From positions 16,255 to 80,254 of the forward strand of contig JAJYHK010000004.1 of the NCBI GenBank assembly GCA_021784815.1: DNA of 64,000 bases, written 5' to 3'. This document shows positions 1 through 64,000 of this stretch, piece after piece (the first letter of the stretch is position 1; each line of letters starts with the position of its first letter). Both the position numbers and the translations under genes were made by a program. This stretch comes from a bacterium (GTDB lineage Bacteria; Patescibacteriota; Minisyncoccia; Phycocordibacterales; Phycocordibacteraceae). The notes beneath the pieces were generated by a model. That model had not been told where the DNA came from and searched no databases. It saw nothing but the letters and a program-made list of their open reading frames with translations.

Positions 1-149
1 ACATGGTCGACGGCTTGCGGGCGGTGCTCATCGCAGGCACGAGCGCTGGGATAGCTCTCGATCTCTCGGTTCTTTTCGTGACGACGCTCATCATCTCGCT
101 GTTGAGCGCATACATGTACCCGAAGGTGGTGATGTAGTACTATCTGGAT

Positions 150-731
150 ATGACTAAATTGTTCTCAATCGATACATCAAAAACAGCACTGGTCGTCATA
201 GACTTGCAAAAAGGCATCGCGGCGATGCAGATGGCGCCGCACTCAGCCGTCGACGTCATCGCAAACGCGGCAACGCTCGCGCAGGCGTTCCGAAAAAACG
301 GCGTACCTGTTTTTCTCGTGCGGGTGACGCCCTCGCCTGACAAGAAGGACGCGCTGCACCCGATCACCGACGTGTCAATGCAAATGCGCGATATGCCCGC
401 GGATTGGGCAACCATTGTGCCAGAGCTCGGGCCGGAGCCGACCGATTTTGTTATCACTAAGCACCAGTGGGGCGCTTTCTACGGCACCGAGCTCGACTTG
501 CAATTGCGTCGCCGCGGTATCGATACGATCGTCCTGTGCGGCATCTCTACTAATATCGGCGTTGAGAGCACGGCGCGCTTCGCGTATGAATACGGATACA
601 ACCAAATTTTTGCAGAAGATGCGTGCGCTTCGCAAGACGCATCGGATCATGTGTTCGCCATCGGAAAAATATTCCCGCGGATAGGCAGGGTGCGGAAGAC
701 AAACGAGATCATTGCGGCGATCGCTGGCTGA
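150..731 (+). CDS. Isochorismatase-family cysteine hydrolase
   Basis: N-terminal 'KTALVVIDLQKG' and overall isochorismatase-like layout (193 aa); high-GC native-looking gene. Confidence 0.75.
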   Translation: MTKLFSIDTSKTALVVIDLQKGIAAMQMAPHSAVDVIANAATLAQAFRKNGVPVFLVRVTPSPDKKDALHPITDVSMQMRDMPADWATIVPELGPEPTDFVITKHQWGAFYGTELDLQLRRRGIDTIVLCGISTNIGVESTARFAYEYGYNQIFAEDACASQDASDHVFAIGKIFPRIGRVRKTNEIIAAIAG

Positions 732-743
732 GGGTACGTAACC

Positions 744-834
744 CCGCCGAGATTCGAACTTTTTGGGAAATTAATATCGCTATATTTTAAGCCGTAGGCG
801 AAGGTACGACCCGAGTAGTTAGGATCCCTTCGCC
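744..834. repeat. Type-1 repeat copy A (about 90 bp), contains a tRNA 3'-end-like motif in reverse orientation
   Basis: 'ccgccgagattcgaac...ggaaattaatatcgctatattttaagcc...gcgaagg...cccttcgcc' is about 70% identical to the copy at 3535-3627. Its reverse complement reads GTTCGAATCTCGGCGGGGTTA (T-loop, 3' T-stem and acceptor). Long internal stem ggcgaagg/ccttcgcc. Confidence 0.5.
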
Positions 835-836
835 CC

Positions 837-905
837 CCGCCCGAAGACTTTTGTATCGGACAGACCCGACGGCCTTATTCTAGGCCATTATTACGCAGCA
901 CAATT
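837..905. repeat. Type-2 repeat copy C1 (tRNA-Ser 3'-end/att-like core)
   Basis: 33-nt core 'ccgcccgaagacttttgtatcggacagacccga' is identical to copies at 35350 and 36648. It is followed by 'cggccttattctaggccattatt', as in the 36648 copy. Confidence 0.6.
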
Positions 906-967
906 TTAGGAAATCTAGCCCACCGCGAAGGGATTCGAACTTTGGAGTGATATGCTTTGAGTAAGTT

Positions 968-3565
968 ATGGAGAAAAACGCTGCAATACAACTCAGTCAA
1001 CAAGATTTTCTCGCTCAGATCAAATCTTCAACTGACGGCCTGACTTCGAAAGAAGCCGTAAAACGGCTCACAGAAGCCGGGGCGAATATTCTTGGCAAGA
1101 AGAAGGCGAACGCCCTTGCCGTTCTCGCTCGCCAATTCAAAAGTTCGCTCGTCTATCTTCTCATCGCGGCAAGCGCCATTGCGTATTTCATACAAGACGT
1201 CCAGGACGGCACCATCATTCTCGTCATTCTTCTTGTCAACACCGGGCTCGGCTTCTATCAGGAGTACAAATCTGAGCGCATTATCGAGAAGCTCACGCAG
1301 TTCATCACGAAACAGGTGCGCGTAAAGCGCGATGGGCAATTCTCGCTCGTTGACGAATCGCAGGTTGTGCCCGGTGACGTGTTGCAAATGCACGAGGGCG
1401 ATATCGCGTCCGCCGACATGCGCCTTTTCGAAGCAACGGGACTGCAGATCAACGAGTCTCAGCTCACCGGCGAATCGGTACCAGCCGTGAAGCAACCTGC
1501 CGGAGACAGGGTATCGGAAGATAATCTTGTTTTTGCGGGAAGCGTCGTCGAGAAAGGCGAGGGTATCGGCATCGTCTATGCCACCGGCCGGGATACCCAG
1601 CTAGGAGAGATTGCCAAACTTTCAACCGAGACGAAGAAGCAAACGCAGTACGAGAAGTTTCTTCAGTCATTCAGTTCGCAATTGATGCGAGTCATTCTCT
1701 CCGTGCTTGCCCTTGTTTTTGTCGCGAAGCTCTTTCTGACCCACGGCACCTCGAATATCACCGAGCTCCTTCTCTTTATCATCGCTCTTGCGGTCTCAAC
1801 GGTGCCCGAAGTCCTGCCCGTCATCGCGACCGTTACGCTCTCAAGCGGAGCATTGAGGCTTGCCAAAAAGCATGTCGTGGTGAAGCGTCTCTCCGCTATG
1901 GAAGACTTCGGCAATGTGAATCTCCTGTGCACTGACAAGACCGGCACCCTCACGGAAAATAAAATGACCGTGAGCAAGCTCGTCTCTTCGGATGGTGCAT
2001 TATTCCAGAGGTTTGCGTTCGCTTGTATTGCACCCATCAAACACCGCAAGCACCGAACTTCCAATTCATACGACGACGCATTCATCGCATTCGTATCGCC
2101 CGCGCTCCAAAAAGAGGCATCGCGCCTCAGCATTGTGAAAGAGCTGCCGTTCGATCCAGCGGATCGGCGCCGGCGCGTCGTGCTCGAAGACAAGAAGAGC
2201 GGCGAGCATTTTCTGGTCGTGATCGGGGCGCCAGAAGTCTTGTTGCACATAGCTCACACGCCGCAGCATGCGAAGTATCAGCATGATATCTCGCTTGAGG
2301 GTAAAACCGGTCTGCATCATCTGGCGATCGCGTACAAGAAAGTGGCGTACGGCGATGACTTCGATATCTTGAAGAACGAAACAGATCTCTCATTTTTGGG
2401 ATACGTCAGCCTGCTCGATCCGCTGCGGCCGTCTGTGAAAGGCACGATCGCGCGTGCGGCGAAACTCGGTATTAAGATTAAAATACTCACGGGTGATAGC
2501 CGCGAGGTCGCTGAGTATGTCGGCAAAGAAGTCGGACTCATGCAAGAAGGCGGCAAAGTCTACCTCGGCAGCGAGCTTGAGGCGATGCCGGCCGAAGAAT
2601 TCAAGACAGCGGTATTTGACAGCGACATTTTCGCTCGTGTCTCTCCCGAGCAAAAATTCAAGATCATCGAAACGCTCAAAGAGCGGTATACCGTTGCGTA
2701 TCAGGGCGACGGCATCAACGATGCCCCCGCGCTAAAGCTTGCCGACGTGGCGATCGCGGTGAACACAGCGACCGATATCGCCAAAGAGAATGCCGACGTC
2801 GTGCTCCTCAACCGCAGTCTCGAAGTCATTATTGGCGGGATCACGTATGGCCGCTCGATCTTCGTCAACGTAAACAAGTACATCCGGTATACAATGGGCA
2901 ACAACTTCGGCGTTCTCATCGGCCTCTCGGGGCTTTACCTGTTTTCCATCAATCTCCCCATCCTTCCCGTGCAGGCGCTTCTGAACAATCTCCTTGGCGA
3001 TATTCCGCTCGTCATGGTCTCGACGGACACCGTCGAGGACGAGGAGGTGGTCGCGCCGGAGCGGCACAACGTGAAGGAACTCATGTTCATCTCGCTTATA
3101 CTCGGCGTACCGACGGCGCTGTTCGAGATACTGTACTTCGCTCTGATCCGATCGCAGCCGGTCGCGTCCGTGCAGACAAGCCTGTATGTGTTCCTCACGT
3201 TCCAGGCACTCATCATTTTCTTTGCCGTTCGCAACAAAAAACATTTCTGGAAGGCGAAGGCTCCGTCAATGATTCTCGATATTTCATTCGCCCTCGCGTT
3301 TGTTTTCGCGCTCGGCATCATCTATGTGCCGCAGTTTGAAATATGGTTCTCGTTCGTTCCGATTTCCGCAGCAGCCATAGGCACCATCGCTGTCCTCATG
3401 ATGCTTTATTTCATTGCCGTTGATTATGTGAAGACATGGTACTATCGAGCACAAACGCAAATGCCCGAACCCTCGTATATTTCCGGTGTCGCTAGGGTGT
3501 ATACGGACGTGACGAGTGGTTTAATAGGCAGAACCCACCGAGATTCGAACCAACCTCGGAAATAG
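968..3565 (+). CDS. P-type cation-transporting ATPase (HAD-like P-type ATPase)
   Basis: Phosphorylation motif 'CTDKTGTLT' and hinge 'GDGINDAPALKLADVAIAV'; about 10 TM segments. Visibly lower GC than neighbours. The last ~10 codons run into repeat copy B, so the true C-terminus may be earlier. Confidence 0.85.
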   Translation: MEKNAAIQLSQQDFLAQIKSSTDGLTSKEAVKRLTEAGANILGKKKANALAVLARQFKSSLVYLLIAASAIAYFIQDVQDGTIILVILLVNTGLGFYQEYKSERIIEKLTQFITKQVRVKRDGQFSLVDESQVVPGDVLQMHEGDIASADMRLFEATGLQINESQLTGESVPAVKQPAGDRVSEDNLVFAGSVVEKGEGIGIVYATGRDTQLGEIAKLSTETKKQTQYEKFLQSFSSQLMRVILSVLALVFVAKLFLTHGTSNITELLLFIIALAVSTVPEVLPVIATVTLSSGALRLAKKHVVVKRLSAMEDFGNVNLLCTDKTGTLTENKMTVSKLVSSDGALFQRFAFACIAPIKHRKHRTSNSYDDAFIAFVSPALQKEASRLSIVKELPFDPADRRRRVVLEDKKSGEHFLVVIGAPEVLLHIAHTPQHAKYQHDISLEGKTGLHHLAIAYKKVAYGDDFDILKNETDLSFLGYVSLLDPLRPSVKGTIARAAKLGIKIKILTGDSREVAEYVGKEVGLMQEGGKVYLGSELEAMPAEEFKTAVFDSDIFARVSPEQKFKIIETLKERYTVAYQGDGINDAPALKLADVAIAVNTATDIAKENADVVLLNRSLEVIIGGITYGRSIFVNVNKYIRYTMGNNFGVLIGLSGLYLFSINLPILPVQALLNNLLGDIPLVMVSTDTVEDEEVVAPERHNVKELMFISLILGVPTALFEILYFALIRSQPVASVQTSLYVFLTFQALIIFFAVRNKKHFWKAKAPSMILDISFALAFVFALGIIYVPQFEIWFSFVPISAAAIGTIAVLMMLYFIAVDYVKTWYYRAQTQMPEPSYISGVARVYTDVTSGLIGRTHRDSNQPRK

Positions 3566-3627
3566 AATCGCTATGTTTTAAGCCACGAGCGAAGGGGTGA
3601 CTCGAAGCTTTCGTGTCCCTTCGCTCC
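3535..3627. repeat. Type-1 repeat copy B
   Basis: 'ccaccgagattcgaaccaacctcggaaatagaatcgctatgttttaagcc...gagcgaaggg...cccttcgctc' is homologous to copy A. Reverse complement contains GGTTCGAATCTCGGTGGGTTC. Confidence 0.5.
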
Positions 3628-4307
3628 GCGGGAAATTTAAAGTATCGAGTGTTCGACGCGCCTATGTTAAACAGAGTTTACTTAAAGGGCCAATATGGTG
3701 TAGAGTCCATATACATGAACTATCAAAAAGGGTTGGCGGCAATCTGGATGATCGCACTTCTAATCATCGTCATTACGGGGGGCCGCTTATTGGTATTTGA
3801 GCCAGAGCCCAGTACAACCAACAGCTACCTCAACGACAGAATTGCAAACTCAGCAAGCATATCCCTCTCAATCAGGTCAGACTACTCAAGCGCAAACGAA
3901 CGAGCAAAATACGAACGTGCGATCTCAAACTACTACTGAAGTTAATCAGCAGACGAGCGATAATTCGACTTCTCCGACTCCTCAGTCTGTGACAGTTTCA
4001 AACCAAAATGGTCGGATGACCGCGACACCAACGGCTTCTAATACGTGGCAGTTTACTTTCGGCGGTCCGTTTGCAGAACAGCAGCAAAGCTACGTCTTGG
4101 ATTATGGTGACGGCACGTCACAGGTTAGCGTGCAGTGCAAAACCATGGCAACTAACGGCCAACCTGTCTGTAGTCAGCTTGCGCCGCTCACACACACACG
4201 TATTCGAAAGCCGGAACGTATCAGGTCCGGCTGATGGAAACGTTTGTCGGCGTCGGTCCTGGCAACGAACAAACGACCACGTTGCTGACATTGCAAGTGG
4301 CGAATTA
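3613..4307 (+). pseudogene. Disrupted or phase-variable membrane-anchored secreted protein (two compensating frameshifts)
   Basis: Frame 1 encodes a TM anchor 'AAIWMIALLIIVITGG' (3613-3939). Frame 2 carries a 146-codon open Q/T/S-rich linker plus globular part (3764-4234). Frame 1 resumes at 4171-4307 ('YSKAGTYQVRLMETFVGVGPGNEQ...'). The shift windows contain a G6 run (3777-3782) and a (CA)5 run (~4189-4199). Confidence 0.45.
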
Positions 4308-4495
4308 GAATCTTTTTCTGACCGTTCTCCCTCGTTTTGTAACGTCGCCAACTCGCCGGGAAACCCTTGTGGGGCCTGATGGGTTTTGGTTCCTCCTCAC
4401 TAGGCACCTAAATCAATCTGTCAAACAACAAAGGAAAGTGAGATCGTGCCGCTTTCTACCAAGAATTAAAATTAATTTCACAAAGACTTCCTTCT

Positions 4496-4891
4496 ATGGA
4501 TAGAATCGATGTTGCTCAAAATAATCTGGGTGGTGACGAGGGCGGGGAACCTGTCGTAGCATCTACTTACTCGTTTGAGTTCGCGCGCGAAGATTTCGCA
4601 AAACATCGGGAGATAAAAGACAAGCTCCTCAAGGTCTTGTCATATGGGGGGTTCTGCACCTCAACTGTGATAACTGTTCTATCTATTACACTCGTGCTGC
4701 TGTTGCCTACTTTGAGTGAAAGGCCGATGTTTCTGGTGCTCGCTCTTGGTCTTGCAATATGGGTAGCGGCATCTGTGGCAGCTGGAATCGCAGGAGCCGG
4801 GATATTCTACTTTTTTGTGTTTCATCATGTTTCATTACAGAACCGAGATACGGAGACTCACAAAGAAAGAAAGGGCTCTCTATTTTCTTAG
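4496..4891 (+). CDS. Hypothetical membrane protein
   Basis: 131-aa ORF with two hydrophobic segments. A stop-embedded hairpin 'ctctcta-ttttc-ttagagag' lies at 4874-4896. AT-rich island context. Confidence 0.35.
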   Translation: MDRIDVAQNNLGGDEGGEPVVASTYSFEFAREDFAKHREIKDKLLKVLSYGGFCTSTVITVLSITLVLLLPTLSERPMFLVLALGLAIWVAASVAAGIAGAGIFYFFVFHHVSLQNRDTETHKERKGSLFS

Positions 4892-4979
4892 AGAGAAGAA
4901 TCAAGTAAGTACCGTTTCGATATTTTATGCGGCATCCTCGCAGCATAGAACATTTCCTAAAACTCATTTCAATGATAAT

Positions 4980-5098
4980 GGCGAGTGAAAACGGCAAAAA
5001 TCCGTCGGGAGGCTCAATGAGGCCGTTTTAGCGTACCTGAGGTACGGGGAAACGGACGAAGCCGAGCCGCAGCAGGATTTTTGCCGTTTTCACTCGCC
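4980..5098. repeat. Perfect 24-bp inverted repeat flanking a 71-bp spacer (MITE-like or structured RNA element)
   Basis: 'ggcgagtgaaaacggcaaaaatcc' (4980-5003) is the exact reverse complement of 'ggatttttgccgttttcactcgcc' (5075-5098). Inner palindrome 'cgtacctgaggtacg'. Confidence 0.6.
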
Positions 5099-5191
5099 AA
5101 TACATAAAGGAAACGTTTAGCCCCACAAACGAGTTTACTAGCGTTAGGGAGAAGTCCTCTCTAAACCCATAATGTAAGAAAGGGTCATTCT

Positions 5192-5878
5192 ATGGTAGTT
5201 CCACGATGCCTGGTCATCATACCGGATGGAAATCGGAGGTGGGCTCGTTCGCATAATTTGACCCGATCCATAGGCCATGCTCGCGGTCTTGTAAACTGCC
5301 GAACGATAGCTGCTGAAGCTTTTAATCTTGGCGTTGAACACGTTGTCATTTGGGCTGCCTCGGAAGCAAATCTGAAGAACCGCGACTCGCAAGAAATTGC
5401 GAATCTGTTTGTCTTGTTAAAAACCGAGCTAACGTATCGCTCAAAACAAAGAGAAAAGATAGGCGTTCATCTCTGTGGCATATTACAAAAGCAAAATGGG
5501 AGAATCGATACCGAATTTGAAGATCTTGTGAGAGGGGTCCAACAAAGAACCGCACATTTTGATCAGCACCTTACTATACTGTTCGGGTATAGTGGCGTGA
5601 CTGAACTTGTCGTTGCGGCAGAAAAGGCAGCGAAGGAAGGTCCTCCCACCGAGGCGTCCATTCGGAAGCATCTCTGGACCTCCCATTTGCCCGATGTTGA
5701 TCTTTTGATACGTACAGGTGTCGAGGGGGATCCTCATTGGTCCGATTTGCTTCTGCCATGGCAATTACGCAATACGCAGCTCTATTTCAGCGAAGTGTAT
5801 TGGCCAGCGTTCACCGTACAGCACCTCCAGGGAGCATTTGAGGATTATAGCGCGCGTGTTCGTAGAGCGGGCGCTTGA
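5192..5878 (+). CDS. uppS: Undecaprenyl-diphosphate synthase (cis-prenyltransferase)
   Basis: Signature 'IIPDGNRRWA' near the N-terminus; 228 aa. Confidence 0.8.
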   Translation: MVVPRCLVIIPDGNRRWARSHNLTRSIGHARGLVNCRTIAAEAFNLGVEHVVIWAASEANLKNRDSQEIANLFVLLKTELTYRSKQREKIGVHLCGILQKQNGRIDTEFEDLVRGVQQRTAHFDQHLTILFGYSGVTELVVAAEKAAKEGPPTEASIRKHLWTSHLPDVDLLIRTGVEGDPHWSDLLLPWQLRNTQLYFSEVYWPAFTVQHLQGAFEDYSARVRRAGA

Positions 5879-5885
5879 GGTCGTC

Positions 5886-6428
5886 TTATAGACGACCTCT
5901 TTTATTTGCATGACTCGGTGCGTTTTCCAGGACGCGGCGCAGATATCGCCACTCATGCCAGGTGAGCGCAATAACGATCAGGTCGAGGACGGTGATGAAG
6001 ATAAGGAGAATCGAGTGCGTTGAGGTATAGCGGTAAATCTGATAGGCGACAAAGAGACAAAAGACGGCTATGGCGGTCGGATAATACCAGAGCCGCTTGC
6101 GTAGGAGACCGACGATGAGCCAGAGCTTCACGATGCCGTGAGCGAGGAGGTATATCGCCGCGAAGTCTCGAGCCCCTACGGACAAGCTTTGGGCGGTATG
6201 GAGCAGGTAGCGTGCGACCTTATCATGCGGGTCCTCGGCAAACTCCGCCTTCGTAACCCACAGGACCATCCGTACCAGAAACTCTTTCGATACGAAATAA
6301 GTGGCGATACCCGAGAGTATCTCTCCGAGCGCGGAAAAAGCTTTCAGCCACAGGCTGACATCGAAAACCAAGTGAATGTTCTTCTCGCTAAACAATCGTT
6401 TTATGCTAAAGGCATTTGTAGGCGGCAT
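5886..6428 (-). CDS. Multi-pass membrane protein (DUF2127-like)
   Basis: 180 aa with 4-5 TM helices. Confidence 0.45.
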   Translation of the reverse strand: MPPTNAFSIKRLFSEKNIHLVFDVSLWLKAFSALGEILSGIATYFVSKEFLVRMVLWVTKAEFAEDPHDKVARYLLHTAQSLSVGARDFAAIYLLAHGIVKLWLIVGLLRKRLWYYPTAIAVFCLFVAYQIYRYTSTHSILLIFITVLDLIVIALTWHEWRYLRRVLENAPSHANKRGRL

Positions 6429-6513
6429 GGGCTAATAGTACCGCGACCGAAGAGGTGATTTGGCTACAAGACCTCTCTCCATAACTCTTTCGGGTGCGCT
6501 ATGATTCTCTGCA

Positions 6514-8901
6514 ATGCAGGCGGATACTATGGAAGCTCCGAAGGTTGTCGGCGCGCTCGATAATCAGTTCAAGGGGCTGGTGAGCGGGGAGCTTGAGGCG
6601 CTGCGTGAACGGTACGGCTACAACGAGCTTCCGGAATTTCGCGAGAACCCGTTTATACAGTATCTCAAGAATTTCTGGGGCCCGCTCCCGTGGCTCATGG
6701 AGCTCATCGTGGTCGTCACCTATCTGTCGGGCAACCAAGTGGAGGCGTTCATTATCGTGGCGCTACTCCTCGTGAATAGCGGGATCAACCTCGTCCAGCG
6801 CCATTCGGCCGATAGAGCGCTCGCGACGCTGCGCAAGGCGATCGAGGTTACCGCGCGGGTGAAGCGCGATGGCGCGTGGCAGGTCATTGCCGCTCGCGAG
6901 CTCCTCCCGGGAGACGTTGTGCGCCTGCGCGCGGGCGACGTGATGCCAGCCGATGCAACGCTTCTTGAAGGTTCGGTGAGCGTGGACCTTTCTGCGCTCA
7001 CCGGCGAATCGCTGCCGCGGGATCTCGGGGTCGAGGAAAACGCCTACTCCGGCGGCATCGTACGCCGGGGCGAAGCGACGGCCCGCGTAACAGCGACAGG
7101 GAAGCAGACGCGCTACGGGAAGACGACGCAGCTCCTCGAGACGGCCCATCCGCCGACCCATATGGAGAAGATCGTCTTTGCTATCATTCGGTACTTCTTT
7201 CTCATTAACGTGTGCGTGGCGGTCGGCATCACCGTATTCGGCGTGCTTGTCCGCGCGTCGAGTATACAAATCGCCAATTATGACATCGTCCTCCTGCTCA
7301 TGTCGGTACCTGTAGCATTCCCGACGATGTTTATTGTCGCGCAGACCTACGGGGCGCTCCAGCTCGGGGTCGACAGCGGCACAGGCGGCGATACGGGCAA
7401 GCGTGTGCTCACGCGGCGCTTGGGCGCGGTGCAGGAAGCAGCGGTCATGGACGTGCTTTGTAGCGATAAGACCGGCACGCTCACGCTCAATCAGCTCGCG
7501 GTTTCCGCGCTTACCACCTACGGAACCTACGACGAAGCGCGCCTACTCGGTCTCGCATCGGCGGCGAGCGACACGGCCGATAAGGACTCCATCGACCAGG
7601 CTATTTTGGACCGTGCCGCGGAGATAGGCGCCGTCGTTCCGGTACGCGCAAGCTTCACCCCCTTTGATCCCTCGACGAAGCGTACGCACGCTGACGTGAT
7701 GGACGGCAACGTACCGACGGCCGTTGAAAAGGGCCTTGCCGATCTACTGCTTTCTCCCGATGTACGCTACGCGGATGCGGCGTTGTGCGATGTGGCCGAA
7801 CTAAGCACGAGGGGGCTCCGCGTGCTCGCGGTCGTCGTCTCACACGCACAGGTGGGGAAAGAGTGTGCTGGGCTCATTGGCCTCAGTGATCCGATTCGTC
7901 CCGATGCCCCCGCGCTCATTCGCGAGCTCGGCGAGCTCGGCGTGCGGATCGTCATGATTACGGGGGATGGCCGCGTGACCGCCCGCGCGGTCGCACGCGA
8001 ACTTAGTATCGAAGGCGACGTCTACACGGCGGACGAATTGAAGAGGAATCCCGATATAGCGCTCACGGGCGCCGTGTTTGCAGAAGCATATCCCGAAGAT
8101 AAGCTCACGATCATCGAGGCGCTCCAGAGGGCCGGCCACATCGTCGGCATGACAGGCGACGGGGTCAACGATGCACCAGCGCTCCATCGTGCCGAGGTGG
8201 GCATTGCGGTCCTTGGGGCGACCGAGGTTGCCAAGCAGGCGGCGAGCTTTATTTTAACGAGCGGGGGCCTCGAAGGAGTGCGCCGGGTCGTCACCGCGGG
8301 TCGCAGAGTCTATACGAGAATCCACACCTGGGTGCTCAATAAGATCGTTAAATCGATCGAATCGCTCTTCATCGGCACGGTCATTTTCGTACTTACCCAC
8401 TCGTACGTTCTCTCGCCGCTCATTGCCATTCTTATTCTCCTCTCAAACGATTTTGTCACCATATCGCTCGCCGCCGACCACACAAAGCCGATCCGCCGGC
8501 CGGTCCGGTGGAATATCCCTCTTCTGGTTGTAGGATCCTTCGTTATTGCGTTTGTGCCCTACACGTTTACCATGGGTCTCTACCTGCTTGCCCGGCATGA
8601 CGGCTACTCCTTTGCGGTGGTGCGGACCGTGGTGTACGCGTCGCTCATTTATCTCGGCGCAAGCACGGTTCTCGCCGTCCGTGCCTGGCCCTTCGGCTGG
8701 AGCGTGCGGCCAAAAGGAGTCCTCGTCGCTGCGCTCTTGTTTTCGCTCGCGTTCTCGTCGGTTGTTGCGGGGTTCGGCATATTCATCGCGCCGCTGCCTT
8801 TACGATTCTTCCCGTTCGTTATCTTAAGCACTCTCGCGAGCTTCTTCCTCATCGAGCTCGTGAAGCGTATCTCGTTTATTCAGGCGTCCGTGGGGGTTTA
8901 G
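6514..8901 (+). CDS. P-type ATPase (plasma-membrane type, H+/Mg2+-like)
   Basis: 'CSDKTGTLTLNQ' phosphorylation site and 'MTGDGVNDAPALHRAEVGIAV'; 795 aa; high GC like the core genome. Confidence 0.85.
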   Translation: MQADTMEAPKVVGALDNQFKGLVSGELEALRERYGYNELPEFRENPFIQYLKNFWGPLPWLMELIVVVTYLSGNQVEAFIIVALLLVNSGINLVQRHSADRALATLRKAIEVTARVKRDGAWQVIAARELLPGDVVRLRAGDVMPADATLLEGSVSVDLSALTGESLPRDLGVEENAYSGGIVRRGEATARVTATGKQTRYGKTTQLLETAHPPTHMEKIVFAIIRYFFLINVCVAVGITVFGVLVRASSIQIANYDIVLLLMSVPVAFPTMFIVAQTYGALQLGVDSGTGGDTGKRVLTRRLGAVQEAAVMDVLCSDKTGTLTLNQLAVSALTTYGTYDEARLLGLASAASDTADKDSIDQAILDRAAEIGAVVPVRASFTPFDPSTKRTHADVMDGNVPTAVEKGLADLLLSPDVRYADAALCDVAELSTRGLRVLAVVVSHAQVGKECAGLIGLSDPIRPDAPALIRELGELGVRIVMITGDGRVTARAVARELSIEGDVYTADELKRNPDIALTGAVFAEAYPEDKLTIIEALQRAGHIVGMTGDGVNDAPALHRAEVGIAVLGATEVAKQAASFILTSGGLEGVRRVVTAGRRVYTRIHTWVLNKIVKSIESLFIGTVIFVLTHSYVLSPLIAILILLSNDFVTISLAADHTKPIRRPVRWNIPLLVVGSFVIAFVPYTFTMGLYLLARHDGYSFAVVRTVVYASLIYLGASTVLAVRAWPFGWSVRPKGVLVAALLFSLAFSSVVAGFGIFIAPLPLRFFPFVILSTLASFFLIELVKRISFIQASVGV

Positions 8902-9848
8902 ATGGTCGTCGGCACGATGGCAACAGAATCAAAGTCGTGTTTGGGGATATTATCGGTCACGATACCGTCGATGCCCAGCTGGGCAAATTCCGCAATCATC
9001 ACCGGATGATTTATCGTCCAGACGTAAAAACTTGGAGCGGATGACGGATTCGTGGTCCGCCACGCATCCAAACGCGCTACTTGTGCGGTCACGATTTTCC
9101 GAAAAATGCTCTTTAAAAAGGGTATCCGCCAGACGGCGCTCCCGGCGGTAATGACATTGAGTCCGAGTTTATTCGCAAGAGCGTCCGGGCGGCATTTCCC
9201 AGGAGAAACAACCGATTGGAGTCGGAGCTCGAGCGTGTAGCCGAGCCGCAGTGCGGAGTTTGTACGCTGTTTCGCTGCCGCGAGAGCTTCTAAAAAGGCT
9301 TTGTCCATGCTCAAGAGGGTAATCCGCTCGTACAACGCCTCCGAGGTGCTCTGTAGCGCAACCGTAACCGCCTCAACCAGCTCAGTGGCGCGATTCGGAT
9401 CGGTGAGTTTAATATCGAGAAATACGTGCTCAAGCTGCGTGGTGCGGCTCATCCAGTCGAAAAACTCGGCAAGCGTCGGTATGGCGCAGGCGACCGCGTG
9501 CTCGGTCGCGTTCCGTCGGGGCATCCGGACAATGCAATGGTAGCCGAAATGCTCCTTGATAGTTTCGAAGTCGAGCCGGCCGACCGGCTTTCGCAGTCGG
9601 GTTCCTGGCAGCGGCACGCGCGGAGCAAAAAGGCCGTCGCCACGCAGACCGCTCTCGCGCCACAGCGCGTAGAGCGCGTTTGGGTGCGCATCATGCCAGA
9701 GGAAGGGCACGCCGTCGCGAGAGAGACACACGTCAATCTCGAGCACTCGGTACCCGAGGAGCTCGACCGCATAGCGACAGGACTCGAGCGTATTCTCGGG
9801 CAGCACGTACGGTGCGCCACGGTGCGCAATGAGCAGCGGTACAGACAT
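8898..9848 (-). CDS. Glycerophosphodiester phosphodiesterase family protein
   Basis: 'LIAHRGAPYVLPENTLES' GDPD signature. Start probably at internal Met (MSVPLL); ORF-track start is 9872. Confidence 0.7.
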   Translation of the reverse strand: MSVPLLIAHRGAPYVLPENTLESCRYAVELLGYRVLEIDVCLSRDGVPFLWHDAHPNALYALWRESGLRGDGLFAPRVPLPGTRLRKPVGRLDFETIKEHFGYHCIVRMPRRNATEHAVACAIPTLAEFFDWMSRTTQLEHVFLDIKLTDPNRATELVEAVTVALQSTSEALYERITLLSMDKAFLEALAAAKQRTNSALRLGYTLELRLQSVVSPGKCRPDALANKLGLNVITAGSAVWRIPFLKSIFRKIVTAQVARLDAWRTTNPSSAPSFYVWTINHPVMIAEFAQLGIDGIVTDNIPKHDFDSVAIVPTTI

Positions 9849-9990
9849 ACTGTGGATTGTACAAGATGCCACGCTGGAGAGAGTGCCAGTTTTGCAACGC
9901 TACTCATCCCATCTCCTCCGAAGCCGATGAAATGCATCTTCATTCCAAGTGGTTCTTCTGATCAGCGTGCTACAATCTAGCCCATGTGAT

Positions 9991-10470
9991 ATGGGCCGAG
10001 CATTGCTCATTGCTGCGATTGCGATTGGTGCCGGTTTCCTCGCACTGTGGCTTACGATCAGCCCGCTTAGAACCGGTGCGGTTGCTGGCCAAGGATACGT
10101 TTCTGCGAACTTCGGCGGCGTTCCTTTGCGGATACAGCTCGCGCTCACCGAAGTCCAGCGTGAAAAGGGACTCGGTGGCCGCACCAGCGTTCCTAAGAAC
10201 TCCGGGATGCTGTTCGTCTTTCCGCAAGACGGGGAGTACGGATTCTGGATGAAAGATACCCTCGTGCCGCTCGATATATTCTGGCTCAACGATGCTGGAA
10301 AGGTGGTGTATATGGTGGAGAATGTTGCGACCTCGACGTATCCCGGCGCGTTTTATCCGAGCGTCCCGGCGCGGTATGTCCTTGAGACGGCTGCAGGTTT
10401 CGGTCAGCAACACGGCATTGCCACGGGGACCGCACTTTTGCTGAAGAAATTCCCGACCACCGCTCGCTAG
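9991..10470 (+). CDS. DUF192 (COG1430) domain protein
   Basis: 'GMLFVFPQDGEYGFWMKDTLVPLDIFWL' DUF192-like core; N-terminal TM. Start taken at MGRALL. Confidence 0.6.
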   Translation: MGRALLIAAIAIGAGFLALWLTISPLRTGAVAGQGYVSANFGGVPLRIQLALTEVQREKGLGGRTSVPKNSGMLFVFPQDGEYGFWMKDTLVPLDIFWLNDAGKVVYMVENVATSTYPGAFYPSVPARYVLETAAGFGQQHGIATGTALLLKKFPTTAR

Positions 10471-10495
10471 AACATATTCTCAATACGTTCTCAAT

Positions 10496-10529
10496 ATGGA
10501 ACGCCCGCGCGTGAGCACGGGCGTTCCAT
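10496..10529 (-). terminator. Hairpin terminator downstream of rnpB
   Basis: Perfect palindrome 'atggaacgcccg-cgcgtgagca-cgggcgttccat' immediately 3' of the RNase P RNA on the minus strand. Confidence 0.5.
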
Positions 10530-10532
10530 GGA

Positions 10533-10910
10533 TGTGGATCGAGCCGGTAAGCCGAATTCTGTCTTTTCCGCTACCGTAGTAGTGGACGAGGCGACCATGT
10601 ATCTGGGACGCTGATTGCTCAGCACCTCACGCGGCGCTCCACTATGCGCAGGTGCGCTGTGTGGCTCGGCCTTGCACGACGGTAAGGATTTAGCCGTTTC
10701 ACCCTTCGATTTCGCTTGCGCGTATGCGAAGGCTCTTCCGTTGCCGGAAGCCAGCATGCTTTCGCGTGCCGGCGTCTCTGCTCGCACCTCGCGCCTCGCG
10801 GCGTGCGGGCGTTACCCGCTACCGTACTGTCGGCATCGAAATGATGCCGCTCGTGTTCGGACTTTCCTCTGCGCGGCGTCTCCGCACAGCGGCCGCCTGG
10901 CTCGGTCCGT
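10533..10910 (-). ncRNA. rnpB: RNase P RNA, bacterial type A
   Basis: Minus-strand reading gives 'GAGGAAAGTCCGAAC' (P4 5' strand, universal GGAAAGUCCG) near the 5' end and 'ACAGAATTCGGCTTACCGG' (consensus ACAGAAcCCGGCUUA) near the 3' end. P4 pairs with a bulged U and a GG/CC to AA/UU covariation relative to E. coli. Also 'GGGTAACGCCCG' and 'AAGGGTGAAACGGC' conserved-region matches. P1 from 'GGACCGAGCC' with 'GGCTCGATCC'. Length about 378 nt. Confidence 0.8.
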
Positions 10911-10914
10911 ATAG

Positions 10915-10920
10915 ATTATA
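10915..10920 (-). promoter_or_regulatory. -10 box (TATAAT) for rnpB
   Basis: Perfect TATAAT on the minus strand about 5-7 nt upstream of the inferred rnpB 5' end. Confidence 0.5.
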
Positions 10921-11024
10921 ACACAGAACGACATTTTCTCCATAAACTGTGGACGACGCGCGTACTCGCAAGTGCGAGAGGTATACTGATAGCTATTAGT
11001 ACGTAGTAATTCAAGGTAATTCCC

Positions 11025-13403
11025 ATGCCCCCGCACGTTTTTGCCGCACCGAGACGGCGCTCTTTGGACACCGTTGCTGTTTGGTCCCTCGTTTTGACTC
11101 TTTTAGTCGCGCTCATCGTCGCGACGCCGTTCGTCTCCCTCCCGCCTGCGCTCGTGAAGGGGTTTGTGCTCGGCGCCGGCGCCATTATCACGCTCGCACT
11201 CTTTATCTTTGCTCGTCTTTCGCGCGGCAATGTCATTTTTCCGCCCTATGTGCTCGTCCTCGCGCTCTGGCTCCCGGCGCTCGCCTATGGCTTCTCAGCG
11301 CTTTTCTCTGGGACGACGTTTTCTGCGGCGCTTTGGGGTACGAGTTTTGAGCCTGATACTCTTGGATTCATACTCGTCGTTACTTTCCTTGGGATGCTCG
11401 CGGCACTTCTCGTTCGCCGGGTTGAGCATTTCCGATCGTTCTTCACGGCGGCCTTCTGGGCATTTGCGGCAGTCGTTGCGATCCAGACGCTCGTGCTCCT
11501 GGTGGGGCAAGTAGCACCGGCGACGGTCTCGCCGAACTTCTCGATCGTGGGCTCATACAATAGTCTCGCGATGTTCCTCGGACTTGGCCTCGTGAGCTTG
11601 CTCCTCGCGACGCGTTTCCTCGACCTCTCCCGGCGTGCGCGCCTCGCGAGCACGGTTACCGGGGTGTTTACGCTCTTCCTGCTTGCAGTCGCCAACCTTC
11701 CGCTCGCCTGGACGCTCGTCGCACTCGTCGCGCTCGGTCTCTTTGTAGAGTCGGTCATGCGCCGGAACGGGAGTACCGGGGACGCGGATCTCGATGATGT
11801 CGCGGTGGTCGCGGAGTCGATGTCCGAATCGACGGGTGGCAGCCGCTCGCTCGTCGTACCGCTCGTCGTGCTTGCGGTGTCGCTCTTTTTCCTCATCGGC
11901 GGCAACCTTGGCAGCGCGCTTGCGAGCGCGCTGCATGCGAGCGAGCTCAACGTCCGCCCCTCCTGGCAATCGACACTCGCGGTGACGCGCCATGTATACT
12001 CGGATGCGCCGCTCTTTGGTACGGGTCCGGACACGTTCGGCAACGAGTGGCTTAAGTACCGCGATGCCGCGCTCAATCAGACGGTCTTCTGGAATCTCGA
12101 TTTCTCTTCGGGCGTCGGATTCATTCCGACCTCGTTTGCGACGACAGGCCTCGTCGGTGCTGCAGCGTGGCTCCTCTTTGCCGGGCTCCTCCTCGTACTC
12201 GGGCTGCGTATGCTCTTGCGCCGCGCGCCGCGTGATCCGTACTTGCGCTTCGCGTCAGTCGTCTCGTTTGTCGGTGCGACGTATCTCTTCGTCTCGGCGG
12301 TTTTCGATCAACCAGGCGCGGTCATGCTCGCGCTCCTCTTCGTGTTCGTGGGGCTCTTTGCGTCGCTCATGCGCCATGCTGAACAGTCGCACCAGTGGGG
12401 CATCGTCTTCTCGCGCGCTCCGCGCATCGGGTTTGTCGTCGTGTTCACGCTCACGCTCCTGCTTCTCTCGTCGGTAGCGGCCGCTTATGCACTTGTGGAG
12501 CGTTCGGTTGCCACCTCTGAACTTGCACGCGGCCTCTCGGCGCTCAATAATGGCAACATTGCCGTCGCGCAGTCGGCCGCCCAGTCCTCGATCTCGTTCG
12601 CTCCGATGCCGGAAACGTATCTTCTTGAGGCGGAAGCGGCGAACGCCCAGCTCGGGGAGATAACCTCCTCTACCACGATGCCCGCCGCAACCGCGCAGCA
12701 GGCATTCCAGGCAACCCTTTCAAACGGCATTAACGCGGCGCTTACGGCAACACAGCTTGCACCGAACGATTACCGCGGATGGGTAGCGCTTGGCAACCTG
12801 TATGCTGCAGCCGTGCCGTTTAAGGTGTCGGGCGCCTATGCAAGCGCAAAAACCGCCTACGCAAAGGCCGAGACGCTCGATCCGACGAACGCGCAGATTC
12901 CATTTGCCGTCGCGCAGCTCGATATCGCAAACAAAGACCTCGCGGCAGCCCAGGCCGATCTCCAGAAGGCGATCGCGCTCAAGCAGAATTATACGTCGGC
13001 TATCTTCCTGCTCTCGCAACTTGAAGTGCAGACCGGTAATGTAAAGGACGCGCTCGCGGCGGCTGAGGCGGCAAACTACTTCACGCCGAATAACCCGAGT
13101 ATTCTCTTCCAAATCGGCATTTTGAGCGCCGCGCAAAATGACCTCTCGACAGCCGACCAAGCGCTCGCCGCGGCAGTGTCGGTGAACCCGAAATTCGCCA
13201 ATGCCCGCTACTTCCTCGCCGCGATTCTTGCTAAGGAGGGTAATTACAGCGCCGCGCTCGCTCAGCTTCAGGCAGTTGCCGCGCTCTCGTCATCCAACCA
13301 GCAGACCGTCGCGCCGCTCATGACGGCGCTCCAGAGCAACAAGAACCCCTTCCCGGCAAACCTTCTCTCGGCCTCGTCGACCCCGGTCAAACCCGGAGCA
13401 TAG
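11025..13403 (+). CDS. Large polytopic membrane protein with C-terminal TPR repeats (O-antigen-ligase/Wzy-like)
   Basis: More than 10 predicted TM helices in the N-terminal 500 aa. C-terminal approx. 250 aa is Ala-rich with TPR-like repeats ('AYAKAETLDPTNAQ...','LKQNYTSAIFLLSQLEVQTGN'). Confidence 0.55.
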   Translation: MPPHVFAAPRRRSLDTVAVWSLVLTLLVALIVATPFVSLPPALVKGFVLGAGAIITLALFIFARLSRGNVIFPPYVLVLALWLPALAYGFSALFSGTTFSAALWGTSFEPDTLGFILVVTFLGMLAALLVRRVEHFRSFFTAAFWAFAAVVAIQTLVLLVGQVAPATVSPNFSIVGSYNSLAMFLGLGLVSLLLATRFLDLSRRARLASTVTGVFTLFLLAVANLPLAWTLVALVALGLFVESVMRRNGSTGDADLDDVAVVAESMSESTGGSRSLVVPLVVLAVSLFFLIGGNLGSALASALHASELNVRPSWQSTLAVTRHVYSDAPLFGTGPDTFGNEWLKYRDAALNQTVFWNLDFSSGVGFIPTSFATTGLVGAAAWLLFAGLLLVLGLRMLLRRAPRDPYLRFASVVSFVGATYLFVSAVFDQPGAVMLALLFVFVGLFASLMRHAEQSHQWGIVFSRAPRIGFVVVFTLTLLLLSSVAAAYALVERSVATSELARGLSALNNGNIAVAQSAAQSSISFAPMPETYLLEAEAANAQLGEITSSTTMPAATAQQAFQATLSNGINAALTATQLAPNDYRGWVALGNLYAAAVPFKVSGAYASAKTAYAKAETLDPTNAQIPFAVAQLDIANKDLAAAQADLQKAIALKQNYTSAIFLLSQLEVQTGNVKDALAAAEAANYFTPNNPSILFQIGILSAAQNDLSTADQALAAAVSVNPKFANARYFLAAILAKEGNYSAALAQLQAVAALSSSNQQTVAPLMTALQSNKNPFPANLLSASSTPVKPGA

Positions 13404-13441
13404 CCTTCGGAGAGCAGGGTACTCGTAGTACGATAGAGTAG

Positions 13442-15121
13442 ATGGTCGGACAGCTTTTGCGGCGCATCACAGCGCCGGTGCGGGGGGTGCATCAAGCAGC
13501 ATACTTGCTCGCCGCACTTACGCTTGCGTCACAGCTCCTCGCGCTCCTGCGCGACCGGACATTCGCCCACGTGTTCGGCGCGGGGCATACACTCGATCTC
13601 TACTACGCCGCTTTCAAGGTGCCTGACCTGGTATTTGCTCTGGTTTCTTCGCTTGTCAGCGCGTACATCCTCATTCCGCGGATCACGTCTGCTTCGCGGG
13701 AAGAAACAGGAGCGCTGCTTTCGCAATCGCTCTCGTTTCTCGTCATCGGGGGAGGACTTATCTGTCTCGTACTGGCAATATTTGCACCGACGCTGCTGTT
13801 TGCCATTTACCCAGAGTTCGCACACGCGCCGCATCGTGCCGGGTTCGTATTGCTTGCGCGCATCCTGCTCGTCCAGCCGCTCCTTCTCGGTGCCTCAGGC
13901 GTACTCGGGAGCGTTACCCAGGTTGAGCGGCAGTTCTTCCTCTTTGCCCTCGCACCGGTGCTCTATAACCTCGGCATCATCTTCGGGACCGTGGCGCTCT
14001 ATCCGCGCTATGGGTTGCCCGGTATCGGCTACGGTGTGGCCGGAGGAGCGGTACTCTACCTTGCGACGAACATTCCGGCGGTCATGCGAGCGCGCCTCAA
14101 GCTTCGGCCCGCATGGCCGAAGCTTGCTGCGATGCTACCGATCGTGAAGGACTCGGTGCCGCGTTCGCTCGCACTCGGCATGGATTCTTTCACGCTCCTC
14201 TTTCTTACCGCGCTTGCGGCAAAGCTCTCAAGCGGCAGCGTCTCTGTTTTCACGCTTGCGGGTAACCTCGAAAACGTACCGCTCTCGCTCATTGGCGGGT
14301 CCTATGCTGTCGCGGCGTTTCCGTCTCTCAGCAAGCATGCGTTTTCCGATCGCGAAGAGTTCGGGCGCGTCCTTTCGAGTAGCGCTCGGCACATCATTCT
14401 TTGGTCGATGGTGCTTCTCGGACTTGTCATTGTACTGCGCGCGTACCTCGTGCGGGTGATTCTCGGCTCAGGAGCATTCGGATGGAGCGCGACGCGGCTT
14501 ACGGCCGCGCTTCTGGCGCTCTTTGTGGCCGGGTTAGCCGCCCAAGGGCTCGTGCTTCTTTTTTCCCGTGCGCTCTATGCCATGAAGCAGTCTTGGCGTC
14601 CGTTTCTCTATCAGCTCGGTGCGGCGCTCTTTACGGCGGCGATCGCGCTCTTTTTCCTCACGCCGCTCTCACGCGCAACCTTTGCACCCTGGCTCGCGCA
14701 CGTGCTCAAGGTTGGCGACACCACAGGAGCTCTTGTTCTTATGCTTGCATTCGCGGCAACCTTGGGCGAGATATTCCTCGCCTCCTGGGCGACTTTTGCC
14801 CTTCGGAAGGCCGTCCCCGGTCTCGCAACGAGCCTCATTCGGCCGCTCGTGCAGGGAACGCTTGCGGCCGTGACCGCGGGCGCCGCGGCGTACGGCGTTC
14901 TCGCGCTTCTTGGCGGAGTAGCGCCGCTCGACACGGTTCGGACGGTCTTCATGAACGGGCTTATCGGGGGCGTGGTCGGGCTCATGGTTGCCGCGCTTGT
15001 GCTCTGGCTCGTGCACAATGCGGAATTCTTCGACATTGTCGCGGCGATACGACGGCTCGCGACGCGGCGTATGCGAACCGATATGCTCGCCCCTTCAGGC
15101 GAGGAGCCGGTGCAGTTTTGA
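13442..15121 (+). CDS. murJ: Lipid II flippase MurJ (MviN family)
   Basis: N-terminal 'LALLRDRTFAHVFGAGHTLDLYYAAFKVPDLVFALVSS' is typical of MurJ; 14 TM-like segments; 559 aa. Confidence 0.75.
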   Translation: MVGQLLRRITAPVRGVHQAAYLLAALTLASQLLALLRDRTFAHVFGAGHTLDLYYAAFKVPDLVFALVSSLVSAYILIPRITSASREETGALLSQSLSFLVIGGGLICLVLAIFAPTLLFAIYPEFAHAPHRAGFVLLARILLVQPLLLGASGVLGSVTQVERQFFLFALAPVLYNLGIIFGTVALYPRYGLPGIGYGVAGGAVLYLATNIPAVMRARLKLRPAWPKLAAMLPIVKDSVPRSLALGMDSFTLLFLTALAAKLSSGSVSVFTLAGNLENVPLSLIGGSYAVAAFPSLSKHAFSDREEFGRVLSSSARHIILWSMVLLGLVIVLRAYLVRVILGSGAFGWSATRLTAALLALFVAGLAAQGLVLLFSRALYAMKQSWRPFLYQLGAALFTAAIALFFLTPLSRATFAPWLAHVLKVGDTTGALVLMLAFAATLGEIFLASWATFALRKAVPGLATSLIRPLVQGTLAAVTAGAAAYGVLALLGGVAPLDTVRTVFMNGLIGGVVGLMVAALVLWLVHNAEFFDIVAAIRRLATRRMRTDMLAPSGEEPVQF

Positions 15122-15159
15122 GAGCCGACAAACGGTACGTCTCGTGGTAGAGTCGGAGC

Positions 15160-16980
15160 GTGCAAATACGTAACTTTTCAATCATTGCCCATATTGATCA
15201 CGGCAAGTCCACGCTTGCCGATCGCATGCTTGAGCGTACGGGCACGATCGAAGCGCGCAAGATGCGCGACCAGGTGCTCGACCGCATGGATCTCGAGCGG
15301 GAGCGGGGCATCACTATCAAGATGCAGCCGGTGCGCATGGCATACCGCGCGAGAGACGGCGTCGAGTATATACTCAACCTCATCGACACGCCCGGGCACA
15401 TCGATTTCTCGTACGAGGTGTCGCGGGCGCTCAAGGCGGTCGAGGGCGTCTTACTGTTGGTCGATTCGACTCAGGGGGTGCAGGCGCAGACGCTGACAAC
15501 ACTCTCGATGGCACGCGCGCAGCAGTGCACGATCATCCCCGTGGTGTCGAAAATCGATGCGCCTGCCGCGCGGCCGGACGAGGTGGCACAAGAGCTTGCG
15601 ACCCTGCTTGGCGTATCTGCCAGCACGGTGTTGCGCGTCTCGGGTAAGACCGGTGCGGGGGTCGACGAACTTCTCGAAGCCATCGTCGAGCGCATTTCGC
15701 CGCCCGCGGGCAGTACGACAGTCAAGGGCGCTGTCGCGCACACGAGTGCCGGCGACGAACCACGCGGGCTCATTTTCGACTTTTCCTACTCGACCCATCG
15801 CGGCGTCACGGTCTTCCTTCGCGTGTTCGACGGGCGCTTCACCAAAGGACAACCGCTTCATTTCCATGCGGCAGGGAAGGCGTTTGCGGCTCTCGAGACG
15901 GGTATTTTCGCGCCGGATGAGCAGCCGGTCGACGCACTCTCGGCGGGTGAGATCGGCTACGTCGTTACGGGCATTAAGGAGGCAGGAGTCGCCGCCGTGG
16001 GCGATACACTCGGGCTCAAGGGCGGTGCACTCCCGGCTTTACCGGGATTTGAACGCCCACGTCCAGTCGTATGGGCGAGCGTGTATCCGGAGAGCCAGGA
16101 TGACCTCCCGCGGCTGCGCCAGGCGCTTGAACGACTCCAGCTCTCCGACTCGTCGCTCTCATTCGAAGAAGAGTCTTCAGGCGTACTCGGCAGAGGATTC
16201 CGCTGCGGCTTTCTGGGGCTTCTCCATCTTGAGATTGTGACGGAGCGGCTTAAGCGCGAATTTAGCCTTGCGCTCGTCATTACCATGCCTACTATCTCGT
16301 ATACCGTAACAATCAAGGACGGCAAGCGAGAAACAATCTACACGCCAGCAAAGTTCCCCGAGCATGGCGACATCATACAAATCGACGAACCGTGGGCTGC
16401 AGTGACCGTCATCGCGCCGGCAGAAACGCTTGGAGCGATCATGCAGCTCTTTTATGATCACGAGGCACAGACCAACAAAACGGAAACCTATGCCGACGGC
16501 CGTATTGAGCTCACTGCAGAGATGCCGCTGCGCGAGCTTATGCGCGGGTTTTTCGACAAACTCAAGAACGTCTCAAGCGGGTACGCGAGTCTCTCCTACG
16601 AGCTCTTGCCCGAACGGCCAGCGGATGTTGTGCGGCTCGACGTGCTGGTCGCAGAGGAGGCGGTGCCGGCGTTCGCGCGCGTTGTGGCGCGGCGGCGCGC
16701 GCAAGAGGAGGCAGACAGAATCGTCGAACGGCTCGAGCGCGTGCTGCCTCGGCAGCTCTTTGTGACGAAGATTCAGGCGCGCGCCTTGGGCCGCATCATC
16801 GCATCCCGTTCGCTTTCGGCCATGCGGAAAGACGTGACCGGGTATCTCTACGGCGGTGACGTCTCGCGCAAGAAGAAACTGCTCGAAAAGCAGAAGAAAG
16901 GCAAAAAGAAGCTGCAGGCGCGCGCCAAGGTAGAGATTCCGGAGGACGTGTTCATGAAAATGGTCCGCGAGTCGGATTAG
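15160..16980 (+). CDS. lepA: Elongation factor 4 (LepA)
   Basis: 'FSIIAHIDHGKSTLADR','DTPGHIDF','SKIDAPAARPDEV'; 606 aa. Confidence 0.9.
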   Translation: MQIRNFSIIAHIDHGKSTLADRMLERTGTIEARKMRDQVLDRMDLERERGITIKMQPVRMAYRARDGVEYILNLIDTPGHIDFSYEVSRALKAVEGVLLLVDSTQGVQAQTLTTLSMARAQQCTIIPVVSKIDAPAARPDEVAQELATLLGVSASTVLRVSGKTGAGVDELLEAIVERISPPAGSTTVKGAVAHTSAGDEPRGLIFDFSYSTHRGVTVFLRVFDGRFTKGQPLHFHAAGKAFAALETGIFAPDEQPVDALSAGEIGYVVTGIKEAGVAAVGDTLGLKGGALPALPGFERPRPVVWASVYPESQDDLPRLRQALERLQLSDSSLSFEEESSGVLGRGFRCGFLGLLHLEIVTERLKREFSLALVITMPTISYTVTIKDGKRETIYTPAKFPEHGDIIQIDEPWAAVTVIAPAETLGAIMQLFYDHEAQTNKTETYADGRIELTAEMPLRELMRGFFDKLKNVSSGYASLSYELLPERPADVVRLDVLVAEEAVPAFARVVARRRAQEEADRIVERLERVLPRQLFVTKIQARALGRIIASRSLSAMRKDVTGYLYGGDVSRKKKLLEKQKKGKKKLQARAKVEIPEDVFMKMVRESD

Positions 16981-17099
16981 GGTCATTCGCCGCGGGTGTA
17001 GTCTATTTCGGCGGCGCCCCGGGCCGCTAGGCCAAGTCTAACCACCGAAATAACCCACACTCGCGGCTCCTCAGCAGGATTAGGTTTACTCGCTGCGCT

Positions 17100-17690
17100 C
17101 CGGAATTACGCGGTGGAGTATACAGTCCCCCTTTGATCAGGATGATAGCCCACGCCTTCAGGCGATCATTTCAATAATGACGAGGTGGGTACCGAATACC
17201 GCAAAGCCTCCCATACCGTCTTCCGCCTGGAGGTGCACGTGGTCTGGGCCACCAAGTACCGGTACAAGGTACTGAAAGGCCCTATCGCTGAACGCGCCCG
17301 AGAACTCATCCGGCGCATCACCCTGGAAGAACGTGCGGAAATCCTCTCGGGTACCTTAAGCCCAGACCACGTGCACCTCCTGCTCTCCCTCGACCCCGCA
17401 ACCAGCATCAGCCACCTCGTCAAGCCCCTCAAGGGCAAGACGAGCAGACGGCTCCAGATGGAGTTCCCGGAACTCCGCAAACGATACTGGGGCCAGCACC
17501 TATGGGCACGCGGGTACTTTGCCGTCTCGGTGGGCAATGTGTCCAAAGACATGGTGACGGAGTACCTCAAACATCACTTCGAGGGCAAAGAGGGTACCGA
17601 TACCTTCAAAATCGACGAGGGGCACTAAGTACTTCAGTACGCCCCTGGCTTTTGATTCTGTGCGCTTCAGCGCACATGTGGTTTAATTTC
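17100..17690 (+). mobile_element. IS200/IS605-family insertion sequence (tnpA only)
   Basis: Contains tnpA; right-end hairpin 'tgtgcgc-ttca-gcgcaca' at 17661-17678; long imperfect palindrome upstream at 16989-17070. Confidence 0.6.
17185..17628 (+). CDS. tnpA: IS200/IS605 family transposase TnpA (Y1 HUH)
   Basis: 147 aa. 'HVHLLLS' HuH motif and C-terminal catalytic Tyr region ('YLKHHFE') typical of IS200 TnpA. Confidence 0.8.
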   Translation: MGTEYRKASHTVFRLEVHVVWATKYRYKVLKGPIAERARELIRRITLEERAEILSGTLSPDHVHLLLSLDPATSISHLVKPLKGKTSRRLQMEFPELRKRYWGQHLWARGYFAVSVGNVSKDMVTEYLKHHFEGKEGTDTFKIDEGH

Positions 17691-17693
17691 TCT

Positions 17694-18032
17694 ATGCGCA
17701 CCAAACAGTGGCGACAGGGGTTCGCGATCGGCGTACTCGTGCTCGCGGCGCTCTGGCTCGGGTCGCTCATTTGGGGGCTTATTGGCAAGGCAGAAATAGC
17801 CATCGCACAGGCACATGACGCAAAACGCCAATACCGCCAGCTCGAGCACCGCAAGGAGGTGCTCCAGCAGCAGATCGATGCGCTCCAAACGCCGCTCGGT
17901 CGTGATGCGGCGATCCGCACGGCATTCGGCGTTGCGAAGCCCGGAGAAGAGGTTATTGTCGTCGTACCGCCCGCTTCGACCACAGCTTCGACCACGAAAC
18001 CGTGGTGGCGTCGCGTGCTACAGTGGTTCTAA
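17694..18032 (+). CDS. Septum formation initiator (FtsB/DivIC-like)
   Basis: N-terminal TM helix then coiled coil 'AQAHDAKRQYRQLEHRKEVLQQQIDALQ'. Start taken at MRTKQW; the ORF-track start at 17502 overlaps tnpA. Confidence 0.6.
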   Translation: MRTKQWRQGFAIGVLVLAALWLGSLIWGLIGKAEIAIAQAHDAKRQYRQLEHRKEVLQQQIDALQTPLGRDAAIRTAFGVAKPGEEVIVVVPPASTTASTTKPWWRRVLQWF

Positions 18033-18040
18033 GGAAGCCC

Positions 18041-18111
18041 GCGGATATAGTTTAGTGGCAGAATAGATGCTTCCCAAGCATCGGGCGGGAGTTCGATTCT
18101 CCCTATCCGCA
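18041..18111 (+). tRNA. tRNA-Gly (CCC)
   Basis: Acceptor GCGGATA/TATCCGC, anticodon stem-loop gatgc-ttCCCaa-gcatc, T-arm gggagTTCGATTctccc. Confidence 0.8.
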
Positions 18112-18213
18112 CAGCGGTCAGCACGCAGTTTTTAGACTCCGAGGCCTCGATTTTGGTCCGCAACTCCGAGGGTCATTCCCGCACAAAAGCGCGATTTTGG
18201 TCGCGTTTTTGTG

Positions 18214-18339
18214 CTAATCGGCGAGTGTGACCACTCGATCGTTCAGGATGAGCCGGTCGCGCAGGTGTTCCAGCAACTCGCGCTTCTCTTCTCTGGAGCC
18301 GTTCTTGAGCAGATACTTGGCGTATTTGCGTATGTCCAT
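18214..18339 (-). pseudogene. Truncated paralog (41 codons) of the small protein at 36100-36309
   Basis: Translation '[41 protein letters not shown]' aligns with 'DLRTYAKYILKEGTNEEKRELMGCFKTKL'. Shared DNA string 'cagctcgcgcttctcttc'. Lies directly downstream of tRNA-Gly. Confidence 0.55.
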
Positions 18340-18886
18340 CTCCTTCGCCTTGATCGTATCGGTGGTCGAAGATTACTGTTCCGCCAAGCAACGAGCCCTT
18401 TATTGGTCCAGCTAAAATGGAAGGCTCTACAGGACGGGAAACACGAGGAATGAAGCTCTCATTGGTAAGTGTAAAAGCTTAAATCTAGTTCGCTACTCCT
18501 AGGCCTATTTAGAGTGGCGGCTTGTTGCCCTTACTTAGTAGAATACGTTGTGAATACTTACTCAAATCAAAGAAGAGACAAGATGTGCTTTATGGATAGA
18601 TGTGTCTCATTTACCTTATCCCGGAACCTATGCCGAGGCCTCGTCTCAATTTGGGGCTATCGGCTTAAACGGCCTCGCACTGCCTCATTCCACACAGCCC
18701 AGAACAGTTACGGGGCACCAAGCAAGAAGAAATCGAGCCCGTTATTTTAACTTATCCAGGGTCAATGCTAAGAAACTTCTTACATACGCCTTATTTTAGG
18801 CGAAAGAACCAGGTCGATTTGGCGTAATACTTGATGACGGCGCCGATTGTCTGATTTGCAGCCCGTCCGTAATTTCATCTTTTAGT

Positions 18887-19168
18887 ATGGCATCAATCAC
18901 TAATCATTCCTCAGGCGCTCGCGGCATCATTGTCGGCGGCACGATCGTCGCCATGTCGATCGGGCTGATTTTTTTAGTGCCTAAAAGCCCTGTTGGACGG
19001 CCTAAAAAGGCCCCTATAGCGATTCGCACCAACCCAACGACCATTGTCTCGCGCGGCGGGCAAGCCGTATCCCAGAACGCAGTCACGGTCGGTTCGGAAA
19101 CCATCGTTTCTGGAGTCCGCGATGCGCAGGGAGGGGTAACGGCTGATAAAATCATCGTACGTTCTTAG
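18887..19168 (+). CDS. Hypothetical small membrane-anchored protein
   Basis: 93-aa ORF with an N-terminal hydrophobic segment. Follows about 500 bp of AT-rich non-coding DNA. Confidence 0.3.
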   Translation: MASITNHSSGARGIIVGGTIVAMSIGLIFLVPKSPVGRPKKAPIAIRTNPTTIVSRGGQAVSQNAVTVGSETIVSGVRDAQGGVTADKIIVRS

Positions 19169-19232
19169 GGGAAGCGGACTTGTGGATAACCTGCAGTGGT
19201 ATACTGGCCCGTACAGTAACCATCAACGAATC

Positions 19233-19478
19233 ATGGACAAAACCGTTACCATCTACAGCACGCCGACGTGTCATTTCTGCCAGATGACGAAAGATTTTCT
19301 CAAGGAGAAGGGGATCGGCTACACCGACTATGATGTGCAGCATGACCTTGAGAAGCGCCAGGAAATGATTACCAAGTCCGGGCAGATGGGCGTGCCCGTT
19401 ATCTTTATCGGCGATGAGATGATTGTCGGCTTCGACAAGGAGAAGATCGCTTCGACACTCGGTGTATCGGCAAGTTAG
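19233..19478 (+). CDS. Glutaredoxin-like protein (NrdH/YruB-like thioredoxin fold)
   Basis: 'TIYSTPTCHFCQ' CxxC active site; about 80 aa from the internal Met. Confidence 0.7.
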   Translation: MDKTVTIYSTPTCHFCQMTKDFLKEKGIGYTDYDVQHDLEKRQEMITKSGQMGVPVIFIGDEMIVGFDKEKIASTLGVSAS

Positions 19479-19489
19479 TGCCGACCGTT

Positions 19490-19529
19490 AGCACAAGCCG
19501 CGCGGACGCTGATCCGCGCGGCTTGTGCT
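19490..19529 (+). terminator. Hairpin terminator
   Basis: Perfect 16-bp stem 'agcacaagccgcgcgg-acgctgat-ccgcgcggcttgtgct' after the glutaredoxin-like gene. Confidence 0.5.
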
Positions 19530-19540
19530 ATCGTGCTCGT

Positions 19541-19612
19541 ACCCCTCATAGCTCAATGGATAGAGCACTCCCGTCCTAAGGGATTGATGTGGGTTCGATT
19601 CCTGCTGAGGGG
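19541..19612 (+). tRNA. tRNA-Arg (CCU)
   Basis: Acceptor CCCCTCA/TGAGGGG, anticodon loop gtCCTaa, T-loop TTCGATT, CCA encoded. Confidence 0.75.
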
Positions 19613-19696
19613 ACCAGCGCTCGCTTTTCAACATTCCGTTCGGCATCGGAGGGTGCACCCGGTATACTGTACGCATTAACCACGTAACTCTCGCGA

Positions 19697-20143
19697 ATGC
19701 TTACTGATACTATTAACGGCATTAGCCGAATCTTTTACCAGCGTTCGTCCGGGCTCCTGCTCTTGCGCGTTTCGACCGGACTCATTTTCATCCTCCATGG
19801 CTGGATGAAAGTCAACGCGCTTGCGCGGACGGCGGTCATGTTCGGCCACATGGGATTCCCGATGTGGGTCGGCTATTTCATCGCGTGGCTTGAGCTCATT
19901 GGCGGCATCGCGCTCGTGCTCGGCATTCTTACCCGCTTCTTTGGCGTTGTCTTTGGCATCGAGATGCTCGTTGCGACCTTCCTAGTAGGCTTCGGACGTG
20001 GACTCGGGCTTGAGTTCTATCTCGCCATGGTCTCCTTCTCGATTGCTCTTATGGGAAGCGGTGCCTTCTCGGTGTTCCCTATGGAATGCAGGGAGTGCGG
20101 GGGCATGCTCTGCGACGGCGAGGTGTGCGTCTCGGCGGAATAA
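19697..20143 (+). CDS. DoxX-family membrane protein
   Basis: 'LLLRVSTGLIFILHGWMKV' DoxX-like; 4 TM helices. Confidence 0.65.
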   Translation: MLTDTINGISRIFYQRSSGLLLLRVSTGLIFILHGWMKVNALARTAVMFGHMGFPMWVGYFIAWLELIGGIALVLGILTRFFGVVFGIEMLVATFLVGFGRGLGLEFYLAMVSFSIALMGSGAFSVFPMECRECGGMLCDGEVCVSAE

Positions 20144-20221
20144 GCTTCTTCGCTGGCGCCGGCCGCTTCCCATGCGGAGCGGTCGGCGCCGTGGTATATC
20201 TAAGAGACCGAGACGAACTCT

Positions 20222-21736
20222 ATGCGAGAACGATTCATAGGCTTGCTTACCATCTTGTCCAAGCCAGCGGTTGCTATTGGCGGTGCGTTGGCCATCGGGA
20301 CGGGAATTATCGGCTTTGTCTGGTTCTCAACCTCGGTCGCGCCGGTGGGGAATTATGCAACTGTCGCTCGTGGTTCGATCACACAGTCTGTGGCCTTTTC
20401 GGGCATGGTCCAGGCGGCGCGTAGTACTGACCTGTCGTTCCAGGCTGCGGGAACTGTTGCGCAGATTAATGTGCAGGTTGGACAGCACGTGTATGCCGGG
20501 GAGGTGCTCGCGAGCCTTAGTGGTGCGGCAGCAGCAGCGGCGCTCGCGCAGGCCAATGCGAATCTCGCCATACAGCAAGCGAACCTCGCGTCACTCAAGG
20601 CTGGTACCCGTCCCGAGCAGCTCTCGATTGACGAAACCACCCTTGCGCAGGCAAAGACAGCACTTAGCAATGCGATTACCTCGGCGTACGTGACCGCGAG
20701 CGAGGCAGTGTACACCGAAGCGGATCAAGTGTTCCTCAATCCACGCACGAACAATCCGCTGCTGTCCATCCAGGTACCCGATTCAGAACTCGCACTCAAG
20801 CTCGAGACCGAACGCGCAGCGCTCGAGCCAAAGCTTGATCAGTGGCAGACAGAAGGTACGATAATGACCGCGAGCGGGGCAGAGGCGGCCCTTATGGCCG
20901 TCAACAGCTTCCTTGCGAACCTCTCGCAAGCGCTCGCGGAAACGCCGGCGGGCGGTTCAGTGACGACAGCAGAACTCGCGGGGTATGTGGCAGCCGTGAA
21001 TGCCGCGCGCACGAATACGGCAGCCGCGCTCTCAGCTGTGACGAGCGCCGATACTGCTGAAAAGAGCGCTGCGGGCGCGCTCACGCTCGCACAGTCCGGC
21101 GCCACAACCGAACAAATCGCTGCCCAACAGGCGGCTGTCGATGCGGCACAGGCGGCGATAAGCTTGGCGCAGGTTGCCGTTGCCAATACCAAAATCATTG
21201 CGCCGGTTTCAGGCGTCATCACGGTGCAAAATGCCGACCTCGGTCAAACGGTAGTGCCCGGTACGCCCCTCATCTCAATGATTGCCGACGGCGCGTACCA
21301 AGTGAAAGGATACGTTTCGGAAAATGAGGTTGTCACGGTCGCGTCCGGCGACGCCGTGAACGTCACTTTTGACGCCTATCCCGGGGTAACCTTCCCGGCG
21401 ACGGTGACCACGGTCGATCCGGCGGCTACCACGGTTAACGGAGTGCCGTCCTACGGGGTTACGGTGACTTTCTTGGGCAAGGATGAGCGCGTCAAGGCAG
21501 GTCTGACGGCCAACATGCAGATCATTACCGCGACTAAAGCGAATGCACTTACCGTGCCCTCGAGCGCAGTTATCACAAACGGGTCCCGGCAGATGGTGTA
21601 CGTGAAAGACGCGCGCGGGACGGCGACCGAGACGCCGGTAACGACCGGCATCGTGAGCGCGAGTGGCACGACTGAGATTACGAGCGGCCTTTCAGCCGGA
21701 CAGAAAGTGCTAACCTTTGGCTCAAGCGCCCTGTAA
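20222..21736 (+). CDS. HlyD/membrane-fusion-family efflux adaptor protein
   Basis: N-terminal TM, biotinyl-lipoyl-like 'YAGEVLASL', long Ala-rich coiled coil, C-terminal beta-barrel; 504 aa. Confidence 0.7.
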   Translation: MRERFIGLLTILSKPAVAIGGALAIGTGIIGFVWFSTSVAPVGNYATVARGSITQSVAFSGMVQAARSTDLSFQAAGTVAQINVQVGQHVYAGEVLASLSGAAAAAALAQANANLAIQQANLASLKAGTRPEQLSIDETTLAQAKTALSNAITSAYVTASEAVYTEADQVFLNPRTNNPLLSIQVPDSELALKLETERAALEPKLDQWQTEGTIMTASGAEAALMAVNSFLANLSQALAETPAGGSVTTAELAGYVAAVNAARTNTAAALSAVTSADTAEKSAAGALTLAQSGATTEQIAAQQAAVDAAQAAISLAQVAVANTKIIAPVSGVITVQNADLGQTVVPGTPLISMIADGAYQVKGYVSENEVVTVASGDAVNVTFDAYPGVTFPATVTTVDPAATTVNGVPSYGVTVTFLGKDERVKAGLTANMQIITATKANALTVPSSAVITNGSRQMVYVKDARGTATETPVTTGIVSASGTTEITSGLSAGQKVLTFGSSAL

Positions 21737-21748
21737 CACCGAACCGCT

Positions 21749-22411
21749 ATGGAAACCGAAACCGAACATACGACCACATCGGACGCCGCATTCTCACCGG
21801 AGCTCCGCCGCCGGCTCATCCGGTATGGCAGCGCTGCGTTCGTGATCCTTGCCGCGGCCGGCACCTATGCGTACCTACTCTCCTCAAGCCGCGAAATCGC
21901 CATAACTTCTTCGACGATTTCCGCGCCGCTCATTGACCTCTCACCGAGCGTCGGGGGCCGACTCAATGCCCTGTACGTGCATGCCGGCGATCAGGTTCCG
22001 GCAGACACCGCCGTCGCACTCGTCGGCACCGAAGTAGTGCGGACGAAAATCGCCGGACTCATCGTACAGGTTAACGATACCGTGGGCGCCCAAGTCGCGC
22101 CGGGGCAGGCGGTCGCGGAGATGATCGATCCTTCGCAGCTGCGCGTGGTAGGGAAGATCGATGAGAATAAGGGACTTGCGCAGATCCGCGTCGGGGATCC
22201 AGTACGCTTTACCGTCGATGCCTTCGGCAGCAAGATGTTCGACGGCATCGTCGACGAAGTGGCTCCGACGAGCAACCAGTCCGGCATCGTGTTTAACATT
22301 TCGGGGCAGCGCGAGACGCAGCAATTCGACGTAAAGGCGCGTTTCGATGTGAACGCCTATCCCGAGCTTAAGAACGGCATGAGCGCACGCATGTACGTGT
22401 ACCTGCGCTAG
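21749..22411 (+). CDS. Short HlyD-like membrane fusion protein
   Basis: N-terminal TM, lipoyl-like hairpin 'VHAGDQVPADTAVALV', beta-barrel C-terminus. Confidence 0.55.
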   Translation: METETEHTTTSDAAFSPELRRRLIRYGSAAFVILAAAGTYAYLLSSSREIAITSSTISAPLIDLSPSVGGRLNALYVHAGDQVPADTAVALVGTEVVRTKIAGLIVQVNDTVGAQVAPGQAVAEMIDPSQLRVVGKIDENKGLAQIRVGDPVRFTVDAFGSKMFDGIVDEVAPTSNQSGIVFNISGQRETQQFDVKARFDVNAYPELKNGMSARMYVYLR

Positions 22412-22519
22412 GATACGGGCCAATGATCAGACAGACGGCGATACAGACATGTTCGGCAGTCGGATTTGGCCTCCCGGGCCGGAGCGCCGCCGAACAGTTG
22501 TGCGCCGCCGTCCATTACT

Positions 22520-24022
22520 ATGAGTAACGATCGAACCGGGCATCCTTGGCTCGTCCTCCTTACCGTGATGGTGGGGACGCTCCTCATCGGACTCGACCGC
22601 ACGGTCGTAAACCTCGCGGTGCCGAAGATCATCGGTGATTTCGGCATCACGGTAACGACTGCCGCCTGGGTCGCGACGGCGTACATCATCACGAACGCGG
22701 TCTTCGTTCCGGTCTTCGGGAAGCTTGGCGACCTCTTGGGTAATCGTGTCATCTATCTCTGGAGCTTTGTCGGGTTCATCGCCATGTCGGTCTTGAGCGG
22801 GCTCGCATGGAACTTCGGCGCACTCGTATTCTTCCGAGCTCTTCAAGGTCTCGTAGGAGCCGCTGTGTATCCAACTGCGATGTCGCTCATCGCTAAATCA
22901 TTCACCGATACGAAGCAGCGCGCCCAGGCCCTAGGACTCTGGTCGTCTTCCTTTGCGATCTCGGCCGTCATCGGGCCGCTCTTGGGTGGGTACCTCATCG
23001 ATCAGTTTTCCTGGCGCATGGTTTTCTACATCAACTTGCCCATCGGCATTGCCGGGCTCATTATGACGCTCCTCTTCCTGCCGCATGACCGGCCGGAGGA
23101 GCGCGGCCAATTCGACTGGTTTGGCGCGGTGCTCTTGTCGGGCGTCATCTCGACTCTCGTGCTTGTCCTCGATCAGGGACAAACCTGGGGGTGGACTTCG
23201 CAGGCAAGCATCCTCTGTTACGTCATTTCAGCGCTCTTTGGCGTGCTCGTGTACTACTGGGAGACGCGCCACACACGTCCGATCGTCGATTTCCGACTGC
23301 TGAAGAACCCGACGATTGCATCCGTGCTGCTCGTCTCCTTTATCTCTTTCGGCGGTATGATGGGCGCACTTTTCTTATTGCCGGTGTTCGCTCAGTCATT
23401 TTTGGGCTACAACGCGATACAAAGCGGATACCTGTTCCTGCCCATGGGGCTTGCGCTCCCCGTATTTGCGCCGCTCGGCGCTCGGCTCTCGATCCGCTTT
23501 CATCCGCGCTACACGGTTGCGCTCGGCATGCTCGTGGGCGCACTCGGGCTCTACCTGCTTATGAATCTCGATCCGTCCATGTCCATGGGGGATTTCATCC
23601 TGCCGCTCGCGCTTTTTGGCGCCGGCCTCGGGCTCGGTATGGCACCGCTTACGAATGCTGCCACGACGGCCGTGCCGCTCCATGAGGTGGGTATGTCGTC
23701 GGGACTGCTCAACCTGGTGCGTAATGTTGGCGGCGCGTTCGGTATCGCGATATTCGGGACGCTCCTCAACAACACCATCAACCGCAATGTACTCGTCGTA
23801 GCGCAAAACTCGCACGTCAATAGCTACGCGCCCTCGGTCCTTCAGGAAGCGGCGCAGCTTATCATCATGAAAGCGGAGGTGCTCTCGTATGGCGACGTAT
23901 TCCTTTATGGCGCGCTCGCGATGTGCGCGGGCGGCCTCATCGCGCTCTTTTTCTTGAGAGTGAGCGATCAGGTCATCGACCTGTCGCCCGAGATACACGC
24001 CGAAACGATGGCGGGGGGATAG
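22520..24022 (+). CDS. MFS transporter, DHA2 (EmrB/QacA) family
   Basis: 'LDRTVVNLAVPKIIGDFG' and 'FGKLGDLLGNR' motifs; 14 TM; directly follows the two adaptor genes. Confidence 0.8.
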   Translation: MSNDRTGHPWLVLLTVMVGTLLIGLDRTVVNLAVPKIIGDFGITVTTAAWVATAYIITNAVFVPVFGKLGDLLGNRVIYLWSFVGFIAMSVLSGLAWNFGALVFFRALQGLVGAAVYPTAMSLIAKSFTDTKQRAQALGLWSSSFAISAVIGPLLGGYLIDQFSWRMVFYINLPIGIAGLIMTLLFLPHDRPEERGQFDWFGAVLLSGVISTLVLVLDQGQTWGWTSQASILCYVISALFGVLVYYWETRHTRPIVDFRLLKNPTIASVLLVSFISFGGMMGALFLLPVFAQSFLGYNAIQSGYLFLPMGLALPVFAPLGARLSIRFHPRYTVALGMLVGALGLYLLMNLDPSMSMGDFILPLALFGAGLGLGMAPLTNAATTAVPLHEVGMSSGLLNLVRNVGGAFGIAIFGTLLNNTINRNVLVVAQNSHVNSYAPSVLQEAAQLIIMKAEVLSYGDVFLYGALAMCAGGLIALFFLRVSDQVIDLSPEIHAETMAGG

Positions 24023-24064
24023 TGCCGCAGCGCCTCACGGGCGCATGCTACCGTAGGAAGTGTT

Positions 24065-24352
24065 ATGGCTCTCGACCCGGAAATTAAGCAAGAACTCGAT
24101 GCGCTCCATGCGCTCGCGAAGGATAACCACCGCATGCTTCGCGCGATGCGGCGCGATCAGTGGATCGGGTTCGTCGGTAAGGTCGTCATGTGGGTGCTCG
24201 TTCTTGCGCTGCCGATTTATCTGTACCAGCACTACCTCGAGCCGATCTACTCCGCGCTCTCTGCGGGCCATGCGTCGAGCACGCCGGGCTTCTTCGGCCT
24301 CCCGTCTTCCGCAGAGCTTCAGAATTTGCTACACTCGGTCCAAGGCAAATAG
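24065..24352 (+). CDS. Small membrane protein, hypothetical
   Basis: 95-aa ORF with a central TM helix. Confidence 0.35.
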   Translation: MALDPEIKQELDALHALAKDNHRMLRAMRRDQWIGFVGKVVMWVLVLALPIYLYQHYLEPIYSALSAGHASSTPGFFGLPSSAELQNLLHSVQGK

Positions 24353-24367
24353 CCCTTGCTAAACTAC

Positions 24368-24440
24368 GCTTGGATAGCTCAGTTGGTAGAGCACTTCCCT
24401 GAAGAGGAAGGGGTCGTCGGTTCGAGCCCGACTCCAAGCA
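24368..24440 (+). tRNA. tRNA-Phe (GAA)
   Basis: Acceptor GCTTGGA/TCCAAGC, anticodon loop ctGAAga, T-arm TCGGTTCGAGCCCGA, CCA encoded. Confidence 0.8.
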
Positions 24441-24521
24441 CCAAAATAGAACAAAGTGGTTTTGAATCCACTGCGGAATGGGCGCAATGGTTCAAAGCCC
24501 TTTCCGCTAGAGGAGGTATAC

Positions 24522-25661
24522 TTGAATAAAGAATTGCTCATGTTGCATCCTTTTCGCAGAGCGAGTGCTGCGTATCGCGATTTTTTTGCGTGGGTAAACC
24601 GCTACGAGCGACACCTTTCTGCTACGGCGATGATCGCCGGTTTTGCCTGGGATAACGTTTTTCTCGGTCGCATCGACGTGTCGCGTACACAGATCGTACT
24701 TTTGGTCTATATCGGCGTGTGTGCGCTCGCAATGCCGCTTCTGCATTTCATTGAGCTGCGCGGAGAGCGTACGGGACGCCGGCCTCGCTGGCGGGGCGTG
24801 TTGCCTATCATGATCCAATTTGCGCTCGGCGGGTTCTGGAGCGCGTTCCTTATCTTGTACGGGCGAGCGGCGGTCATCTCCGCGTCATGGCCGTTCCTAC
24901 TCGTGCTCTTCGCGATTTTCATCGGGAACGAGTGGCTGCGCAAGTATCACGAGCGGCTCGTGTTCACGAGCATACTTTTTTTCTTCGCTTTGTACGCGTA
25001 TGCGGTGTTTGAACTCCCGATCGTTATTGGTTCAATGGGGACCGTTATATTCCTTGCGAGCGGCACGCTCGCAACTGCCGCATTCGCGCTCTTCCTACTC
25101 CTTCTTTCGCTCATTAATCGTCCGCGTTTCCGAGCGGACGCGCGGCGGATCATTGGCGGAGTGGCAGCGGTGCTCGTGATTATTAATATCAGCTATTTCA
25201 CGAGCGTACTCCCGCCGTTGCCGCTCGCGGCGAAAACGGACGGCATTTACCACTCGGTTTCGCGTACGAGCGCTGGCTACCTTGCAACTTGGGAGACCAA
25301 TGAGCCGTGGGCCGTGCGGTACCTTGGTCTCGCGCAGACCATCCATCTGGTGCCGGGCGAGGCGGTATACGCATACACGGCCGTGTTTGCTCCGACCAAA
25401 CTCTCAACGACCATCGTACACGAGTGGCAGTGGTACGATCCGAAAAAAAGCGCCTGGGTGACTCGAGCGGCCATTTCTTATCCTATCGAGGGCGGACGTG
25501 ACGAAGGTTATCGCGGGTACTCGGCAATCCTCCCGCACGACACGGGGAAATGGCGGGTCAATGTGGAGACCATGGGTGGGCTCCTCATTGCACGTTTGCC
25601 GTTTACCCTCGCGTTTGTCCAGACGCCGCCGCCTGAGACCACGGGACTCCTTGTACATTAG
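24522..25661 (+). CDS. Hypothetical polytopic membrane protein
   Basis: TTG start 5 nt after a GGAGG Shine-Dalgarno; alternative ATG at 24540. About 8 TM helices plus a C-terminal soluble domain. Confidence 0.45.
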   Translation: MNKELLMLHPFRRASAAYRDFFAWVNRYERHLSATAMIAGFAWDNVFLGRIDVSRTQIVLLVYIGVCALAMPLLHFIELRGERTGRRPRWRGVLPIMIQFALGGFWSAFLILYGRAAVISASWPFLLVLFAIFIGNEWLRKYHERLVFTSILFFFALYAYAVFELPIVIGSMGTVIFLASGTLATAAFALFLLLLSLINRPRFRADARRIIGGVAAVLVIINISYFTSVLPPLPLAAKTDGIYHSVSRTSAGYLATWETNEPWAVRYLGLAQTIHLVPGEAVYAYTAVFAPTKLSTTIVHEWQWYDPKKSAWVTRAAISYPIEGGRDEGYRGYSAILPHDTGKWRVNVETMGGLLIARLPFTLAFVQTPPPETTGLLVH

Positions 25662-25668
25662 GGGCGCT

Positions 25669-25724
25669 GCTGCATAAAAACAACCCGCGGCGCCTTAAGG
25701 CGCTGCGGGTTGTTTTTATGCAGC
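25669..25724. terminator. Bidirectional intrinsic terminator
   Basis: Near-perfect 26-bp palindrome 'gctgcataaaaacaacccgcggcgcc-ttaa-ggcgctgcgggttgtttttatgcagc' between convergent genes. Confidence 0.7.
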
Positions 25725-25735
25725 ATTTTCACGCA

Positions 25736-26221
25736 CTAGCCCGCCTTGACGCGAAGCTTGGTCTGACGCGCTTTGTCGAGCTTGGGCAGAACGATGGTGA
25801 GCAAGCCGTCACGGCTTGTTGCCGAAGCACTATCAACATCGATTTCCTGGGGAAGCATGATAGAGCGCGTGAATGAACCCCAGAAGAGTTCGCGTGTAAA
25901 GAAATCGTGGTCCGATACCTGTTCGTGCTCCGCACGGGCGCCACTGATCTCCACCATGTCGCGGCTAATCGATAGGTTGAGTTCGGCCGCGGGCACGCCG
26001 GCAACAAACGCGCGCACGACGATATCGCTCGGCGTCTGGAATACGTCGACGGGGAGCTGGCCTTCGCTGCTTAGGGGAGCATCGTTACTCAGTCGGCGCG
26101 AAACGTGCATCGAATGTTCCGGCTCGCGCAAGTCCTGCGGCGCGACGGAGAGATCGTCATCATCAAATGCATCGAAGTCGTCAGACGAACTGGACCGCCG
26201 GCCAAAAAGGGATCGCTTCAT
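25736..26221 (-). CDS. Hsp20/alpha-crystallin family small heat-shock protein
   Basis: 'FTRSIMLPQEIDVDSASATSRDGLLTIVLPK' ACD core; start at MKRSLF. Confidence 0.7.
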   Translation of the reverse strand: MKRSLFGRRSSSSDDFDAFDDDDLSVAPQDLREPEHSMHVSRRLSNDAPLSSEGQLPVDVFQTPSDIVVRAFVAGVPAAELNLSISRDMVEISGARAEHEQVSDHDFFTRELFWGSFTRSIMLPQEIDVDSASATSRDGLLTIVLPKLDKARQTKLRVKAG

Positions 26222-26253
26222 AAGGTGGGGTTGGTGGGTGAATAAAAGTGTTG

Positions 26254-26952
26254 CTAACACGTGTTGGGCGGGAGATCCCGGTAGCGGAAGTACTTAAGCG
26301 TTTCGAGTGCAGCAAAAACCACAACGACCGCCACCCAGACCAGGAAAAACGCATCGAGTGTCGAAGCGCCGCTGTTTTGCATGATAATCGTGTTGAATGC
26401 GGTATGCAACGCTATGGCGAGGATAAGTCCGGCGATTACGGCAAAGATTCGGCGCAGGGGGTGCGCCGCCCTTGACAGCGCAAGCGCAAAACCCACCACG
26501 GACGACGCTATTACGTGGAGGAGTGTCGCGCCCATGAAGCGCTGGTCGCTGGTGAAGAAGCCGAGCGCCAATCGACCCGCTGAAAGCGGCGCAAAGAGGA
26601 AAAGCATGTTTTCTGCCGCCGCGAACCCAAGCGCCACGGTCATCATGTAAATGACGTAGTCAGGCGGCTCATCGACCGCGCGGCGCCACAGGATGAAGAT
26701 CGCCGCCATGAGGTACTTGAGCATTTCTTCGATGATCGCCCATGCAAGGATGGGAGTACCTCCCAGACGCGCCTGCGCGAGTATTTCAAGCGGTAGCGCG
26801 AGCGGCACGGCAGCCATGCCCGCAATAAAGGCGAGCGCGATAAGGCGCCGCGGCTCCGGGCAGCGGGAGTCTTCTTTCAGAAGGAAGTAGAGCCACACGA
26901 GTGAGGGCGCGAGCCCGCCGAAAAACGCGTAGACAAGGGAAGAAAGGATCAC
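26254..26952 (-). CDS. prsW: PrsW-family intramembrane metalloprotease
   Basis: 'IIEEMLKYL' (EExxK), 'GFAAAENMLF', 'LHTAFN' motifs; 7 TM. Confidence 0.65.
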   Translation of the reverse strand: MILSSLVYAFFGGLAPSLVWLYFLLKEDSRCPEPRRLIALAFIAGMAAVPLALPLEILAQARLGGTPILAWAIIEEMLKYLMAAIFILWRRAVDEPPDYVIYMMTVALGFAAAENMLFLFAPLSAGRLALGFFTSDQRFMGATLLHVIASSVVGFALALSRAAHPLRRIFAVIAGLILAIALHTAFNTIIMQNSGASTLDAFFLVWVAVVVVFAALETLKYFRYRDLPPNTC

Positions 26953-27024
26953 GCACGCATTGTAACAGCCTAGCCGTGCAAAACGCAGTACCGCGCGTGC
27001 GCGGTACTGCGTTGCCTTACCTAG

Positions 27025-29208
27025 CTAGACGTCTGGCCACCGCGCCACCATGAGGAAATCGGCATCTTTGGTCGGCATTGATTGCCAAATCTCCTCCGTG
27101 ACGAAGGGCATGAAGGGGTGGAGGAGGCGCAGGGTACGATCAAGGAGGAATAAGAGGAGTTGCGCGCGCGAGGTCTTTGCCGTCTCGTCGTCGCTGGCGA
27201 GGATCGGCTTCGACTCTTCGAGGATCTTGTCCGCAAGCTCGTGCCAGGCGTAGTGGTAGAGCTTGTCGGCAGCAAGGTAGATGCGGTAGTTTTCGAAATC
27301 ATCGGTAACCTCTTTTGTAAGCGCATTGAGGGTCTGTAGATGGGCGAGATCGGCGGGCACAAGGGCGGGATTTGGCTCGAGTGTTGTGACGCCCGCCTTC
27401 TCGGCATTCTCGAGCACAAAACGCGCGATGTTCCAGAGCTTGTTCGCAAAGTGCTTGTAGCCCTTAACCTTGCTTTCGTCGAAACGGATATCATTGCCGA
27501 GTGCGGTGCCGACGAGGAGTCCCATCCGGAGCGCGTCGGCGCCGTACTTGTCGATCATTTCGAGCGGATCGACGCCGTTACCGAGCGATTTTGAGAACTT
27601 ACGGCCTTTGCTGTCGCGAACGAGCCCGTGAATCATTATGGTTTTAAAGGGTACCTGGCCGAGGTGGAAACCGGCCATAAGAATCATGCGTGAGACCCAC
27701 AGGAAGAGAATCTCATACGCCGGCGACATGAACGACGTAGGGTGGAACTTCGCGAGGTCGTCGGTCTTTTCGGGCCAGCCAAGGGTCGAGAAGGTCCAGA
27801 GTGCGGACGAGAACCAGGTATCGAGCACGTCCGGATCCTGCTCCCAATCGTTACCTCTTGGTGCTTCGGTACCGCAAAATGCTTCCTCACCCCGATACCA
27901 GACGGGTACCCGGTGGCCAAACCAAATCTGGCGGCTGATGCACCAGTCATGGAGATTTCCGATCCAGTGGAAGTACGCTTTGCGGAACCCTTCCTGCGGC
28001 ATATCGACGCCGCCACGCTCGACGGCGGCGCGCATGAGCTCCTTGAGTGTGAGCGTCGAACCACTTTCGATGCCCGGAATTTCGGAATGAGACAATGAAA
28101 AGTGCCGGTTCACGTCGACGAACCACTGCAGCTTAATCTGCGGCTCAATGATACAGCTGGTGCGCTCGGCAGTTGCAATGTTGTGCGTGTAGGGCTCCTC
28201 TTTCACGACGAGACCTTTCTGGTGGAGTTTCTCGACGATTTTCGGACGCGCATCGGCGATTTTCATGCCGGCAAATTCGCCCGCGATCGGGAGCAGTTTG
28301 CCGTATTCGTCGATGATCTGCTCTTTATCGAGTCCGTGGCGTTCGGCGATCTCAAAGTCGACCATACTGTGCCAGGGGGTGATGGTCATGACGCCCGAGC
28401 CAAACGCCATGTCGATGGATTCGTCCTTGATAATCGTGGCGGTAATCGGGCCATTGATCCACTCGAGCTCAAGCTGCTGCCCGTGCTTCCACTCTTTATA
28501 GCGCGCATCGTCGGGGTGTATTACCACGTACTTGTCGCCGAATTTCGTTTCCGGCCGCGCGGTACCGATGGTGAACGGACCGTATTTGAAATAGTAGAAG
28601 GTCGTCTGTTCTTCTTGATAGACGATTTCATCATCGGAAATGGTGGTTTGACCCTTCGGGTCCCAGTTCACGATGCGGTGGCCGCGGTAAATGAGGCCGG
28701 CTTCGTACATGCGGACGAATGCGGTAGTCACGGCTTTTTCGCGCTTTTCGTCGAGCGTGTACGCGTAGCGCGACCAATCGAGCGAAGCACCCATGCGGCG
28801 CACCTGCGAGAGAATGGTGTCCTCGCTGTTTTTCGCAAATTCGTACACGCGGCGGACGAGCTCTTCGCGGCCAAGGTCATGACGGCTTTCCCCTCGTCTT
28901 TTTGAATATTCCTTTTCAACGCGCGCTTGCGTTGCGATAGCTGCTGAATCGGTGCCCGGAACCCAGAGCGCGCGCTTGCCGCGCATACGCTGGAAACGAA
29001 TGACCGCATCTTGGAGTGAGTCTTCATAGGCGTGCCCAAGATGCAGTACGCCGGTCACGTTGGGTGGCGGCAGGACGACCGAGAAAGGCGGACGCCCTTC
29101 GCTCTCTGGCAGGTTGTCAGGATTAAAAGACCCGCTCGTCTCCCACGCATCGTAAAGGCGTTGCTCGGTTTCAGAGGGGTTGTAGGGTTTCAGGAATTTC
29201 TCGAGCAT
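27025..29208 (-). CDS. valS: Valine--tRNA ligase (compact form)
   Basis: 'PPPNVTGVLHLGHA' (HIGH), 'WCISRQIWFGHRVPVW', 'KFSKSLGN' (KMSKS-like); 727 aa. Confidence 0.75.
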   Translation of the reverse strand: MLEKFLKPYNPSETEQRLYDAWETSGSFNPDNLPESEGRPPFSVVLPPPNVTGVLHLGHAYEDSLQDAVIRFQRMRGKRALWVPGTDSAAIATQARVEKEYSKRRGESRHDLGREELVRRVYEFAKNSEDTILSQVRRMGASLDWSRYAYTLDEKREKAVTTAFVRMYEAGLIYRGHRIVNWDPKGQTTISDDEIVYQEEQTTFYYFKYGPFTIGTARPETKFGDKYVVIHPDDARYKEWKHGQQLELEWINGPITATIIKDESIDMAFGSGVMTITPWHSMVDFEIAERHGLDKEQIIDEYGKLLPIAGEFAGMKIADARPKIVEKLHQKGLVVKEEPYTHNIATAERTSCIIEPQIKLQWFVDVNRHFSLSHSEIPGIESGSTLTLKELMRAAVERGGVDMPQEGFRKAYFHWIGNLHDWCISRQIWFGHRVPVWYRGEEAFCGTEAPRGNDWEQDPDVLDTWFSSALWTFSTLGWPEKTDDLAKFHPTSFMSPAYEILFLWVSRMILMAGFHLGQVPFKTIMIHGLVRDSKGRKFSKSLGNGVDPLEMIDKYGADALRMGLLVGTALGNDIRFDESKVKGYKHFANKLWNIARFVLENAEKAGVTTLEPNPALVPADLAHLQTLNALTKEVTDDFENYRIYLAADKLYHYAWHELADKILEESKPILASDDETAKTSRAQLLLFLLDRTLRLLHPFMPFVTEEIWQSMPTKDADFLMVARWPDV

Positions 29209-29306
29209 GGAAAATACCTACTGACTATACCAAAAAAAGCGCGACGCGGTACGCCGTCCTGCGGTGGCCGGCAAGATCGGAGTGAGGACGGAGCCCGAAG
29301 CCTGCT

Positions 29307-30512
29307 TTAAGGCGCGAGCGCGAGGTTCCCGTTCGCCGAGAGTGTGGCGGGGTTCGCGAGCTCGTCGCGCTTAGCGCGATAGAAGGCAGCGAGCGCGATC
29401 ATGAGCGCATTGTCGGTGGTGAGTGCCTGAGCGGGGATCGCGAGCGTTACGTCATTGAACTCGGCGGCGATGCCCTCTCTAAAGACGCGGCGCAGATGAA
29501 CGTTCGCCGAGACACCGCCGCCGATCGCGAGCGTCTTTGCGCCCGTCTCTCGGAGCGCACGAGAGGTCTTCTTCCAGAGTACGTCGGCGACTGCGTCTTC
29601 GAACTCGCGCGCGAGCGCGCCCTTTTCGTCTTCGGAAAGGTCATCGCGCGCTTTGAGTAGGTTACGAACGGCGGTCTTGAGGCCAGCGAAAGAGAAATCG
29701 CAGGAGTTTTCGTGGAGCATAGGGCGCGGGAGCGTAAAGGGCGCCGGGCGGGCCGTGTTCAAGGTCCGACCTTGAACAGAAAGGGCGCGCAGCGCTTCGG
29801 CGCGTTTTGAGATTTCCGGGCCGCCCGGGTAAGGAAGCTCGAGCATCCGGGCAACCTTGTCGAACGCCTCGCCGACCGCATCATCGCGCGTACGGCCTAC
29901 GAGGGCGTATGAGAGGAACGCTCTCATGAGCACAAGCTCGGTGTGTCCGCCGCTCACGAGGAGTGCGAGCGCCGGCAGCGTGACGTTTGCAATCTCGAGC
30001 TCGCGTTCGCTGCCTTTTGCGAGCGCCGCCATAATATGGCCCTCCATGTGGTTTACCGCGACGAGTGGTTTGCCCCAGGCAAGCGTGAGCGCCTTGGCGA
30101 AATTAATGCCGACCCAGAGCGCGGGCTCGAGCCCGGGACCGGCGGTGACCGCGATGCAATCGACCGCCGCCGGCTCGCTTTCCTTTAGAAAGGCAAGCGT
30201 CGCTTCATCGAGCCCGGGTTCGCGCTCAAGGAGCTTTGCAATGGCGTCGTGCGTTTCGGTGCGCAAGTTCTGCGCGTCTTCGTGCAGAAGCTCAGCTTCC
30301 TCAAGCGCCGCTGCGAGGATAGGGATGAGATTTTTCGCATGCTCGCGTTTCGCAAGCGCGGGGAATACGCCGCCGTACTCTTTGTGGATGTCGACTTGCG
30401 AGAGTAAAGCGTTACCGAGGACGCGGAAGCGCGCGGCGCGCTCGTTACCCTCGGCTTCGACGATCGCGATGGCGGTCTCGTCGCAGCTGGTCTCTATGGC
30501 GAGGATCCTCAT
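29307..30512 (-). CDS. tsaD: tRNA N6-adenosine threonylcarbamoyltransferase TsaD (Kae1 family)
   Basis: 'MRILAIETSCDETAIAIV', 'GGGVSANVHLR'. Confidence 0.8.
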   Translation of the reverse strand: MRILAIETSCDETAIAIVEAEGNERAARFRVLGNALLSQVDIHKEYGGVFPALAKREHAKNLIPILAAALEEAELLHEDAQNLRTETHDAIAKLLEREPGLDEATLAFLKESEPAAVDCIAVTAGPGLEPALWVGINFAKALTLAWGKPLVAVNHMEGHIMAALAKGSERELEIANVTLPALALLVSGGHTELVLMRAFLSYALVGRTRDDAVGEAFDKVARMLELPYPGGPEISKRAEALRALSVQGRTLNTARPAPFTLPRPMLHENSCDFSFAGLKTAVRNLLKARDDLSEDEKGALAREFEDAVADVLWKKTSRALRETGAKTLAIGGGVSANVHLRRVFREGIAAEFNDVTLAIPAQALTTDNALMIALAAFYRAKRDELANPATLSANGNLALAP

Positions 30513-30533
30513 AGCAAAGGTATACTACACCTA

Positions 30534-31094
30534 ATGCAGCGTGACGATCTCCTGTGCTGGGTAGATCTTGAGATGACCTCGCTACGCGATGCGCGCCAGG
30601 ATCAGATTATCGAAATCGCCATCCTTTTGACCGATAAAGACCTGAACATTGTGGCTGAAGGCCCCGACCTCGTGATCCATGCCAAGCCCGAGCTCTTCGA
30701 GGGCCTTCCGGAGTCGGCCCGCGCCCTCCATGAAAAGAGCGGGATTATGGCCGATGTGGCAAAGAGCACTCTCACGCTTGCGCAAGCCGAGCAGCAGGCG
30801 ATCGCCTTTCTCAAAGAACGCGTGCAGTACCAGACGGCGCCCTTGTGCGGTAATTCTATCCACGTCGATCGCCACTTCTTGCGGCTCCAGATGCCCGAGC
30901 TCGAAGACTACCTCTTCTATCGATGCATAGACGTCTCGACTGTCAAGGAGCTCGCGCGCCGTTGGGCACCCGCGGTGTTTGCAGAGGCGAAAGCACGCAA
31001 AGGCGAAAGCGTGCATCGTGCCATGGATGACATTCGCGCCTCTATCTCCGAGCTTGCGTTTTATCGCGGCGCATTCTTTTCGCGGCAGAGCTAA
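30534..31094 (+). CDS. orn: Oligoribonuclease (DEDDh 3'-5' exonuclease)
   Basis: 'LCWVDLEMTSL...IIEIAILLTD' Exo I motif; 186 aa. TATACT 9 nt upstream of the ATG suggests a leaderless mRNA. Confidence 0.75.
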   Translation: MQRDDLLCWVDLEMTSLRDARQDQIIEIAILLTDKDLNIVAEGPDLVIHAKPELFEGLPESARALHEKSGIMADVAKSTLTLAQAEQQAIAFLKERVQYQTAPLCGNSIHVDRHFLRLQMPELEDYLFYRCIDVSTVKELARRWAPAVFAEAKARKGESVHRAMDDIRASISELAFYRGAFFSRQS

Positions 31095-31942
31095 CCCTCG
31101 TCGATCTCGACCCACGGCAGCGCGTGGCCGTGCGGTATGAAGAAGCCCGCGCTCCCCGCATGGCCGCCGCCGCCGTACTTTGCGGCGAGTTCCGACACGT
31201 CGACCGTGCCGTTGCTGCGGATCGATACGCCATAGCCGTCCGGGTGCGCGGAAACGACCAGTGCGATCGGGGGCAGCTTTTCGCAAAGCAGCCGTCCAAT
31301 GTGCGAGCGCATGGTGATCGTCGGCAGAGAATTGGCGAAGTAGCACTCGCGGTCTTCGAAGCGCACTTTCTTGGCTGCATCGACCGCGATGGCGCAGAGC
31401 TTTTCGTAGTACTCATTGTAGGCCGCGGCTTTTTGCAGGATACGCGCGCGGCGTTCGCGGTCTTCAAGCGCCGCCGCGAGATCGTCCCAGGTACGGAAGT
31501 TATACGGCTGCACGACGAGATAGGTGGAGATGTCGTGGGTTTCGGGGAGCGCGAAGCGGTACAGGTCTTCGTCTTCGAGGTAGCGAAGGAGCTCTGGCAC
31601 CGGGGCCTTCGGATGAAAAAAGGCCCACGCGATCGTCGCGCCCGAGCGGTCGTTATCGAAGACGTGTTCGGGCGCCGACTGCACGAGCGCCTGCGCGCTT
31701 TCATGATGGTCGAGCACGACGAGCCGCTTCGCTTCTTTGGCAAGCTCCGTCATCGCGCCGGGCCGCTCGAAAATGAAATCGAGAACATACACTTCTTTCT
31801 CCGCGAGGTCTTCCGGCACGTCGTCGCCATAGCCGGCAGGGAGGTAGCTCGCGTCGTCGCCGAATTTTTTCCATGCCGCGTAGGCCGCGCCGAACCCGTC
31901 CGGGCAGCGCTTGTGGTAAATGACGACGATTCCTTTCTCCAT
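31091..31942 (-). CDS. DHH/DHHA1 phosphoesterase (NrnA-like nanoRNase/pAp phosphatase)
   Basis: 'VVLDHHESA' DHH motif; 'GGGGHAGSAGF' DHHA1 motif. Confidence 0.7.
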   Translation of the reverse strand: MEKGIVVIYHKRCPDGFGAAYAAWKKFGDDASYLPAGYGDDVPEDLAEKEVYVLDFIFERPGAMTELAKEAKRLVVLDHHESAQALVQSAPEHVFDNDRSGATIAWAFFHPKAPVPELLRYLEDEDLYRFALPETHDISTYLVVQPYNFRTWDDLAAALEDRERRARILQKAAAYNEYYEKLCAIAVDAAKKVRFEDRECYFANSLPTITMRSHIGRLLCEKLPPIALVVSAHPDGYGVSIRSNGTVDVSELAAKYGGGGHAGSAGFFIPHGHALPWVEIDEG

Positions 31943-31948
31943 ATCGAC

Positions 31949-32386
31949 TTAGGCTATCACCTCGTTAAAGAAATTGCCCGAACGCCAAGCATCAAGCACG
32001 GCCTTGCTTGGCGCAAAGAGAGGCTCGGGGATTGCGTCCGCGTTGTACCATCGCCAGTTGCGCGACTTGTCCGGTTCGGGGTTTGTCGGCTCGCCACTGT
32101 TGCAGCGGACGAGAAAGCCGATATTCACGAAGTGCTTCCCGTATACACACTCATTGTTCAAGCAGACTATCCTTTCAAAGGAAAGGTCGGTTAGGCCGGT
32201 TTCCTCTAGCACTTCTTTGCGCGCGGCGGCCTCGAACGCGAGCCCGAATTCCAAGTGGCCACCAGGAATCTGGTAGGTTCCGGCGCCATGGCTCGAGAGG
32301 CGCTCGCCAATAAGCACCTGTCCTTTCTCATTGAATACGATAACGCCTACGGCCGCTAAAGGACGCGGTTTTTCTTCGGTGGTCAT
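31949..32386 (-). CDS. NUDIX hydrolase
   Basis: Nudix box 'GGHLEFGLAFEAAARKEVLEETGL'. Confidence 0.8.
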   Translation of the reverse strand: MTTEEKPRPLAAVGVIVFNEKGQVLIGERLSSHGAGTYQIPGGHLEFGLAFEAAARKEVLEETGLTDLSFERIVCLNNECVYGKHFVNIGFLVRCNSGEPTNPEPDKSRNWRWYNADAIPEPLFAPSKAVLDAWRSGNFFNEVIA

Positions 32387-32395
32387 GCAGTCAGT

Positions 32396-33256
32396 TTAGC
32401 GCACAAAACGCACGTAGATGCCTGAGGGTACGACTCGATTCGAGCCCGATTCCTTAAGATGCAGCTCACCGCTTTCTCCCTCGACCGGTCCGAAGACGTC
32501 CTCGACGGCCTGCGCGAACGAGCGAGAAGCGTATCCAGCGGCATAGCCGTTGAGGAGGAAAAAGCTCCCGGGTGTCGGGTTGAGCATTTCCCTGAGCGTC
32601 CTAAGCAGCGGCGCAAGGTCCTCTTCAATCTTCCATACCTCGCCCTTGGCGCCGCGGCCGAACGCGGGCGGGTCAAGAATGATGCCGTCGTAGCACACAC
32701 CGCGGCGCATTTCGCGCTTTGCGAAGGAGCTCGCGTCGTCGGCGATCCAACGGACATCCTCAGAGAGTCCGGAAAGCCGCGCGTTTGCGCTCGCCCAATC
32801 GAGCGACTGTTTCGAGGCATCCACATGCGTGACGCGCGCACCGGCGCGCGCGGCCGTGATCGTGGCCGCGCCGGTGTAGCCGAAGAGATTGAGCACCTTC
32901 GGCGCTTCGAGTGTGCTCGCCCGCCCGGCAATCCATTCCCAGTTAGGCGTTTGCTCGGGGAATACGCCGACATGCTTGAAGGACGAGAGCCGGACAGAGA
33001 GGCGAAGATCGTTATAGGCGAGGGTCCACGGCTCTGGCAGCGGCTTGCGCACGTCCCAGTCGCCCTTGCTTCCGGAAAACGCGAACCGCGCGTGTGCGTG
33101 GGTCCAGCGCTCGGGTGCGCGCTGCTCCCAGAGCGCTTGCGTTTCCGGGCGCGCGACCACGACGGAGCCGAAGCGCTCGAGCTTTTCGTGGTTACCCGAG
33201 TCGAGGAGCTCGTAGTCGCCCCACGGCTCCGTTACGAGATGCCGGTCGTATTTCAT
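32396..33256 (-). CDS. Class I SAM-dependent rRNA methyltransferase (RlmI/RlmK-like)
   Basis: 'NLFGYTGAATI' SAM motif I, 'IILDPPAF' motif IV. Confidence 0.65.
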   Translation of the reverse strand: MKYDRHLVTEPWGDYELLDSGNHEKLERFGSVVVARPETQALWEQRAPERWTHAHARFAFSGSKGDWDVRKPLPEPWTLAYNDLRLSVRLSSFKHVGVFPEQTPNWEWIAGRASTLEAPKVLNLFGYTGAATITAARAGARVTHVDASKQSLDWASANARLSGLSEDVRWIADDASSFAKREMRRGVCYDGIILDPPAFGRGAKGEVWKIEEDLAPLLRTLREMLNPTPGSFFLLNGYAAGYASRSFAQAVEDVFGPVEGESGELHLKESGSNRVVPSGIYVRFVR

Positions 33257-34041
33257 GCGAGCGAATCCGGATGCGTTACGCTCCAGGCGTAAAACACGAC
33301 GCCGGCGGAAACGGCGGCGTTAAGCGATTCGGTGCGCGAGTGCATCGGTATGGAAAGAGTGATGTCGCAGGCTTCGAGCGTCTTCTCGCGGATGCCACGG
33401 CCTTCATTGCCGACGACGAAGGCGGCGGGCGCGCTGAACCGCTCTTCGGAGAGCGCGGTAACACCATCGGCCGCAAGGCCATACACCCAGAAGCCCCGAT
33501 TCTTGAGCTTCTCGAGCGCCTGATTGACGTTGCCTATCGAGACAAGTGGCACGCGGAAGGCCATGCCTGCGGAGGTCTTCAAGACGGAGCCGGTGATCCG
33601 CGCCTGGTTGTGCTCGGGAATGAGCACGCCCGAAATGCCGAACGCCGCGGCGCTGCGTATGATCGCGCCCACATTGTGGGGGTCTTGTACTTCGCCGAGA
33701 ACCGCAAGAGCGGGTTTTCGTTCGAGATCGAGAGAACCGAGCAGCGTATCGAGGGAGGTAAAAAGCGCGGCGGATTCGATGAGCGCAATGACGCCCTGGT
33801 GGACCGCATCACGGCCGACGAGCTCTTTGCCGCGGCCGTTCGGAAGCTCGCTCGTCGGAATCTTGTGTTCGGCAAGCAGCACGCGCAGCTGTTTTGTCCC
33901 CGCATCGGGAGCGAGAAATGCTTTGCGCACCGCGCGGGGCACGTGCTCGAGGGCTTCGGTGAGCGCATGCACGCCGTAGGCGTACACCTTGCCTGAATCA
34001 ACCCGATCGGTGCGCTTGGTGCGGCCTCTAGAAGATGTCAT
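33253..34041 (-). CDS. TrmH/SpoU-family RNA 2'-O-methyltransferase (RlmB-like)
   Basis: 'VVGNEGRGIREKT' and 'SLNAAVSAGVVFY' SPOUT motifs. Confidence 0.75.
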   Translation of the reverse strand: MTSSRGRTKRTDRVDSGKVYAYGVHALTEALEHVPRAVRKAFLAPDAGTKQLRVLLAEHKIPTSELPNGRGKELVGRDAVHQGVIALIESAALFTSLDTLLGSLDLERKPALAVLGEVQDPHNVGAIIRSAAAFGISGVLIPEHNQARITGSVLKTSAGMAFRVPLVSIGNVNQALEKLKNRGFWVYGLAADGVTALSEERFSAPAAFVVGNEGRGIREKTLEACDITLSIPMHSRTESLNAAVSAGVVFYAWSVTHPDSLA

Positions 34042-34144
34042 AAGGATGAAGGAGGAAAGATGGAGGTGGGGATACTAAACAGACTCGGTCACGTTTTGCT
34101 AACCGGGCTGCTCCAGGTATCCGCAACCCTAAGCGCCGCGCCCC

Positions 34145-34228
34145 TCGAGTCCCTTACCGCGCACAAAATGATACTCATGAGAGGCGCCGCCTTCCATTCC
34201 TTCATTTTGTGCGCGGTAAGGGACTCGA
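34145..34228. repeat. 27-bp inverted repeat made of the tRNA-Val 3' end and an inverted copy of it
   Basis: 34145-34171 'ctcgagtcccttaccgcgcacaaaatga' is the reverse complement of 34202-34228 (27/28 match). The second arm overlaps the last 19 nt of tRNA-Val. Confidence 0.6.
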
Positions 34229-34282
34229 ACCCCTGACCCTCCCCACGTCAAGGGGATGCTCTACCAACTGAGCTAACCGCGC
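34210..34282 (-). tRNA. tRNA-Val (GAC)
   Basis: Reverse-complement acceptor GCGCGGT/ACCGCGC, anticodon loop ttGACgt, T-loop TTCGAGT. Confidence 0.75.
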
Positions 34283-34403
34283 GTTGGGCTCACTGTACCC
34301 TATCTTAGGGCTCGCTTCAATGTGGGATGACACCCCTCCATTTTCCCCTGCGCCGTTCGTCCGATGCTTGCATCGGGTAGGGGGGTGCTACACTATAAGG
34401 TAT

Positions 34404-35066
34404 ATGGATACCCGGACTACAGCAGCGGTGGGCGGCATCGGGATGCTCGCTTTTATGCTCGTAGGCATAGGTTTGTGGCATGTTGCTGGCGTGCTCGATT
34501 CCATGACGAACGCCGATGTGAGTGTCGCGCTTCAGGCCGCCTCATCGACCACAGGATCGCAAATCACTGAGGAAGGGCCTGTACCGCCGCTTTTGCCGCG
34601 CGTCCCGCGACGCATAGGGACCGGTGCTGTGAGCGCATCGGCAGGGAGCGAAAAGATCGTGAGCGCGCCCGTCACTGTCGCTGGCGTCGGCACGCTCGAC
34701 AACCTTCTTACGTACAAGTCTGACCTTACCTGCGCGGTTACGACGCTCGGGACCGCGTTGCCAAGGACGGGCACAGTCTATCTTTCCGATGGAGATCTTC
34801 GCGGCGACTTTAACATTACGGTAGACGGACGAAGCTTGCATTCCTCGATGATTGACGCCGGAGGGTATCTGTATGCCTGGATGGATGCTGGCACGCACGG
34901 GGTGCGGCTTCTAGCAGCTTCGAGTGTAAGCGGGAGCGCGATAGTTTCCTATGGCGGCGTTAACCCAGCTCAAGAGATTAGTTACAGCTGCAACCTTTGG
35001 AAGGCTGACCATACGCAGTTCGCGCCGCCCAGCAGCATCGCCTTTACCGATACGGCTGGAAACTAG
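34404..35066 (+). CDS. Hypothetical membrane-anchored secreted protein
   Basis: Start at MDTRTT, because the ORF-track start overlaps tRNA-Val. N-terminal TM 'GIGMLAFMLVGIGLW', then Ser/Thr/Gly-rich extracellular domain. Confidence 0.4.
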   Translation: MDTRTTAAVGGIGMLAFMLVGIGLWHVAGVLDSMTNADVSVALQAASSTTGSQITEEGPVPPLLPRVPRRIGTGAVSASAGSEKIVSAPVTVAGVGTLDNLLTYKSDLTCAVTTLGTALPRTGTVYLSDGDLRGDFNITVDGRSLHSSMIDAGGYLYAWMDAGTHGVRLLAASSVSGSAIVSYGGVNPAQEISYSCNLWKADHTQFAPPSSIAFTDTAGN

Positions 35067-35125
35067 GGTTTGGGGAGAGTGGAGAGTAAACGCAAAACCG
35101 CGGATAAGAAGCCGATTCTACTATG

Positions 35126-35197
35126 TGACCCCACGGGGAATCGAACCCCGATTTACGCCGTGAAAGGGCGCTGTCCTAGCCGTTAGACGATAGGGCC
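35126..35197 (-). tRNA. tRNA-Glu (UUC)
   Basis: Reverse-complement GGCCCTA...GTCTAACGGCTAGGAC D-arm (3-bp stem), anticodon loop ctTTCac, T-loop TTCGATT. Confidence 0.7.
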
Positions 35198-35265
35198 AAT
35201 AGCGAGACTTTACCATCTTTTTTCGTCTTTCGCACCGATTACAAAAATGCTAGAGTGGCATCACT

Positions 35266-35352
35266 GGAGAGGTGGCTGAGTGGTCGAAGGCACCGCACTC
35301 GAAATGCGGCGTCCGGGTAACTGGACCGTGGGTTCGAATCCCACCCTCTCCG
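35266..35352 (+). tRNA. tRNA-Ser (CGA)
   Basis: Acceptor GGAGAGG/CCTCTCC, long variable arm, anticodon loop ctCGAaa, T-arm GTGGGTTCGAATCCCAC. Confidence 0.8.
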
Positions 35353-35395
35353 CCCGAAGACTTTTGTATCGGACAGACCCGAGGGCTTATTATTA
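35350..35395. repeat. Type-2 repeat copy C2 (overlaps tRNA-Ser 3' end; attL-like)
   Basis: 'ccgcccgaagacttttgtatcggacagacccga' begins inside the tRNA-Ser acceptor 3' strand. Confidence 0.6.
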
Positions 35396-36094
35396 TTGCG
35401 CATGGTATTCATGACCGATAATCTCTGGTTTCCGCCGCTAAATGTCATTCATCACTTTCGGGAGTTGGAACGACAGGGCAAATTAGTCCCCGGCAGCAAA
35501 ATCTATCGCAAGGCGGCTGAGGGCTATATAGTTGCCATCTCGCTCATGGGCGTTATGAAGATTCTCGGCAGAGAATTTTGGATGCAACTCGTAAGTGACG
35601 ATGAAGGAAGTCCCGATGTGCGAACTGGTTGTTATGACAAGAAGATTCGTGACAATGACTTCTCGGTTCAAGACGTAGAGGTCGTGACATTCGATGAGCA
35701 TGCTTCAGAAGACAATCTGATTGACTTTTTAATGAACACCAAGCTGGCTCGAAAGAAGTCATATGACGATCAAACGACCATTTTGTGCCATGTGCATAGG
35801 CCAACTTGGGTGCCACCCTACGCGGAACTGCAGGCGTCCCTTGCCAATAAACATCTAACAACAAAAGCACCGGTAATAGTTATCGGTAGGTCTGATCCGA
35901 CCAAGGAGATCTATAAGATGGCGCAAATTTATCCAGCGGTTGATTTGGTGACATCCTTTGACTTAATAGAAGAGTGCCACAAGCATCCGAAGCGGCACAT
36001 ACTTCGTTTAAGAAGATCTGGGAAGCCGACAATTGAGGTCGTATCGAATCCTAAAGAAAAACACTATCCCTTCGAGAAATTAGGCGTGGTCTAA
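35396..36094 (+). CDS. Hypothetical protein (islet cargo)
   Basis: 232-aa ORF in visibly AT-richer DNA between the type-2 repeats; no recognisable motif. Confidence 0.4.
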   Translation: MRMVFMTDNLWFPPLNVIHHFRELERQGKLVPGSKIYRKAAEGYIVAISLMGVMKILGREFWMQLVSDDEGSPDVRTGCYDKKIRDNDFSVQDVEVVTFDEHASEDNLIDFLMNTKLARKKSYDDQTTILCHVHRPTWVPPYAELQASLANKHLTTKAPVIVIGRSDPTKEIYKMAQIYPAVDLVTSFDLIEECHKHPKRHILRLRRSGKPTIEVVSNPKEKHYPFEKLGVV

Positions 36095-36099
36095 TATTG

Positions 36100-36309
36100 T
36101 TATCCGATGGCGACAACCCCTGCTGTGATTTTGAGTTTCGTTTTGAAGCATCCCATCAGCTCGCGCTTCTCTTCATTCGTGCCCTCTTTCAGGATGTACT
36201 TCGCATAGGTGCGCAGGTCGACATCCTCGTGCTTGGCGTCAGATTTGGAGAGACCGAGCACTGTGCGCTGGAATTTATTATGGCGTTTAAGCTCTTCTTT
36301 AAACTTCAT
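36100..36309 (-). CDS. Small Lys/Glu-rich hypothetical protein (islet cargo)
   Basis: 69 aa 'MKFKEELKRHNK...YAKYILKEGTNEEKRELMGCFKTKL'. A truncated paralog lies next to tRNA-Gly. Confidence 0.45.
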   Translation of the reverse strand: MKFKEELKRHNKFQRTVLGLSKSDAKHEDVDLRTYAKYILKEGTNEEKRELMGCFKTKLKITAGVVAIG

Positions 36310-36647
36310 CTCAATGCCTGGAGAAGAAGGGTGCTGTAGCGAAAGCTTTTAGCAGAATGAGTGAACCTTCCTAGAAGGATAACCTCTGTGTTTAGTCTCT
36401 TTGGCTGGGTAAGTATGGAGAACAGGTAAGGAATTTTCGACCCGTAAGCCGCGCGAAGCGCGGCGGAGAGCAGAGCACCAAAAACAACGTGAAGTAGGGG
36501 TTGGGATTTTCCCGATGCACTTTCAGAAAAGCGAATGGTTGAGCCACAGTTCAGAGTCGCAGGGTAGTCATTCCACCGATACCGGAATGACTACCTGTAT
36601 GACTACCCTGTTTTGCTAAAATGGGTTCGAGCAAACGCTAACAACGA

Positions 36648-36705
36648 CCGCCCGAAGACTTTTGTATCGGACAGACCCGAAGGGCTTATTCTAGGCCGTT
36701 ATTGA
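36648..36705. repeat. Type-2 repeat copy C3 (attR-like), preceded by a degenerate T-loop 'gggttcgagc'
   Basis: Identical 33-nt core then 'agggcttattctaggccgttatt'. Upstream 'aaatgggttcgagcaaacg' resembles a decayed tRNA T-arm. Confidence 0.6.
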
Positions 36706-36968
36706 AACGTAAGAGAAATGTCTTGTCAGGCCGCCTCGTCCCCTATCAACGCGAAATCGGTTGAAATTCGTTCCGGTACATGGTATCTTGACTAGCGTAG
36801 GTCGAAACCTTTTGCCAGCTAATTACTGGGATGAGGTTTCGTTTTGCTTTATGCAGAACGGATCTCATCTGCCCATCCAACATGGACGATACTCAGGTTG
36901 AGAAGACGGAAGGTGAGGAGACGACGGAGGAGACCTCCGGCGACGCCCCCCAGGGCGAGTAAGCTTTC

Positions 36969-37006
36969 AAAAACAGAACCCGCGCGGATGCGCGGGTTCT
37001 GTTTTT
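36969..37006. terminator. Bidirectional intrinsic terminator
   Basis: 'aaaacagaacccgcgc-ggat-gcgcgggttctgtttt' perfect stem flanked by A/T runs, downstream of trxB. Confidence 0.7.
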
Positions 37007-37020
37007 GAAACATTCGGACG

Positions 37021-37953
37021 CTACGTACTCGCGTGCGTCTTGAGCCAAAGGTAGAGGTCTTCGAGCGCCTTAACGCCGTCGCCGGCGGCAATATTGTTTT
37101 GGTGATAGAGCTCATCGGTGCAGTCGCCGGCGGCCCAAATGCCCTCCGTGCTTGTGCGCTGGGTGCGCGGGTCCACCGTTACGCGCTTCACCGCATCGAG
37201 CTCGAGCAGGCCTTCAGCGAACTCGGTGCTAGGAATGACGCCTGCTTCTACGAAGACGCCCGAGACCGGCAGTATGGCCTCTTCGCCGGTGTCCGTATTG
37301 CGGTAGCGCAGACCGCTCACGAATTGTTCCCCAATAACCTCGGTTGGCTCGGCATGGGTAATGGTATGCATATGAGGGTGCGCGCACACGCGCTCGACGG
37401 TAATAGGGTCAGCTTTAAAGGTTGCGTGGCGGTGAATGAGAGTGACTGATTTTGCATATGCGAGCAGTTGGGCGGCGGTCTCGAAGCCGGCGTTACCGCC
37501 GCCCACGACAGCGACGTCCATGCCGGCAAAGAGCGGGCCGTCGCACGACGCGCAATACGTGACGCCCTTATGTTCAAACTTTTGCGCACCCGGGACTTCG
37601 AGCTTCCGGCGGGAGGCGCCGCTCGCGATGAGGACCGCACGTGCATCGACGGTCTCGCCACCCTTCGTGATCGCGCGGAAGCCGCCCTCAATCCGCGCAA
37701 GTTTCTCGACGCGCGTGCCCAGTTTGAGTGTGATCTTGTCGCCCATCACTACCTCGAGGTGCGCTCTGAGTGTCTTAGCGAGATCGGCGCCGGAAATCTT
37801 TGCGAGCCCGATCCAATTCTCGATCCCCTCCGATACGACGGACTGTCCGCCGATTTCTTCCGCGATGAATTCAGTTTGCAAATACTTGCGTGCAGCGTAC
37901 ACGCCGGCCGCAACGCCTGCAGGGCCGCCGCCAATAATGATGAGATCCTTCAT
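37021..37953 (-). CDS. trxB: Thioredoxin-disulfide reductase
   Basis: 'IIIGGGPAGVAAGVYAAR' FAD site, redox 'CASCDG', NADPH 'VAVVGGGNAGFETA'. Confidence 0.85.
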   Translation of the reverse strand: MKDLIIIGGGPAGVAAGVYAARKYLQTEFIAEEIGGQSVVSEGIENWIGLAKISGADLAKTLRAHLEVVMGDKITLKLGTRVEKLARIEGGFRAITKGGETVDARAVLIASGASRRKLEVPGAQKFEHKGVTYCASCDGPLFAGMDVAVVGGGNAGFETAAQLLAYAKSVTLIHRHATFKADPITVERVCAHPHMHTITHAEPTEVIGEQFVSGLRYRNTDTGEEAILPVSGVFVEAGVIPSTEFAEGLLELDAVKRVTVDPRTQRTSTEGIWAAGDCTDELYHQNNIAAGDGVKALEDLYLWLKTHAST

Positions 37954-38052
37954 ACACCGTTCAGTATACTCTAGGGCCAGTTTTCTGGCGCGCGGGGATA
38001 ACGAAACGCGCTGGGCAGTCGCCCGCGCGTTTCGTTAAAAAGCAGCCTCGGT

Positions 38053-39360
38053 TTATTTCCTGTGGCGGCGGAGGAACGCAGGGATCGCCCCCCATGCCTC
38101 ATCGTCTTCCGGCTCGGGTGCAGCCGCTTCTTCGCGTTTACGTGGCGCTGCAGTTACGATCGGTTCTTCCTTCTCAAGCGAGGAAGGGGCAGTCGATGAG
38201 CGTTGTGGCGCAAGCTCAGGCTTCTCCTCCGCTCTTTCCTTTACCGGTTGCTTCGCCGCGGGCTCCTCGACGCGTTCTTCGCGCTTCAGGAGTTCGTGAT
38301 AGATGCGCCCGCGCTGTTCCTCTTCGCGGCGCTCGCTCGACACGGCCATCGAGAAGAGTGACCGCTCGTGCGCGTGGCTTGCGCCGGTTGAGTGGACAGC
38401 GCCCTCGGGGAAGCCGGTCGCGATGACGATAATGCGGATCTGGCCCTTTTTAAGCTTGTCATCGTGCATCATACCGAAGATGACCCGAGCGTTGGGATCA
38501 ACGGACTCATTGACCACTTTCGCGGCTTCCTGGATTTCCATGATACCAAGATCGTCGGAGCCAGCCACGACAAAGAGAATGCCCTTGGCCCCGCTAATAG
38601 AGACGTCGAGAAGCGGAGAGTTGACCGCCTGGCGCGCCGCTTCCTTAGCGCGGCCGTCGCCATCGGCGACGCCAATGCCCATGAGCGCCGGACCGGCTGC
38701 TTCCATGATGGCTTTAATATCGTTGAAGTCGGTGTTGATTTCACCCGGAGTCGTGATGATGTCGGAGACGCCCTCGACCGCCTGGCGAAGGATCTCATCG
38801 CAGAGCGCGAACGCGTTCTTTGCCGAGGTCTGCACGTCGACCACGGCGAGAAGTTTGTCGTTCGGGATGACAATGAAGGCGTCAACCTCTTTCTTGAGCT
38901 CCTCAAGACCTCGATCGGCGATCTCGCGGCGCTGCGCGCCCTCGAAGGAGAATGGCTTGGTGACGATCGCGATGACGAGCGCACCGACTTCTTTAGCGAT
39001 CTTTGCGACAACAGACGAAGCGCCCGTGCCGGTACCGCCGCCCATACCGCACGTGACGAATACCATGTCGCTGCCCGAGAGCGCCTCTTGGATTTCCTGG
39101 CGCGTCTCTTCCGCAGCGCGCCGACCGAGATCCGGATTCATGCCGGTGCCGAGTCCGCGGGTCAGATTTTTACCAATGTGGATCTTGCGCTTTGCGAGGC
39201 TGCGATGGAGGTCTTGCGCGTCCGAGTTCACCGCGATGAACTCGACGTTTTTCACCTTGGACGCCACCATGTGGTTGACGGCGTTGCAGCCCGATCCGCC
39301 GACGCCTACCACGCGAATGCGCGCAAATGTTTCAATTTCAGGTTCGATCCGCTTCGACAT
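38053..39360 (-). CDS. ftsZ: Cell division GTPase FtsZ
   Basis: 'VVGVGGSGCNAVNHM', tubulin signature 'GMGGGTGTGAS'; C-terminal acidic/Pro-rich linker. Confidence 0.9.
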   Translation of the reverse strand: MSKRIEPEIETFARIRVVGVGGSGCNAVNHMVASKVKNVEFIAVNSDAQDLHRSLAKRKIHIGKNLTRGLGTGMNPDLGRRAAEETRQEIQEALSGSDMVFVTCGMGGGTGTGASSVVAKIAKEVGALVIAIVTKPFSFEGAQRREIADRGLEELKKEVDAFIVIPNDKLLAVVDVQTSAKNAFALCDEILRQAVEGVSDIITTPGEINTDFNDIKAIMEAAGPALMGIGVADGDGRAKEAARQAVNSPLLDVSISGAKGILFVVAGSDDLGIMEIQEAAKVVNESVDPNARVIFGMMHDDKLKKGQIRIIVIATGFPEGAVHSTGASHAHERSLFSMAVSSERREEEQRGRIYHELLKREERVEEPAAKQPVKERAEEKPELAPQRSSTAPSSLEKEEPIVTAAPRKREEAAAPEPEDDEAWGAIPAFLRRHRK

Positions 39361-39462
39361 AGAGACTACTGGTCAGTCCACGCCATAATAACAGAAGCGC
39401 GAGGAATGCAAATATTGACAATATGCAAATGTGACTCGTGCATACCGCATGAAAATGAGCCG

Positions 39463-40623
39463 CTACGGCAGGAACTGTTTGAGGAATCCGGTTACGCTCG
39501 CGCGAAAATTCTTTCTCGGCACGGTCGTCTCGCCAGTGAGACCCCAGACCGCAAGACCGTATGCGACCGCCCAGGTTGCGTCGCGCATCTTGGTGTCGAC
39601 CGAAAGCCGTAGTTCCGCAAGGCGTGCAGGCAGCTTCAGGGTGTCTTTTGCAATGTCGCTAATCGAGCCGATGCCTGCACCGCCTCCCGAGATAATGATG
39701 CCCGCAGGCAAGGGACCGCGCTGTCCAAGCGATTTGAGATGACGCGCTATGAGGCCGAAGAGCGCGTTCAGCCGCATCGAAATGATGTCATCAACCTTCT
39801 TGCGCGGGTACATGTGGCCGGTGAGCTTGCCGAGCTTCACGCGCTCCGCTTCCTCGAGTGAAATACGCAGCCCGAGCGCTATGTCATCAGTCACGTGGCT
39901 CGAGCCCATGGGAAACACCTTTATCGAGAAGGGAATGCCTTCGTCATAGACGACGATAGAGACCGTCTCGGCGCCGATATTTGCGAGCACACAGCCCTTC
40001 ATTTTCTGGTCGTTCGTGAGGAGCATGTAGGACCCGGCAAGCGGGGAAGCCATTTGATCGATGACCTCGATATCAGCGTCTTCAACCGCTTCAGTGAGCA
40101 TTTCCTGATGCTGCGTGAGGCAGGTGATGAAGAGGTAATCAGTCTCGAGCTTGACGCCCTTCATGCCGATCGGATCGCCGAGCACGCGCGTACCGTCGAC
40201 GCGGTGCTCGACCGGGATGCTGTGGAGCACGGTACGGTTAAGGAAGCTCGGGGCTGCTGCAGCGCGCGCGGCATGTGCTGCCTTCTCAATGTCAAGGGGG
40301 GTGATTTCCTGATCGGCGCGGCTGATGACCGCCTCGCCGCTTGCGCGGGTTTCGTCGAGTGAGATGCCTCCAATCGCCACAAAGCCCGAGCGGATCGGGA
40401 CTCGTGCGACTGATTCCGCTTGGCGTTTCGCTTCGCGAATACTCGCAGTCACGTCAGCTTTGTCAACCACATAGCCGCCGCGGAGTCCGCGCGATTCGGC
40501 AAGGCCGGTACCGATGATACGCGGATGGCGCCGCGAGGTGCGCGGATCAGTTACCTCTTCAACCACGACCAGTTTGACCTGGGACGTGCCGATATCAATG
40601 CCGGTGGCGATGCGTCGGGACAT
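39463..40623 (-). CDS. ftsA: Cell division protein FtsA
   Basis: Actin-fold 'IATGIDIGTSQVKLVVVE'; gene order ftsA-ftsZ. Start at MSRRIATG; the ORF-track start overlaps ybeY. Confidence 0.85.
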   Translation of the reverse strand: MSRRIATGIDIGTSQVKLVVVEEVTDPRTSRRHPRIIGTGLAESRGLRGGYVVDKADVTASIREAKRQAESVARVPIRSGFVAIGGISLDETRASGEAVISRADQEITPLDIEKAAHAARAAAAPSFLNRTVLHSIPVEHRVDGTRVLGDPIGMKGVKLETDYLFITCLTQHQEMLTEAVEDADIEVIDQMASPLAGSYMLLTNDQKMKGCVLANIGAETVSIVVYDEGIPFSIKVFPMGSSHVTDDIALGLRISLEEAERVKLGKLTGHMYPRKKVDDIISMRLNALFGLIARHLKSLGQRGPLPAGIIISGGGAGIGSISDIAKDTLKLPARLAELRLSVDTKMRDATWAVAYGLAVWGLTGETTVPRKNFRASVTGFLKQFLP

Positions 40624-41026
40624 GGGTACGAGCGCGCCCGCGACTCTTGACGAAGTGCGCCAAGAGTCTTCGTTCGCTTCGTTCCATCGTACCGCCATGG
40701 GTCTCTCCTTTCAAATGGAGTAATCCGTGGATAAAAAGATAGAGGACGAATACGCGCTCGGTCATCTCGTAGCTGCTCGCTTGTTTACGGGCTTGAGCGA
40801 GGCAGATGAATATCTCGCCGTTTTTCTCGCCGAGGGCATAGGAAAGGACATTCGGGACGTACGTTTTGCGCCGCAGGCGCTCGTTGAGCGTCCTGGCGCG
40901 TGCACTCGGGACGAACACGAGCGAGATATCCCAGCCGGGGAGTACCTTGGCCGTGACGGCTGCATACGGAAAACGCGGCACTCGTTCGTGCCGCGCCAAA
41001 TTGGTTACGGAGACGTTAGCCATCAC
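40595..41026 (-). CDS. ybeY: rRNA maturation endoribonuclease YbeY
   Basis: 'FIHGLLHLKGETHGG' H3xH5xH zinc motif. Confidence 0.75.
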   Translation of the reverse strand: MMANVSVTNLARHERVPRFPYAAVTAKVLPGWDISLVFVPSARARTLNERLRRKTYVPNVLSYALGEKNGEIFICLAQARKQASSYEMTERVFVLYLFIHGLLHLKGETHGGTMERSERRLLAHFVKSRGRARTHVPTHRHRH

Positions 41027-41038
41027 TGATGGCTCGAT

Positions 41039-41293
41039 CTAGCGACGCGTTCGACGCGCTGCCGGATCAATCTTGCCGAGCTTCACGAGCTCCTCGTAGC
41101 GCTCGCGGCGCCCTTTTGAAATGAGTGCGCGGCGATGCTGGACGTTCTTCGACTTCGTGCGCTCCCAGTAGCGGCGATCGCGCATCTCGCGCACGAGGCC
41201 AAGGCCCTGGGCGCGACGGGAGAAACGGCGGATAAGCGCGGTTGAGCTCTCATTCTTGCCGCGGCGGACTTCAATACGAGTGCTAGCTGTCAT
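41039..41293 (-). CDS. rpsU: 30S ribosomal protein bS21
   Basis: 'IEVRRGKNESSTALIRRFSRRAQGLGLVREMRDRRYWERTKSK' matches the S21 pattern (V..GENE..ALRRFKR...G...E.R.R.YEKP). Start at internal Met. Confidence 0.6.
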   Translation of the reverse strand: MTASTRIEVRRGKNESSTALIRRFSRRAQGLGLVREMRDRRYWERTKSKNVQHRRALISKGRRERYEELVKLGKIDPAARRTRR

Positions 41294-41493
41294 GTGTGCC
41301 GCACTGTACCATTTGCGGCCAGCGCGCGCAATGTCCTGGTGCCGCGCTGTGGATTTCACCTGCAAGAACGGCCGCATGCGGAGGCGTGGGGCAATTCAGG
41401 GATGCTGTGCCCGAGAGCCTCGCTAGGGCGAGCCGTCGCGCGGTGCGGGTATCGCTCTCATGAGCGCAAGGCCAAGCGGCGGCCGCGGATGGG

Positions 41494-42642
41494 TTATGCC
41501 GTTACCGAGCGAAGCTCTTCTACGAGCTTGGCGAGTGGAACGACTGTTTCTTGCTGAGTGCGCAGATCGCGCAGGATCGCGCAGTGTTCAAGCGCCTCTT
41601 TGCGGCCCATGACGATCATATAGGGACAGGCGTGGCGCTCGGCAAGGATCAGCTGCTCGGTGAGGCTCTCGACCCCGATATTTTGGAGCAGCGGCAATCG
41701 CGCCTTGCGGAAATGCTCGGCGAGTTCGATGGAAAGCCGCTTCGCTTCATCGCCGATGTGCACGAAGGCGAAGCGTACGCGCGCCGCGCGCTTCGCGGCC
41801 GGTTGGGTGCTTACGATGCCGCTGCTGTTTATCTGCAGCACGACGCCGACCGCCGGCGTCGCCGCGCCAAGGAGGTGCTTGGCAAGGTCGCTATACCGGG
41901 ATCCCCACGCGACGCGCCGATCGCGCACGGTGATTTCAAAGCAGGTCTCGCTCCAAGCGCCGCCCATGCTAATGAGATCGCGCGCGAGCTCATACGGCGT
42001 CTCGGTCATCTCGAGGTACTCGAGCAATTCTTCGAAACGCCTACGGCTTGCATCCGAGAGGTGTTCCGTCGGCACAGGGAGGTCGTCAGCGCACGCACGG
42101 GTGACCACCATTTTAGCTGCCTCGACCGCATTGTCTTTGGCGCGTTCGGTGCAGTCGCTCGGCAGGGAATCGGCGTGCTTGCGGAAATACGTGCCGAGCT
42201 CCCGCGTGTAGCGCGCCCGGGTCTCCTTGTCGCCCATCGAGTTCACCCGGATGACCGGCTCTTCGCCGAACAGCTCGCGGATGAGTACCAACATCGCGCG
42301 CATGATGAGCGTATCAGAGAGCGGCCGGTCGGTACCGATGGCATGGAACTGCACGATGGCCTTTTTAGGCGCTATCCGGCCGGGTGCGATATTGGTATGC
42401 CACACGAAGACGGGTCGGCGGATGTTCGGCTCTGAGTCCGTGCGCTGAAGCTGCTTCACGAAGCTGGCCACCGTTTGAGCAATAGGGTCAAGTGCGAGAC
42501 CTGAAAGTGCGTTCGGTTCCGCGGGCCTCATCGTTCCGCGACTCTTTTGAGTGAGGACCGTCAGGGGTGTAAATCCGTAGTATTGGCCGACCGCGGCGGC
42601 GTGGGTCAAGATCTCGTCAGCGGGAATGGTGTCGCGCATCAT
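41494..42642 (-). CDS. Histidyl-tRNA synthetase-like class II aaRS (HisS or HisZ-like)
   Basis: 'KAIVQFHAIGTD' resembles HisRS motif 2 (RYRQFHQ). The C-terminal anticodon-binding-like region 'PYMIVMGRKEALEHCAILRDLRTQQETVV' resembles HisRS. Divergent overall. Confidence 0.45.
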   Translation of the reverse strand: MMRDTIPADEILTHAAAVGQYYGFTPLTVLTQKSRGTMRPAEPNALSGLALDPIAQTVASFVKQLQRTDSEPNIRRPVFVWHTNIAPGRIAPKKAIVQFHAIGTDRPLSDTLIMRAMLVLIRELFGEEPVIRVNSMGDKETRARYTRELGTYFRKHADSLPSDCTERAKDNAVEAAKMVVTRACADDLPVPTEHLSDASRRRFEELLEYLEMTETPYELARDLISMGGAWSETCFEITVRDRRVAWGSRYSDLAKHLLGAATPAVGVVLQINSSGIVSTQPAAKRAARVRFAFVHIGDEAKRLSIELAEHFRKARLPLLQNIGVESLTEQLILAERHACPYMIVMGRKEALEHCAILRDLRTQQETVVPLAKLVEELRSVTA

Positions 42643-43280
42643 AGCGCCGCAACAGATGGGGAGATTGGGTACACAAAGCCGGTAGCGGAAGCCGAACTGG
42701 TAGCGGTGATGATTTTTGAGGTCTTGTAGGTAGCGGCGCCGGGGAATAGGCCGGCCTGCGGGAGCGGCAGTAGCCGAGCGTCGACGCGGCCGATGATGTC
42801 TTTGCGCGGCACAGGACCCCACACGCGGCTGTCGGAGCTATTGGGCCGGTTATCGCCCATGACGAAGTACTGTCCAGGACCGAGCGTGGTGCTATTGGTG
42901 TAGGTCGTGTCTTCGTTCACGACGTAGGGCTCTTTGAGGATAATGCCCGTGCCGTTTGGCTCGATGATGGTGACGATGCCGTGATTAATCGATACGGTCT
43001 CGCCCGGAAGCCCGATAATGCGCTTGATGTAGAAGATGGAAGGATCGTCCGGGTAGCGGAAGACGATCACGTCGCCGCGCTGCGGCTTGGAGAAATCATA
43101 GACAAGCTCATCGATGATGAGGTAGTCCATGTTGTGGAAGGTGGGGTACATGGATTCGCCATCAACGACGAATGGCGAGATGACAAACAAACGGATGGGA
43201 ATGACGACCACGACGATGAGCAGGGCGAGGATGAAAAGATCTTTCAGCAACCCTTTACCCGTGTCGCGCATTGCGCCCAT
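42639..43280 (-). CDS. lepB: Signal peptidase I
   Basis: 'VVDGESMYPTF' (catalytic Ser), 'GDNRPNSSDSR' box E; N-terminal TM. Confidence 0.8.
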   Translation of the reverse strand: MGAMRDTGKGLLKDLFILALLIVVVVIPIRLFVISPFVVDGESMYPTFHNMDYLIIDELVYDFSKPQRGDVIVFRYPDDPSIFYIKRIIGLPGETVSINHGIVTIIEPNGTGIILKEPYVVNEDTTYTNSTTLGPGQYFVMGDNRPNSSDSRVWGPVPRKDIIGRVDARLLPLPQAGLFPGAATYKTSKIITATSSASATGFVYPISPSVAAL

Positions 43281-43421
43281 TGTACTTGCCTCGAACCAAC
43301 ATGCAAGGCTTGCGCGGTTCGGTTTCTGGAGAATGAAATGAATTGATGAAAGTCTGTAGTGCCGAAGCACGCCGCGCGCACCGGCGCACTAAAGTACGCG
43401 CAGGTGGTACTATGTCGATCA

Positions 43422-44018
43422 ATGCCGCTCGTAATGGTCGGTCTCGGTAACCCGGGCAAGGAGTACGAAAAGACCCGGCACAATGCCGGGCGCATGGCGC
43501 TCGAGCTCTTGGCGAAGCAGGACAAGCTCGAGGATTTTGTATTCAACAAAAAAGCGAACGCGCTCGCCGCGGATGGCGTGGTCGGCGGCGAGAAAACGAC
43601 GCTTGTGCTGCCAGAGACGTTTATGAACGCATCGGGCAAAGCGGTCGCGGCCTTTGTAAAGACGCCCAAAGCGGCAAAGGGCATGCTCGTGGTGCATGAC
43701 GATCTCGATTTGCCCGTTGGAACGATCAAAATGGTGTTTGCCCGCGGCAGCGGCGGCCACAAGGGCGTGGAAAGCATCATGCGCGCTATTAAGACGAAGG
43801 ACTTCGCGCGGATTCGCGTCGGCGTCGCGCCCGCAGGCAAAAAGAATCAGGCAAAGAAGCTCAAAGACGAAGAGAAGGTGATCAAGCACGTGATCGGCGC
43901 GTTCAAGTCGGCAGAAGAGCCGGCGCTTAAGAAGTCGCTCAAGAAGGCGGTCGAAGCTGCGCGCATTTTCGCCGAAAGCGGCATCGAGGCGGCGATGATG
44001 TTTGCGAATACGAAATAA
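43422..44018 (+). CDS. pth: Peptidyl-tRNA hydrolase
   Basis: 'VMVGLGNPGKEYEKTRHNAG', 'VVHDDLDLPVGTIKM', 'GSGGHKGVESI'. Confidence 0.85.
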   Translation: MPLVMVGLGNPGKEYEKTRHNAGRMALELLAKQDKLEDFVFNKKANALAADGVVGGEKTTLVLPETFMNASGKAVAAFVKTPKAAKGMLVVHDDLDLPVGTIKMVFARGSGGHKGVESIMRAIKTKDFARIRVGVAPAGKKNQAKKLKDEEKVIKHVIGAFKSAEEPALKKSLKKAVEAARIFAESGIEAAMMFANTK

Positions 44019-44091
44019 GCGAGCGCAGCGCATAATTCGCTCGTGCAAGTTCTTGATTCTCGTCGTACTCTTGCGGTGATACACTTTCGTT

Positions 44092-44859
44092 ATGAAAAAG
44101 GAGCTGCCGAAATATCCGTCACGGACGCGGTTCGGGGAGATTGTGTGCGAGTATCAGCAGCCGCTGCGCAAGTCGAACAAGGTCGTGATCCTCTGCGGCG
44201 GCATGCCGGGATATCCCGGAAGAACGGCAGGGAGCGTGCTCGCGCGTTTTGCCGAGCGCGGGTACTGGGCGTTTTCGCTCCGGTATCGCGGCAGCTGGGA
44301 GAGCGGTGGGCTTTTCCTTGATAAATCGCCGCACGAAGACGTGCGTGCAGTCATCGACGGGCTCGAAAAGGGGTTTAAAGACGCATGGAGCGAGGAGATG
44401 CGGCGAATCGAGAAGCCGCAGGTGAGCGTCATTGGCGTCTCCTTTGGTGGTCCGGCGGCAATCCTTGTTTCTCGCGACCCGCGCGTCAAGAAGGCCGTGG
44501 CCCTTTCGCCGGTGATCGACTGGATGCGTCAAGAAGGTACGACCGAGCCGCTTGGCTTCATAGCGCGCTTTGTGCGCGACGGTTTCGGCGAAGCGTATCG
44601 AGCCGATAAGACGGCGTGGCTCAAGTTCGCAAGCGGGACCTTCTATAACCCGGTGCGGCACGCCAAAAATATCGACGGCAAAAAGCTGCTCATCATCCAC
44701 GCCAAAGATGACGAGGTGGTCCCGTTTGCACCGGCAAAAGAATTCGCCGACGCGACCGGTGCGTATTTCGTCAGCCTGCGCCGCGGTGGCCATCTTGGCT
44801 CAGCGGCGGTGCTGAAGCCGCACCTCTGGCGACGCGTGGAGCCGTTTCTAAAGAAGTAG
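44092..44859 (+). CDS. Alpha/beta-fold hydrolase (dienelactone hydrolase/peptidase S9-like)
   Basis: Nucleophile elbow 'IGVSFGGPAA'; C-terminal 'HAKDDEVVPF' and 'GGHLG' suggest an Asp/His triad. Confidence 0.55.
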   Translation: MKKELPKYPSRTRFGEIVCEYQQPLRKSNKVVILCGGMPGYPGRTAGSVLARFAERGYWAFSLRYRGSWESGGLFLDKSPHEDVRAVIDGLEKGFKDAWSEEMRRIEKPQVSVIGVSFGGPAAILVSRDPRVKKAVALSPVIDWMRQEGTTEPLGFIARFVRDGFGEAYRADKTAWLKFASGTFYNPVRHAKNIDGKKLLIIHAKDDEVVPFAPAKEFADATGAYFVSLRRGGHLGSAAVLKPHLWRRVEPFLKK

Positions 44860-44928
44860 CGAGAAGCTCGGAAATGGAAAATGCCCGGCCGCGCAGCGGC
44901 CGGGCATTTTCTCGGGAACGGAGTCGAG

Positions 44929-46074
44929 TTACTTCTTGCCGACGAAGGAGAGCGTCATGCGCTGGTCCTTTGGTTCGAACAGGGTAATCGTGAACGGATA
45001 CGTCTTGCCAAGCTCGAGCGTTTGGCGCAGCGTCTGCGGCGATTCGAATTCGCTCACGTGTACGAGGCCGGCGACGCCTTCTTCGATCGAGGCGAGCGCG
45101 CCGTGCTTGTTGTACTTGATGATGACGCCCGGCACCTCCATACCCTTTTTGTAGCGGTCGCCGGCGGTATGCCACGGATTATCTTTGAGCGCTTTGATCG
45201 AGAGCGAGACTTTCCCATCCTTGATTTCGATGACCTTCACACGCACCTTGTCGCCGACAGCGAAGAGCGCGCGCGGGTCCTCGACAAGGCCCCAGTCGAG
45301 TTCGCTGATGTGCACGAGGCCTTCGAGGCCCGGCTCGAGCTTCACGAAGACGCCGAAGTCGACGACGCCGGTCACTTCGCCGTCGATGATGTCACCGATC
45401 TGGTACTTGTCGGTGAGCGAGGTCTTCTCCTCAACCTCATCGCCCGTACGTTCGGAGAAGATAAGCTTGCCCTCCTTCGCGTCGGCGGTGATGATGCGGA
45501 CCGACAACGGCTTACCAATGAACTTGTTGAGTTCCTCGAGAATTTTTTCCTTGTCGCCCTCGGGCACGCGCGGGTAGTGTTCCTTGGAGAGCTGGGACGC
45601 AGGGAGGAAGCCCTGGATGCCCTGCCAGGAGAGAATAAGACCGCCCTTGTTCGCCTCGTCGACCGTGAGGGTGTACGCGGTCTCGGCGGCGATGGCTTGC
45701 TCGGCCTCGCCCCAGATGGCGGCCTGGCGCGCTTCCTTAAGTGAGAGCTCAATGTAGCCATCCCGGCCGGCAGGGTCGACGACCTTAGCGCTAATGGCGT
45801 CGCCGATGTTCGTCTTGCGCAGCACGTCAGCGGCGTTGAGATATTCGCGGCCGTAAATAAGGCCGGTGCCAAACGGCGGCAGGTCTATGTAGACGCGGCC
45901 GCGGGAAATCGCGATGACCGTGCCCTCAACGAGGTCGCCCGCGCCCGGCGGCGTGGCGATGTTGCCAATGAGCGCCGCCATCGGGTGGCCCGCCTCGAGC
46001 TGAATGGTCGCTACGGGATCAATCGGAGCGACAATCTTCTTGTCTTCAATCATTACTATGATAAAGCCGGACAA
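44929..46074 (-). CDS. rpsA: 30S ribosomal protein S1 (short, 4 S1 domains)
   Basis: Repeated S1 OB-fold segments ('GDLVEGTVIAISRGRVYIDL', 'GDIIDGEVTGVVDFGVFVKLEPGLEGLVHISEL', ...). Confidence 0.75.
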   Translation of the reverse strand: MSGFIIVMIEDKKIVAPIDPVATIQLEAGHPMAALIGNIATPPGAGDLVEGTVIAISRGRVYIDLPPFGTGLIYGREYLNAADVLRKTNIGDAISAKVVDPAGRDGYIELSLKEARQAAIWGEAEQAIAAETAYTLTVDEANKGGLILSWQGIQGFLPASQLSKEHYPRVPEGDKEKILEELNKFIGKPLSVRIITADAKEGKLIFSERTGDEVEEKTSLTDKYQIGDIIDGEVTGVVDFGVFVKLEPGLEGLVHISELDWGLVEDPRALFAVGDKVRVKVIEIKDGKVSLSIKALKDNPWHTAGDRYKKGMEVPGVIIKYNKHGALASIEEGVAGLVHVSEFESPQTLRQTLELGKTYPFTITLFEPKDQRMTLSFVGKK

Positions 46075-46291
46075 ATGTTCAGAAGAGTACTGGCGCTGCC
46101 CGTGCAGCGCGAGGGTTAGCTCTTCCTACTGTGCCCGCTAACGTCCGTAGCATAGCAAGAAATGGGGAAAAATCAAAGCGATGCGCTACCGGGGAAGCCG
46201 ACCAAGAAATAAGCATCGCCAGAGCGACGCTGCGTAGGCGAGGCGCGTTTGAGTGGCCTCGTTGCGCAAATTCTGGTAAAATACGGACACG

Positions 46292-46930
46292 ATGGTTATT
46301 ACCCATCACAGCGGCCAGTGCTTTAAGGTGACCTTTGGCGATCTCACGCTCGTCTTCGATCCTGTCGCTAAGAATGGGACGCTCCCGGGCGTGCGCTTCG
46401 GCGCCGACCTTGCGCTCGTTTCGCGCAATCACCCGAACATGAACGGCATCGATGAAGTCTCGTATGGCGGCAAAGAACCGTTTGCGGTTCTCGGGCCGGG
46501 AGAATACGAGCACTCCGGAGTGACCGTGCAGGGATTTCTCTCGAGCAGCGCATACGGATTTGCGAAAGGGCAGGAGAGGGCGGTGAATACGGTCTACGCC
46601 GTTGAGCTCGAGGACATGACGCTCGTGCACCTGGGAGCGCTCGTGGACGAGGAACTCCCCAAAGCTGCGCGCGAGGGTATCGATGCGGTGGATGTGCTCT
46701 TCGTGCCAATCGGTGGGGACGGGGTGCTTTCGCCGGGGAAGGCGCATGAGCTTGCTGTTGCGCTCGAACCGAGAATTATCGTGCCGATGCACTGGAGCGG
46801 TATGGGCGAGCCGAAGGCGCTTGATGCATTTCTTAAGGAGGCAGGCGGCGGCGAGAAGGTCGACAAACTTACGCTCAAGCGGAAGGATCTTGCGGGGCAC
46901 GATGGGAGTATACTAGTCCTAACCCCATAA
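46292..46930 (+). CDS. MBL-fold metallo-hydrolase
   Basis: 'ITHHSGQCF' and overall beta-lactamase-fold layout; 212 aa. Confidence 0.5.
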   Translation: MVITHHSGQCFKVTFGDLTLVFDPVAKNGTLPGVRFGADLALVSRNHPNMNGIDEVSYGGKEPFAVLGPGEYEHSGVTVQGFLSSSAYGFAKGQERAVNTVYAVELEDMTLVHLGALVDEELPKAAREGIDAVDVLFVPIGGDGVLSPGKAHELAVALEPRIIVPMHWSGMGEPKALDAFLKEAGGGEKVDKLTLKRKDLAGHDGSILVLTP

Positions 46931-46935
46931 GAGAC

Positions 46936-47298
46936 ATGAAAGGCGTCCGGCATCATATTGAGCGAGTCCGTGCACAGCCGCACCACATCCGCAAGCGGGT
47001 CGTGTTCGGAATCGCGGGCGGCGTTGCGGGCCTCATCGGGTTCATTTGGCTCGGTAGCTCGCTAGCCGCAGGTGCGTTCTTTCTCCACCCAACCTCTTTT
47101 GCGCAGGCGCTTGCGCCGCAGCAACCCGTCTACGCGTCAACCACCGCTACGCCGGACGGCAGTAACCTGGCCGGTGCCGCAGCCGCCTTTAACGCGCAAC
47201 AGCAGAGCGAGCCGGCGCACATCGTTATCGTGAACGCGCCCTCGTCGGCCTCGAAGGCTGCCACGGCAACGACGACTCAAACGACTATTCCGTTCTAG
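46936..47298 (+). CDS. Hypothetical membrane-anchored protein
   Basis: 120 aa with an N-terminal TM 'VVFGIAGGVAGLIGFIWLG'. Confidence 0.35.
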   Translation: MKGVRHHIERVRAQPHHIRKRVVFGIAGGVAGLIGFIWLGSSLAAGAFFLHPTSFAQALAPQQPVYASTTATPDGSNLAGAAAAFNAQQQSEPAHIVIVNAPSSASKAATATTTQTTIPF

Positions 47299-47328
47299 TT
47301 TCTTTTTTGAATACGCGAATCGCTTACC

Positions 47329-49809
47329 ATGGCCCGAGGCAGAAACAACGAGAACCCTACCGAGGCACTGACGGTAGAGCACCAGAACGTTATTGATCAG
47401 TCGATTGTCGCCGAGATGCGCCAGTCGTACGTCGACTACGCGATGAGCGTGATCACGAGCCGCGCGCTCCCGGACGTGCGCGACGGCTTGAAGCCGGTGC
47501 ACCGGCGCATCCTTTACGCGATGAAGGACATTGGCCTCACACCCAGTGCGAAGTTCCGCAAGTCGGCCGCTGTAGTCGGCGATGTGCTGGCAAAATACCA
47601 CCCGCATGGCGACAGCGCGGTGTACGACGCTATGGCCAAGCTTGCACAGGACTTCGCGACGCGGTATCCGCTCGTCTTGGGCCAGGGTAACTTCGGCTCG
47701 ATCGACGGCGACTCGCCCGCGGCTATGCGTTATACCGAGGCGAAGATGTCCCGTGTGGCCGAGGCGCTTCTCGCCGATCTCGACAAGGAGACCGTTGAAT
47801 GGATGCCGAACTACGATGCGACGCGCAACGAACCGATCGTGCTCCCTTCGGCGTTGCCAAACTTGCTTTTAAACGGCACACTCGGTATTGCGGTCGGTAT
47901 GGCGACAAACGTCCCGCCGCACAACCTCCGCGAGGTGGTCGACGCGACCATGCACCTCATCGACAACCCCGACGCGACGACTGAAGACCTTCTGAAGATC
48001 GTAAAAGGCCCGGATTTCCCGCTCGGTGGTATTGCGTTTAACCAAGCCGACCTCATCCACGCGTATAGCACCGGCAAAGGGCCGGTCGTCGTGCGCGGCG
48101 AGGCGGAGATCGTTGATGACAGCAAGCGCGACACGCGCATCGTTATCACAAGCATCCCGTATCGCGTAAATAAGGCCGAGCTCATTACCCGCATCGCCGA
48201 GCTCGTGCAGGACAAGAAGCTTGAGGGCATCCGCGACTTGCGCGACGAATCGACCGAAGACATCCGTATCGTGGTCGAGCTCAAAGGTACCGCGCACCCG
48301 CAGGCGGTCCTCAACGCGCTCTACAAGCACACCGAACTCGAGAGTACCTTCCACTACAACATGCTCGCGCTCGTCGAGGGTGTACCGGAGATGCTCTCGA
48401 TCGGCGGTATGATCGAACAGTTCATCGGCCATCGCCGCGAAGTGGTACGCCGCCGCACCGAGTTCGACCTCAAGAAGGCGAAGGAACGCGAGCACATCCT
48501 GCTCGGTCTCAGCAAGGCGCTCGATCACATCGACGAAGTCATTGCTATCATCAAAAAGGCACCGGACGTACCGACCGCCGATCTCAACCTCCAGAAGAAG
48601 TTCGCCTTCACGCCGCGCCAGACCGCCGCGATTCTCGCGATGCGCCTCCAGACGCTCGCCGGCCTTGAGCGCAAGAAGATCGAGGACGAACTGGAGAGCC
48701 TCCAGGAACTCATTAAGAAGCTCGAAGACATTCTCTCCTCGCCGAAAAAGATTCTCGCGGTGGTGAAGAGCGAGCTCTCGGAGCTGCGCGACAAGTACGG
48801 CGACGACCGCCGCACGAAGATCGTCAAAGGCGGCGTGAAGAATATTTCCGTAGAAGACCTTGTGCCCGACGAGGAAAGCATGCTCGTGCTCACGCACGGC
48901 GGGTACGTAAAGCGCACGAACCCATCCGAGTACCGCCGCCAGAAGCGCGGCGGCGTGGGTGTCGTCGACATCGCGACCAAGGAAGAGGACGTGGTGATGC
49001 ACTTCCTCGTAGCGAGCGCGCATGACGGCCTTCTCTTCTTTACGACCGCGGGCAAGGTGTACCAGCTCAAAATGTATGAGATTCCCGAAGGCAAGCGCGC
49101 AACAAAGGGTAAGTCCATCATGAACTTCCTCCCGCTTGCAGCCGAGGAGCGTGTCTCGAGCATTCTCCCGGTGCCCAAGGGCGCGGCGCTCGATGCCTCG
49201 AGCGTGGTGCTTGTTACCAAAGAGGGGGTGGTGAAGCGCGTCTCCGCCAAGAGTTTTGCCGATGTGCGCAAGAGCGGTATCATCGCGGTGAACCTCAAGA
49301 ACGGCGACGAGCTTATCGCCGCCGACCTCGCGGCCGAGGGCGACACCGTCTCTATCGTCACGAGCAAGGGCCAGTCGGTGCGCTTCGACGTCGACGATGT
49401 GCGCGAGATGGGCCGCACGGCCGGCGGCGTTCGTGGTATGGGCGTGAAGAAGAGCGACCACGTCGTCGCAGCGCAGGTGATCCGCGCTGAATACAACAAG
49501 TCCGGCGCGCTTCTCGTAGTCATGAGCAGGGGCTACGGCAAGCATACGCCGATTAGCGAGTACAAGGTGCAGGGCAGGGGCGGCAGCGGTATCAAGACCG
49601 CTGAGGTGACTGCGAAGACCGGCGACGTCATCGGCGCCCGCATCATCGCGGGCGATGGCGCGGAAGACGAACTCGTCGTGGTCTCAAAAAAGGGGCAGGT
49701 GATCCGTACGACGGTCGCGGAGATCCCCTCACTTTCCCGCGCGACCCAGGGTGTGCGCATCATGAAGATGCGCGAGGGCGATTCCATTGCGAGTATGGCG
49801 GTGTTGTAG
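47329..49809 (+). CDS. gyrA: DNA gyrase subunit A
   Basis: '[14 protein letters not shown]', '[10 protein letters not shown]' (catalytic Tyr region), C-terminal beta-pinwheel repeats; 826 aa. Confidence 0.9.
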
Positions 49810-49945
49810 CATCCTGCATCTGGGAGCTTTTGTTCGTTCCGCTCCGGTATGCGTAAGCCCCAGGGTTCCAACCCGGGGCTTGTATGGCACTATTCTACAC
49901 GGCTTTGCTCAAAGAGCTTACGGGCCTAGACAGCCGTTTGTATGG

Positions 49946-50863
49946 TTACACCCTCATTGACTTCCGCAGCTTCTTGATGGCGCGTATCTCGATTTGTCGT
50001 ATGCACTCTTGCGAGACGGTGTACTCTCGCGCCAGATCTCTCAGTGTAACTGGGTCGTCCCGCAAGCGGCGCATGTCCAGAATGTGCTGCTCGCGCTCCG
50101 TCAGCTCCTCCAGTGCTTTGGCGAGCAGCACTTTACGTTCGGACAACTCTTCGCGTTCGGCAAAATCGCTCTCTTGGTTAGAGGATTCATCCACCAGCAA
50201 ATCCTGCCATTCGTCTGTGCTGTCATGGCGCACCGGAGCGTTAAGGCTACACTCCGGTGCCGCTAAACGGTAGTTCATGGTGACTACGTCTTGCACTGAT
50301 ACGTTAAGCACGCGGGCGATTTCCTCCACTTGTTCGCGTTGCAGATCGCCTTCATCGATCACTTGCATCTTGCCCTTCAGCCGCCGCAGGTTGAAGAACA
50401 GTTTCTTCTGTGAGGCCGAGGTTCCCATCCTCACCAGCGACCAGGAGCGCAGGATGTACGACTGGATCTCGGCGCGGATCCACCACACGGCGTAGGCTGC
50501 GAGGTGGGAGCCGCGATCTGGATCGAACCGATGCGCCGCTCGTATCATGCCGACGCTGCCCTCGGAGATCAATTCGCTGATCGGCAGACCGTAGCCACGG
50601 TAATTCAAAGCAATTTTTACGACGAGTCGCAGATGGGAGGTGACCAGCATGTGTACCGCTGCCACCTCCTTGTAATCGCGCCAACGGCGAGAGAGCTCGA
50701 GCTCTTTCTCCGCGGACAGCACAGGAAATGTGCGGATCTTCTCGAGATACCGCGCAATGTTGCCCTCATGGGCTACAGCTGCGGACGCCACGTGATTTCT
50801 CTCCGTTCGTTTTGGTTTGTGCGTTGAGCGGACAATACCGCCCAACCGATTCTGCTGTACCAC
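49946..50863 (-). CDS. RNA polymerase sigma factor, sigma-70 family (RpoH/RpoS-like alternative sigma)
   Basis: Region 2 'ISELISEGSVGMIRAAHRFDPDRGSHLAAYAVWWIRAEIQSYI'; region 4 'TLRDLAREYTVSQECIRQIEIRAIKKLR'. GTG start. Confidence 0.7.
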   Translation of the reverse strand: MVQQNRLGGIVRSTHKPKRTERNHVASAAVAHEGNIARYLEKIRTFPVLSAEKELELSRRWRDYKEVAAVHMLVTSHLRLVVKIALNYRGYGLPISELISEGSVGMIRAAHRFDPDRGSHLAAYAVWWIRAEIQSYILRSWSLVRMGTSASQKKLFFNLRRLKGKMQVIDEGDLQREQVEEIARVLNVSVQDVVTMNYRLAAPECSLNAPVRHDSTDEWQDLLVDESSNQESDFAEREELSERKVLLAKALEELTEREQHILDMRRLRDDPVTLRDLAREYTVSQECIRQIEIRAIKKLRKSMRV

Positions 50864-50955
50864 TTCTGCCTTTCAAAGGCAAGTGTTGTTCTCCTGAATT
50901 CTAGTCTGAAGCGCAACGCGCGTTTCCCTTGGCGCTGCTCCGTCTCGGTATGCGT

Positions 50956-50984
50956 ACTACTCCAGGACAAAGTCCTGGAGTAGT
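50956..50984 (-). promoter_or_regulatory. 5'-UTR hairpin of the sigma-factor gene (possible regulatory/thermosensor structure)
   Basis: Perfect 12-bp stem 'actactccagga-caaa-gtcctggagtagt'. A second small hairpin 'tgccttt-gaa-aggca' contains the putative SD (AAAGG) just before the GTG start. Confidence 0.35.
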
Positions 50985-51007
50985 AGTGCCAGTTCGAACA
51001 GGGAGGC

Positions 51008-51047
51008 AAAACACACGAGCGCCCGCGAAAGCGGGCGCTCGTGTGTT
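51008..51047 (-). terminator. Intrinsic terminator downstream of cspA
   Basis: 18-bp perfect stem 'aaacacacgagcgcccgc-gaaa-gcgggcgctcgtgtgttt'. Confidence 0.65.
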
Positions 51048-51053
51048 TGGTCG

Positions 51054-51254
51054 TTAGACCTTGCTCACGTTTACGGCGTTCGGTCCTTTCGGGCTGTTGC
51101 CAACCTCGAACGAGACCGCATCTCCTTCGCGAAGCTCATCGAACGACACGTTCGTGAGCTCGTTGCTGTGGAAGAAGAGATCCTTCGATTCGCCGTCACG
51201 CTTAATGAAGCCGAAACCCTTGTCGGTTTTCTTGGCTACGATTCCTTGCTGCAT
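51054..51254 (-). CDS. cspA: Cold-shock protein (CspA family)
   Basis: 'GIVAKKTDKGFGFIKRDG...DLFFH' RNP1/RNP2 motifs. Confidence 0.85.
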   Translation of the reverse strand: MQQGIVAKKTDKGFGFIKRDGESKDLFFHSNELTNVSFDELREGDAVSFEVGNSPKGPNAVNVSKV

Positions 51255-51349
51255 GACCATTCAATTGGTGTGACCAAAATATCAATTCAGGTTCCGAAGA
51301 GAGAAGCTCGATCCGTTACTTCTTCTAGATCCAGCCTGGTTGATGGTGT

Positions 51350-51378
51350 AACAGTAGCAATACCAGGCCATTTGTCAA
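51350..51378 (-). promoter_or_regulatory. Sigma70-like promoter for cspA (-35 TTGACA, 17 nt, -10 TACTGT), long 5' UTR
   Basis: On the minus strand, 'TTGACAaatggcctggtattgcTACTGT' lies about 100 nt upstream of the cspA ATG. Confidence 0.4.
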
Positions 51379-51481
51379 TGACTATGTGACTATTGACCTT
51401 TTATATATGGCTCGCGCGGCATTCTTTTGTTGATTCTGGACGCATTAGGTTGCGGCCGCATGGTATTTTAAAAGAGAAAAT

Positions 51482-52015
51482 ATGAGCGCCTCATTTAGCG
51501 ATCCGCGTGAGAATGTCTTGCAGGCTGGTTTGCGCGAGGGCATGCGTGTTGCGGATTTTGGTACCGGTACGGGCCACTATGCGCGCGCGGCGCTCGGAGT
51601 AGTCGGTCCGGAAGGGCGCGTGTATGCCATAGACGTGCAAGAGGACGTGCTCAAACACTCTGCGCTCGACGCGCGCGGGCACCATCATGCGATCGAAACC
51701 ATTTGGGGTGATATTGAGAAGCTGGGCGGTACCCATCTACGCGAACAGGCGCTCGATGCGATTATCCTCGCGAACACGCTTTTTCAAATAGAGCATCGTG
51801 CCGCGCTTGTTGGAGAAATCAAACGCGTACTCAAACCAGGCGGGCGATTGCTCGTGGTCGACTGGACTGGGAGCCACGGCGGTATCGGCCCGGCGCCGCA
51901 GCATGTGGTTGACGAGTACGCCGCAGAAGCGCTCTTTGCCGGTGCCGGCTTCCGTAAAGAAAAGAGTTTCCGCGCCGGGCCGCACCATTACGGCATTGTC
52001 TTTATTGCGCCATGA
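51482..52015 (+). CDS. Class I SAM-dependent methyltransferase (Methyltransf_11/25-like)
   Basis: 'VADFGTGTGHYA' SAM motif I, 'LKPGGRLLVVDW'; first gene of the pilin-like operon. Confidence 0.65.
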   Translation: MSASFSDPRENVLQAGLREGMRVADFGTGTGHYARAALGVVGPEGRVYAIDVQEDVLKHSALDARGHHHAIETIWGDIEKLGGTHLREQALDAIILANTLFQIEHRAALVGEIKRVLKPGGRLLVVDWTGSHGGIGPAPQHVVDEYAAEALFAGAGFRKEKSFRAGPHHYGIVFIAP

Positions 52016-53328
52016 AAAAACTCACGACCTTCAAAATCGTCCTTTTCGCGTTTTTTATCGTCGGCGCGCTTGCAGGGCTCGTTGCGTTTTCGCTTTATCA
52101 AGGCGGCAGTTCCGGTGCAAAAGGCGTAGGAACGGTCGTCATTTGGGGTACGCTGCCGCAAGCCAGCATGGATGCCACGCTGCAGGCCGCGAAACAGAGC
52201 GATCAAAGTCTCAAGGGCGTGTCCTACGTAGAGAAGAATCCCGCAACGCTCGCGGCGGACCTCGCGACTGCGATCGCCACGGACAACGCGCCGGGCCTTG
52301 TGCTTGCGTCGCAACAGGAGCTCTACTCGATCCACCGGTTTCTCGCGTCTATCCCGCTCTCCTCGCTTCCGGTGAGCACGTTTGAGAATACGTTCATTAG
52401 CGAAGGGAATCTGTTCCGTGTGCCGAATAACGGCGGCTATTATGGGATGCCGTTCCTCGTCGATCCGCTCGTGCTGTTTTCAAATAACGCTATTCTTGCA
52501 TCGGACAATATTGCGCTCCCGCCCTCAACCTGGGATGCGCTCACCGGGCTCGTGCCAAACGTTGCGGTGTACTCGTCGACTCGGCAGGTTACGCGCGGGC
52601 TGATTGCTCTCGGCTCGTACGATAACGTGCAAAATGCGCAAGCAATCATTTCCGCGATCCTGCTTCAAGAAGGAGTATCAGTAACGGCGTATGGCGGGGC
52701 CGGGAATGTGGTGGCGAACCTGAACGAATCACAGGGAGCGAGCGGCCAGCTGCCCGGAGAGGCGGCAGTGCGCTTTTACACGCAGTTCGCCGACCCGTCG
52801 AAGGTCTCGTACACTTGGAACCAGTCGATGCCGAACTCACAGCAAGCATTTTCCTCGGGCGACCTCGCGCTCTACCTTGGTTTCGCCTCCGAGGCGAGCT
52901 ACTTCACGAGTGCGAATCCGAATCTTGCGTTTACCGTGTCGCCGCTTCCGCAGCTTGCGGGTGCCGCGACAAAAACGACGTACGGGAAGCTCTATGCATT
53001 CATGGTTCCGCGCGCAAGTCCGAACATCGCGGGCGCGTATGCCGCCGCGTCAGCACTCATCGGTATCTCCGATGAAAAGGCCGCCGCGGTAGCGACAGGA
53101 TTAGCGCCGGCGGTCCGACAGGTACTCGCGAGCGCGTCGGCGCAAGACCCTGTTGCCGCCGTCGCCTATGCGTCGGCGCTCTATGCCGCGGGGTGGCTTT
53201 CCCCAGCTCCTGCCGACACTGACCGGGTCTTTTCGGCTATGATTACGAGTGTGCTGAACGGCAGCGCTACCTTTGCGACCGCGGTGAGTACGGCGCAATC
53301 CTCGCTCAACGCGCTGCTCCAATCATGA
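52012..53328 (+). CDS. Extracellular solute-binding-protein-like (SBP family 1-like), membrane-anchored, orphan
   Basis: N-terminal TM 'IVLFAFFIVGALAGLVAF', then 'VVIWGTL...GYYGMPFLVDPLVLFSN' resembling ABC sugar-binding proteins. No permease or ATPase nearby. 4-nt overlap with the flanking genes. Confidence 0.45.
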   Translation: MKKLTTFKIVLFAFFIVGALAGLVAFSLYQGGSSGAKGVGTVVIWGTLPQASMDATLQAAKQSDQSLKGVSYVEKNPATLAADLATAIATDNAPGLVLASQQELYSIHRFLASIPLSSLPVSTFENTFISEGNLFRVPNNGGYYGMPFLVDPLVLFSNNAILASDNIALPPSTWDALTGLVPNVAVYSSTRQVTRGLIALGSYDNVQNAQAIISAILLQEGVSVTAYGGAGNVVANLNESQGASGQLPGEAAVRFYTQFADPSKVSYTWNQSMPNSQQAFSSGDLALYLGFASEASYFTSANPNLAFTVSPLPQLAGAATKTTYGKLYAFMVPRASPNIAGAYAAASALIGISDEKAAAVATGLAPAVRQVLASASAQDPVAAVAYASALYAAGWLSPAPADTDRVFSAMITSVLNGSATFATAVSTAQSSLNALLQS

Positions 53329-53837
53329 ACCCTCTCAATTTCCAGCTCCAGTGCTATCGCGCAAGAGCGCTTGTCTCCCTCCTGGCCGGTCTGCTGTTTT
53401 TGGTCATTCTTATTCCACACTTGGCTTTCGCTGCGGTGTCGAATACTAATACTAACGGAACTCCCGTGAATTCCCCGACCTACGGAGGAACAAACGGAAT
53501 GCCCATGTCTAATCCTGGTCAAGGCGGGGGAGGGTCATACTCATTTCCCAATCCGCTCGGCCAAGGGACAACACTCACGACGCTCCTTATGGATATCTTG
53601 AACCTCGTCATGCAGCTCGGCACGGTCGCGGTCATCCTCATGCTCGTATATACCGGTTTCAAATACGTCGCTGCACGGGGCAACCCGGGGGCGATCACAA
53701 GTGCACATCAGGCGCTCGCGTGGACCGTGGTTGGTGCGCTCATTCTGCTCGGCTCCGCAGCGATTGCGCAAGGTATCTGCGCCACGGTTGTCGCCCTTGG
53801 CAACGGTTCCGGCAGCTGTCCTTCGCTCCTGCCATGA
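53325..53837 (+). CDS. Pilin-like paralog 1 (signal peptide + Gly/Asn-rich region + two TM helices)
   Basis: Signal peptide 'LLAGLLFLVILIPHLAFAA', then 'LVMQLGTVAVILMLVYTGFKYVAARGNPGAITSAHQALAWTVVGALILLGSAAIA'. Same TM-loop-TM architecture as paralogs 2-6. Confidence 0.5.
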   Translation: MNPLNFQLQCYRARALVSLLAGLLFLVILIPHLAFAAVSNTNTNGTPVNSPTYGGTNGMPMSNPGQGGGGSYSFPNPLGQGTTLTTLLMDILNLVMQLGTVAVILMLVYTGFKYVAARGNPGAITSAHQALAWTVVGALILLGSAAIAQGICATVVALGNGSGSCPSLLP

Positions 53838-54106
53838 TAACGTTCGCACAGCTTGTCGGATCGGGTACCACGGGCATCATCGGCCTTATTAATGTCGTAG
53901 TCATCCCCGTTATCTTCACACTTGCCTTTGCCGCATTCATTTGGGGCGTCGTGAACGCGTTTATCTTGCACGGCGGTGACGGTACCACGCAAAAGAAGGG
54001 CCGCGATGTGGCGCTCTGGGGTCTCATTGGTCTCGTGCTGCTTTTTTCCATCTGGAGCGTCGTGAACATCCTTTTATCCACGGTTGGCATCGTGCCTGGC
54101 AGCTAG
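53834..54106 (+). CDS. VirB2/T4SS-pilin-like small membrane protein, paralog 2
   Basis: 'GIIGLINVVVIPVIFTLAFAAFIWG...HGGDGTTQKKGRDVALWGLIGLVLLFSIWSVVNILLS' (two TM helices, basic Gly loop). Confidence 0.55.
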   Translation: MITFAQLVGSGTTGIIGLINVVVIPVIFTLAFAAFIWGVVNAFILHGGDGTTQKKGRDVALWGLIGLVLLFSIWSVVNILLSTVGIVPGS

Positions 54107-54125
54107 CTCTGCTATCGTTAGGTAT

Positions 54126-54578
54126 ATGTATTTTCCTACTCCATTCACTTTCGGCGGTTGCTTCACTGGGATCTGCTATATGAGTAACCTCATTGTTGGC
54201 ACTATCAACAATGTGCTCGTTCCGGTTATATTCGCGATAGCTTTTATTGTCTTCTTGTGGGGCATTGCGAATGCGTACGTGATTTCTCGCGGCAATGAAG
54301 CAAAAGTAAAACAGGGCCATCAGCTTATTTTGTGGGGTCTCGTCGGTTTCTTTTTTATGCTCTCGATATGGGGTCTCGTAAACATCATTGCGAATACGTT
54401 CGGTATCTCCGGCGGTCCCGGACCTCCGACTCCAGTCTACTTCCCCTATACATACGGACAGTCGCCGGTGTATCCCGGGTACTCAAGCCCTACCCCAGGT
54501 GCATATAATTCCACGCCAAATACAAATCCCGCTCCATCAACCGCAGCTCCTAGTAGTGTAAGTCCCGGGGTACTATGA
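54126..54578 (+). CDS. VirB2/T4SS-pilin-like small membrane protein, paralog 3 (Pro/Tyr/Ser-rich C-terminal tail)
   Basis: 'NNVLVPVIFAIAFIVFLWG...SRGNEAKVKQGHQLILWGLVGFFFMLSIWGLVNIIAN' then 'PGPPTPVYFPYTYGQSPVYPGYSSPTPG...'. Start uncertain: 54126 has an AGG SD; 54180 is the alternative. Confidence 0.55.
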   Translation: MYFPTPFTFGGCFTGICYMSNLIVGTINNVLVPVIFAIAFIVFLWGIANAYVISRGNEAKVKQGHQLILWGLVGFFFMLSIWGLVNIIANTFGISGGPGPPTPVYFPYTYGQSPVYPGYSSPTPGAYNSTPNTNPAPSTAAPSSVSPGVL

Positions 54579-54613
54579 CAGTACATTGCTTTCAAGCACT
54601 TAATTAACTCTGT

Positions 54614-54916
54614 ATGAGTAGCGGCATAAATATCCCCTATATCCAGAGCTGGGCAGGAGGCATCATTGGGCTCATAAATTACGTGCTGATCCCGGTACTC
54701 CTTGCCATTGCGTTCTTTGTTTTCTTGCTCGGGGTTCTGCGTGCCTATATTTTCTCGAGAGGCGATGCTAAAGCGCGAGAGAGTGGTCATCAGCTTGTCC
54801 TTTGGGGTGCTGTCGGTTTTACTATCGTGCTTTCGGTCTGGGGTCTCGTCGCGCTGGTTGGCTCGACCTTCGGGCTTATCTCGGGCGGCGCGGCGCCGCC
54901 CTACCCGACGCTCTAG
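54614..54916 (+). CDS. VirB2/T4SS-pilin-like small membrane protein, paralog 4
   Basis: 'GGIIGLINYVLIPVLLAIAFFVFLLG...SRGDAKARESGHQLVLWGAVGFTIVLSVWGLVALVGS'. Confidence 0.55.
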   Translation: MSSGINIPYIQSWAGGIIGLINYVLIPVLLAIAFFVFLLGVLRAYIFSRGDAKARESGHQLVLWGAVGFTIVLSVWGLVALVGSTFGLISGGAAPPYPTL

Positions 54917-54997
54917 CTATCCACACGCTGCCGCAGAACGGCTCGCATTCACCGGGGAGTGCGTATACAATGAAATCGTTATCCGTTTATCTTATCT

Positions 54998-55375
54998 ATG
55001 AAAAAAGCTTTCGTTCTCGCTGCTAGCACCATTGTTGCTGCACTTCTGCCTGCGATTGCCTTTGCCGCGCAGATCAACAACATCAACGACATCGGCGCAT
55101 TTATCGTCACTACGATCAACAGTCTCATTGTGCCGGTTCTCTTCGCTATTGCTTTCGTCGTTTTCCTCTTCGGTGCCTTTCAGGCGTTCATTCTGGGCCA
55201 CAATAGTGATGATGCGCATAAGAAAGGCAAGAACCTTATGCTCTACGGCCTCGTTGGCTTCTTTGTGATGGTCTCGGTGTGGGGCCTCGTGAACATCCTC
55301 ACCGGTACTATTGGCTTCGGCAACACCAACGGTCCGACGGGCGGCTACCCCTCGGCTGGCGTGAACGTTCCGTAG
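54998..55375 (+). CDS. VirB2/T4SS-pilin-like small membrane protein, paralog 5 (with cleavable signal peptide)
   Basis: Signal 'MKKAFVLAASTIVAALLPAIAFAA', then 'INSLIVPVLFAIAFVVFLFG...GHNSDDAHKKGKNLMLYGLVGFFVMVSVWGLVNILTG'. Confidence 0.6.
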   Translation: MKKAFVLAASTIVAALLPAIAFAAQINNINDIGAFIVTTINSLIVPVLFAIAFVVFLFGAFQAFILGHNSDDAHKKGKNLMLYGLVGFFVMVSVWGLVNILTGTIGFGNTNGPTGGYPSAGVNVP

Positions 55376-55449
55376 CGACGATGGGACGAGATGATGCGCG
55401 CCCGTGCTTTGCGCAGGCGCGTATCATGCATTCAAGCGTAAGGTGACCT

Positions 55450-55728
55450 ATGCCCGTCATAAACTCATTTCTCGACAGCGTGATCGTACAGATCATCAAT
55501 CCGATCATCTTGCTGCTTTCCGCGGGCGCGTTTGTTGTGCTCGCGTGGGGCATCTTCGAGTTCATCTGGAAGGCGGACGACGATAAGGCGCGGGAAACGG
55601 GACGGAGAGCCATTCTTTGGGGCTTTGTCGGGCTCGCGATCATCTTTGGCGCGTACGGCATCATCAACACCGCGCTCGGTGCGTTTAATATCGCGCCTGT
55701 TACGAAAGTAACTCAGACGCAGCCTTAG
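55450..55728 (+). CDS. VirB2/T4SS-pilin-like small membrane protein, paralog 6
   Basis: 'IINPIILLLSAGAFVVLAWG...KADDDKARETGRRAILWGFVGLAIIFGAYGIINTALG'. Confidence 0.5.
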   Translation: MPVINSFLDSVIVQIINPIILLLSAGAFVVLAWGIFEFIWKADDDKARETGRRAILWGFVGLAIIFGAYGIINTALGAFNIAPVTKVTQTQP

Positions 55729-55748
55729 GCCGATCGGGGAAAAGAAGA

Positions 55749-55784
55749 ACCGCGTCATCCACCAAGGTGGATGACGCGGTTTGC
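55749..55784 (+). terminator. Intrinsic terminator ending the pilin-like operon
   Basis: Perfect 14-bp stem 'accgcgtcatccac-caag-gtggatgacgcggt' followed by 'ttgcg'. Confidence 0.6.
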
Positions 55785-55822
55785 GCGTGGGAGATGTGCA
55801 GGTTGTTTCCGGGCGTGGCAGG

Positions 55823-56539
55823 TTATGTAGGTGCGCTTTGCGGGCAGGGTGCGGACTGTTTTCCTGGCAAAACGCCCGTGTGGACGAGTCCGTATTCGAA
55901 CCGTATCGGACCGCTTGTGCTGCGGAACCGGTACGTGTTAGCCACTCCTCGCTCATATTCCCATTGAACGGTCTCCCCAACAGGCAGCCAATAGCAGTAT
56001 CGGTACCCGGGAGGGAAGACGGTACCTTCTGTCGGCAAGGCTGGTGTCCAGGTATCCGTGAGGACGCATAGATGCACTGTGCCGAGTTTGTAAGGCATCG
56101 TGCAGGTGTTCTGAGGTCGTGGCGGCAGACCCATGACCTCGGGCCAGAAGAGCTGGATTCCTGCAAAGAGAAAGATGAGCGCCCACACCCCGGCGAATCC
56201 TTTTCCGATTTTCTGGACAAGTGGTTCCGTTCTCGGTATGGCCAGCAAGATAGCCACGGGGAATCCGACCAGAAATATGACCGGGAGCGGGTTATGCAGC
56301 ACATGCTTGACCAAGTTGAGCGGCGTGGACCATTGTACGGTCGCGAAGAGCCAGATAGTATAGGCAATTGCCGCGACGCTTCCCATGACCGCGTAGGCTC
56401 GGACTGCAGACCTCGAAATCAACGTGTCTTTCATGACGCCAAACGGCACTTTGAAGAACGCCGCCGCCACGAAAAGCACGCATACTGCCATGCCCGCGGC
56501 AACAAGCACACCATCCATGCCATTGAAGAGGCCGAGCAT
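55823..56539 (-). CDS. Hypothetical membrane protein (possible NfeD-like partner of the SPFH protein)
   Basis: N-terminal half has 4-5 TM helices. The C-terminal half is Cys/Trp/Pro-rich; extent and frame are uncertain. Directly downstream of the SPFH gene. Confidence 0.3.
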   Translation of the reverse strand: MLGLFNGMDGVLVAAGMAVCVLFVAAAFFKVPFGVMKDTLISRSAVRAYAVMGSVAAIAYTIWLFATVQWSTPLNLVKHVLHNPLPVIFLVGFPVAILLAIPRTEPLVQKIGKGFAGVWALIFLFAGIQLFWPEVMGLPPRPQNTCTMPYKLGTVHLCVLTDTWTPALPTEGTVFPPGYRYCYWLPVGETVQWEYERGVANTYRFRSTSGPIRFEYGLVHTGVLPGKQSAPCPQSAPT

Positions 56540-56542
56540 TTT

Positions 56543-57589
56543 TTACTCCTTACTGCCAAGGTTAAACGTTCCGAGCACGCCGGAGAGGCCATCGCCGACC
56601 AGGGTCATGTTCGGTTTCGTCTCTCTGAGGACGTTGAGTCCTTGTTGGGTGTTGTAGAAGTCGATGGCTTGCTTGTGGCTCATACCAAGCGTATCCATAA
56701 TTAGCCTGATGGGCTCTATGTAGCCGGCCACTTGGGCTTGGCGTTGTTCGGCTTCGAGCTTGCCTTCGACCGCCTTCTGGCGGAGGGTAACCCATTCTTC
56801 GGGCAGGTCGATGTCTTCAATCACCAGGCTCTTGCCCTCGGGGCGGGGGTATACGCCGACTTCCTTGAACGCGGGCGCAATAATTCCCACGACGGTATCG
56901 GCGATATCGTCGCGATTGGTGTTCGCCTCGTCGATGGTGATTGATTGCAGTCTGGGTCGCAGGACGCTGTCAACCAGGCTGTAGAGGCGCTTGCCGGGGT
57001 CCGTGAAGCCATAGGCCCACCTGTAGACATCCTCTTCAGGATTTGTATTACCGGGCTCTCCGACTTCGACGAACAAGGTCGCGTCAATCGGAGCGGATAT
57101 GCCGCCAACTGACGGAATGCCCTCCGCTACCACCGCGGTACTTACAAAGTCGATTTTGTTGTCTCGATCGAGCGCATAGAGCCGTATCGGCATCGAGCGG
57201 AGATCCCCGACAGAGACCTCGACGAGCTTGCGCTCTTTCCGGTCTGAGACAGACACCGGGCGAATACGGTCAATACCGATGACACGCACGTGCAAGCCGT
57301 TGAAGAAGGTCGTGTGGTATTTGCCGAGCCTCTCGACGACGGCGTACTGCATTTCTTCAAGGGTCATGGCTCCTTTCCATACGCAGAAGCCGAACCAGTT
57401 GAGTGCAACGAACACGCCGGCGCCCGGCAGACCGAATACCCAGGCGACCGTCATTGCCGCGAGTCCAGGGGTAACCCAAACCAAGAATGCGCCGAACCCG
57501 ACACGCTTTCTTGAATGGTGGGTGTGAAGATCGATGTAGAAGCTGACGGCAGTTCCGGCCGTAGCGAAGCCCAAAAGGAGTGCCCACAT
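56543..57589 (-). CDS. SPFH/band-7 (stomatin/prohibitin-like) domain protein
   Basis: Two N-terminal TM helices, then a 250-aa domain and a C-terminal coiled coil 'LRQKAVEGKLEAEQRQAQVAG'. Assigned from the N-terminal TM + globular domain + coiled-coil architecture only; no motif-level support. Confidence 0.45.
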   Translation of the reverse strand: MWALLLGFATAGTAVSFYIDLHTHHSRKRVGFGAFLVWVTPGLAAMTVAWVFGLPGAGVFVALNWFGFCVWKGAMTLEEMQYAVVERLGKYHTTFFNGLHVRVIGIDRIRPVSVSDRKERKLVEVSVGDLRSMPIRLYALDRDNKIDFVSTAVVAEGIPSVGGISAPIDATLFVEVGEPGNTNPEEDVYRWAYGFTDPGKRLYSLVDSVLRPRLQSITIDEANTNRDDIADTVVGIIAPAFKEVGVYPRPEGKSLVIEDIDLPEEWVTLRQKAVEGKLEAEQRQAQVAGYIEPIRLIMDTLGMSHKQAIDFYNTQQGLNVLRETKPNMTLVGDGLSGVLGTFNLGSKE

Positions 57590-57792
57590 TGTGGCCGATC
57601 CTTCTCAAAGTACGGACAACCGGGATTGGCTGTCCCCGAGTATATCGTGCATTGAATAAATCAATAAGTCAAGGGCCCGTAATGGTTCAATACCTTGGAG
57701 TCACCCAAGGCATATGGCATACACCAAGAACCCGAATCGGTGCCGTCGCGCTCTGTGCGGCGGCGAGCTCTGCCTTGTAAATTCCGAACTGG

Positions 57793-57873
57793 TGCACGGG
57801 AGAGGATTCGAACCTCCATGCCTTGCGGCGCTTGGTCCTAAACCAAGTGCGTCTACCATTTCGCCACCCGTGC
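57793..57873 (-). tRNA. tRNA-Leu (UAG)
   Basis: Reverse-complement acceptor GCACGGG/CCCGTGC, long variable arm, anticodon loop ttTAGga, T-loop TTCGAAT, CCA encoded. Confidence 0.75.
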
Positions 57874-57934
57874 CATAGACAGCTCGCAAGCTGTCTTTCA
57901 AAGCATATCAGCATTTGGTATAGTCTCCACGTAC

Positions 57935-58007
57935 GCGCCTATAGCTCAGTTGGTAGAGCAGCTGCCTCTTAAGCAGCGGGTCCCAGGTTCGAGCCCTGGT
58001 GGGCGCA
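57935..58007 (+). tRNA. tRNA-Lys (CUU)
   Basis: Acceptor GCGCCTA/TGGGCGC, anticodon loop ctCTTaa, T-arm CCAGGTTCGAGCCCTGG. Confidence 0.75.
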
Positions 58008-58066
58008 CCGAGTAAGCGAAGCGCACAAGGTGTGCCCGAGCGAGCAAACTGCTTTGCTCGCGTGGG

Positions 58067-58155
58067 AAAGTTAAGTGCCGAGAGTGAGATTTGAACTCAC
58101 ACGAGGATTTTTAGGCCCTCTCAGGATTTTAAGTCCTGTGCGTCTACCATTCCGC
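58067..58155 (-). tRNA. tRNA-Leu (UAA)
   Basis: Reverse-complement acceptor GCCGAGA/TCTCGGC, long variable arm, anticodon loop ctTAAaa, T-loop TTCAAAT. Confidence 0.7.
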
Positions 58156-58289
58156 CATCTCGGCGCCCTCTCTTTTTAACACAGCTCGGTCGTTTCGTGG
58201 ACGGAGGTCTGGGCATCGCTGCGGCATCCGATTCCCGACGCATGCCGAGCGGCCGGCATGCTCCCTCCCGCCTCTTTCGAGGACTCAAG

Positions 58290-58361
58290 AGGCCTGGGCG
58301 GGAATCGGACCCGCGCATAACGGTTTTGCAGACCGTCGTGTTACCACTTCACCACCAGGCC
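58290..58361 (-). tRNA. tRNA-Cys (GCA)
   Basis: Reverse-complement acceptor GGCCTGG/CCAGGCC with U73 discriminator, anticodon loop ctGCAaa, T-arm GCGGGTCCGATTCCCGC. Confidence 0.75.
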
Positions 58362-58408
58362 GTGTGCTGATGATACTATTCGCCTCCCTCTTTAGGGAAG
58401 CACGCCGC

Positions 58409-58732
58409 TCACAGTTCCCCCGAGAGCTCGTCGAGCCGCTGGCGGTTTTTCTCCCCGTTGTCGAGCTGAAAGTCGACGCGCGGGAGGGGGGAGAGACGCG
58501 TGCGTTTCTTAAGGTGGTCTGAGAAGGCTTCGCGCTGGCGGGCGAGGAAGGCGAGCGCACGCTCTGTTTGGTTGCCGGGCAGGACAGAGACGAGCACCGT
58601 CGCGTGGTCGCCGGGAGGTGAGGTGAGCGTGCGGGTCACGGTAATGAGCGATTCTGAACCCGATTCGCGCGCGATGAAGACTGCCGCCTCGCGGCCGATA
58701 ATCGCGCTCACCCGACCGGTGTGCAGGCTCAT
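58409..58732 (-). CDS. rbfA: Ribosome-binding factor A
   Basis: KH-like 'SAIIGREAAVFIARESGSESLITVTRTLTSPPGDHATVLVSV'; immediately downstream of infB (conserved infB-rbfA order). Confidence 0.7.
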   Translation of the reverse strand: MSLHTGRVSAIIGREAAVFIARESGSESLITVTRTLTSPPGDHATVLVSVLPGNQTERALAFLARQREAFSDHLKKRTRLSPLPRVDFQLDNGEKNRQRLDELSGEL

Positions 58733-60192
58733 GACCTCGTTACCCTAAACGATACAATTTCATCGCGCGATGCGATCGGGTGGCGCAGCTCGAGCTCCAC
58801 ACCGAACTCTCCCTCCGTACGAATTTCTTTAACATTGGCTCGCGCTTGCTGGAGATTGCCTATCGTACCGCGCCCGACTTCCACACCAGAGCGGAGCACC
58901 TTGATGCGCGCTCCCGTTGCAAAAGTGCCGGAGTCGAGTCGTGCCCCGGCGACCTGTTTTTTCGCAGTCGAGGAAAAGGTCTTGAGGATGGTCGCGCGCC
59001 CGAGCTCGGTCTCGGCCTCGATGATGGGTGTGCGCTCGGCGAGGAGCTCTTCAATGCGCTCGCGGAGCTCGTAGATGATGGAGAAGAATTCCATGGGAAC
59101 GCTTTCGCGCTCGGCGAGGTCCCGAGCGATCGGGTCGGCGCCTACGTTAAAGCCGATGACGATACCGCCGGCGGTTCGCGCGGTGCGGATGTCGTTCTCG
59201 GAGATGCTGCCGATTCCCGAAGCGATCACTTGCGCCGCGATGTGCGCATGGGAAATCTTCGAGAGCTCGTGGGCAATCGCCTCGATGGAACCGCTTACAT
59301 CGGCTTTTACGACGAGCGGAAGCTTGAGAACGCCTTCGGCGGATGCGGTCCTAGTCGGGATCGAGAGAAGCGCCGCCTCATGCGCGCGCGCTTCAGCGTC
59401 CTTTTTATTGCCGAGCACCGAGAAGAAATTGCCTGCCGACGGCAGCTTGCTAAAGCCGTAAATCTGCGCCGGTTCGGACGGACCAGCTGTTTGGATGCGC
59501 TTGCCGCGGAAGTCCTCAATGAACCGTACCGGCGCGTATGCGTCTCCAGCGAGCACGAACTCGCCGAGCTTGAGCGTGCCGTCTTTGACGATAAGGGTTG
59601 CCGAAGCGCCCCGACGCGGATCTTGGGTCGCTTCGAGCACGAACCCGGTCGCGCTCGCGTCAGGATCAGCGGTGAACTCGTGTATGTCCGCAGTGAGAAG
59701 GACAAGGTCGAGGAGTTCAGGGATACCTTCGCCGGTCTTTGACGAAACAGGCGCGTAGGTGATATCGCCGCCAAGCCCTTCGAGGTAAATGCCATACTCG
59801 AGCATGGAATGCTTCGCCCGCTCGGTGTCAGCGGTCGATTTATCGATCTTGGTGATGGCAACCACGTAGGGAATGCCCGCGTCCTGGATTGCCGAGAGCG
59901 CGTCGAGGGTTTGCGGCTTTACGCCCTCGTCGGCAGCCACGACGAGAATAGCGATGTCCGCTGCCGCGGCGCCCCGTGCTCGAAGCGCCTTAAAGGCTTC
60001 GTGTCCGGGCGTGTCGAGAAAGGTGATGCGGCGATCGTTATGCTCGGCAACGTACGCCGCCACGTGCTGAGTGATGCCGCCCGCCTCGAGAGCGACGACA
60101 TTCGCCTTCCGGATATAGTCTAGAAGCGAGGATTTGCCGTGGTCGATGTGGCCCATCACGACAATGACGGGTGGTCGTGCGATGCGCGCCAT
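58729..60192 (-). CDS. infB: Translation initiation factor IF-2 (short form lacking the N-terminal extension)
   Basis: '[17 protein letters not shown]', 'DTPGHEAF', 'NKID' region; 487 aa. Confidence 0.85.
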
Positions 60193-60244
60193 AATGCGCC
60201 TACTTCATCACAAAAAAGGTCGTCCTGCAATAACGCTATACTGT

Positions 60245-61405
60245 ATGCCTATGTGGCCGCGCAGAACCTATCTCGATTACGCCTCCGGTCCCGCGGGCAA
60301 CCCGTCCTCGCCGCATGCAGAAGGACGTCGTGCTCGCGCGCGGCTCGAGGCTGCTCGCGCGCGGATCGCGCGGCTCGTGGAAGCGAAACCGGATGACGTT
60401 GTTTTTACGAGCGGCGCAACCGAAGCGAACGCACTCGCGATTCTAGGGGTCGTCCGCGGCAGAGCGGTGGGTCAGGGCGCTCGCGCGGAGTGCGAGCCTC
60501 GGGCTTCGAACTGCCGTATTTTGTACCTGCCCGGCTCGCATACCTCGATCGTAGAAAATGTGCGTGCCGCAGCGCAAGAAGCGGGCGCGGTTGCCGAAGC
60601 TCTGCCCGTCAAGAACGCGCAGGTGGACTGCGGCGTGCTTGCGCAGCTACTCGAGGCAGGTGGCGTGCTGCTCGTCACTATGGAGGCAGTCTGCGGGGAA
60701 ACGGGGGTGGTCTGGAATACGCGCGAGGTACGGCATGTGCTCGAGCAGGTAAACGGGGTATCGCGGCCGTGGCTCCATGTGGACGCGAGCCAAGCGCCGC
60801 TTGCGGAGAAGCTGGCTCGTGCGCACTTTGGCGCGGATCTGCTGACGCTCGATGGCACGAAGGTGGGCGCCACCCATCGCGTCGGCTGCCTCGTGGCGCC
60901 GCGGACCACTCCGCTCAAGCCGCTCTATCATGGAGGACCCCAGGAGCGCGCTCTTCGGCCAGGGACGGAGGACGTGCGCGGAGCAGAAGAGTTTGCCTAC
61001 GGTCTCTCGTTTGTGGCCGCTCATCGGGATGCGTTTGTGAAGAAATCAGGGGTGCTTCGTGCGCGGCTCATCGGTGTACTCGAACGAACCGTAAATAATA
61101 TGCGTATTAACGAAGGCGGGCGGCAAGCACCGCACATTTTGAACCTTTCATTTCCGGGACGCGATACGGATTACCTCGTCGCGCTCCTCGATAATGCAGG
61201 GTTTTCGGTCTCGACGAAAAGCGCATGCGAGACCGACTCCCCCGAGGGATCGCGCGCAGTGTACGCGCTGTTTGGAGATCAAGAACGCGCGGCAACGACC
61301 TTGCGCATTTCATGGGGACCGCGCATTACGTGGCGCGACCTCGTGCGCTTCGCGCGCGCGCTGCGCGAGGCGGTCGCGTTCATTGACACATCGGCGCTTA
61401 GGTAG
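60245..61405 (+). CDS. Cysteine desulfurase (class V aminotransferase, NifS/IscS-like)
   Basis: 'YLDYASG', 'VVFTSGATEANALAI'; start taken at the internal Met to avoid overlapping infB. Confidence 0.7.
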   Translation: MPMWPRRTYLDYASGPAGNPSSPHAEGRRARARLEAARARIARLVEAKPDDVVFTSGATEANALAILGVVRGRAVGQGARAECEPRASNCRILYLPGSHTSIVENVRAAAQEAGAVAEALPVKNAQVDCGVLAQLLEAGGVLLVTMEAVCGETGVVWNTREVRHVLEQVNGVSRPWLHVDASQAPLAEKLARAHFGADLLTLDGTKVGATHRVGCLVAPRTTPLKPLYHGGPQERALRPGTEDVRGAEEFAYGLSFVAAHRDAFVKKSGVLRARLIGVLERTVNNMRINEGGRQAPHILNLSFPGRDTDYLVALLDNAGFSVSTKSACETDSPEGSRAVYALFGDQERAATTLRISWGPRITWRDLVRFARALREAVAFIDTSALR

Positions 61406-61418
61406 CATCATAGAATCG

Positions 61419-62165
61419 ATGAATATAGAGGAACTGTCTAAATCCCAGCTCATTCTGCTCACGATCCTGGTGAATTTCGTGACCTCGATCGCGACGGGTA
61501 TTTTGACGGTCTCGCTGCTCGACCAGGCACCTCCGTCGTTGACTCAAACGATCAATCGGGTCGTCGAGCATACAGTGCAGACCATCGCGCCCCCGCAGCC
61601 GGCTGCAGTGGCGGCTGTGTCGGCTCCGTCCGACCAAGATCAGATCACGAGCGCGATTGCCGCCGCCGCTGCCCGCGCGGTGACGCTTTTTGGACCCCAG
61701 AGCAGCTCTACGCCGCGCGCACAGGGAACCTACCTGCCTGCTGTGCGCGCGGTAGTCGTGCCGATAGACGCGGGGTTACCTCAGGAAGCGTCGGTTCAGT
61801 TTGCGAATGGCACGATGGCGACCGCGATGCTCGCGGCCGAGACGCAGGGAGCGGCGCTCTACCGATTCGTGCCGGGGGCCGTACTGCCTTCGGTGCCTCC
61901 GGTGAACCTTGTTTCGACCCATGCGCTTGCGCTTGGCCAGACAGCGCTTTCAGTCACAGCTCATGGGACCGCCGCAACGGGTATTATTTCGCATACCGCC
62001 GGCGGAGTAGTGAGCACGACCCTCCCGGCGCTCGGCTCGGGCAGCGCGGTAGTCGATCTCTCGGGTAATCTTATTGGTTTACTGAGCGGGAGTACCGGCG
62101 GTGCGCTCATTAGCGCAGACGCCATTAACAGAGTGCTCACGGCAACTTCAACGCCGATCCAGTAG
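61419..62165 (+). CDS. Hypothetical membrane-anchored protein (Ala/Thr/Gly-rich extracellular region)
   Basis: N-terminal TM 'LILLTILVNFVTSIATGILTVSLL', low-complexity remainder; start at MNIEEL. Confidence 0.35.
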   Translation: MNIEELSKSQLILLTILVNFVTSIATGILTVSLLDQAPPSLTQTINRVVEHTVQTIAPPQPAAVAAVSAPSDQDQITSAIAAAAARAVTLFGPQSSSTPRAQGTYLPAVRAVVVPIDAGLPQEASVQFANGTMATAMLAAETQGAALYRFVPGAVLPSVPPVNLVSTHALALGQTALSVTAHGTAATGIISHTAGGVVSTTLPALGSGSAVVDLSGNLIGLLSGSTGGALISADAINRVLTATSTPIQ

Positions 62166-62180
62166 TACTATTCCAATATA

Positions 62181-64000
62181 TGCCTCCATCATTTAGTAAT
62201 TTCACCACGAAAGCCAAGGAAGCAGTACGCCGGGCCCATGAGCTCGCCATCGAGCGGGGGCAGAACCATGTCTCGCCGCTCCATCTGCTCGCTGCGCTCG
62301 TGCTCCAAGAAGAGTCGCTCGTGTTCTCCGTGCTCGACCGCATGGAAGTTGACACAGTGCTGCTTGCTGACGCAGTGCTTGAAAACCTTGAGGCGCCCGA
62401 ATCAGCCTCGGTCCTTTCTCCGTCTTATCAGATCTACCTTACGCCCGATCTCGCGAAGGCACTTGAGGAGTCCGGCAAGATTGCGGCGCGTATGAACGAT
62501 GCGTTTGTGGGCACGGAGCACCTGTTCCTCGCGATACTCGAGTACCCGGGTCCCGCTGCCGACGTGCTTGCGCGCTTCTCCATTACGCGCGACGGCGCTG
62601 TCACGATCCTCAAGGAGCTTAAGAATGCTAAGGACGGACAGGCTGCCGAACCGCGCCGCTTCCGAGCGCTCTCGAAGTACGCGCGCAATCTCAATCGCCT
62701 CGCGGCTGAAAATAAGCTCGATCCGGTTATTGGCCGCGACCTTGAGATCAACCGCGTCATCCAGATACTCGCGCGGCGCACCAAAAACAACCCGGTGCTC
62801 ATCGGAGAGGCAGGCGTCGGTAAGACGGCCATTGCCGAAGGGCTTGCAGCGCGCATGGCAGCAAACGATGTTCCGGAGTCGTTGCGCGGGAAGGAGCTCC
62901 TCTCGCTTGATCTCGGTCTTATGATCGCGGGTACGAAGTACCGCGGCGAGTTCGAGGAGCGCATGAAAAACGTCATGAAAGAGGTGGAACGCGCGGAGGG
63001 GAAAGTGATTCTTTTCATAGACGAGCTTCATACGCTCATTGGCGCGGGAGGAGCCGAAGGCTCGCTCGATGCGTCAAATATGCTGAAGCCCGCGCTTTCG
63101 CGCGGCGAGCTGCGCGTTATAGGCGCGACCACGCTCAAGGAATACCAGAAGCATATTGAAAAAGACGCGGCGCTCACGCGGCGGTTCCAGCCGGTATTCG
63201 TACAAGAGCCGAGCATTGAAGATGGTATCGCGATTCTGCGCGGCCTACGCGACAAGTACGAGCTCTACCACGGGGTGCGCATCACCGACGGTGCGATCGT
63301 AGCAGCGGTGGAGCTCGCGAGCCGGTACATTAGCGATCGCTATCTCCCCGACAAGGCGATCGATCTCGTTGACGAAGCGGCATCAGGCCTGCGTATTGCG
63401 CTTGAGAACAAACCGCCCCTCCTCGAGGAGACCGATCGTAAGATTCGCCGGCTCGAAATCGAGCGGCAGGCGCTCCAGAAGGATCTTGAGGGCGAGCACG
63501 CGAAGGAGATCAAAGAGCGTATTAAGCTCATAGATCAGGAGATCGCCGATCTCCACGAGAAAACAAGCGAGCTTGAGCTCAAATGGAAAAATGAGAAAGA
63601 GGTGCTTGAGGGTATTCGCGCATCGAAGAAAGAGCTCGAAACGCTCACCGTGCAGGCAGACAATGCCGAAGCGGCGGCTGATCTAGGCACGGCGGCAGAA
63701 ATCCGCTACGGCAAGATTCCGCATCTGCAGCGCGATCTCGAGCAGAAGCTGAAGCGGCTAAAGACCCTCCAGCGTTCGCGGCGTATCCTCAACGAGGAGG
63801 TAACCGAGCAGGATATCGCTGCGGTCGTGAGCCGCTGGACAGGCATACCAGTTTCCAAGATGCTTGAGGAGGAAATGGCTAAGCTCGCGCGCATGGAGCA
63901 ATCGCTCAAGCACAGCGTCATCGGCCAGGACGCTGCCGTGAAGAAAGTGACCGACGCGGTGAAGCGCTCGCGCGTCGGTATCAGCGATCCGAATCGCCCG
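62181..64000 (+). CDS. clpB: Chaperone ClpB (AAA+), 5' partial, runs off the window
   Basis: Clp-N repeats, Walker A '[15 protein letters not shown]', '[11 protein letters not shown]', long middle coiled coil, second AAA+ domain beginning. No stop codon before the window end. Confidence 0.85.

Follow-up and report, generated by a model that had tools for sequence, protein, structure and literature searches.

Patescibacteria are bacteria of very small genome size that rely on other cells, and little is understood of how they acquire and exchange accessory functions. Classical tRNA-targeted islands and accretion elements (ICE/CIME) are anchored at a tRNA 3' end and have direct repeats, as well as segments that lack a recombinase and lie between att sites. 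In temperate phages with serine integrases (phiC31, Bxb1, A118 type), the large serine recombinase (LSR) gene occupies one end of the prophage beside attP, and integration uses a defined chromosomal site. Canonical serine integrases are unidirectional and would not be expected to produce attP-like junctions in tandem. The composite SCC islands, whose recombinases are the LSRs CcrAB and CcrC, occupy the 3' end of one housekeeping gene (rlmH); their cassettes lie in tandem between repeated att sequences, and ΨSCC cassettes without a recombinase are served in trans (bioRxiv 10.1101/336396; 10.64898/2026.03.31.715619). The tycheposons of Prochlorococcus are tRNA-seeded islands in which successive integrations push older elements inward. 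Their modules are separated by partial tRNA copies, with repeats that are tRNA pieces of about 40 nt; they carry nutrient-uptake and metabolic cargo, encode tyrosine recombinases with primase/helicase modules, and include degenerate elements without integrase (bioRxiv 10.1101/2020.12.28.424599).

We analysed a locus within a 64,000-nucleotide stretch of DNA, hereafter the window, in which cargo segments are separated by two modules designated rep and mid. It resembles SCC in having tandem cassettes at the 3' end of one conserved gene, some of them recombinase-less, in its metal and transport cargo, and in that CcrB is the best NCBIfam match of the associated LSR, though far below the cut-off (131 vs 900 bits). 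It differs from SCC in its target, which is tRNA-Ser of any isoacceptor rather than rlmH, in its patescibacterial host, and in its highly conserved junction modules of about 200 nt, compared with SCC repeats of ~18 nt. The recombinase is phage-linked, with a terminase gene adjoining, and was seen as a single LSR gene and not a pair; the att-site roles proposed here are predicted from sequence. With tycheposons the locus shares a streamlined genome, a tRNA-anchored island, and cargo modules separated by repeats, but its repeats are modules of about 200 nt lying mostly beyond the tRNA, its probable enzyme is a serine recombinase, and tycheposon hallmark genes are absent from the array. Adjacency to a tRNA gene, direct repeats, and recombinase-less segments recall classical tRNA islands and CIMEs; unlike these, there is no integrase gene here, the segment of identity is almost wholly downstream of the tRNA, and the composition of the ATPase gene is not foreign. 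The array is one-sided with unrelated cargo, a recurring module between units, and a first gene mostly co-oriented and close, as in integrons, but IntI and attI are absent, the modules lack hairpin covariation, segments hold up to five genes, and the anchor is a tRNA. Like phages of the phiC31, Bxb1, and A118 type, it has a defined integration site, and phage genes adjoin the LSR in related contigs, whereas in the window no phage genes are left, only att-like modules and cellular-type cargo. No description of a rep/mid array system was found in the literature searched. We consider it probable that rep and mid are attachment-site junctions of a tandem cargo array at the tRNA-Ser 3' end, with an LSR most likely responsible.

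Organization of the array

The array starts outside the window with a plus-strand tRNA-Ser(GGA) gene (L001:5182-5270; L numbers denote the loci compared), 4.6 kb upstream of repeat A and directly followed by a mid. Genes for MFS, MarR, ABC, ABC2, and isochorismatase come next, and then repeat A with its mid, a P3-type ATPase gene, repeat B, a broken surface-protein gene, and rep3; the array possibly extends from rep3 to about 5.9 kb. Cargo segments contain up to five genes and use both strands. The isochorismatase gene (150-731, plus strand; Pfam PF00857, E 1.6e-45; GC3 0.670) is the last of the first segment, and hence lies inside the same array, whereas an earlier note on this DNA had taken it as native flank. 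The second-segment cargo is a type III P-type ATPase gene (968-3565, plus strand) for an H+/Mg2+-like cation pump. Its N-terminal, E1-E2, HAD, and C-terminal cation-ATPase domains are all present (PF00690, PF00122, PF00702, PF13246, and PF00689), and its scores against NCBIfam IIIA_H (TIGR01647, 497 bits) and IIIB_Mg (TIGR01524, 458 bits) are both below the cut-offs of 615.5 and 610.75.

Tandem segments separated by repeated modules occur in the window with L001, and in L076, L101, L108, L119, L102, and L098. L076 consists of an M48 gene, tRNA-Ser(gga) with mid, and three cargo segments, each with rep·mid after it, and L112 has tRNA-Ser(gga) with mid, an ATPase gene, and a rep. Ion pumps, metal resistance, and purine-salvage enzymes were seen as cargo across the arrays. 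Exact-protein look-ups returned the same arrangement only, with no empty site, circular junction, or strain polymorphism among the results; short-read contigs break at the repeats.

Repeats A and B are members of the rep family

Repeat A (741-836, plus strand; rep profile, nhmmer E 1.9e-26) and repeat B (3532-3627, plus strand; nhmmer E 2.1e-24) bracket the ATPase gene. They are ~96 nt each and about 72% identical, with pairwise ends reaching 839 and 3630, so the ~70%-identical direct repeats described earlier are real. The alignments comprise 71 nt at 70% and 22 nt at 77% identity, and 72.6% over 95 nt; BLAST gives 71.4% over 98 nt (E 2.5e-7). An 18-nt core, ATCGCTATRTTTTAAGCC, is found at two places in the whole window, in repeats A and B only, with 0.03 matches expected from shuffles. 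Repeat A starts with CCGCCGAGATTCGAAC and is a full rep junction module. Repeat B is a terminal-type junction, namely a rep without mid after it: no significant mid-like sequence is present 3' of it (local score 8 vs shuffle mean 8.7). Such reps without mid also occur in L105, L119, L099, and L124. The ATPase reading frame does run into repeat B, with an overlap of 34 nt; the tail of the protein is homologous to its relatives, and the last ~9 residues alone fall within the repeat.

By nhmmer, the rep family has 22 copies from 17 Patescibacteria sources, usually with mid directly 3'. Repeat A is 87-92% and repeat B 74-78% identical to copies from other genomes. Judged by these identities, the two repeats are paralogous family members, each nearer to copies in other genomes, and not a duplicated target site. 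In plus-strand alignments, repeat A ends in a sequence similar to the tRNA-Ser T-arm and the 3' strand of its acceptor. The rep 3' end is a diverged tRNA-Ser-like T-arm plus acceptor strand, and the exact shared sequence (CCGCCCGAAGACTT...) lies mostly beyond the tRNA. In 16/16 other rep contigs, rep has the same orientation as a plus-strand tRNA-Ser, a mid, or both of these.

These observations bear on the reading first proposed for the locus, in which a recent low-GC pump island sits in a tRNA gene and the repeats carry tRNA 3' halves on their minus strand. The minus-strand motif GTTCGAATCTCGG(C/T)GGG is real: the reverse complements of the two repeats read GTTCGAATCTCGGCGGGG and GTTCGAATCTCGGTGGG, and the motif is family-wide as CCGCCGAGATTCGAAC. 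The T-loop and acceptor letters are thus present, but they are not a tRNA remnant. ARAGORN detected no tRNA at 741-836 or 3532-3627 (10 tRNAs are elsewhere in the window), Rfam gave no match over 600-6600 at the gathering threshold or at E<=10, and no minus-strand tRNA is present anywhere nearby. On inspection, the T-stem-like flanks of repeat A are unpaired, and the 3' 'acceptor' lacks a complementary 5' strand. The consistent co-orientation of rep with plus-strand tRNA-Ser or mid and the paralogous relation of the repeats also speak against this reading. Alignment of the minus strand to the class II tRNAs of the window hinted at a tRNA-Leu(UAA)-like anticodon loop, a resemblance abandoned because the family context is plus-strand co-orientation with tRNA-Ser.

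The repeats are not tRNA genes and have no conserved RNA structure. The long internal hairpins reported earlier exist in both window copies, but that of repeat A is not unusual, since shuffled sequences fold about as well (minus strand z -0.75; plus strand z -0.23). Across 15 rep copies, RNAalifold detected no covariation (covariation term +0.4): double changes are seen in only 2 of 17 pairs, and 6 of the 15 copies carry uncompensated breaks in the outer stem. A small structured RNA (a tRNA-like sRNA or leader) that is encoded by the repeats and acts on neighbouring genes is therefore very improbable, although the repeat sequence is strongly conserved and the minus-strand fold of repeat B reaches z -2.48; the empty Rfam search at E<=10 is a further point against it.

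Composition and relatives of the ATPase gene

The GC3 of the ATPase gene, 0.657, is close to the mean of the window, 0.660 (z -0.04 relative to 55 ORFs), and its synonymous codon use is typical (z +0.32). Its total GC is indeed lower (0.531 vs 0.579 for the window). The deficit stems from the first two codon positions, and the GC2 of 0.358 is in line with a membrane protein. The first-segment genes have GC3 values of 0.62-0.76. The atypical stretch is about 3.63-5.88 kb only, with GC 0.46-0.50 and three ORFs of GC3 0.447-0.459 (z about -2.5). Hence, the AT-rich island claimed to begin with the ATPase holds for total GC and for this downstream stretch, while the ATPase itself is native-like in GC3 and codon use and not compositionally foreign; GC judged by eye had misplaced the anomaly, which is a lesson for annotation. 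Together with the evidence from the repeats, this composition makes a recent low-GC import into a tRNA gene improbable. The broader proposal of a cassette and tRNA-targeted integration holds in general terms, as it is matched by the module pair and the link to tRNA-Ser.

The window ATPase is 77% identical to that of L112, which sits between mid and rep after tRNA-Ser(gga). The L112 and L003 ATPases are 91% identical to each other in unrelated contexts, tRNA-Ser(gga) with mid and tRNA-Gln, respectively, as would fit a mobile pump gene. Around the ATPase genes of L003, L004, and L005, direct repeats of a tRNA 3' end are at noise level, except for a small tRNA-Gln-linked repeat in L003. In L005, two to three genes lie between tRNA-Ser(gga), itself preceded by LemA and M48, and the ATPase, and neither rep nor mid is present. 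The earlier note had named synteny without repeats in relatives as evidence against acquisition, and L005 shows this in part. The pump may therefore be no more than a long-standing neighbour of tRNA-Ser.

The mid module is linked to tRNA-Ser

The partner module of rep, mid, is ~105 nt long. The mid of the window (837-943, plus strand; nhmmer E 1e-34) has an invariant 32-nt core, GCCCGAAGACTTTTGTATCGGACAGACCCGAG, ends with CCGCGAAGGGATTCGAAC, and stops 25 nt before the ATPase start codon. It is 98% identical to the copy directly after tRNA-Ser(GGA) (L001:5266-5370), and 97% and 84% identical to the L076 and L112 copies, respectively. As noted earlier for an att-like core, the sequence abutting repeat A at 837 is identical to that after tRNA-Ser(cga) at 35350. 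A complete tRNA-Ser directly precedes mid in 14 cases (cga 4, gct 3, gga 3, and tga 4), and a rep does so in 16; the remaining mids are preceded by degenerate T-arm-like fragments. Other tRNA species were never seen directly before mid. The link of rep and mid is exclusive to tRNA-Ser. The module is present in 41/41 metagenome contigs, which had been retrieved by the mid core pattern itself, and in L076 and L019, retrieved by the rep pattern. A 17-mer scan of genome contigs gave mostly chance matches, with only L076 and L019 real.

Between the window genome and L076, M48 proteins share 54% identity, in contrast to the 97-98% nucleotide identity of mid across genomes. Likewise, third codon positions of the ATPase genes of the window and L112 are only 46% identical, against 84% for mid. 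Such conservation of mid against diverged proteins and codons suggests functional constraint.

Constraint could also come from a role unrelated to site-specific recombination: mid would be a functional tRNA-Ser trailer (a terminator, a processing signal, or the promoter of the next gene), and the ATPase an ancestral neighbour. The rep·mid units would then be regulatory intergenic modules spread by duplication, gene conversion, or RecA-mediated crossover. Consistent with this, mid follows all four tRNA-Ser isoacceptors seen, a co-oriented start codon lies 1-47 nt beyond the end of mid in 15/27 cases, the cargo composition is native, and L005 keeps the synteny without the repeats. We nevertheless regard a trailer as unlikely. 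A consensus scan of the rep and mid modules found no promoter or terminator above shuffles, the mid core lies beside LSR genes in tRNA-free contigs (L133 and L136), nucleotide identity is retained between genomes whose proteins are far more diverged, and the cargo between junctions is unrelated from genome to genome.

Large serine recombinases and decayed elements

An LSR gene (Resolvase, Recombinase, and Zn_ribbon_recom domains) is located in L105, 117 nt beyond the terminal rep, and LSR genes are also present in L120, L100, and L113. In L133, L136, and L105, the LSR stop codon is followed at a distance of about 100 nt by a mid-like core, CCGCCAAGACAATTTTTTATCGGCATGACCCGAG; L133 and L136 are phage-like/viral contigs without tRNA. 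The same core directly follows tRNA-Ser in the LSR-bearing L139/L141, L144, L145, and L146, and three of these are IMG/VR viral contigs. LSR contigs outside L105, L120, L100, and L113 contain the mid core only, and no full rep and mid modules. Genes for a ParB-methylase and the large subunit of terminase neighbour the LSR. Its best 120 database relatives are 80-96% identical, on contigs named by their sources as several candidate classes. A scan of viral contigs with the mid core gave 0 matches, and a later protein-based scan did yield LSR contigs.

No recombinase gene is present in or next to the array or elsewhere in the 73 kb examined, which holds remnants only. A second decayed element (35265-36703, plus strand; GC 0.47) consists of tRNA-Ser(cga) at 35265-35355, mid at 35350-35400, a 232-aa ORF, an LSR C-terminal remnant (36133-36318, minus strand; tblastn E 7.8e-10), a 'rep2' right end (36546-36630), and a second mid at 36648-36703. 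The remnant is thus located between tRNA-Ser(cga)·mid and the second mid. At 18041-18354, tRNA-Gly(ccc) is followed by a second LSR C-terminal remnant (18217-18354, minus strand; tblastn E 1.7e-6), at the edge of another low-GC stretch.

The same anatomy could have been built and moved by a tRNA-Ser-specific tyrosine integrase with excisionase, the LSR being a passenger of the hotspot. In L124, int and xis (HTH_17-like) lie exactly between tRNA-Ser(gct) and a displaced 'CTCCCTCCCTCTCCGC' plus mid, 15 nt of the tRNA 3' end recur there as a direct repeat, and homologues of the L124 integrase with 66-71% identity abut tRNA-Ser(gct) in L130 and L132. However, neither rep nor mid lies near these homologues (E<=1), and the sequence after their tRNA-Ser is unrelated to mid. 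The family is abundant and linked to tRNA-Ser(gct) and tRNA-Cys, but not associated with rep or mid, and the L124 module looks like a later insertion beside a pre-existing mid. It is found in one of ~43 rep/mid contigs, compared with four with LSR plus the two LSR remnants in the window. As a tblastn query, the L124 integrase found nothing in the window, and no frame of the window or L001 contains a tyrosine-recombinase motif. A tyrosine integrase as the builder is accordingly unlikely, and the enzyme associated with the locus is most likely an LSR instead of a classical tRNA-targeting tyrosine integrase.

Proposed roles of rep and mid

The modular anatomy of the array recurs in many contigs, and the mid core occupies a position beside LSR genes. 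We infer that an LSR, and not another enzyme or RecA, built the array, and that the ATPase segment was once mobile in this lineage; either its arrival would be ancient, or its donor would have had a similar composition. The 32 nt that open mid would be the element-side half-site adjoining the recombinase gene, and the rep 3' end, a mimic of the tRNA-Ser 3' end, would be the other half-site. With these roles, an internal rep·mid looks like an intact attP and tRNA·mid like an attL. An attP-attL pair is not a substrate of canonical serine integrases; segments could therefore accrete in tandem only by Ccr-like relaxed specificity or by homologous recombination through mid. The recombinase would be the phage-associated LSR that is widespread and highly conserved in Patescibacteria and absent from this array. 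The ATPase segment may be a recombinase-less cassette moved in trans, or a leftover after deletion of the recombinase and phage genes.

We counted against an LSR-built array the lack of a recombinase within it and of an empty site, circular junction, or polymorphism, as well as the native composition of the ATPase and first segment. The repeat-free synteny of L005, the LSR contigs with the core only, and the tyrosine integrase with Xis beside mid in L124 were counted likewise.

If the arrays are as they seem, every tRNA-Ser gene in the lineage would serve as a dock, with cargo accumulating behind a conserved junction of ~200 nt, and the likely driver would be one very conserved serine recombinase. 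This LSR, whose natural att sites can now be written down, is a concrete candidate for the discovery of recombinase tools. A more speculative extension, which we hold only tentatively, is that rep·mid is the att site of recombinase-less cassettes hijacking a temperate-phage LSR that circulates across Patescibacteria, resulting in tRNA-Ser-anchored cassette exchange between lineages. The goods shuttled would include P-type ATPases, copper resistance, IMP dehydrogenase/GMP synthase, and adenylosuccinate lyase.

The low-GC stretch downstream of repeat B

The gene following repeat B (3716-4300, plus strand; three-frame translation, largest ORF GC3 0.459) encodes a surface or secreted protein with an N-terminal membrane anchor. 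The frameshift reported for it earlier proved to be two, at a G6 run (~3790) and at a (CA)5 tract (~4195). The third junction-type element, rep3 (4303-4393, plus strand), is the single match in the window (nhmmer E 1.2e-6) of a profile built from L101, L106, L099, L109, and L113; rep3-type sequence directly precedes mid in other contigs. A predicted membrane protein of 131 aa (4496-4891, plus strand; GC3 0.447, z -2.65) has no Pfam or NCBIfam match. The inverted repeat previously described as MITE-like exists as an imperfect palindrome (4976-5102) with 28-nt arms (4976-5003 and 5075-5102) that are 96% complementary across a 71-nt spacer. It is a single copy in the window and all loci compared, which leaves the MITE reading unsupported, and short-read contigs break inside it. 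The uppS gene, suspected earlier to be a second copy, has no counterpart in the window or the 9 kb upstream. It encodes a polyprenyl diphosphate synthase (5192-5878, plus strand; Pfam PF01255; TIGR00055, 132.5 bits with a cut-off of 109.55; GC3 0.454), and is the last low-GC3 gene before the composition turns normal.

Junction modules flanking the ATPase gene

The ATPase gene is bracketed by direct repeats, as claimed in the earlier note; the two copies, at 741-839 and 3532-3630, share 70-73% identity. An 18-mer common to both occurs twice in 64 kb, against 0.03 occurrences expected. The minus-strand T-loop-like motif described for the repeats is present in both reverse complements. The idea of a tRNA remnant was not borne out, as ARAGORN and Rfam (even at E<=10) give no tRNA and no known RNA at either repeat. 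We refer to the module of about 96 nt represented by repeat A (741-836) and repeat B (3532-3627) as rep. Fifteen full-length rep copies align with 86% identity per column. No compensatory changes were found across them, and six have a disrupted outer hairpin stem. Of the window copies, repeat A folds unremarkably.

A BLAST search with the sequence separating repeat A from the ATPase gene identified a second module, mid (837-943). This module is 98% identical to L001:5266-5370, L001 being the same contig reaching 9 kb further upstream (window position = L001 position - 9033), and its first 40-55 nt are also found at 35350-35400 and 36648-36703. The L001 copy begins within the last bases of tRNA-Ser(gga) (L001:5182-5270), and the copy at 35350 begins within those of tRNA-Ser(cga) (35265-35355). 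The local order is LemA, NUDIX, M48, and DUF805, then tRNA-Ser(gga) followed by mid, then MFS, MarR, ABC, ABC2, and isochorismatase, then repeat A with mid, the ATPase, and repeat B. Hence, the isochorismatase gene, formerly regarded as native flank, sits inside the array, between the tRNA-Ser(gga)-mid and repeat A-mid junctions.

Each rep-mid junction forms a unit of about 200 nt having the same motif of about 18 nt at its start and end (CCGCCGAGATTCGAAC and CCGCGAAGGGATTCGAAC). Copies of this unit-end motif are located at 744-759, 925-940, and 3535-3550, and it is the motif that had been noticed as a minus-strand T-loop. As junction units begin and end in the same way, each cargo block is immediately bordered on both sides by inverted T-loop-like sequence. 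The junction also contains many copies of a GCGAAGG/CCGAAGA motif. Inspection of the alignment suggests CTTCG-N8-CGAAG as the junction centre, placed where the tRNA-like part ends and mid starts. The window mid is 97% identical to the copy in contig L076 and 84% identical to that in contig L112. By comparison, identity is 54% between the M48 proteins of L076 and the window genome, and 46% between the ATPase third codon positions of L112 and the window. Module conservation is thus far above neutral. Judged from sequence, both modules are probably DNA sites rather than RNAs. In 15 of 27 cases mid ends 1-47 nt before a co-oriented start codon, a spacing that hints at a role in expression.

Rep-mid arrays in other contigs

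A 17-mer scan of genome contigs returned mainly noise, and two Patescibacteria contigs matched. In the first, L076, M48 and tRNA-Ser(gga)-mid are followed by D-Ala-D-Ala carboxypeptidase, a hypothetical gene, and DUF218; a rep-mid junction separates these from IMP dehydrogenase and GMP synthase, a second precedes multicopper oxidase, and a third follows it. The second, L019, shares its MAG with the ATPase homologue P0002 (76% identical) and has tRNA-Ser(cga)-mid, about 1 kb of sequence, and then rep. Scanning metagenomes for the invariant part of mid retrieved 41 contigs, and the features of array contigs were mapped by profile searches and ARAGORN. The profile searches found 22 rep copies from 17 sources. 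Immediately before mid there is a complete tRNA-Ser in 14 cases (four isoacceptors) and rep in 16; the remaining mids follow degenerate T-arm-like fragments or two other right-end module types, rep2 and rep3. No tRNA species other than tRNA-Ser precedes any of the mapped mids. Arrays ending in rep without mid are seen at window repeat B and in L105, L119, L099, and L124.

Base composition and the stretch right of repeat B

The region 735-5900 had been described as a low-GC island. Sliding-window GC is 0.52-0.54 at 1-3.5 kb, 0.46-0.50 at 3.5-6 kb, and 0.56-0.64 over most of the remainder. GC3 was then expressed as z-scores relative to the window mean of 0.660 (sd 0.080). The ATPase gene (968-3565; GC 0.531, GC2 0.358) has a GC3 of 0.657 (z -0.04) and typical synonymous codon use (z +0.32), the low total GC being due to the amino-acid make-up of a membrane protein. 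The isochorismatase gene (150-731; GC 0.557, GC2 0.433) has a GC3 of 0.670 (z +0.13), the genes upstream in its segment have GC3 of 0.62-0.76, and the second ATPase gene (6514-8901; GC 0.607, GC2 0.437) reaches 0.734 (z +0.92). Low GC3 is found in the ORFs at 3797-4234 (GC 0.502, GC2 0.541, GC3 0.459, z -2.50) and 4496-4891 (GC 0.465, GC2 0.394, GC3 0.447, z -2.65) and in uppS at 5192-5878 (GC 0.492, GC2 0.419, GC3 0.454, z -2.56). The island therefore holds for about 3.63-5.88 kb, right of repeat B, where the DNA is of foreign composition, but not for the ATPase gene.

Within this stretch, the surface-protein gene is indeed frameshifted, with two frameshifts, each at a simple repeat. Directly 3' of the broken gene is a rep3 copy (4303-4393), so the array probably runs past repeat B into the low-GC3 stretch. 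Two other features were reinterpreted. The supposed MITE-like inverted repeat is an imperfect 127-nt palindrome (4976-5102) having 28-nt arms 96% complementary; it is single-copy in all data, and two independent short-read contigs terminate within it. As for uppS, usually an essential housekeeping gene, the supposed second copy is the sole one in 73 kb (the window and 9 kb upstream), and its composition is foreign-looking. Other low-GC patches lie at 54084-54578 and 50500-51500 and include an ORF with a GC3 of 0.49 (z -2.1).

The ATPase as cargo

The ATPase is a type III P-type ATPase; its scores against the H+ and Mg2+ equivalog models are both under cut-off, so neither substrate is assigned. 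The contig that holds the window is metagenome-assembled and of Patescibacteria affinity (Paceibacterota/Kaiserbacteria-like), and copies of the protein with 100% identity are present on ENA, Logan, and NCBI contigs. Among homologues of 55-78% identity, those with named sources are nearly all labelled Patescibacteria or Paceibacterota, and one is labelled Mucilaginibacter. In L112 the ATPase (77% identical) is flanked by tRNA-Ser(gga)-mid and rep and occupies the first segment, not the second as in the window. The ATPase of locus L003 is 91% identical to that of L112 at the protein level, and it is found after tRNA-Gln, between CTP synthase and methyltransferase, with neither rep nor mid. Such similarity in different contexts hints at tree incongruence, which would support transfer. 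Just upstream of this L003 gene (P0002), L003:7362-7575 contains tRNA-Gln(ctg) and then two copies of a 33-nt direct repeat, spaced 113 nt apart, along with a degenerate fragment of a tRNA 3' end, a similar scar at a different tRNA. In L004 the ATPase comes after tRNA-Ser(tga), and L005 has LemA, M48, tRNA-Ser(gga), an AbiE-like pair, and then the ATPase, with no repeats. Linkage of the pump to a tRNA thus recurs, in changing context. One relative, L005, nevertheless has the synteny in the absence of the modules. This, together with the native composition, suggests that the ATPase segment either has long been present here or was acquired from a relative of similar composition.

Candidate recombinases

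The ATPase array of the window has no recombinase. A motif screen of the array contigs found one tyrosine integrase, in L124, where the order (L124:6158-12256) is tRNA-Ser(gct), the integrase and an Xis-like gene, a displaced 15-nt tRNA-end repeat with mid, AEP-primase/helicase, Fic, and a partial rep. Relatives of this integrase adjoin tRNA-Ser(gct) or tRNA-Cys, with no rep or mid there. In L124 the same tRNA-Ser end is used by two different recombinase systems.

Clustering of ORFs from all array contigs and annotation of the recurrent ones yielded a large serine recombinase (LSR). In L105 it lies 117 nt past the terminal rep, with phage-like genes next, and it is also present in L120, L100, and L113. 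The family is very large and conserved: over 8000 matches were scored, the best 120 of which are 80-96% identical, and the best relatives carry the source names Niyogibacteria, Levybacteria, Yanofskybacteria, and Kerfeldbacteria. Neighbour genes include ParB-methylase and terminase large subunit. The phage-like, LSR-bearing L136 also holds a reverse transcriptase and bAvd-like gene, resembling a diversity-generating retroelement pair, and a second serine recombinase (L136:194-1246, L136:11108-12410).

A mid-like core is located about 100 nt past the LSR stop codon in L133, L136, and L105, directly 3' of tRNA-Ser(gct) in the LSR-bearing L139/L141, and, in three LSR-bearing viral contigs from IMG/VR, directly 3' of tRNA-Ser(tga). 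These two positions indicate that the mid core would be the recombinase-side half of an attachment site whose target is tRNA-Ser 3' ends. In L139:4375-11920 (also in L140 and L141), LSR and tRNA-Ser(gct)-mid core are separated by a 6-kb cluster for copper resistance that encodes a CsoR-like repressor, a P1B ATPase, DsbD_2, and a multicopper oxidase, showing that cargo at this position repeatedly includes ion pumps and metal genes.

Searching with LSR by tblastn revealed two C-terminal remnants in the window, both in low-GC patches. One (36133-36318, minus strand) belongs to a decayed element at 35265-36703 (GC 0.47) composed of tRNA-Ser(cga)-mid, a 232-aa ORF without family match, the remnant, rep2, and a second mid; the rep2 right end is also present in L108. 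The other (18217-18354, minus strand) follows tRNA-Gly(ccc). Past it, within 18041-19616, an ORF-poor stretch with GC of about 0.50 extends up to tRNA-Arg(cct), suggesting another degraded integration at a different tRNA.

Proposed mechanism and known relatives

The best reading of these arrangements is array-building by a recombinase, which we put forward as a proposal. The attP of an element would consist of rep as the left arm, with a tRNA-Ser-like 3' end, and mid as the right arm, and would recombine with the tRNA-Ser 3' end. Newer elements would enter beside the tRNA and displace older ones outward, and serial insertion would leave rep-mid at internal junctions, whereas the outermost rep would adjoin native flank. 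The sequence 3' of the terminal rep of L124 resembles the terminator after the unoccupied tRNA-Ser of L004. To our knowledge, the hybrid tRNA-mid site is not a substrate for canonical serine integrases. Its use might involve an enzyme with Ccr-like tolerance, or circular segments entering by homologous crossover in the ca. 105-nt mid.

No published description of the rep-mid array system in Patescibacteria was found in the literature searched. The closest analogues are SCC composite islands, in which serine recombinases build tandem cassettes, including recombinase-less ones, at one target gene (bioRxiv 10.1101/336396; 10.64898/2026.03.31.715619), and the tRNA islands that tycheposons build in Prochlorococcus (bioRxiv 10.1101/2020.12.28.424599). 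The arrays differ from both in target (tRNA-Ser), junction size and conservation, recombinase class or context, and host.

Apart from the arrays, the window contains a class A RNase P RNA (10532-10908, minus strand), which scores 100.2 in Rfam against a gathering threshold of 100 and departs from the model by large insertions and deletions.

Follow-up and report, generated by a model that had tools for sequence, protein, structure and literature searches.

The window, which is the whole 64-kb stretch of DNA analysed here, carries at 3715..4308 of the forward strand a gene for a membrane-anchored protein that changes reading frame twice. When homologues are searched against the window copy with tblastn, three frame segments are recovered from this interval. 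The features of the locus are as follows.

3715..4308, forward strand: the whole disrupted gene (probable pseudogene); the repaired 196-aa ORF aligns over its full length with the intact protein P0001 and its relatives.
3715..3781, forward strand: segment 1, frame 1, carrying the ATG and the larger part of the N-terminal TM helix (MNYQKGLAAIWMIALLIIVITG); the beginning of P0001 (MNYRKG...) is homologous.
3777..3782, forward strand: G6 homopolymer, the +1 insertion site; an in-frame G5 reads ATT ACG GGG GCC GCT (ITGAA).
3782..4198, forward strand: segment 2, frame 2, supported by three-frame translation, homologue alignment and a Pfam PKD match (E 1e-4).
3937..3939, forward strand: premature TGA in frame 1, which reduces the present gene to a 74-aa stub.
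4189..4198, forward strand: (CA)5 repeat, the +2 insertion site; an in-frame (CA)4 reads CTC ACA CAC ACG TAT (LTHTY).
4198..4308, forward strand: segment 3, frame 1, encoding the final two beta-strands of the PKD-like domain (TYSKAGTYQVRLMETFVGVGPGNEQTTTLLTLQVAN) and ending in the TAG at 4306-4308.
4232..4234, forward strand: TGA that ends the frame-2 reading past the (CA)5 shift, from three-frame translation.

In the three-frame translation of 3613-4310, frame 1 is open from the ATG at 3715 (MNYQKGLAAIWMIALLIIVITGG...) and ends at the TGA at 3937-3939. Frame 2 reads ...GAAYWYLSQSPVQ...LAPLTHTRIRKPERIRSG up to the TGA at 4232-4234; its stretch ...GAAYWYLSQSPVQPTATSTTELQ...NTWQFTFGGPFAEQQQSYVLDYGDGTSQVSVQCKTMATNGQPVCSQLAPLTHT passes into RIRKPERIRSG before that stop. 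The frame 1 reading is then regained (...HTYSKAGTYQVRLMETFVGVGPGNEQTTTLLTLQVAN) and continues to the TAG at 4306-4308. Segment 2 completes the TM helix and goes on through a Q/T/S-rich linker into a PKD-like domain, of which it holds the first three quarters, including two conserved Cys residues and the LDYGDG motif. The C-terminus encoded by segment 3 (FVGVGPGNE...N, followed by the stop) is conserved in all homologues in the alignment.

This structure agrees with a preliminary description of the DNA, in which one gene for a TM-anchored, surface-type protein passes from frame 1 to frame 2 and back to frame 1; the repaired ORF is matched end to end by intact homologues. Some of the boundaries given there are different. 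The gene does start in frame 1, at the ATG at 3715 as judged by homology and not at the GTG at 3613. The frame-2 part, put at 146 codons, comprises 139 codons between the shift sites (the frame-2 ORF from the TTG at 3797 encodes 145 aa), and the final frame-1 part, put at about 35 codons, has exactly 36.

Between 3600 and 4320, homopolymers of at least five nucleotides are limited to A5 (3725-3729), G6 (3777-3782) and T5 (4313-4317), and the only dinucleotide repeat of at least four units is the (CA)5 at 4189-4198. Removal of one G and one CA unit yields an unbroken ORF of 196 codons. The repaired protein consists of a TM anchor, the Q/T/S-rich linker and a PKD-like beta-sandwich.

Frame 1 contains eight stop codons between the two shift sites, so the net shift of +3 rescues no protein. 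Such a rescue is rejected on this ground, as are an alternative genetic code and read-through. The product of the present sequence is 74 aa long and lacks the PKD domain. The two frameshifts had been described as compensating; with frame 1 blocked in this way, the compensation is arithmetic without functional meaning, and a second slip, if it falls in a dinucleotide repeat, has about an even chance of bringing back the original frame. A mis-call as three ORFs had also been expected. Public gene annotation instead gives the N-terminal stub alone, at 74 aa or, from an upstream ATG, 91 aa, and the remainder is uncalled.

Among 5.8 billion protein clusters, the repaired protein has three intact matches. 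P0001 (187 aa) is 60% identical with 100% query coverage (E 1e-59), and P0002 (262 aa) and P0003 (164 aa) are 73-77% identical over the domain. The full 286-aa form of P0003 is found in the JGI locus L006, which is the single extra intact homologue in a scan of JGI metagenomes for the family. A family profile searched against 1.84 billion representatives recovers only 52 proteins at E<=1e-3, which marks the family as rare, and the distant profile matches are bona fide multi-PKD proteins. A scan of GTDB genomes with peptide patterns of the family finds no relative among the species representatives. The source species and the family are thus absent from the GTDB species representatives.

The alignment with the homologues is continuous over both junctions. 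IAGAAYWYL in the homologues corresponds to ITG/AAYWYL in the window copy, and LAPLTHTYT corresponds to LAPLTH/TYS (TYSKAG), the slash marking the change of frame. Since the alignment crosses both sites, each frame change is confined to its own tract. The list of tracts between 3600 and 4320 bears out the earlier statement that G6 and (CA)5 are the sole simple tracts at the switches. In the DNA alignment, the ortholog L001 has ATCGCTGGTGCGGCT at the position of G6, without a G-run, and the homologues have CTCACTCACACTTAT, CTCACCCACACCTAC and CTGACGCATAAGTAC at the position of (CA)5. The same amino acids are encoded by repeat-free codons (GCTGGTGCG; CTCACTCACACT and others). Neither a G-run nor a CA repeat of at least four units occurs at the shift sites in L001, L002, L003 and L006, and all family members checked lack homopolymers of at least six nucleotides and dinucleotide repeats of at least four units. 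The preliminary description had proposed a comparison of orthologs, which might have been split likewise. The homologues are intact, all are encoded in a single frame, and they do not carry the two tracts. No further stop interrupts the repaired protein, in which 61 of the 64 positions invariant among the three intact homologues are retained, more than in any intact homologue in a leave-one-out comparison.

The repaired window protein matches Pfam PKD (PF00801) with E 1e-4 and 22.6 bits, just under the cut-off of 23.5. Three homologues score above this cut-off (P0002, 24.3; P0003, 25.8; P0128, 27.6). In the AlphaFold model of the ortholog P0001, a helix (10-31) is followed by a disordered region (33-74) and a beta-sandwich (84-185; pLDDT about 75-93). 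The top Foldseek matches of this model in the PDB are PKD domains (4l9d, 2y72, 6aem and 4aqo), with the best folds belonging to PrtV, ColG, Epp and an archaeal S-layer protein. Target-normalised TM scores of the top matches range from 0.65 to 0.77 (0.77 for 4l9d and 0.71 for 2y72), and the E-values are modest (3e-3 to 1e-2). A sequence search of the PDB returns just a weak match to the PKD domain of ColH (E 0.77), and the NCBIfam matches are all sub-threshold and are due to the TM segment and the linker. The profile matches and the model support a surface protein that combines a TM anchor and a PKD-like domain as the predicted product.

The gene lies in a stretch at about 3200-5800 with a GC content of 43-50%, against a window mean of 58%. 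This stretch holds the tail of an ATPase gene, the disrupted gene, an orphan TM protein and an undecaprenyl-diphosphate synthase gene. The orphan TM protein (4496-4891, 131 aa) has no Pfam match and is called as a gene in a Logan assembly only. Two P-type cation ATPases are encoded within 6 kb of each other, at 968-3565 (865 aa) and 6514-8901 (795 aa). The first is annotated as Mg2+-importing in the JGI relatives, and no other public protein exceeds 78% identity to it. The closest relatives of this first ATPase (76-78% identity) have no PKD gene beside the ATPase. The L006/L003 homologue directly follows a tRNA-Ser(TGA), and the L001 homologue adjoins a tRNA-His. The gene behaves as a rare accessory gene of a kind that is readily lost. 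A scan of the locus for promoters and terminators is uninformative.

The window is otherwise dense with intact housekeeping genes, which encode LepA, MurJ, a class I tRNA synthetase, TsaD, GyrA, S1, IF-2, FtsZ, FtsA, RbfA, a ClpB-like protein, RNase P RNA and ten tRNAs. GyrA is 81% identical to GyrA of Candidatus Paceibacterota MAGs, and its best matches are all from Patescibacteria/Parcubacteria. The bacterial class A RNase P RNA (10532-10908, reverse strand) scores 100.2 bits against an Rfam gathering score of 100. A score barely at the threshold indicates a divergent, CPR-type RNase P RNA. The gap at 10471-11024 was considered as a split gene and rejected, as the RNase P RNA lies there. The interval 53325-54916, with reading in frames 3, 2 and 3, was likewise considered as a frameshifted gene and rejected. 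It holds four separate tandem genes for small membrane proteins in alternating frames, which match T4SS_pilin/TrbC (PF18895, PF04956). Tandem genes of this T4SS-pilin-like type fit a CPR bacterium.

Several repeats are associated with tRNA genes. A direct repeat of about 131 nt (92% identity) occurs at 812-942 of the window and at 2435-2623 of L087, about 3.7 kb upstream of the window start. The upstream copy starts within a tRNA-Ser(GGA), and the window copy has a degenerate tRNA 3' end. The pair flanks MFS, MarR, ABC-transporter and isochorismatase genes and resembles the attL/attR of a tRNA-Ser island. The core of the same repeat (CCGCCCGAAGACTTTTGTATCGGACAGACCCGA) is present at 35350-35391 and 36648-36703, 1.3 kb apart, and the first of these overlaps the 3' end of a tRNA-Ser(CGA) (35265-35355). 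Between the two cores are ORFs at 35396-36094 (232 aa) and 36100-36309 (reverse strand) with no Pfam match, and the bracketed stretch may be a remnant of an integrated element. The ATPase ORF contains, in its 3' tail at about 3530-3560, a fragment that resembles the T-arm of a tRNA (GAGATTCGAACC). ARAGORN and Rfam both give no tRNA at about 3545; the resemblance may be fortuitous, or the fragment may be what is left of a decayed tRNA or att site.

The identical G6/(CA)5 allele is present, at 100% identity, in four public assemblies, whose independence is suggested by their distinct accessions only and which may share one study or partly the same reads. These are:

ENA ERZ27236914, contig k141_1095593, 53.8 kb, 100% identical over 13.9 kb.
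Logan SRR13178631, 4.1 kb, with the G6/(CA)5 allele.
ENA ERZ27233564, contig k141_719068, 1.3 kb, with the G6/(CA)5 allele.
An NCBI contig of 81,363 nt, a listed source of P0004 and P0124, with the G6/(CA)5 allele.

The k141 names of the two ENA contigs presumably denote MEGAHIT short-read assemblies. A literature search finds no paper on SRR13178631. The exact G5/(CA)4 and G5/(CA)5 products are absent from a collection of 15 billion proteins. No near-identical product of the G5 or G8 type is found in the homology search, where the nearest relatives are 60-77% identical.

The gene is probably a recent pseudogene of an uncultured Paceibacterota (Parcubacteria, CPR) bacterium, produced by two slippage frameshifts. 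Intact homologues are colinear with it over both changes of frame, and a premature stop removes its domain. The product of the ancestral gene would have been a bitopic surface protein, anchored by an N-terminal TM segment and carrying one PKD-like domain of Ig fold on a disordered, Q/T/S-rich stalk. One slippage event would then have inserted a G (G5 to G6) within the codons of the TM helix, and an independent one would have inserted a CA unit ((CA)4 to (CA)5) where the PKD domain has its HTY motif. A ribosome that starts at the ATG at 3715 would now stop after 74 residues and leave the PKD domain unmade. The second lesion was most likely neutral, arising after the first, in either order. The lesion appears recent because the repaired protein has no other stop and the invariant positions are so well kept. 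Substitutions since inactivation would be invisible, as there is no close intact reference. The anatomy of the gene, its homology over both junctions, the recurrence of the allele and the lack of conserved tracts are direct observations; slippage as the mutational mechanism, loss of function and fixation in the population are inferred. Two slippage insertions with no other visible damage are slightly unexpected for random decay. An otherwise pristine gene for a surface protein, with both lesions at repeats, is also what a contingency locus in its OFF phase looks like.

The preliminary description took the gene for a slipped-strand, phase-variable locus. Its G and CA tracts would switch a surface PKD protein through frequent, reversible changes in length, and the sampled populations would be OFF at both. 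The lesions are indeed of the slippage type. Both lie exactly at the simple-sequence tracts of a gene that is otherwise undamaged (the 61 of 64 positions above), and its product is membrane-anchored and of a surface type. Tract length also decides whether the ORF is open, as a full-length ORF is obtained in silico only from G5 or G8 combined with (CA)4 or (CA)7. In a screen of Neisseria (N. meningitidis) with minimum lengths of six for homopolymers and five for dinucleotides, G6 and (CA)5 would just pass, and a C5/C6 polymorphic tract has been reported in Neisseria (PMC5084427). The present lengths are at that minimum, however, and the ON state of G5/(CA)4 is below it. G/C tracts of fewer than seven nucleotides, variable by a single unit, are weak candidates in the same screen (PMC5084427).

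The wider comparison also speaks against a phase-variable locus. The tracts are unconserved in the homologue DNA, and the family is without long repeats. In the window, G/C runs of at least six nucleotides are rarer than expected (10 observed against 17.7, the longest being six), and dinucleotide repeats of at least five units are at expectation (3 against 3.7). All four assemblies, possibly from shared data, are OFF at both tracts, no alternative allele is found in public protein collections, and the ON state would need two simultaneous reversions. With tracts that are short, unconserved and not enriched, an evolved contingency switch is not supported by the sequences compared, and a true phase-variable locus has only a small chance of being correct. 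In a narrower version, the two short repeats would serve a CPR episymbiont as reversible switches with a low threshold and control a surface protein that contacts the host. A CPR lineage with weak mismatch repair might render even G5/G6 and (CA)4/(CA)5 unstable. This version is improbable; if it were true, the Candidate Phyla Radiation would gain its first described simple-sequence contingency gene. Length heterogeneity in reads, if real, would likewise point to phase variation in a group without a described case, and it has no support here.

The preliminary description gave uncorrected homopolymer error as the alternative, in which case the real genome would have G5 and (CA)4 and an intact gene. 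Homopolymers and short tandem repeats are classical sites of indel error, the repaired ORF is perfect, and all public assemblies could stem from the same reads. Against this, the four assemblies, from at least three pipelines, agree at every base, and a two-base CA insertion is atypical as a platform error. The window contains nine other G6/C6 runs, five of which are in genes that keep full-length Pfam matches (MurJ, an MFS transporter, FtsZ, FtsA and RbfA), and two (GC)5/(CG)5 repeats lie inside unbroken ORFs. Tracts of these kinds include G6 at 4646, 13482-13487, 24013-24018 and 40296-40301, C6 at 38088 and (GC)5 at 59382-59391. No other convincing split gene is found across the window by codon-usage scoring and gap analysis. 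As the other tract-bearing genes are intact, a general problem of indel error in the window is excluded. An artefact at precisely these two sites is unlikely, and we regard a sequencing or assembly error as the explanation of the split gene as highly improbable.

Programmed recoding is essentially excluded. Ribosomes would have to move by +1 at GGG_G and by -1/+2 within the CA repeat to make the full-length protein from the present sequence. Re-pairing of the tRNAs is possible in principle (GGG to GGG at +1; ACA to ACA at +2), and a 7-bp GC-rich hairpin (GCCGGA...UCCGGC, 4209-4230; z = -1.8, marginal) begins in the coding sequence 11 nt downstream of the CA tract. Against this, the sequence downstream of the first site shows no structure (z = -0.36), an X_XXY_YYZ heptamer is lacking, and the G site has neither a slow codon nor a stop codon. 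Two inefficient shifts, both needed for one product, would leave almost none of it. The homologues, all in a single frame, have neither the tracts nor the hairpin sequence.

The split gene, probably a double-frameshift pseudogene formed by slippage, is a real but ordinary finding, and its chief value is the correction of the annotation. An annotation of the locus should show a single frameshifted pseudogene, for a PKD-like protein with a TM anchor, in place of a hypothetical protein of 74 aa and an empty stretch after it. The locus would also provide a small documented example of repeat slippage inactivating accessory surface-protein genes in CPR bacteria.

The predicted protein can be compared with PKD surface and secreted proteins (PF00801/PF18911), such as PrtV of V. 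cholerae (4l9d) and ColG of C. histolyticum (2y72). Common to both are LDYGDG, HTYxxxGxYxVxL and the beta-sandwich. The window protein differs from these in that its PKD-like domain is divergent, occurs once and is borne by a TM anchor and stalk; it also has an additional Cys pair and insert (QCxT..GQPVC).

In the contingency loci of Neisseria, Haemophilus, Campylobacter and Helicobacter, a G tract or dinucleotide repeat in a surface-protein gene likewise toggles the frame by its length. The tracts of known loci are typically longer and over-represented, whereas those of the window gene are minimal, unconserved and non-polymorphic in the available data. Contingency loci usually have one tract per gene; the window gene needs two reversions. 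A candidate counts as strong when differences in tract length have been documented both between strains and within them (PMC5084427).

A further comparison is with insect endosymbionts. The shared elements are a reduced-genome, symbiont-type bacterium and a homopolymer frameshift in an otherwise conserved gene. In Buchnera and Blochmannia, frameshifts in poly(A) tracts are rescued by transcriptional slippage at A/T runs of about nine or more. To our knowledge, neither a G6 run nor a (CA)5 repeat is a substrate for efficient slippage by RNA polymerase.

The closest likeness is to the slippage frameshift pseudogenes of bacterial genomes. In these, as here, single-unit insertions at a mono- or dinucleotide repeat lead to a premature stop in a well-preserved sequence, with intact homologues elsewhere and a location in an accessory, low-GC region. 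Nothing essential differs in the window gene, which is distinguished by its CPR host and by two lesions that sum to +3.

What the first reader, a model, noticed from the sequence alone, without database searches (positions are those of the whole stretch)
51482..55790. Eight-gene translationally coupled operon: SAM methyltransferase, orphan solute-binding-like protein and six tandem, diverged VirB2/T4SS-pilin-like paralogs
**Seen in the sequence.** Six consecutive small ORFs (90-170 aa) share a hydrophobic helix 'L(I/V)PV(I/L)FA(I/L)AF(I/V)VFLWG', a basic Gly-containing loop '(S/H)(R/G)Gx(x)AKxK(Q/K)G(H/K)xL(I/L)LWG' and a second helix 'LVGFxxxLSVWGLVNI'. Two of them (paralogs 1 and 5) have cleavable signal peptides. 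Two (3 and 5) carry Pro/Gly/Tyr-rich tails. Genes 1-4 overlap by 4 nt (ATGA). The unit ends in a strong terminator.

**From established knowledge.** This two-helix layout is that of TrbC/VirB2-type conjugative or T4SS pilins. The small pilin-like proteins reported from Patescibacteria/CPR genomes have the same layout.

**Inference.** Such tandem arrays suggest antigenic or functional diversification of a surface filament. The co-transcribed methyltransferase could be a modifying enzyme, and the anchored SBP-like protein a filament- or host-binding component. No VirB4/VirB6/VirD4 is present in this window.
Basis: partly seen in the sequence, partly recalled or inferred. Interest (0 to 1): 0.8.

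Follow-up and report, generated by a model that had tools for sequence, protein, structure and literature searches.

The report
Conserved six-pilin cassette in Patescibacteria
This is a chromosomal operon of an ultrasmall Patescibacteria (Kaiserbacteria-type) bacterium that encodes six different VirB2-like "type IV secretion pilin" proteins together with a methyltransferase and a surface sugar-binding-type protein. Such pilin arrays are already known from this phylum, but the fixed six-gene set and its two partner genes have not been described in the papers I could search.

Summary
An eight-gene, same-strand block lies at 51482-55728: a class I SAM methyltransferase (MT), a membrane-anchored family-1 solute-binding protein (SBP), and six small two-helix proteins (P1-P6). 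It ends in a 16-bp hairpin.

All six small proteins match Pfam PF18895 (T4SS_pilin). Four score above the curated cut-off. P1 also passes TrbC/VirB2. No VirB4, VirB6 or VirD4 gene lies in the window.

The kind is already known. Tandem VirB2-like arrays of 2-11 genes were catalogued in 383 Patescibacteria assemblies (PMC12102498). A six-gene array, each gene essential, is described in Southlakia epibionticum (PMC10633639).

What I add:
- **Conserved cassette.** In about 80 Kaiserbacteria species the same MT-SBP-P1..P6 cassette recurs in the same order.
- **One-to-one orthology.** 387 of 390 proteins have their best hit in the same slot. Identity is 53-72% within a slot and 24-46% between slots. 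dN/dS is 0.04-0.22.
- **Variable flanks.** gyrA usually lies upstream, while the immediate flanks vary.
- **Natural fusions.** Distant low-GC relatives keep MT-SBP-pilins but fuse three hairpin units into one polypeptide.

This argues against antigenic variation and for six non-redundant subunits of one assembly. That the assembly is a T4SS pilus or conduit is inferred, not shown. The roles of MT and SBP remain untested.

The parts
51261..51481 (+). Intergenic region between the divergent cspA-like gene (51054-51260, - strand) and the methyltransferase. This is the presumed promoter region of the cassette.
   Evidence: Gene map. The consensus scan found no sigma-70-like site here, so the promoter is inferred from position only.
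51482..52015 (+). Class I SAM-dependent methyltransferase (MT), 177 aa, cytoplasmic. First gene of the cassette.
   Evidence: Pfam Methyltransf_31, _11 and _25, E = 6e-16 to 1e-13. The closest solved structure is 3dh0, a methyltransferase of unknown function, E = 8e-21. No NCBIfam model reaches its cut-off. Orthologs are 62-82% identical and lie directly upstream of SBP in 79 of the 81 comparison loci. They are 42-45% identical in distant lineages. dN/dS is 0.07.
52012..53328 (+). Family-1 solute-binding-protein-like ectoprotein (SBP), 438 aa. It has one N-terminal hydrophobic anchor (residues 3-32), no cysteine and therefore no lipobox. There is no adjacent permease or ATPase gene.
   Evidence: Pfam SBP_bac_8, 59.7 bits. 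Profile hits to solved sugar, maltose and maltodextrin SBPs, E = 3e-9 to 1e-3. Hydropathy. More than 800 homologs; the top 120 are 54-75% identical. Many invariant aromatic residues. ATGA overlaps with MT and P1.
53325..53837 (+). P1: TrbC/VirB2-type pilin-like protein, 170 aa. Layout: signal peptide, Gly/Asn/Thr-rich linker, NPL motif, two hydrophobic helices, and a C-terminal GICATV...GSC pair of cysteines.
   Evidence: PF18895 35.8 bits and PF04956 30.8 bits, both above their cut-offs. Ortholog alignment A4. Orthologs carry Cys-rich extensions of variable length. dN/dS is 0.22.
53834..54106 (+). P2: pilin-like two-helix protein, 90 aa, no signal peptide.
   Evidence: PF18895 24.7 bits, E = 2.5e-5, just under the 26.6-bit cut-off. 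The slot-2 ortholog in L002 carries an unmarked (strong) PF18895 hit. Slot-2 orthologs have a median identity of 64%.
54126..54578 (+). P3: pilin-like two-helix protein with a Pro/Gly/Tyr/Ser-rich C-terminal tail, 150 aa from ATG 54126. The alternative start at ATG 54180 gives 132 aa.
   Evidence: PF18895 26.8 bits. The GGCxxGIC motif upstream of 54180 is shared with the L007 ortholog and others. A rough heuristic finds a signal peptide in 41 of 65 orthologs, but this copy lacks one.
54614..54916 (+). P4: pilin-like two-helix protein, 100 aa. This slot varies most in length across species, from 95 to 466 aa.
   Evidence: PF18895 22.3 bits, E = 1.4e-4, under the cut-off. Long orthologs score 30.9-34.3 bits and carry Cys/Ser/Thr/Gly-rich extensions. 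Slot identity has a median of 53%.
54998..55375 (+). P5: pilin-like protein with a conserved N-terminal signal peptide, 125 aa.
   Evidence: PF18895 31.6 bits. 800 homologs, the top 120 being 60-73% identical apart from the identical self-match P0121, and all carry PF18895. The AF2 model has a signal helix at 2-23 and a hairpin of helices 29-66 and 71-104, with core pLDDT of 77-92.
55391..55427 (+). Stem-loop in the P5-P6 spacer, function unknown. It could be an attenuator or an RNA-stability element.
   Evidence: RNA fold gives -31 kcal/mol and z = -2.6. P5 and P6 are nearly contiguous in most relatives, so the element is unlikely to be conserved.
55450..55728 (+). P6: pilin-like two-helix protein, 92 aa, no signal peptide. 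Always the last gene of the array.
   Evidence: PF18895 27.3 bits. Slot identity has a median of 69%. P6-type proteins are also the last gene in distant cassettes L087 and L090.
55747..55782 (.). 16-bp GC-rich hairpin between the cassette and the convergent gene 55823-56539 (- strand). Probable bidirectional terminator.
   Evidence: -39.4 kcal/mol, z = -6.1. The U-tract is weak on the + strand and better on the - strand.

Best explanation
**What it is.** The block is the chromosomal VirB2-like pilin cassette of a Kaiserbacteria-type Patescibacterium.

**Shown by the data.**
- Six paralogous PF18895 hairpin proteins are co-oriented with a SAM methyltransferase (MT) and an anchored family-1 solute-binding protein (SBP).
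- The eight genes form a unit that has been kept intact since before the Kaiserbacteria radiation.
- An MT-SBP-multi-pilin form of the same cassette also exists in distant, low-GC Patescibacteria.
- Each of the six slots is a separate orthologous lineage under purifying selection.

**Inferred mechanism.**
1. The proteins insert into the cytoplasmic membrane as helical hairpins, with both termini outside and the basic loop inside. P1 and P5 here, and P3 in most species, insert by the Sec route with leader cleavage. The others insert without a leader.
2. They then co-assemble in fixed proportions as non-redundant subunits of one envelope-spanning structure.
3. The most likely structure is the pilus or conduit of the Patescibacteria T4SS. 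Its VirB4 ATPase is encoded elsewhere in the genome.
4. The Cys-rich N- or C-terminal extensions of P1 and P4 orthologs, which vary in length, are the exposed and lineage-variable parts.
5. The SBP, rich in invariant aromatic residues, is a surface glycan or ligand binder that works with the structure in host recognition or substrate capture.
6. The MT modifies a component of the system. Whether the target is a pilin or a lipid is unknown.
For: **Family.**
- All six proteins hit PF18895. P1, P3, P5 and P6 pass the gathering score, and P1 also passes PF04956.
- All six also give full-length, sub-threshold hits to NCBIfam NF045849, a Mycoplasma ICE pilin-like conjugal transfer protein.
- The P1 and P5 groups are linked by hhalign with E = 4.6e-5.

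**Fold and topology.**
- Each protein has two hydrophobic helices and a charged loop.
- The AF2 model of P5 is a hairpin.
- Extensions occur at either terminus in orthologs, which fits both termini lying on the same side of the membrane.

**Unit integrity.**
- 64 of the 81 comparison loci hold six pilin ORFs after SBP, in the same order. Most of the rest are cut contigs.
- The immediate flanks vary. CspA is present in 3 of the 81 loci, orf238 in 1 and Band7 in 7.
- MT and SBP overlap or abut in most loci.

**Orthology and constraint.**
- 387 of 390 proteins have their best non-self hit in their own slot.
- Identity is 53-72% within a slot and 24-46% between slots.
- dN/dS is 0.04-0.22.

**Heteromer.**
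- In L087, L090 and a JGI contig, three P2/P3/P4-type units are one polypeptide inside the same MT-SBP cassette.
- In S. epibionticum all six tandem PF18895 genes are individually essential (PMC10633639 supplement).

**A T4SS exists in the lineage.** VirB4 is reported present in 4 of 5 named Kaiserbacteria assemblies that carry this cassette (PMC12102498 Table S1).
Against: - No VirB4, VirB6, VirB8 or VirD4 gene lies within 51 kb upstream or 8 kb downstream here. None lies within about 10 kb in the relatives examined. The link to a T4SS therefore rests on family names and on co-occurrence in the lineage.
- No pilus has been seen in any Patescibacterium. PMC12857230 calls it a possibility.
- Fold searches with the P5 model returned only generic helical hairpins and no VirB2 or TraA.
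- Profiles of P1 and P5 find nothing in the PDB by sequence.
- P2 and P4 fall just under the Pfam cut-off.
- dS is saturated (1.3-3.7), so the dN/dS values are rough.
- Gene order is broadly conserved in this lineage. For example, gyrA lies upstream in 54 of 56 loci. Synteny alone is therefore weak evidence of functional coupling.
- The substrates of MT and SBP are unknown.
Confidence: 0.6

Rival explanations
1. **A T4SS-independent apparatus.** The SBP and the hairpin proteins (12 transmembrane helices in six proteins here, 14-16 in the fused forms) form a self-contained membrane complex. It would serve ligand capture, uptake or adhesion. The pilin family name would then be only a fold-level resemblance.
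For: - The cassette is never next to T4SS genes in the loci examined, but it is always next to an SBP that has no permease or ATPase gene beside it.
- Fusing three hairpins into one chain suits a fixed membrane complex better than a homopolymeric filament.
- The fold evidence is non-specific.
Against: - The PF18895, PF04956 and NF045849 models all come from conjugation and T4SS contexts.
- In S. epibionticum the homologous six-gene array lies inside the T4SS cluster.
- In 1135 of 1948 assemblies the pilin genes lie near virB4 (PMC12102498).
- The cassette has no energising component.
- Family-1 SBPs are otherwise known only with ABC transporters (established knowledge).
Confidence: 0.15
2. **Antigenic or host-range variation array.** The paralogs are interchangeable major subunits that diversified by tandem duplication to vary the filament surface.
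For: - Paralogs are only 17-48% identical within the genome.
- PMC12102498 proposes this idea by analogy with Bartonella and Anaplasma.
- P1 and P4 orthologs carry highly variable Cys-rich extensions.
Against: - Fixed number, fixed order and one-to-one orthology hold across about 80 species.
- dN/dS is far below 1 for all six.
- There are no recent duplicates.
- Three units are fused into one chain in other lineages.
- All six homologs are individually essential in S. epibionticum.
- Variation is confined to the appended tails, not the cores.
Confidence: 0.05
3. **Operon of convenience.** MT and SBP are unrelated housekeeping genes that merely share a transcript with the pilin genes. Only P1-P6 form the functional system.
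For: - MT is a generic small-molecule-type class I methyltransferase with no specific family.
- The S. epibionticum array has no MT or SBP.
- Overall gene order is conserved in this lineage (gyrA).
Against: - MT-SBP-pilins stay together at GyrA 62%, MT 42-45% and SBP 32-33% identity, in 34-35% GC genomes.
- The closer flanking genes turn over.
- Start and stop codons overlap at MT/SBP/P1 here. MT and SBP overlap or abut in most relatives.
Confidence: 0.15
4. **Small toxic or lytic membrane peptides.** The proteins would be bacteriocins, holins or similar.
For: Small size and two hydrophobic helices.
Against: - The cassette has no immunity, exporter, lysin or phage genes.
- The location is housekeeping chromosomal and is conserved across species.
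- Selection is purifying.
- Significant pilin-family profile hits.
Confidence: 0.02

Closest known systems
Pilin array SEML1_0014-0019 of Candidatus Southlakia epibionticum ML1 (Saccharimonadia). Sources: Wang et al. 2023, Cell (PMC10633639); reviewed in PMC12857230.
   Same: - Six tandem, co-oriented, sequence-divergent PF18895 genes of 103-185 aa on the chromosome of a Patescibacterium.
- Some members also hit TrbC/VirB2.
- Each gene is non-redundant. There this is shown by essentiality in Tn-seq. Here it is inferred from one-to-one orthology and purifying selection.
   Different: - The S. epibionticum array lies in the T4SS cluster (VirB4-, VirB6- and PrgI-like genes) next to dnaA/dnaN/recF, and has no methyltransferase or SBP.
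- Here the array follows MT and SBP downstream of gyrA, with no T4SS gene within the 64 kb window.
- Whether the two sets of six are orthologous slot by slot was not tested.
VirB2 arrays of Patescibacteria catalogued by Quinonero-Coronel et al. 2025 (PMC12102498).
   Same: - The definition fits. Arrays hold 2-11 tandem genes hitting PF04956 or PF18895 at E < 1e-3, with an average identity of 25% and a maximum of 54% within an array.
- In that survey, pilin genes were not near virB4 in 813 of 1948 assemblies.
- All six proteins here meet their thresholds.
   Different: - That survey stresses Microgenomatia and Saccharimonadia and interprets arrays as possible variation for host range.
- It does not mention a methyltransferase or SBP partner, slot-wise orthology, gyrA linkage or fused multi-hairpin proteins.
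TrbC/VirB2 conjugative pilins of diderm T4SS, such as Agrobacterium VirB2, RP4 TrbC and F TraA (Pfam PF04956).
   Same: - A small two-helix hairpin with a basic loop.
- A long leader on some members.
- P1 passes the PF04956 gathering score.
   Different: - Those pilins are usually a single gene inside the virB/trb/tra operon of a diderm. Their assembly into a lipid-bound pilus has been shown experimentally (established knowledge).
- Here there are six paralogs in a monoderm-type cell, unlinked to the machinery, and no filament has been shown.
- There is no detectable sequence or specific fold match to solved pilins.
Mbov_0395 family pilin-like conjugal transfer protein of Mycoplasma ICEs (NCBIfam NF045849).
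   Same: All six proteins align over the full 80-residue model, with E = 4e-4 to 2e-8. This is a monoderm MPF-FATA-type context, as proposed for the Patescibacteria T4SS (PMC12102498).
   Different: Scores of 20-34 bits are below the 40-bit cut-off. The family is a single gene within an ICE, not a chromosomal six-gene set.
Family-1 (CUT1-type) ABC-transporter solute-binding proteins, for example maltose/maltodextrin-binding proteins.
   Same: The 438-aa protein matches SBP_bac_8 and SBP_bac_1, and solved sugar SBPs.
   Different: There is no permease or ATPase gene in the cassette, here or in any relative. The protein is anchored by an uncleaved-looking hydrophobic segment, not a lipobox. It is invariably followed by pilin-like genes.

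Membership tests
Pfam PF18895 T4SS_pilin | Whole-protein score at or above the gathering score of 26.6 bits. | tested here: met
   - Above the cut-off: P1 35.8, P3 26.8, P5 31.6 and P6 27.3 bits.
- Below the cut-off: P2 24.7 and P4 22.3 bits, with E = 2.5e-5 and 1.4e-4.
- Slot-2 and slot-4 orthologs in relatives do pass.
- The feature is therefore met for four of the six proteins directly, and for the other two through their orthologs.
Pfam PF18895 T4SS_pilin | Two hydrophobic helices joined by a short polar loop (helical hairpin). | tested here: met
   Hydropathy scans. The AF2 model of P5 has helices 29-66 and 71-104.
Patescibacteria VirB2 array (as defined in PMC12102498) | Two to eleven genes in tandem, or separated by one non-pilin gene, each hitting PF04956 or PF18895 at i-E < 0.001 with more than 50% profile coverage. 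| tested here: met
   Six adjacent genes, with E = 8.7e-9 to 1.4e-4. The matched profile spans 51 to 67 of 71 positions. Definition.
Patescibacteria VirB2 array (as defined in PMC12102498) | Host genome is a Patescibacterium that encodes VirB4. | tested here: inconclusive
   - The lineage is Kaiserbacteria/Paceibacteria.
- VirB4 is listed as present in 4 of 5 named assemblies that carry the cassette.
- The genome of this window could not be scanned beyond 64 kb. No VirB4 is in the window.
TrbC/VirB2 conjugative pilin (PF04956) | Score at or above the gathering score of 27.9 bits. | tested here: inconclusive
   P1 scores 30.8 bits, which meets the cut-off. P5 scores 13.9 and P6 15.2 bits, which do not. 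P2-P4 give no hit.
TrbC/VirB2 conjugative pilin (PF04956) | Encoded within or next to the T4SS machinery genes (virB4, virB6 and others). | tested here: not met
   No T4SS component is among the ORFs of the window. None lies within about 10 kb in relatives.
TrbC/VirB2 conjugative pilin (PF04956) | Fold superposes on solved VirB2, TraA or TrbC-type pilins. | tested here: inconclusive
TrbC/VirB2 conjugative pilin (PF04956) | Leader cleavage and polymerisation into an extracellular, lipid-bound pilus. | not testable with these tools
   This needs proteomics and cryo-EM or cryo-ET. The only evidence here is sequence: Sec-type leaders on P1 and P5.
Type IV pilin (T4P, class III signal peptide) | N-terminal prepilin motif G|(F/M)xxxE, cleaved by PilD. 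| tested here: not met
   The motif is absent from all six proteins. They have two hydrophobic helices, not one.
ABC-transporter solute-binding protein, family 1 | SBP_bac_1 or SBP_bac_8 domain. | tested here: met
   SBP_bac_8 scores 59.7 bits against a cut-off of 27. Homologs carry PF13416 and PF01547. Matches to solved sugar SBPs.
ABC-transporter solute-binding protein, family 1 | Genetic linkage to cognate permease and ATPase genes. | tested here: not met
   No BPD_transp or ABC_tran gene is in the cassette here or in any relative. Permeases encoded elsewhere in the genome could not be checked.
NCBIfam NF045849, Mbov_0395 pilin-like conjugal transfer protein | Score at or above the curated cut-off of 40 bits. 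| tested here: not met
   Scores are 20-33.7 bits for the six proteins. The relationship is distant and does not amount to membership.

The most novel reading that the evidence does not exclude
**Reading.** The cassette encodes a previously unrecognised, self-contained envelope apparatus of Patescibacteria. An anchored glycan-binding SBP would dock onto an obligate hetero-oligomer of six or more VirB2-fold hairpin proteins, fused three-in-one in some lineages. The complex would form an uptake or host-contact conduit that works without VirB4.

**What it would mean.** A new way of coupling an SBP to a membrane channel, and a key to how these reduced cells take material from their hosts.

**Milder version.** The Patescibacteria T4SS pilus is an obligate six-subunit heteropolymer with its own dedicated receptor protein and methyltransferase.
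Probability: 0.12. Interest if true: 0.85.

Novelty: new variant of a known kind. Interest (0 to 1): 0.42.

Why it matters
The role of the Patescibacteria T4SS and its unexpected pilin genes is an open question. The system is essential in the one species tested, yet its function is described as completely unknown (PMC11665869, PMC12857230).

This locus adds three testable constraints:
1. The pilin-like genes form a fixed, non-redundant set, not a variation array. This favours a heteromeric structure.
2. Natural three-in-one fusions suggest which units may sit side by side.
3. Two conserved partner genes, a sugar-type SBP and a small methyltransferase, are candidate specificity and modification factors. 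Nobody appears to have examined them.

If the partnership is functional, it gives biochemists two soluble handles on an otherwise intractable membrane system. If not, the locus is simply one more catalogued pilin array.

Tried and rejected
2. **Profile searches of PDB sequences.** The P5 group and the P1 group gave no hits even at E <= 10.
3. **AF2 model of the SBP.** A 15-sequence alignment gave mean pLDDT 36.6. The model is unusable, so no ligand-site analysis was done.
4. **Table S3 of PMC12102498.** I looked for per-genome T4SS components and VirB4 proximity in Kaiserbacteria. The stored copy is cut before those genomes. Only the VirB4 presence column of Table S1 could be used.
5. **Whole-protein homolog search with P1.** It gave only 10 hits because of the word index. 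Orthologs were taken from the loci instead.
6. **Promoter scan.** No sigma-70-like site lies upstream of MT.
7. **Type IV (T4P) pilin reading.** Rejected: no prepilin motif.
8. **Bacteriocin or holin reading.** Rejected on context and selection.
9. **dN/dS.** Computed only against the closest relative, L007. dS is saturated, so the values are indicative only.
10. **Signal-peptide heuristic across orthologs.** It is crude, and it fails for slots 1 and 5 because the profiles include the leader. It was used only qualitatively.

Full report
**1. Observation**

The + strand between 51482 and 55728 carries eight co-oriented ORFs.

| Gene | Coordinates | Length |
|---|---|---|
| Methyltransferase (MT) | 51482-52015 | 177 aa |
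| Solute-binding-like protein (SBP) | 52012-53328 | 438 aa |
| P1 | 53325-53837 | 170 aa |
| P2 | 53834-54106 | 90 aa |
| P3 | 54126/54180-54578 | 150/132 aa |
| P4 | 54614-54916 | 100 aa |
| P5 | 54998-55375 | 125 aa |
| P6 | 55450-55728 | 92 aa |

- ATGA overlaps join MT/SBP, SBP/P1 and P1/P2. The remaining genes are 19-81 nt apart, so only the first half of the block is translationally coupled.
- Each small protein has two hydrophobic stretches separated by a short charged loop. P1 and P5 have an additional N-terminal Sec-type leader ending in AFA|A.
- A 16-bp hairpin at 55747-55782 (-39.4 kcal/mol, z = -6.1) lies between the cassette and a convergent gene. Its U-tract is better on the minus strand, so it looks bidirectional.
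P1 is only 17-25% identical to the others.
- P3 probably begins at ATG 54126. The GGCxxGIC motif upstream of the next ATG is conserved in orthologs.

**2. Family assignment**

- All six small proteins hit Pfam PF18895 (T4SS_pilin). P1 (35.8 bits), P5 (31.6), P6 (27.3) and P3 (26.8) pass the 26.6-bit gathering score. P2 (24.7) and P4 (22.3) fall just under it.
- P1 also passes TrbC/VirB2, PF04956, with 30.8 bits against a cut-off of 27.9.
- All six also align end to end with NCBIfam NF045849, a pilin-like conjugal transfer protein of Mycoplasma ICEs. E-values are 4e-4 to 2e-8, below the curated cut-off.
- A profile of P5 orthologs matches a profile of P1 orthologs over both helices, with E = 4.6e-5.
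- AlphaFold2 models P5 as a leader helix plus a hairpin of helices 29-66 and 71-104, with core pLDDT of 77-92.
- None of the six has a type IV prepilin motif.
- MT is a generic class I SAM enzyme. Its closest solved relative is 3dh0, of unknown function, and no NCBIfam model reaches its cut-off.
- The 438-aa protein is a family-1, sugar-type SBP. It has one N-terminal hydrophobic anchor and no cysteine, so it is not a lipoprotein.

**3. Organism and surroundings**

- The SBP has more than 800 homologs. The best 120 are 54-75% identical. Where named, they come from Candidatus Kaiserbacteria, Paceibacterota or Minisyncoccia.
- The window is otherwise housekeeping: gyrA, a sigma-70 factor, cspA, IF-2, ftsZ/ftsA, tRNA synthetases, LepA and ten tRNAs.
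- None of the ORFs scanned is a VirB4, VirB6, VirB8, VirD4 or relaxase. No further pilin-like ORF exists in the window.
- The same contig is present in run SRR13178631.

**4. Comparative genomics: the main new result**

Conservation of the cassette in Kaiserbacteria:
- A scan of GTDB species representatives with an SBP alignment found 142 relatives, and 80 loci were fetched.
- I classified every + strand ORF by BLASTP against the eight window proteins. 64 of the 81 loci in the comparison set hold six pilin ORFs after SBP. Most of the rest are truncated contigs.
- In 55 loci every slot best-matches the window paralog of the same rank.

Six orthologous groups:
- In an all-against-all comparison of 390 proteins, 387 have their best non-self hit in their own slot.
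- Median identity is 53-72% within a slot and 24-46% between slots.
- Against the closest relative (L007), dN/dS is 0.04-0.22 for the six proteins, 0.07-0.09 for MT and SBP, and 0.04 for gyrA. dS is saturated, so these are rough values.

The block behaves as a unit:
- gyrA lies upstream in 54 of 56 loci that have enough sequence.
- The genes immediately flanking the cassette turn over. CspA is present in 3 loci, Band7 in 7 and orf238 in 1.

Where variation is found:
- P1 and P4 orthologs in some species carry Cys/Ser/Thr/Gly-rich extensions of 100-350 aa.
- These sit either after a leader at the N-terminus or at the C-terminus, and contain no recognisable domain.
- Extensions at either end fit a hairpin with both termini outside.

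**5. Deeper relatives and fusions**

- A profile of the P5 group finds 9,869 representatives at E <= 1e-3 among 1.84 billion clusters.
- Many of the best hits are proteins of 300-370 aa holding two or three hairpin units in one chain.
- Three of them were traced to their contigs. L087, L090 and a JGI contig all carry MT (172-175 aa), SBP (429-435 aa) and a pilin series that includes the triple-unit protein. In L087 this again lies directly after gyrA.
- L087 and L090, the two with DNA in hand, have 34-35% GC. Their identity to the window is 42-45% for MT and 32-33% for SBP. GyrA, present only in L087, is 62% identical.
- The TrbC-like P1 type, the leader-bearing P5 type and the terminal P6 type keep their relative order.
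- The MT-SBP-pilin partnership is therefore much older than the Kaiserbacteria.
- The fusions suggest that the P2/P3/P4-type units act together in one assembly.

**6. What is already known**

- PMC12102498 searched 3,035 Patescibacteria genomes with PF04956 and PF18895, among other T4SS profiles.
  - It found VirB2-like proteins in 1,948 VirB4-positive assemblies, near virB4 in 1,135 of them.
  - It found 441 arrays of 2-11 genes in 383 assemblies, with an average identity of 25%.
  - It suggests a role in host-range versatility.
  - It does not mention a methyltransferase partner, an SBP partner or Kaiserbacteria.
- In S. epibionticum ML1 the genes SEML1_0014-0019 are six tandem PF18895 genes of 103-185 aa. 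Each scored essential. They lie beside the VirB6-like and other T4SS genes near dnaA/recF, without MT or SBP (main text).
- Reviews call the function of this T4SS unknown and the pilus a possibility.
- Table S1 of PMC12102498 lists VirB4 as present in 4 of 5 named Kaiserbacteria assemblies that I found to carry the cassette.
- A full-text search for Patescibacteria, VirB2, pilin and solute-binding protein found no paper that links them.

**7. Interpretation**

Shown:
- Family membership of the six proteins.
- The hairpin layout.
- Integrity of the cassette as a unit.
- Slot-wise orthology and constraint.
- The natural fusions.
- Absence of T4SS genes nearby.

Inferred:
- The six proteins are non-redundant subunits of one envelope structure. 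The most likely candidate is the pilus or conduit of the T4SS encoded elsewhere in the genome.
- The variable tails of P1 and P4 are the exposed parts.
- The SBP is a surface ligand binder.
- The MT modifies a component.

Main rival: a T4SS-independent complex of SBP plus hairpin proteins. It cannot be excluded, because the only link to a T4SS is the family annotation plus co-occurrence in the lineage.

Bacteriocin or holin readings do not fit the context.

**8. Verdict**

- The finding is real and correctly assigned to its family, but it belongs to a published kind.
- It differs from the described examples in three ways: its conserved MT and SBP partners, its detachment from virB4 and linkage to gyrA, and the clear evidence that the six genes are a fixed heteromeric set.
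- I rate it a new variant of a known kind, of moderate interest.

Noticed in passing
L087 10001-11011; L090 2906-3979; proteins P0251, P0252, P0254, P0260, P0268, P0269, P0274: Single polypeptides of 300-370 aa contain two or three tandem T4SS_pilin hairpin units joined by linkers of 20-40 aa. Three were traced to contigs that carry the same MT-SBP-pilin cassette, and two of those (L087, L090) have 34-35% GC. These natural fusions hint at which units may be neighbours in the assembly.
   Followed up: partly
L050, L038, L039, L086, L051, L015 (slot 4); L050, L039, L009, L042, L016 (slot 1): P1 and P4 orthologs in some species carry Cys/Ser/Thr/Gly-rich extensions of 100-350 aa, some with repeated small disulfide-type modules. 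The extensions sit at either the N- or the C-terminus. The only Pfam matches are weak ones to EB, knottin-like or WAP modules.
   Followed up: partly
window 54084-54180: Most P3 orthologs have a signal peptide and a Gly-rich segment before a conserved CxxxxC motif. The window copy and its closest relative L007 have lost the leader and start just before the motif. Automatic gene calls (L001) place the start further downstream, at the ATG at 54180.
   Followed up: partly
window 55391-55427: A 12+4 bp stem-loop (-31 kcal/mol, z = -2.6) lies in the P5-P6 spacer. In most relatives P5 and P6 are almost contiguous, so the element is probably lineage-specific.
   Followed up: no
window 55823-56539 (- strand): A convergent 238-aa ORF with about four hydrophobic segments and a Cys-containing C-terminal domain has no Pfam hit. 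It was found in only 1 of the 81 related loci. It is followed by a Band_7/SPFH gene at 56543-57589.
   Followed up: no
window 968-3565 and 6514-8901: Two P-type cation ATPases lie within 6 kb of each other at the left end of the window. Next to them is a GDPD phosphodiesterase on the opposite strand.
   Followed up: no
window 20222-22411: Two adjacent HlyD-type membrane-fusion-protein genes (504 and 220 aa) are followed by an MFS transporter at 22466-24022. An efflux-type arrangement is unexpected in a cell thought to lack an outer membrane.
   Followed up: no
L003 15987-16442 compared with L002: Two assemblies of nearly the same Kaiserbacteria locus differ by a called 151-aa HNH-endonuclease-like gene downstream of the cassette.
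   Followed up: no
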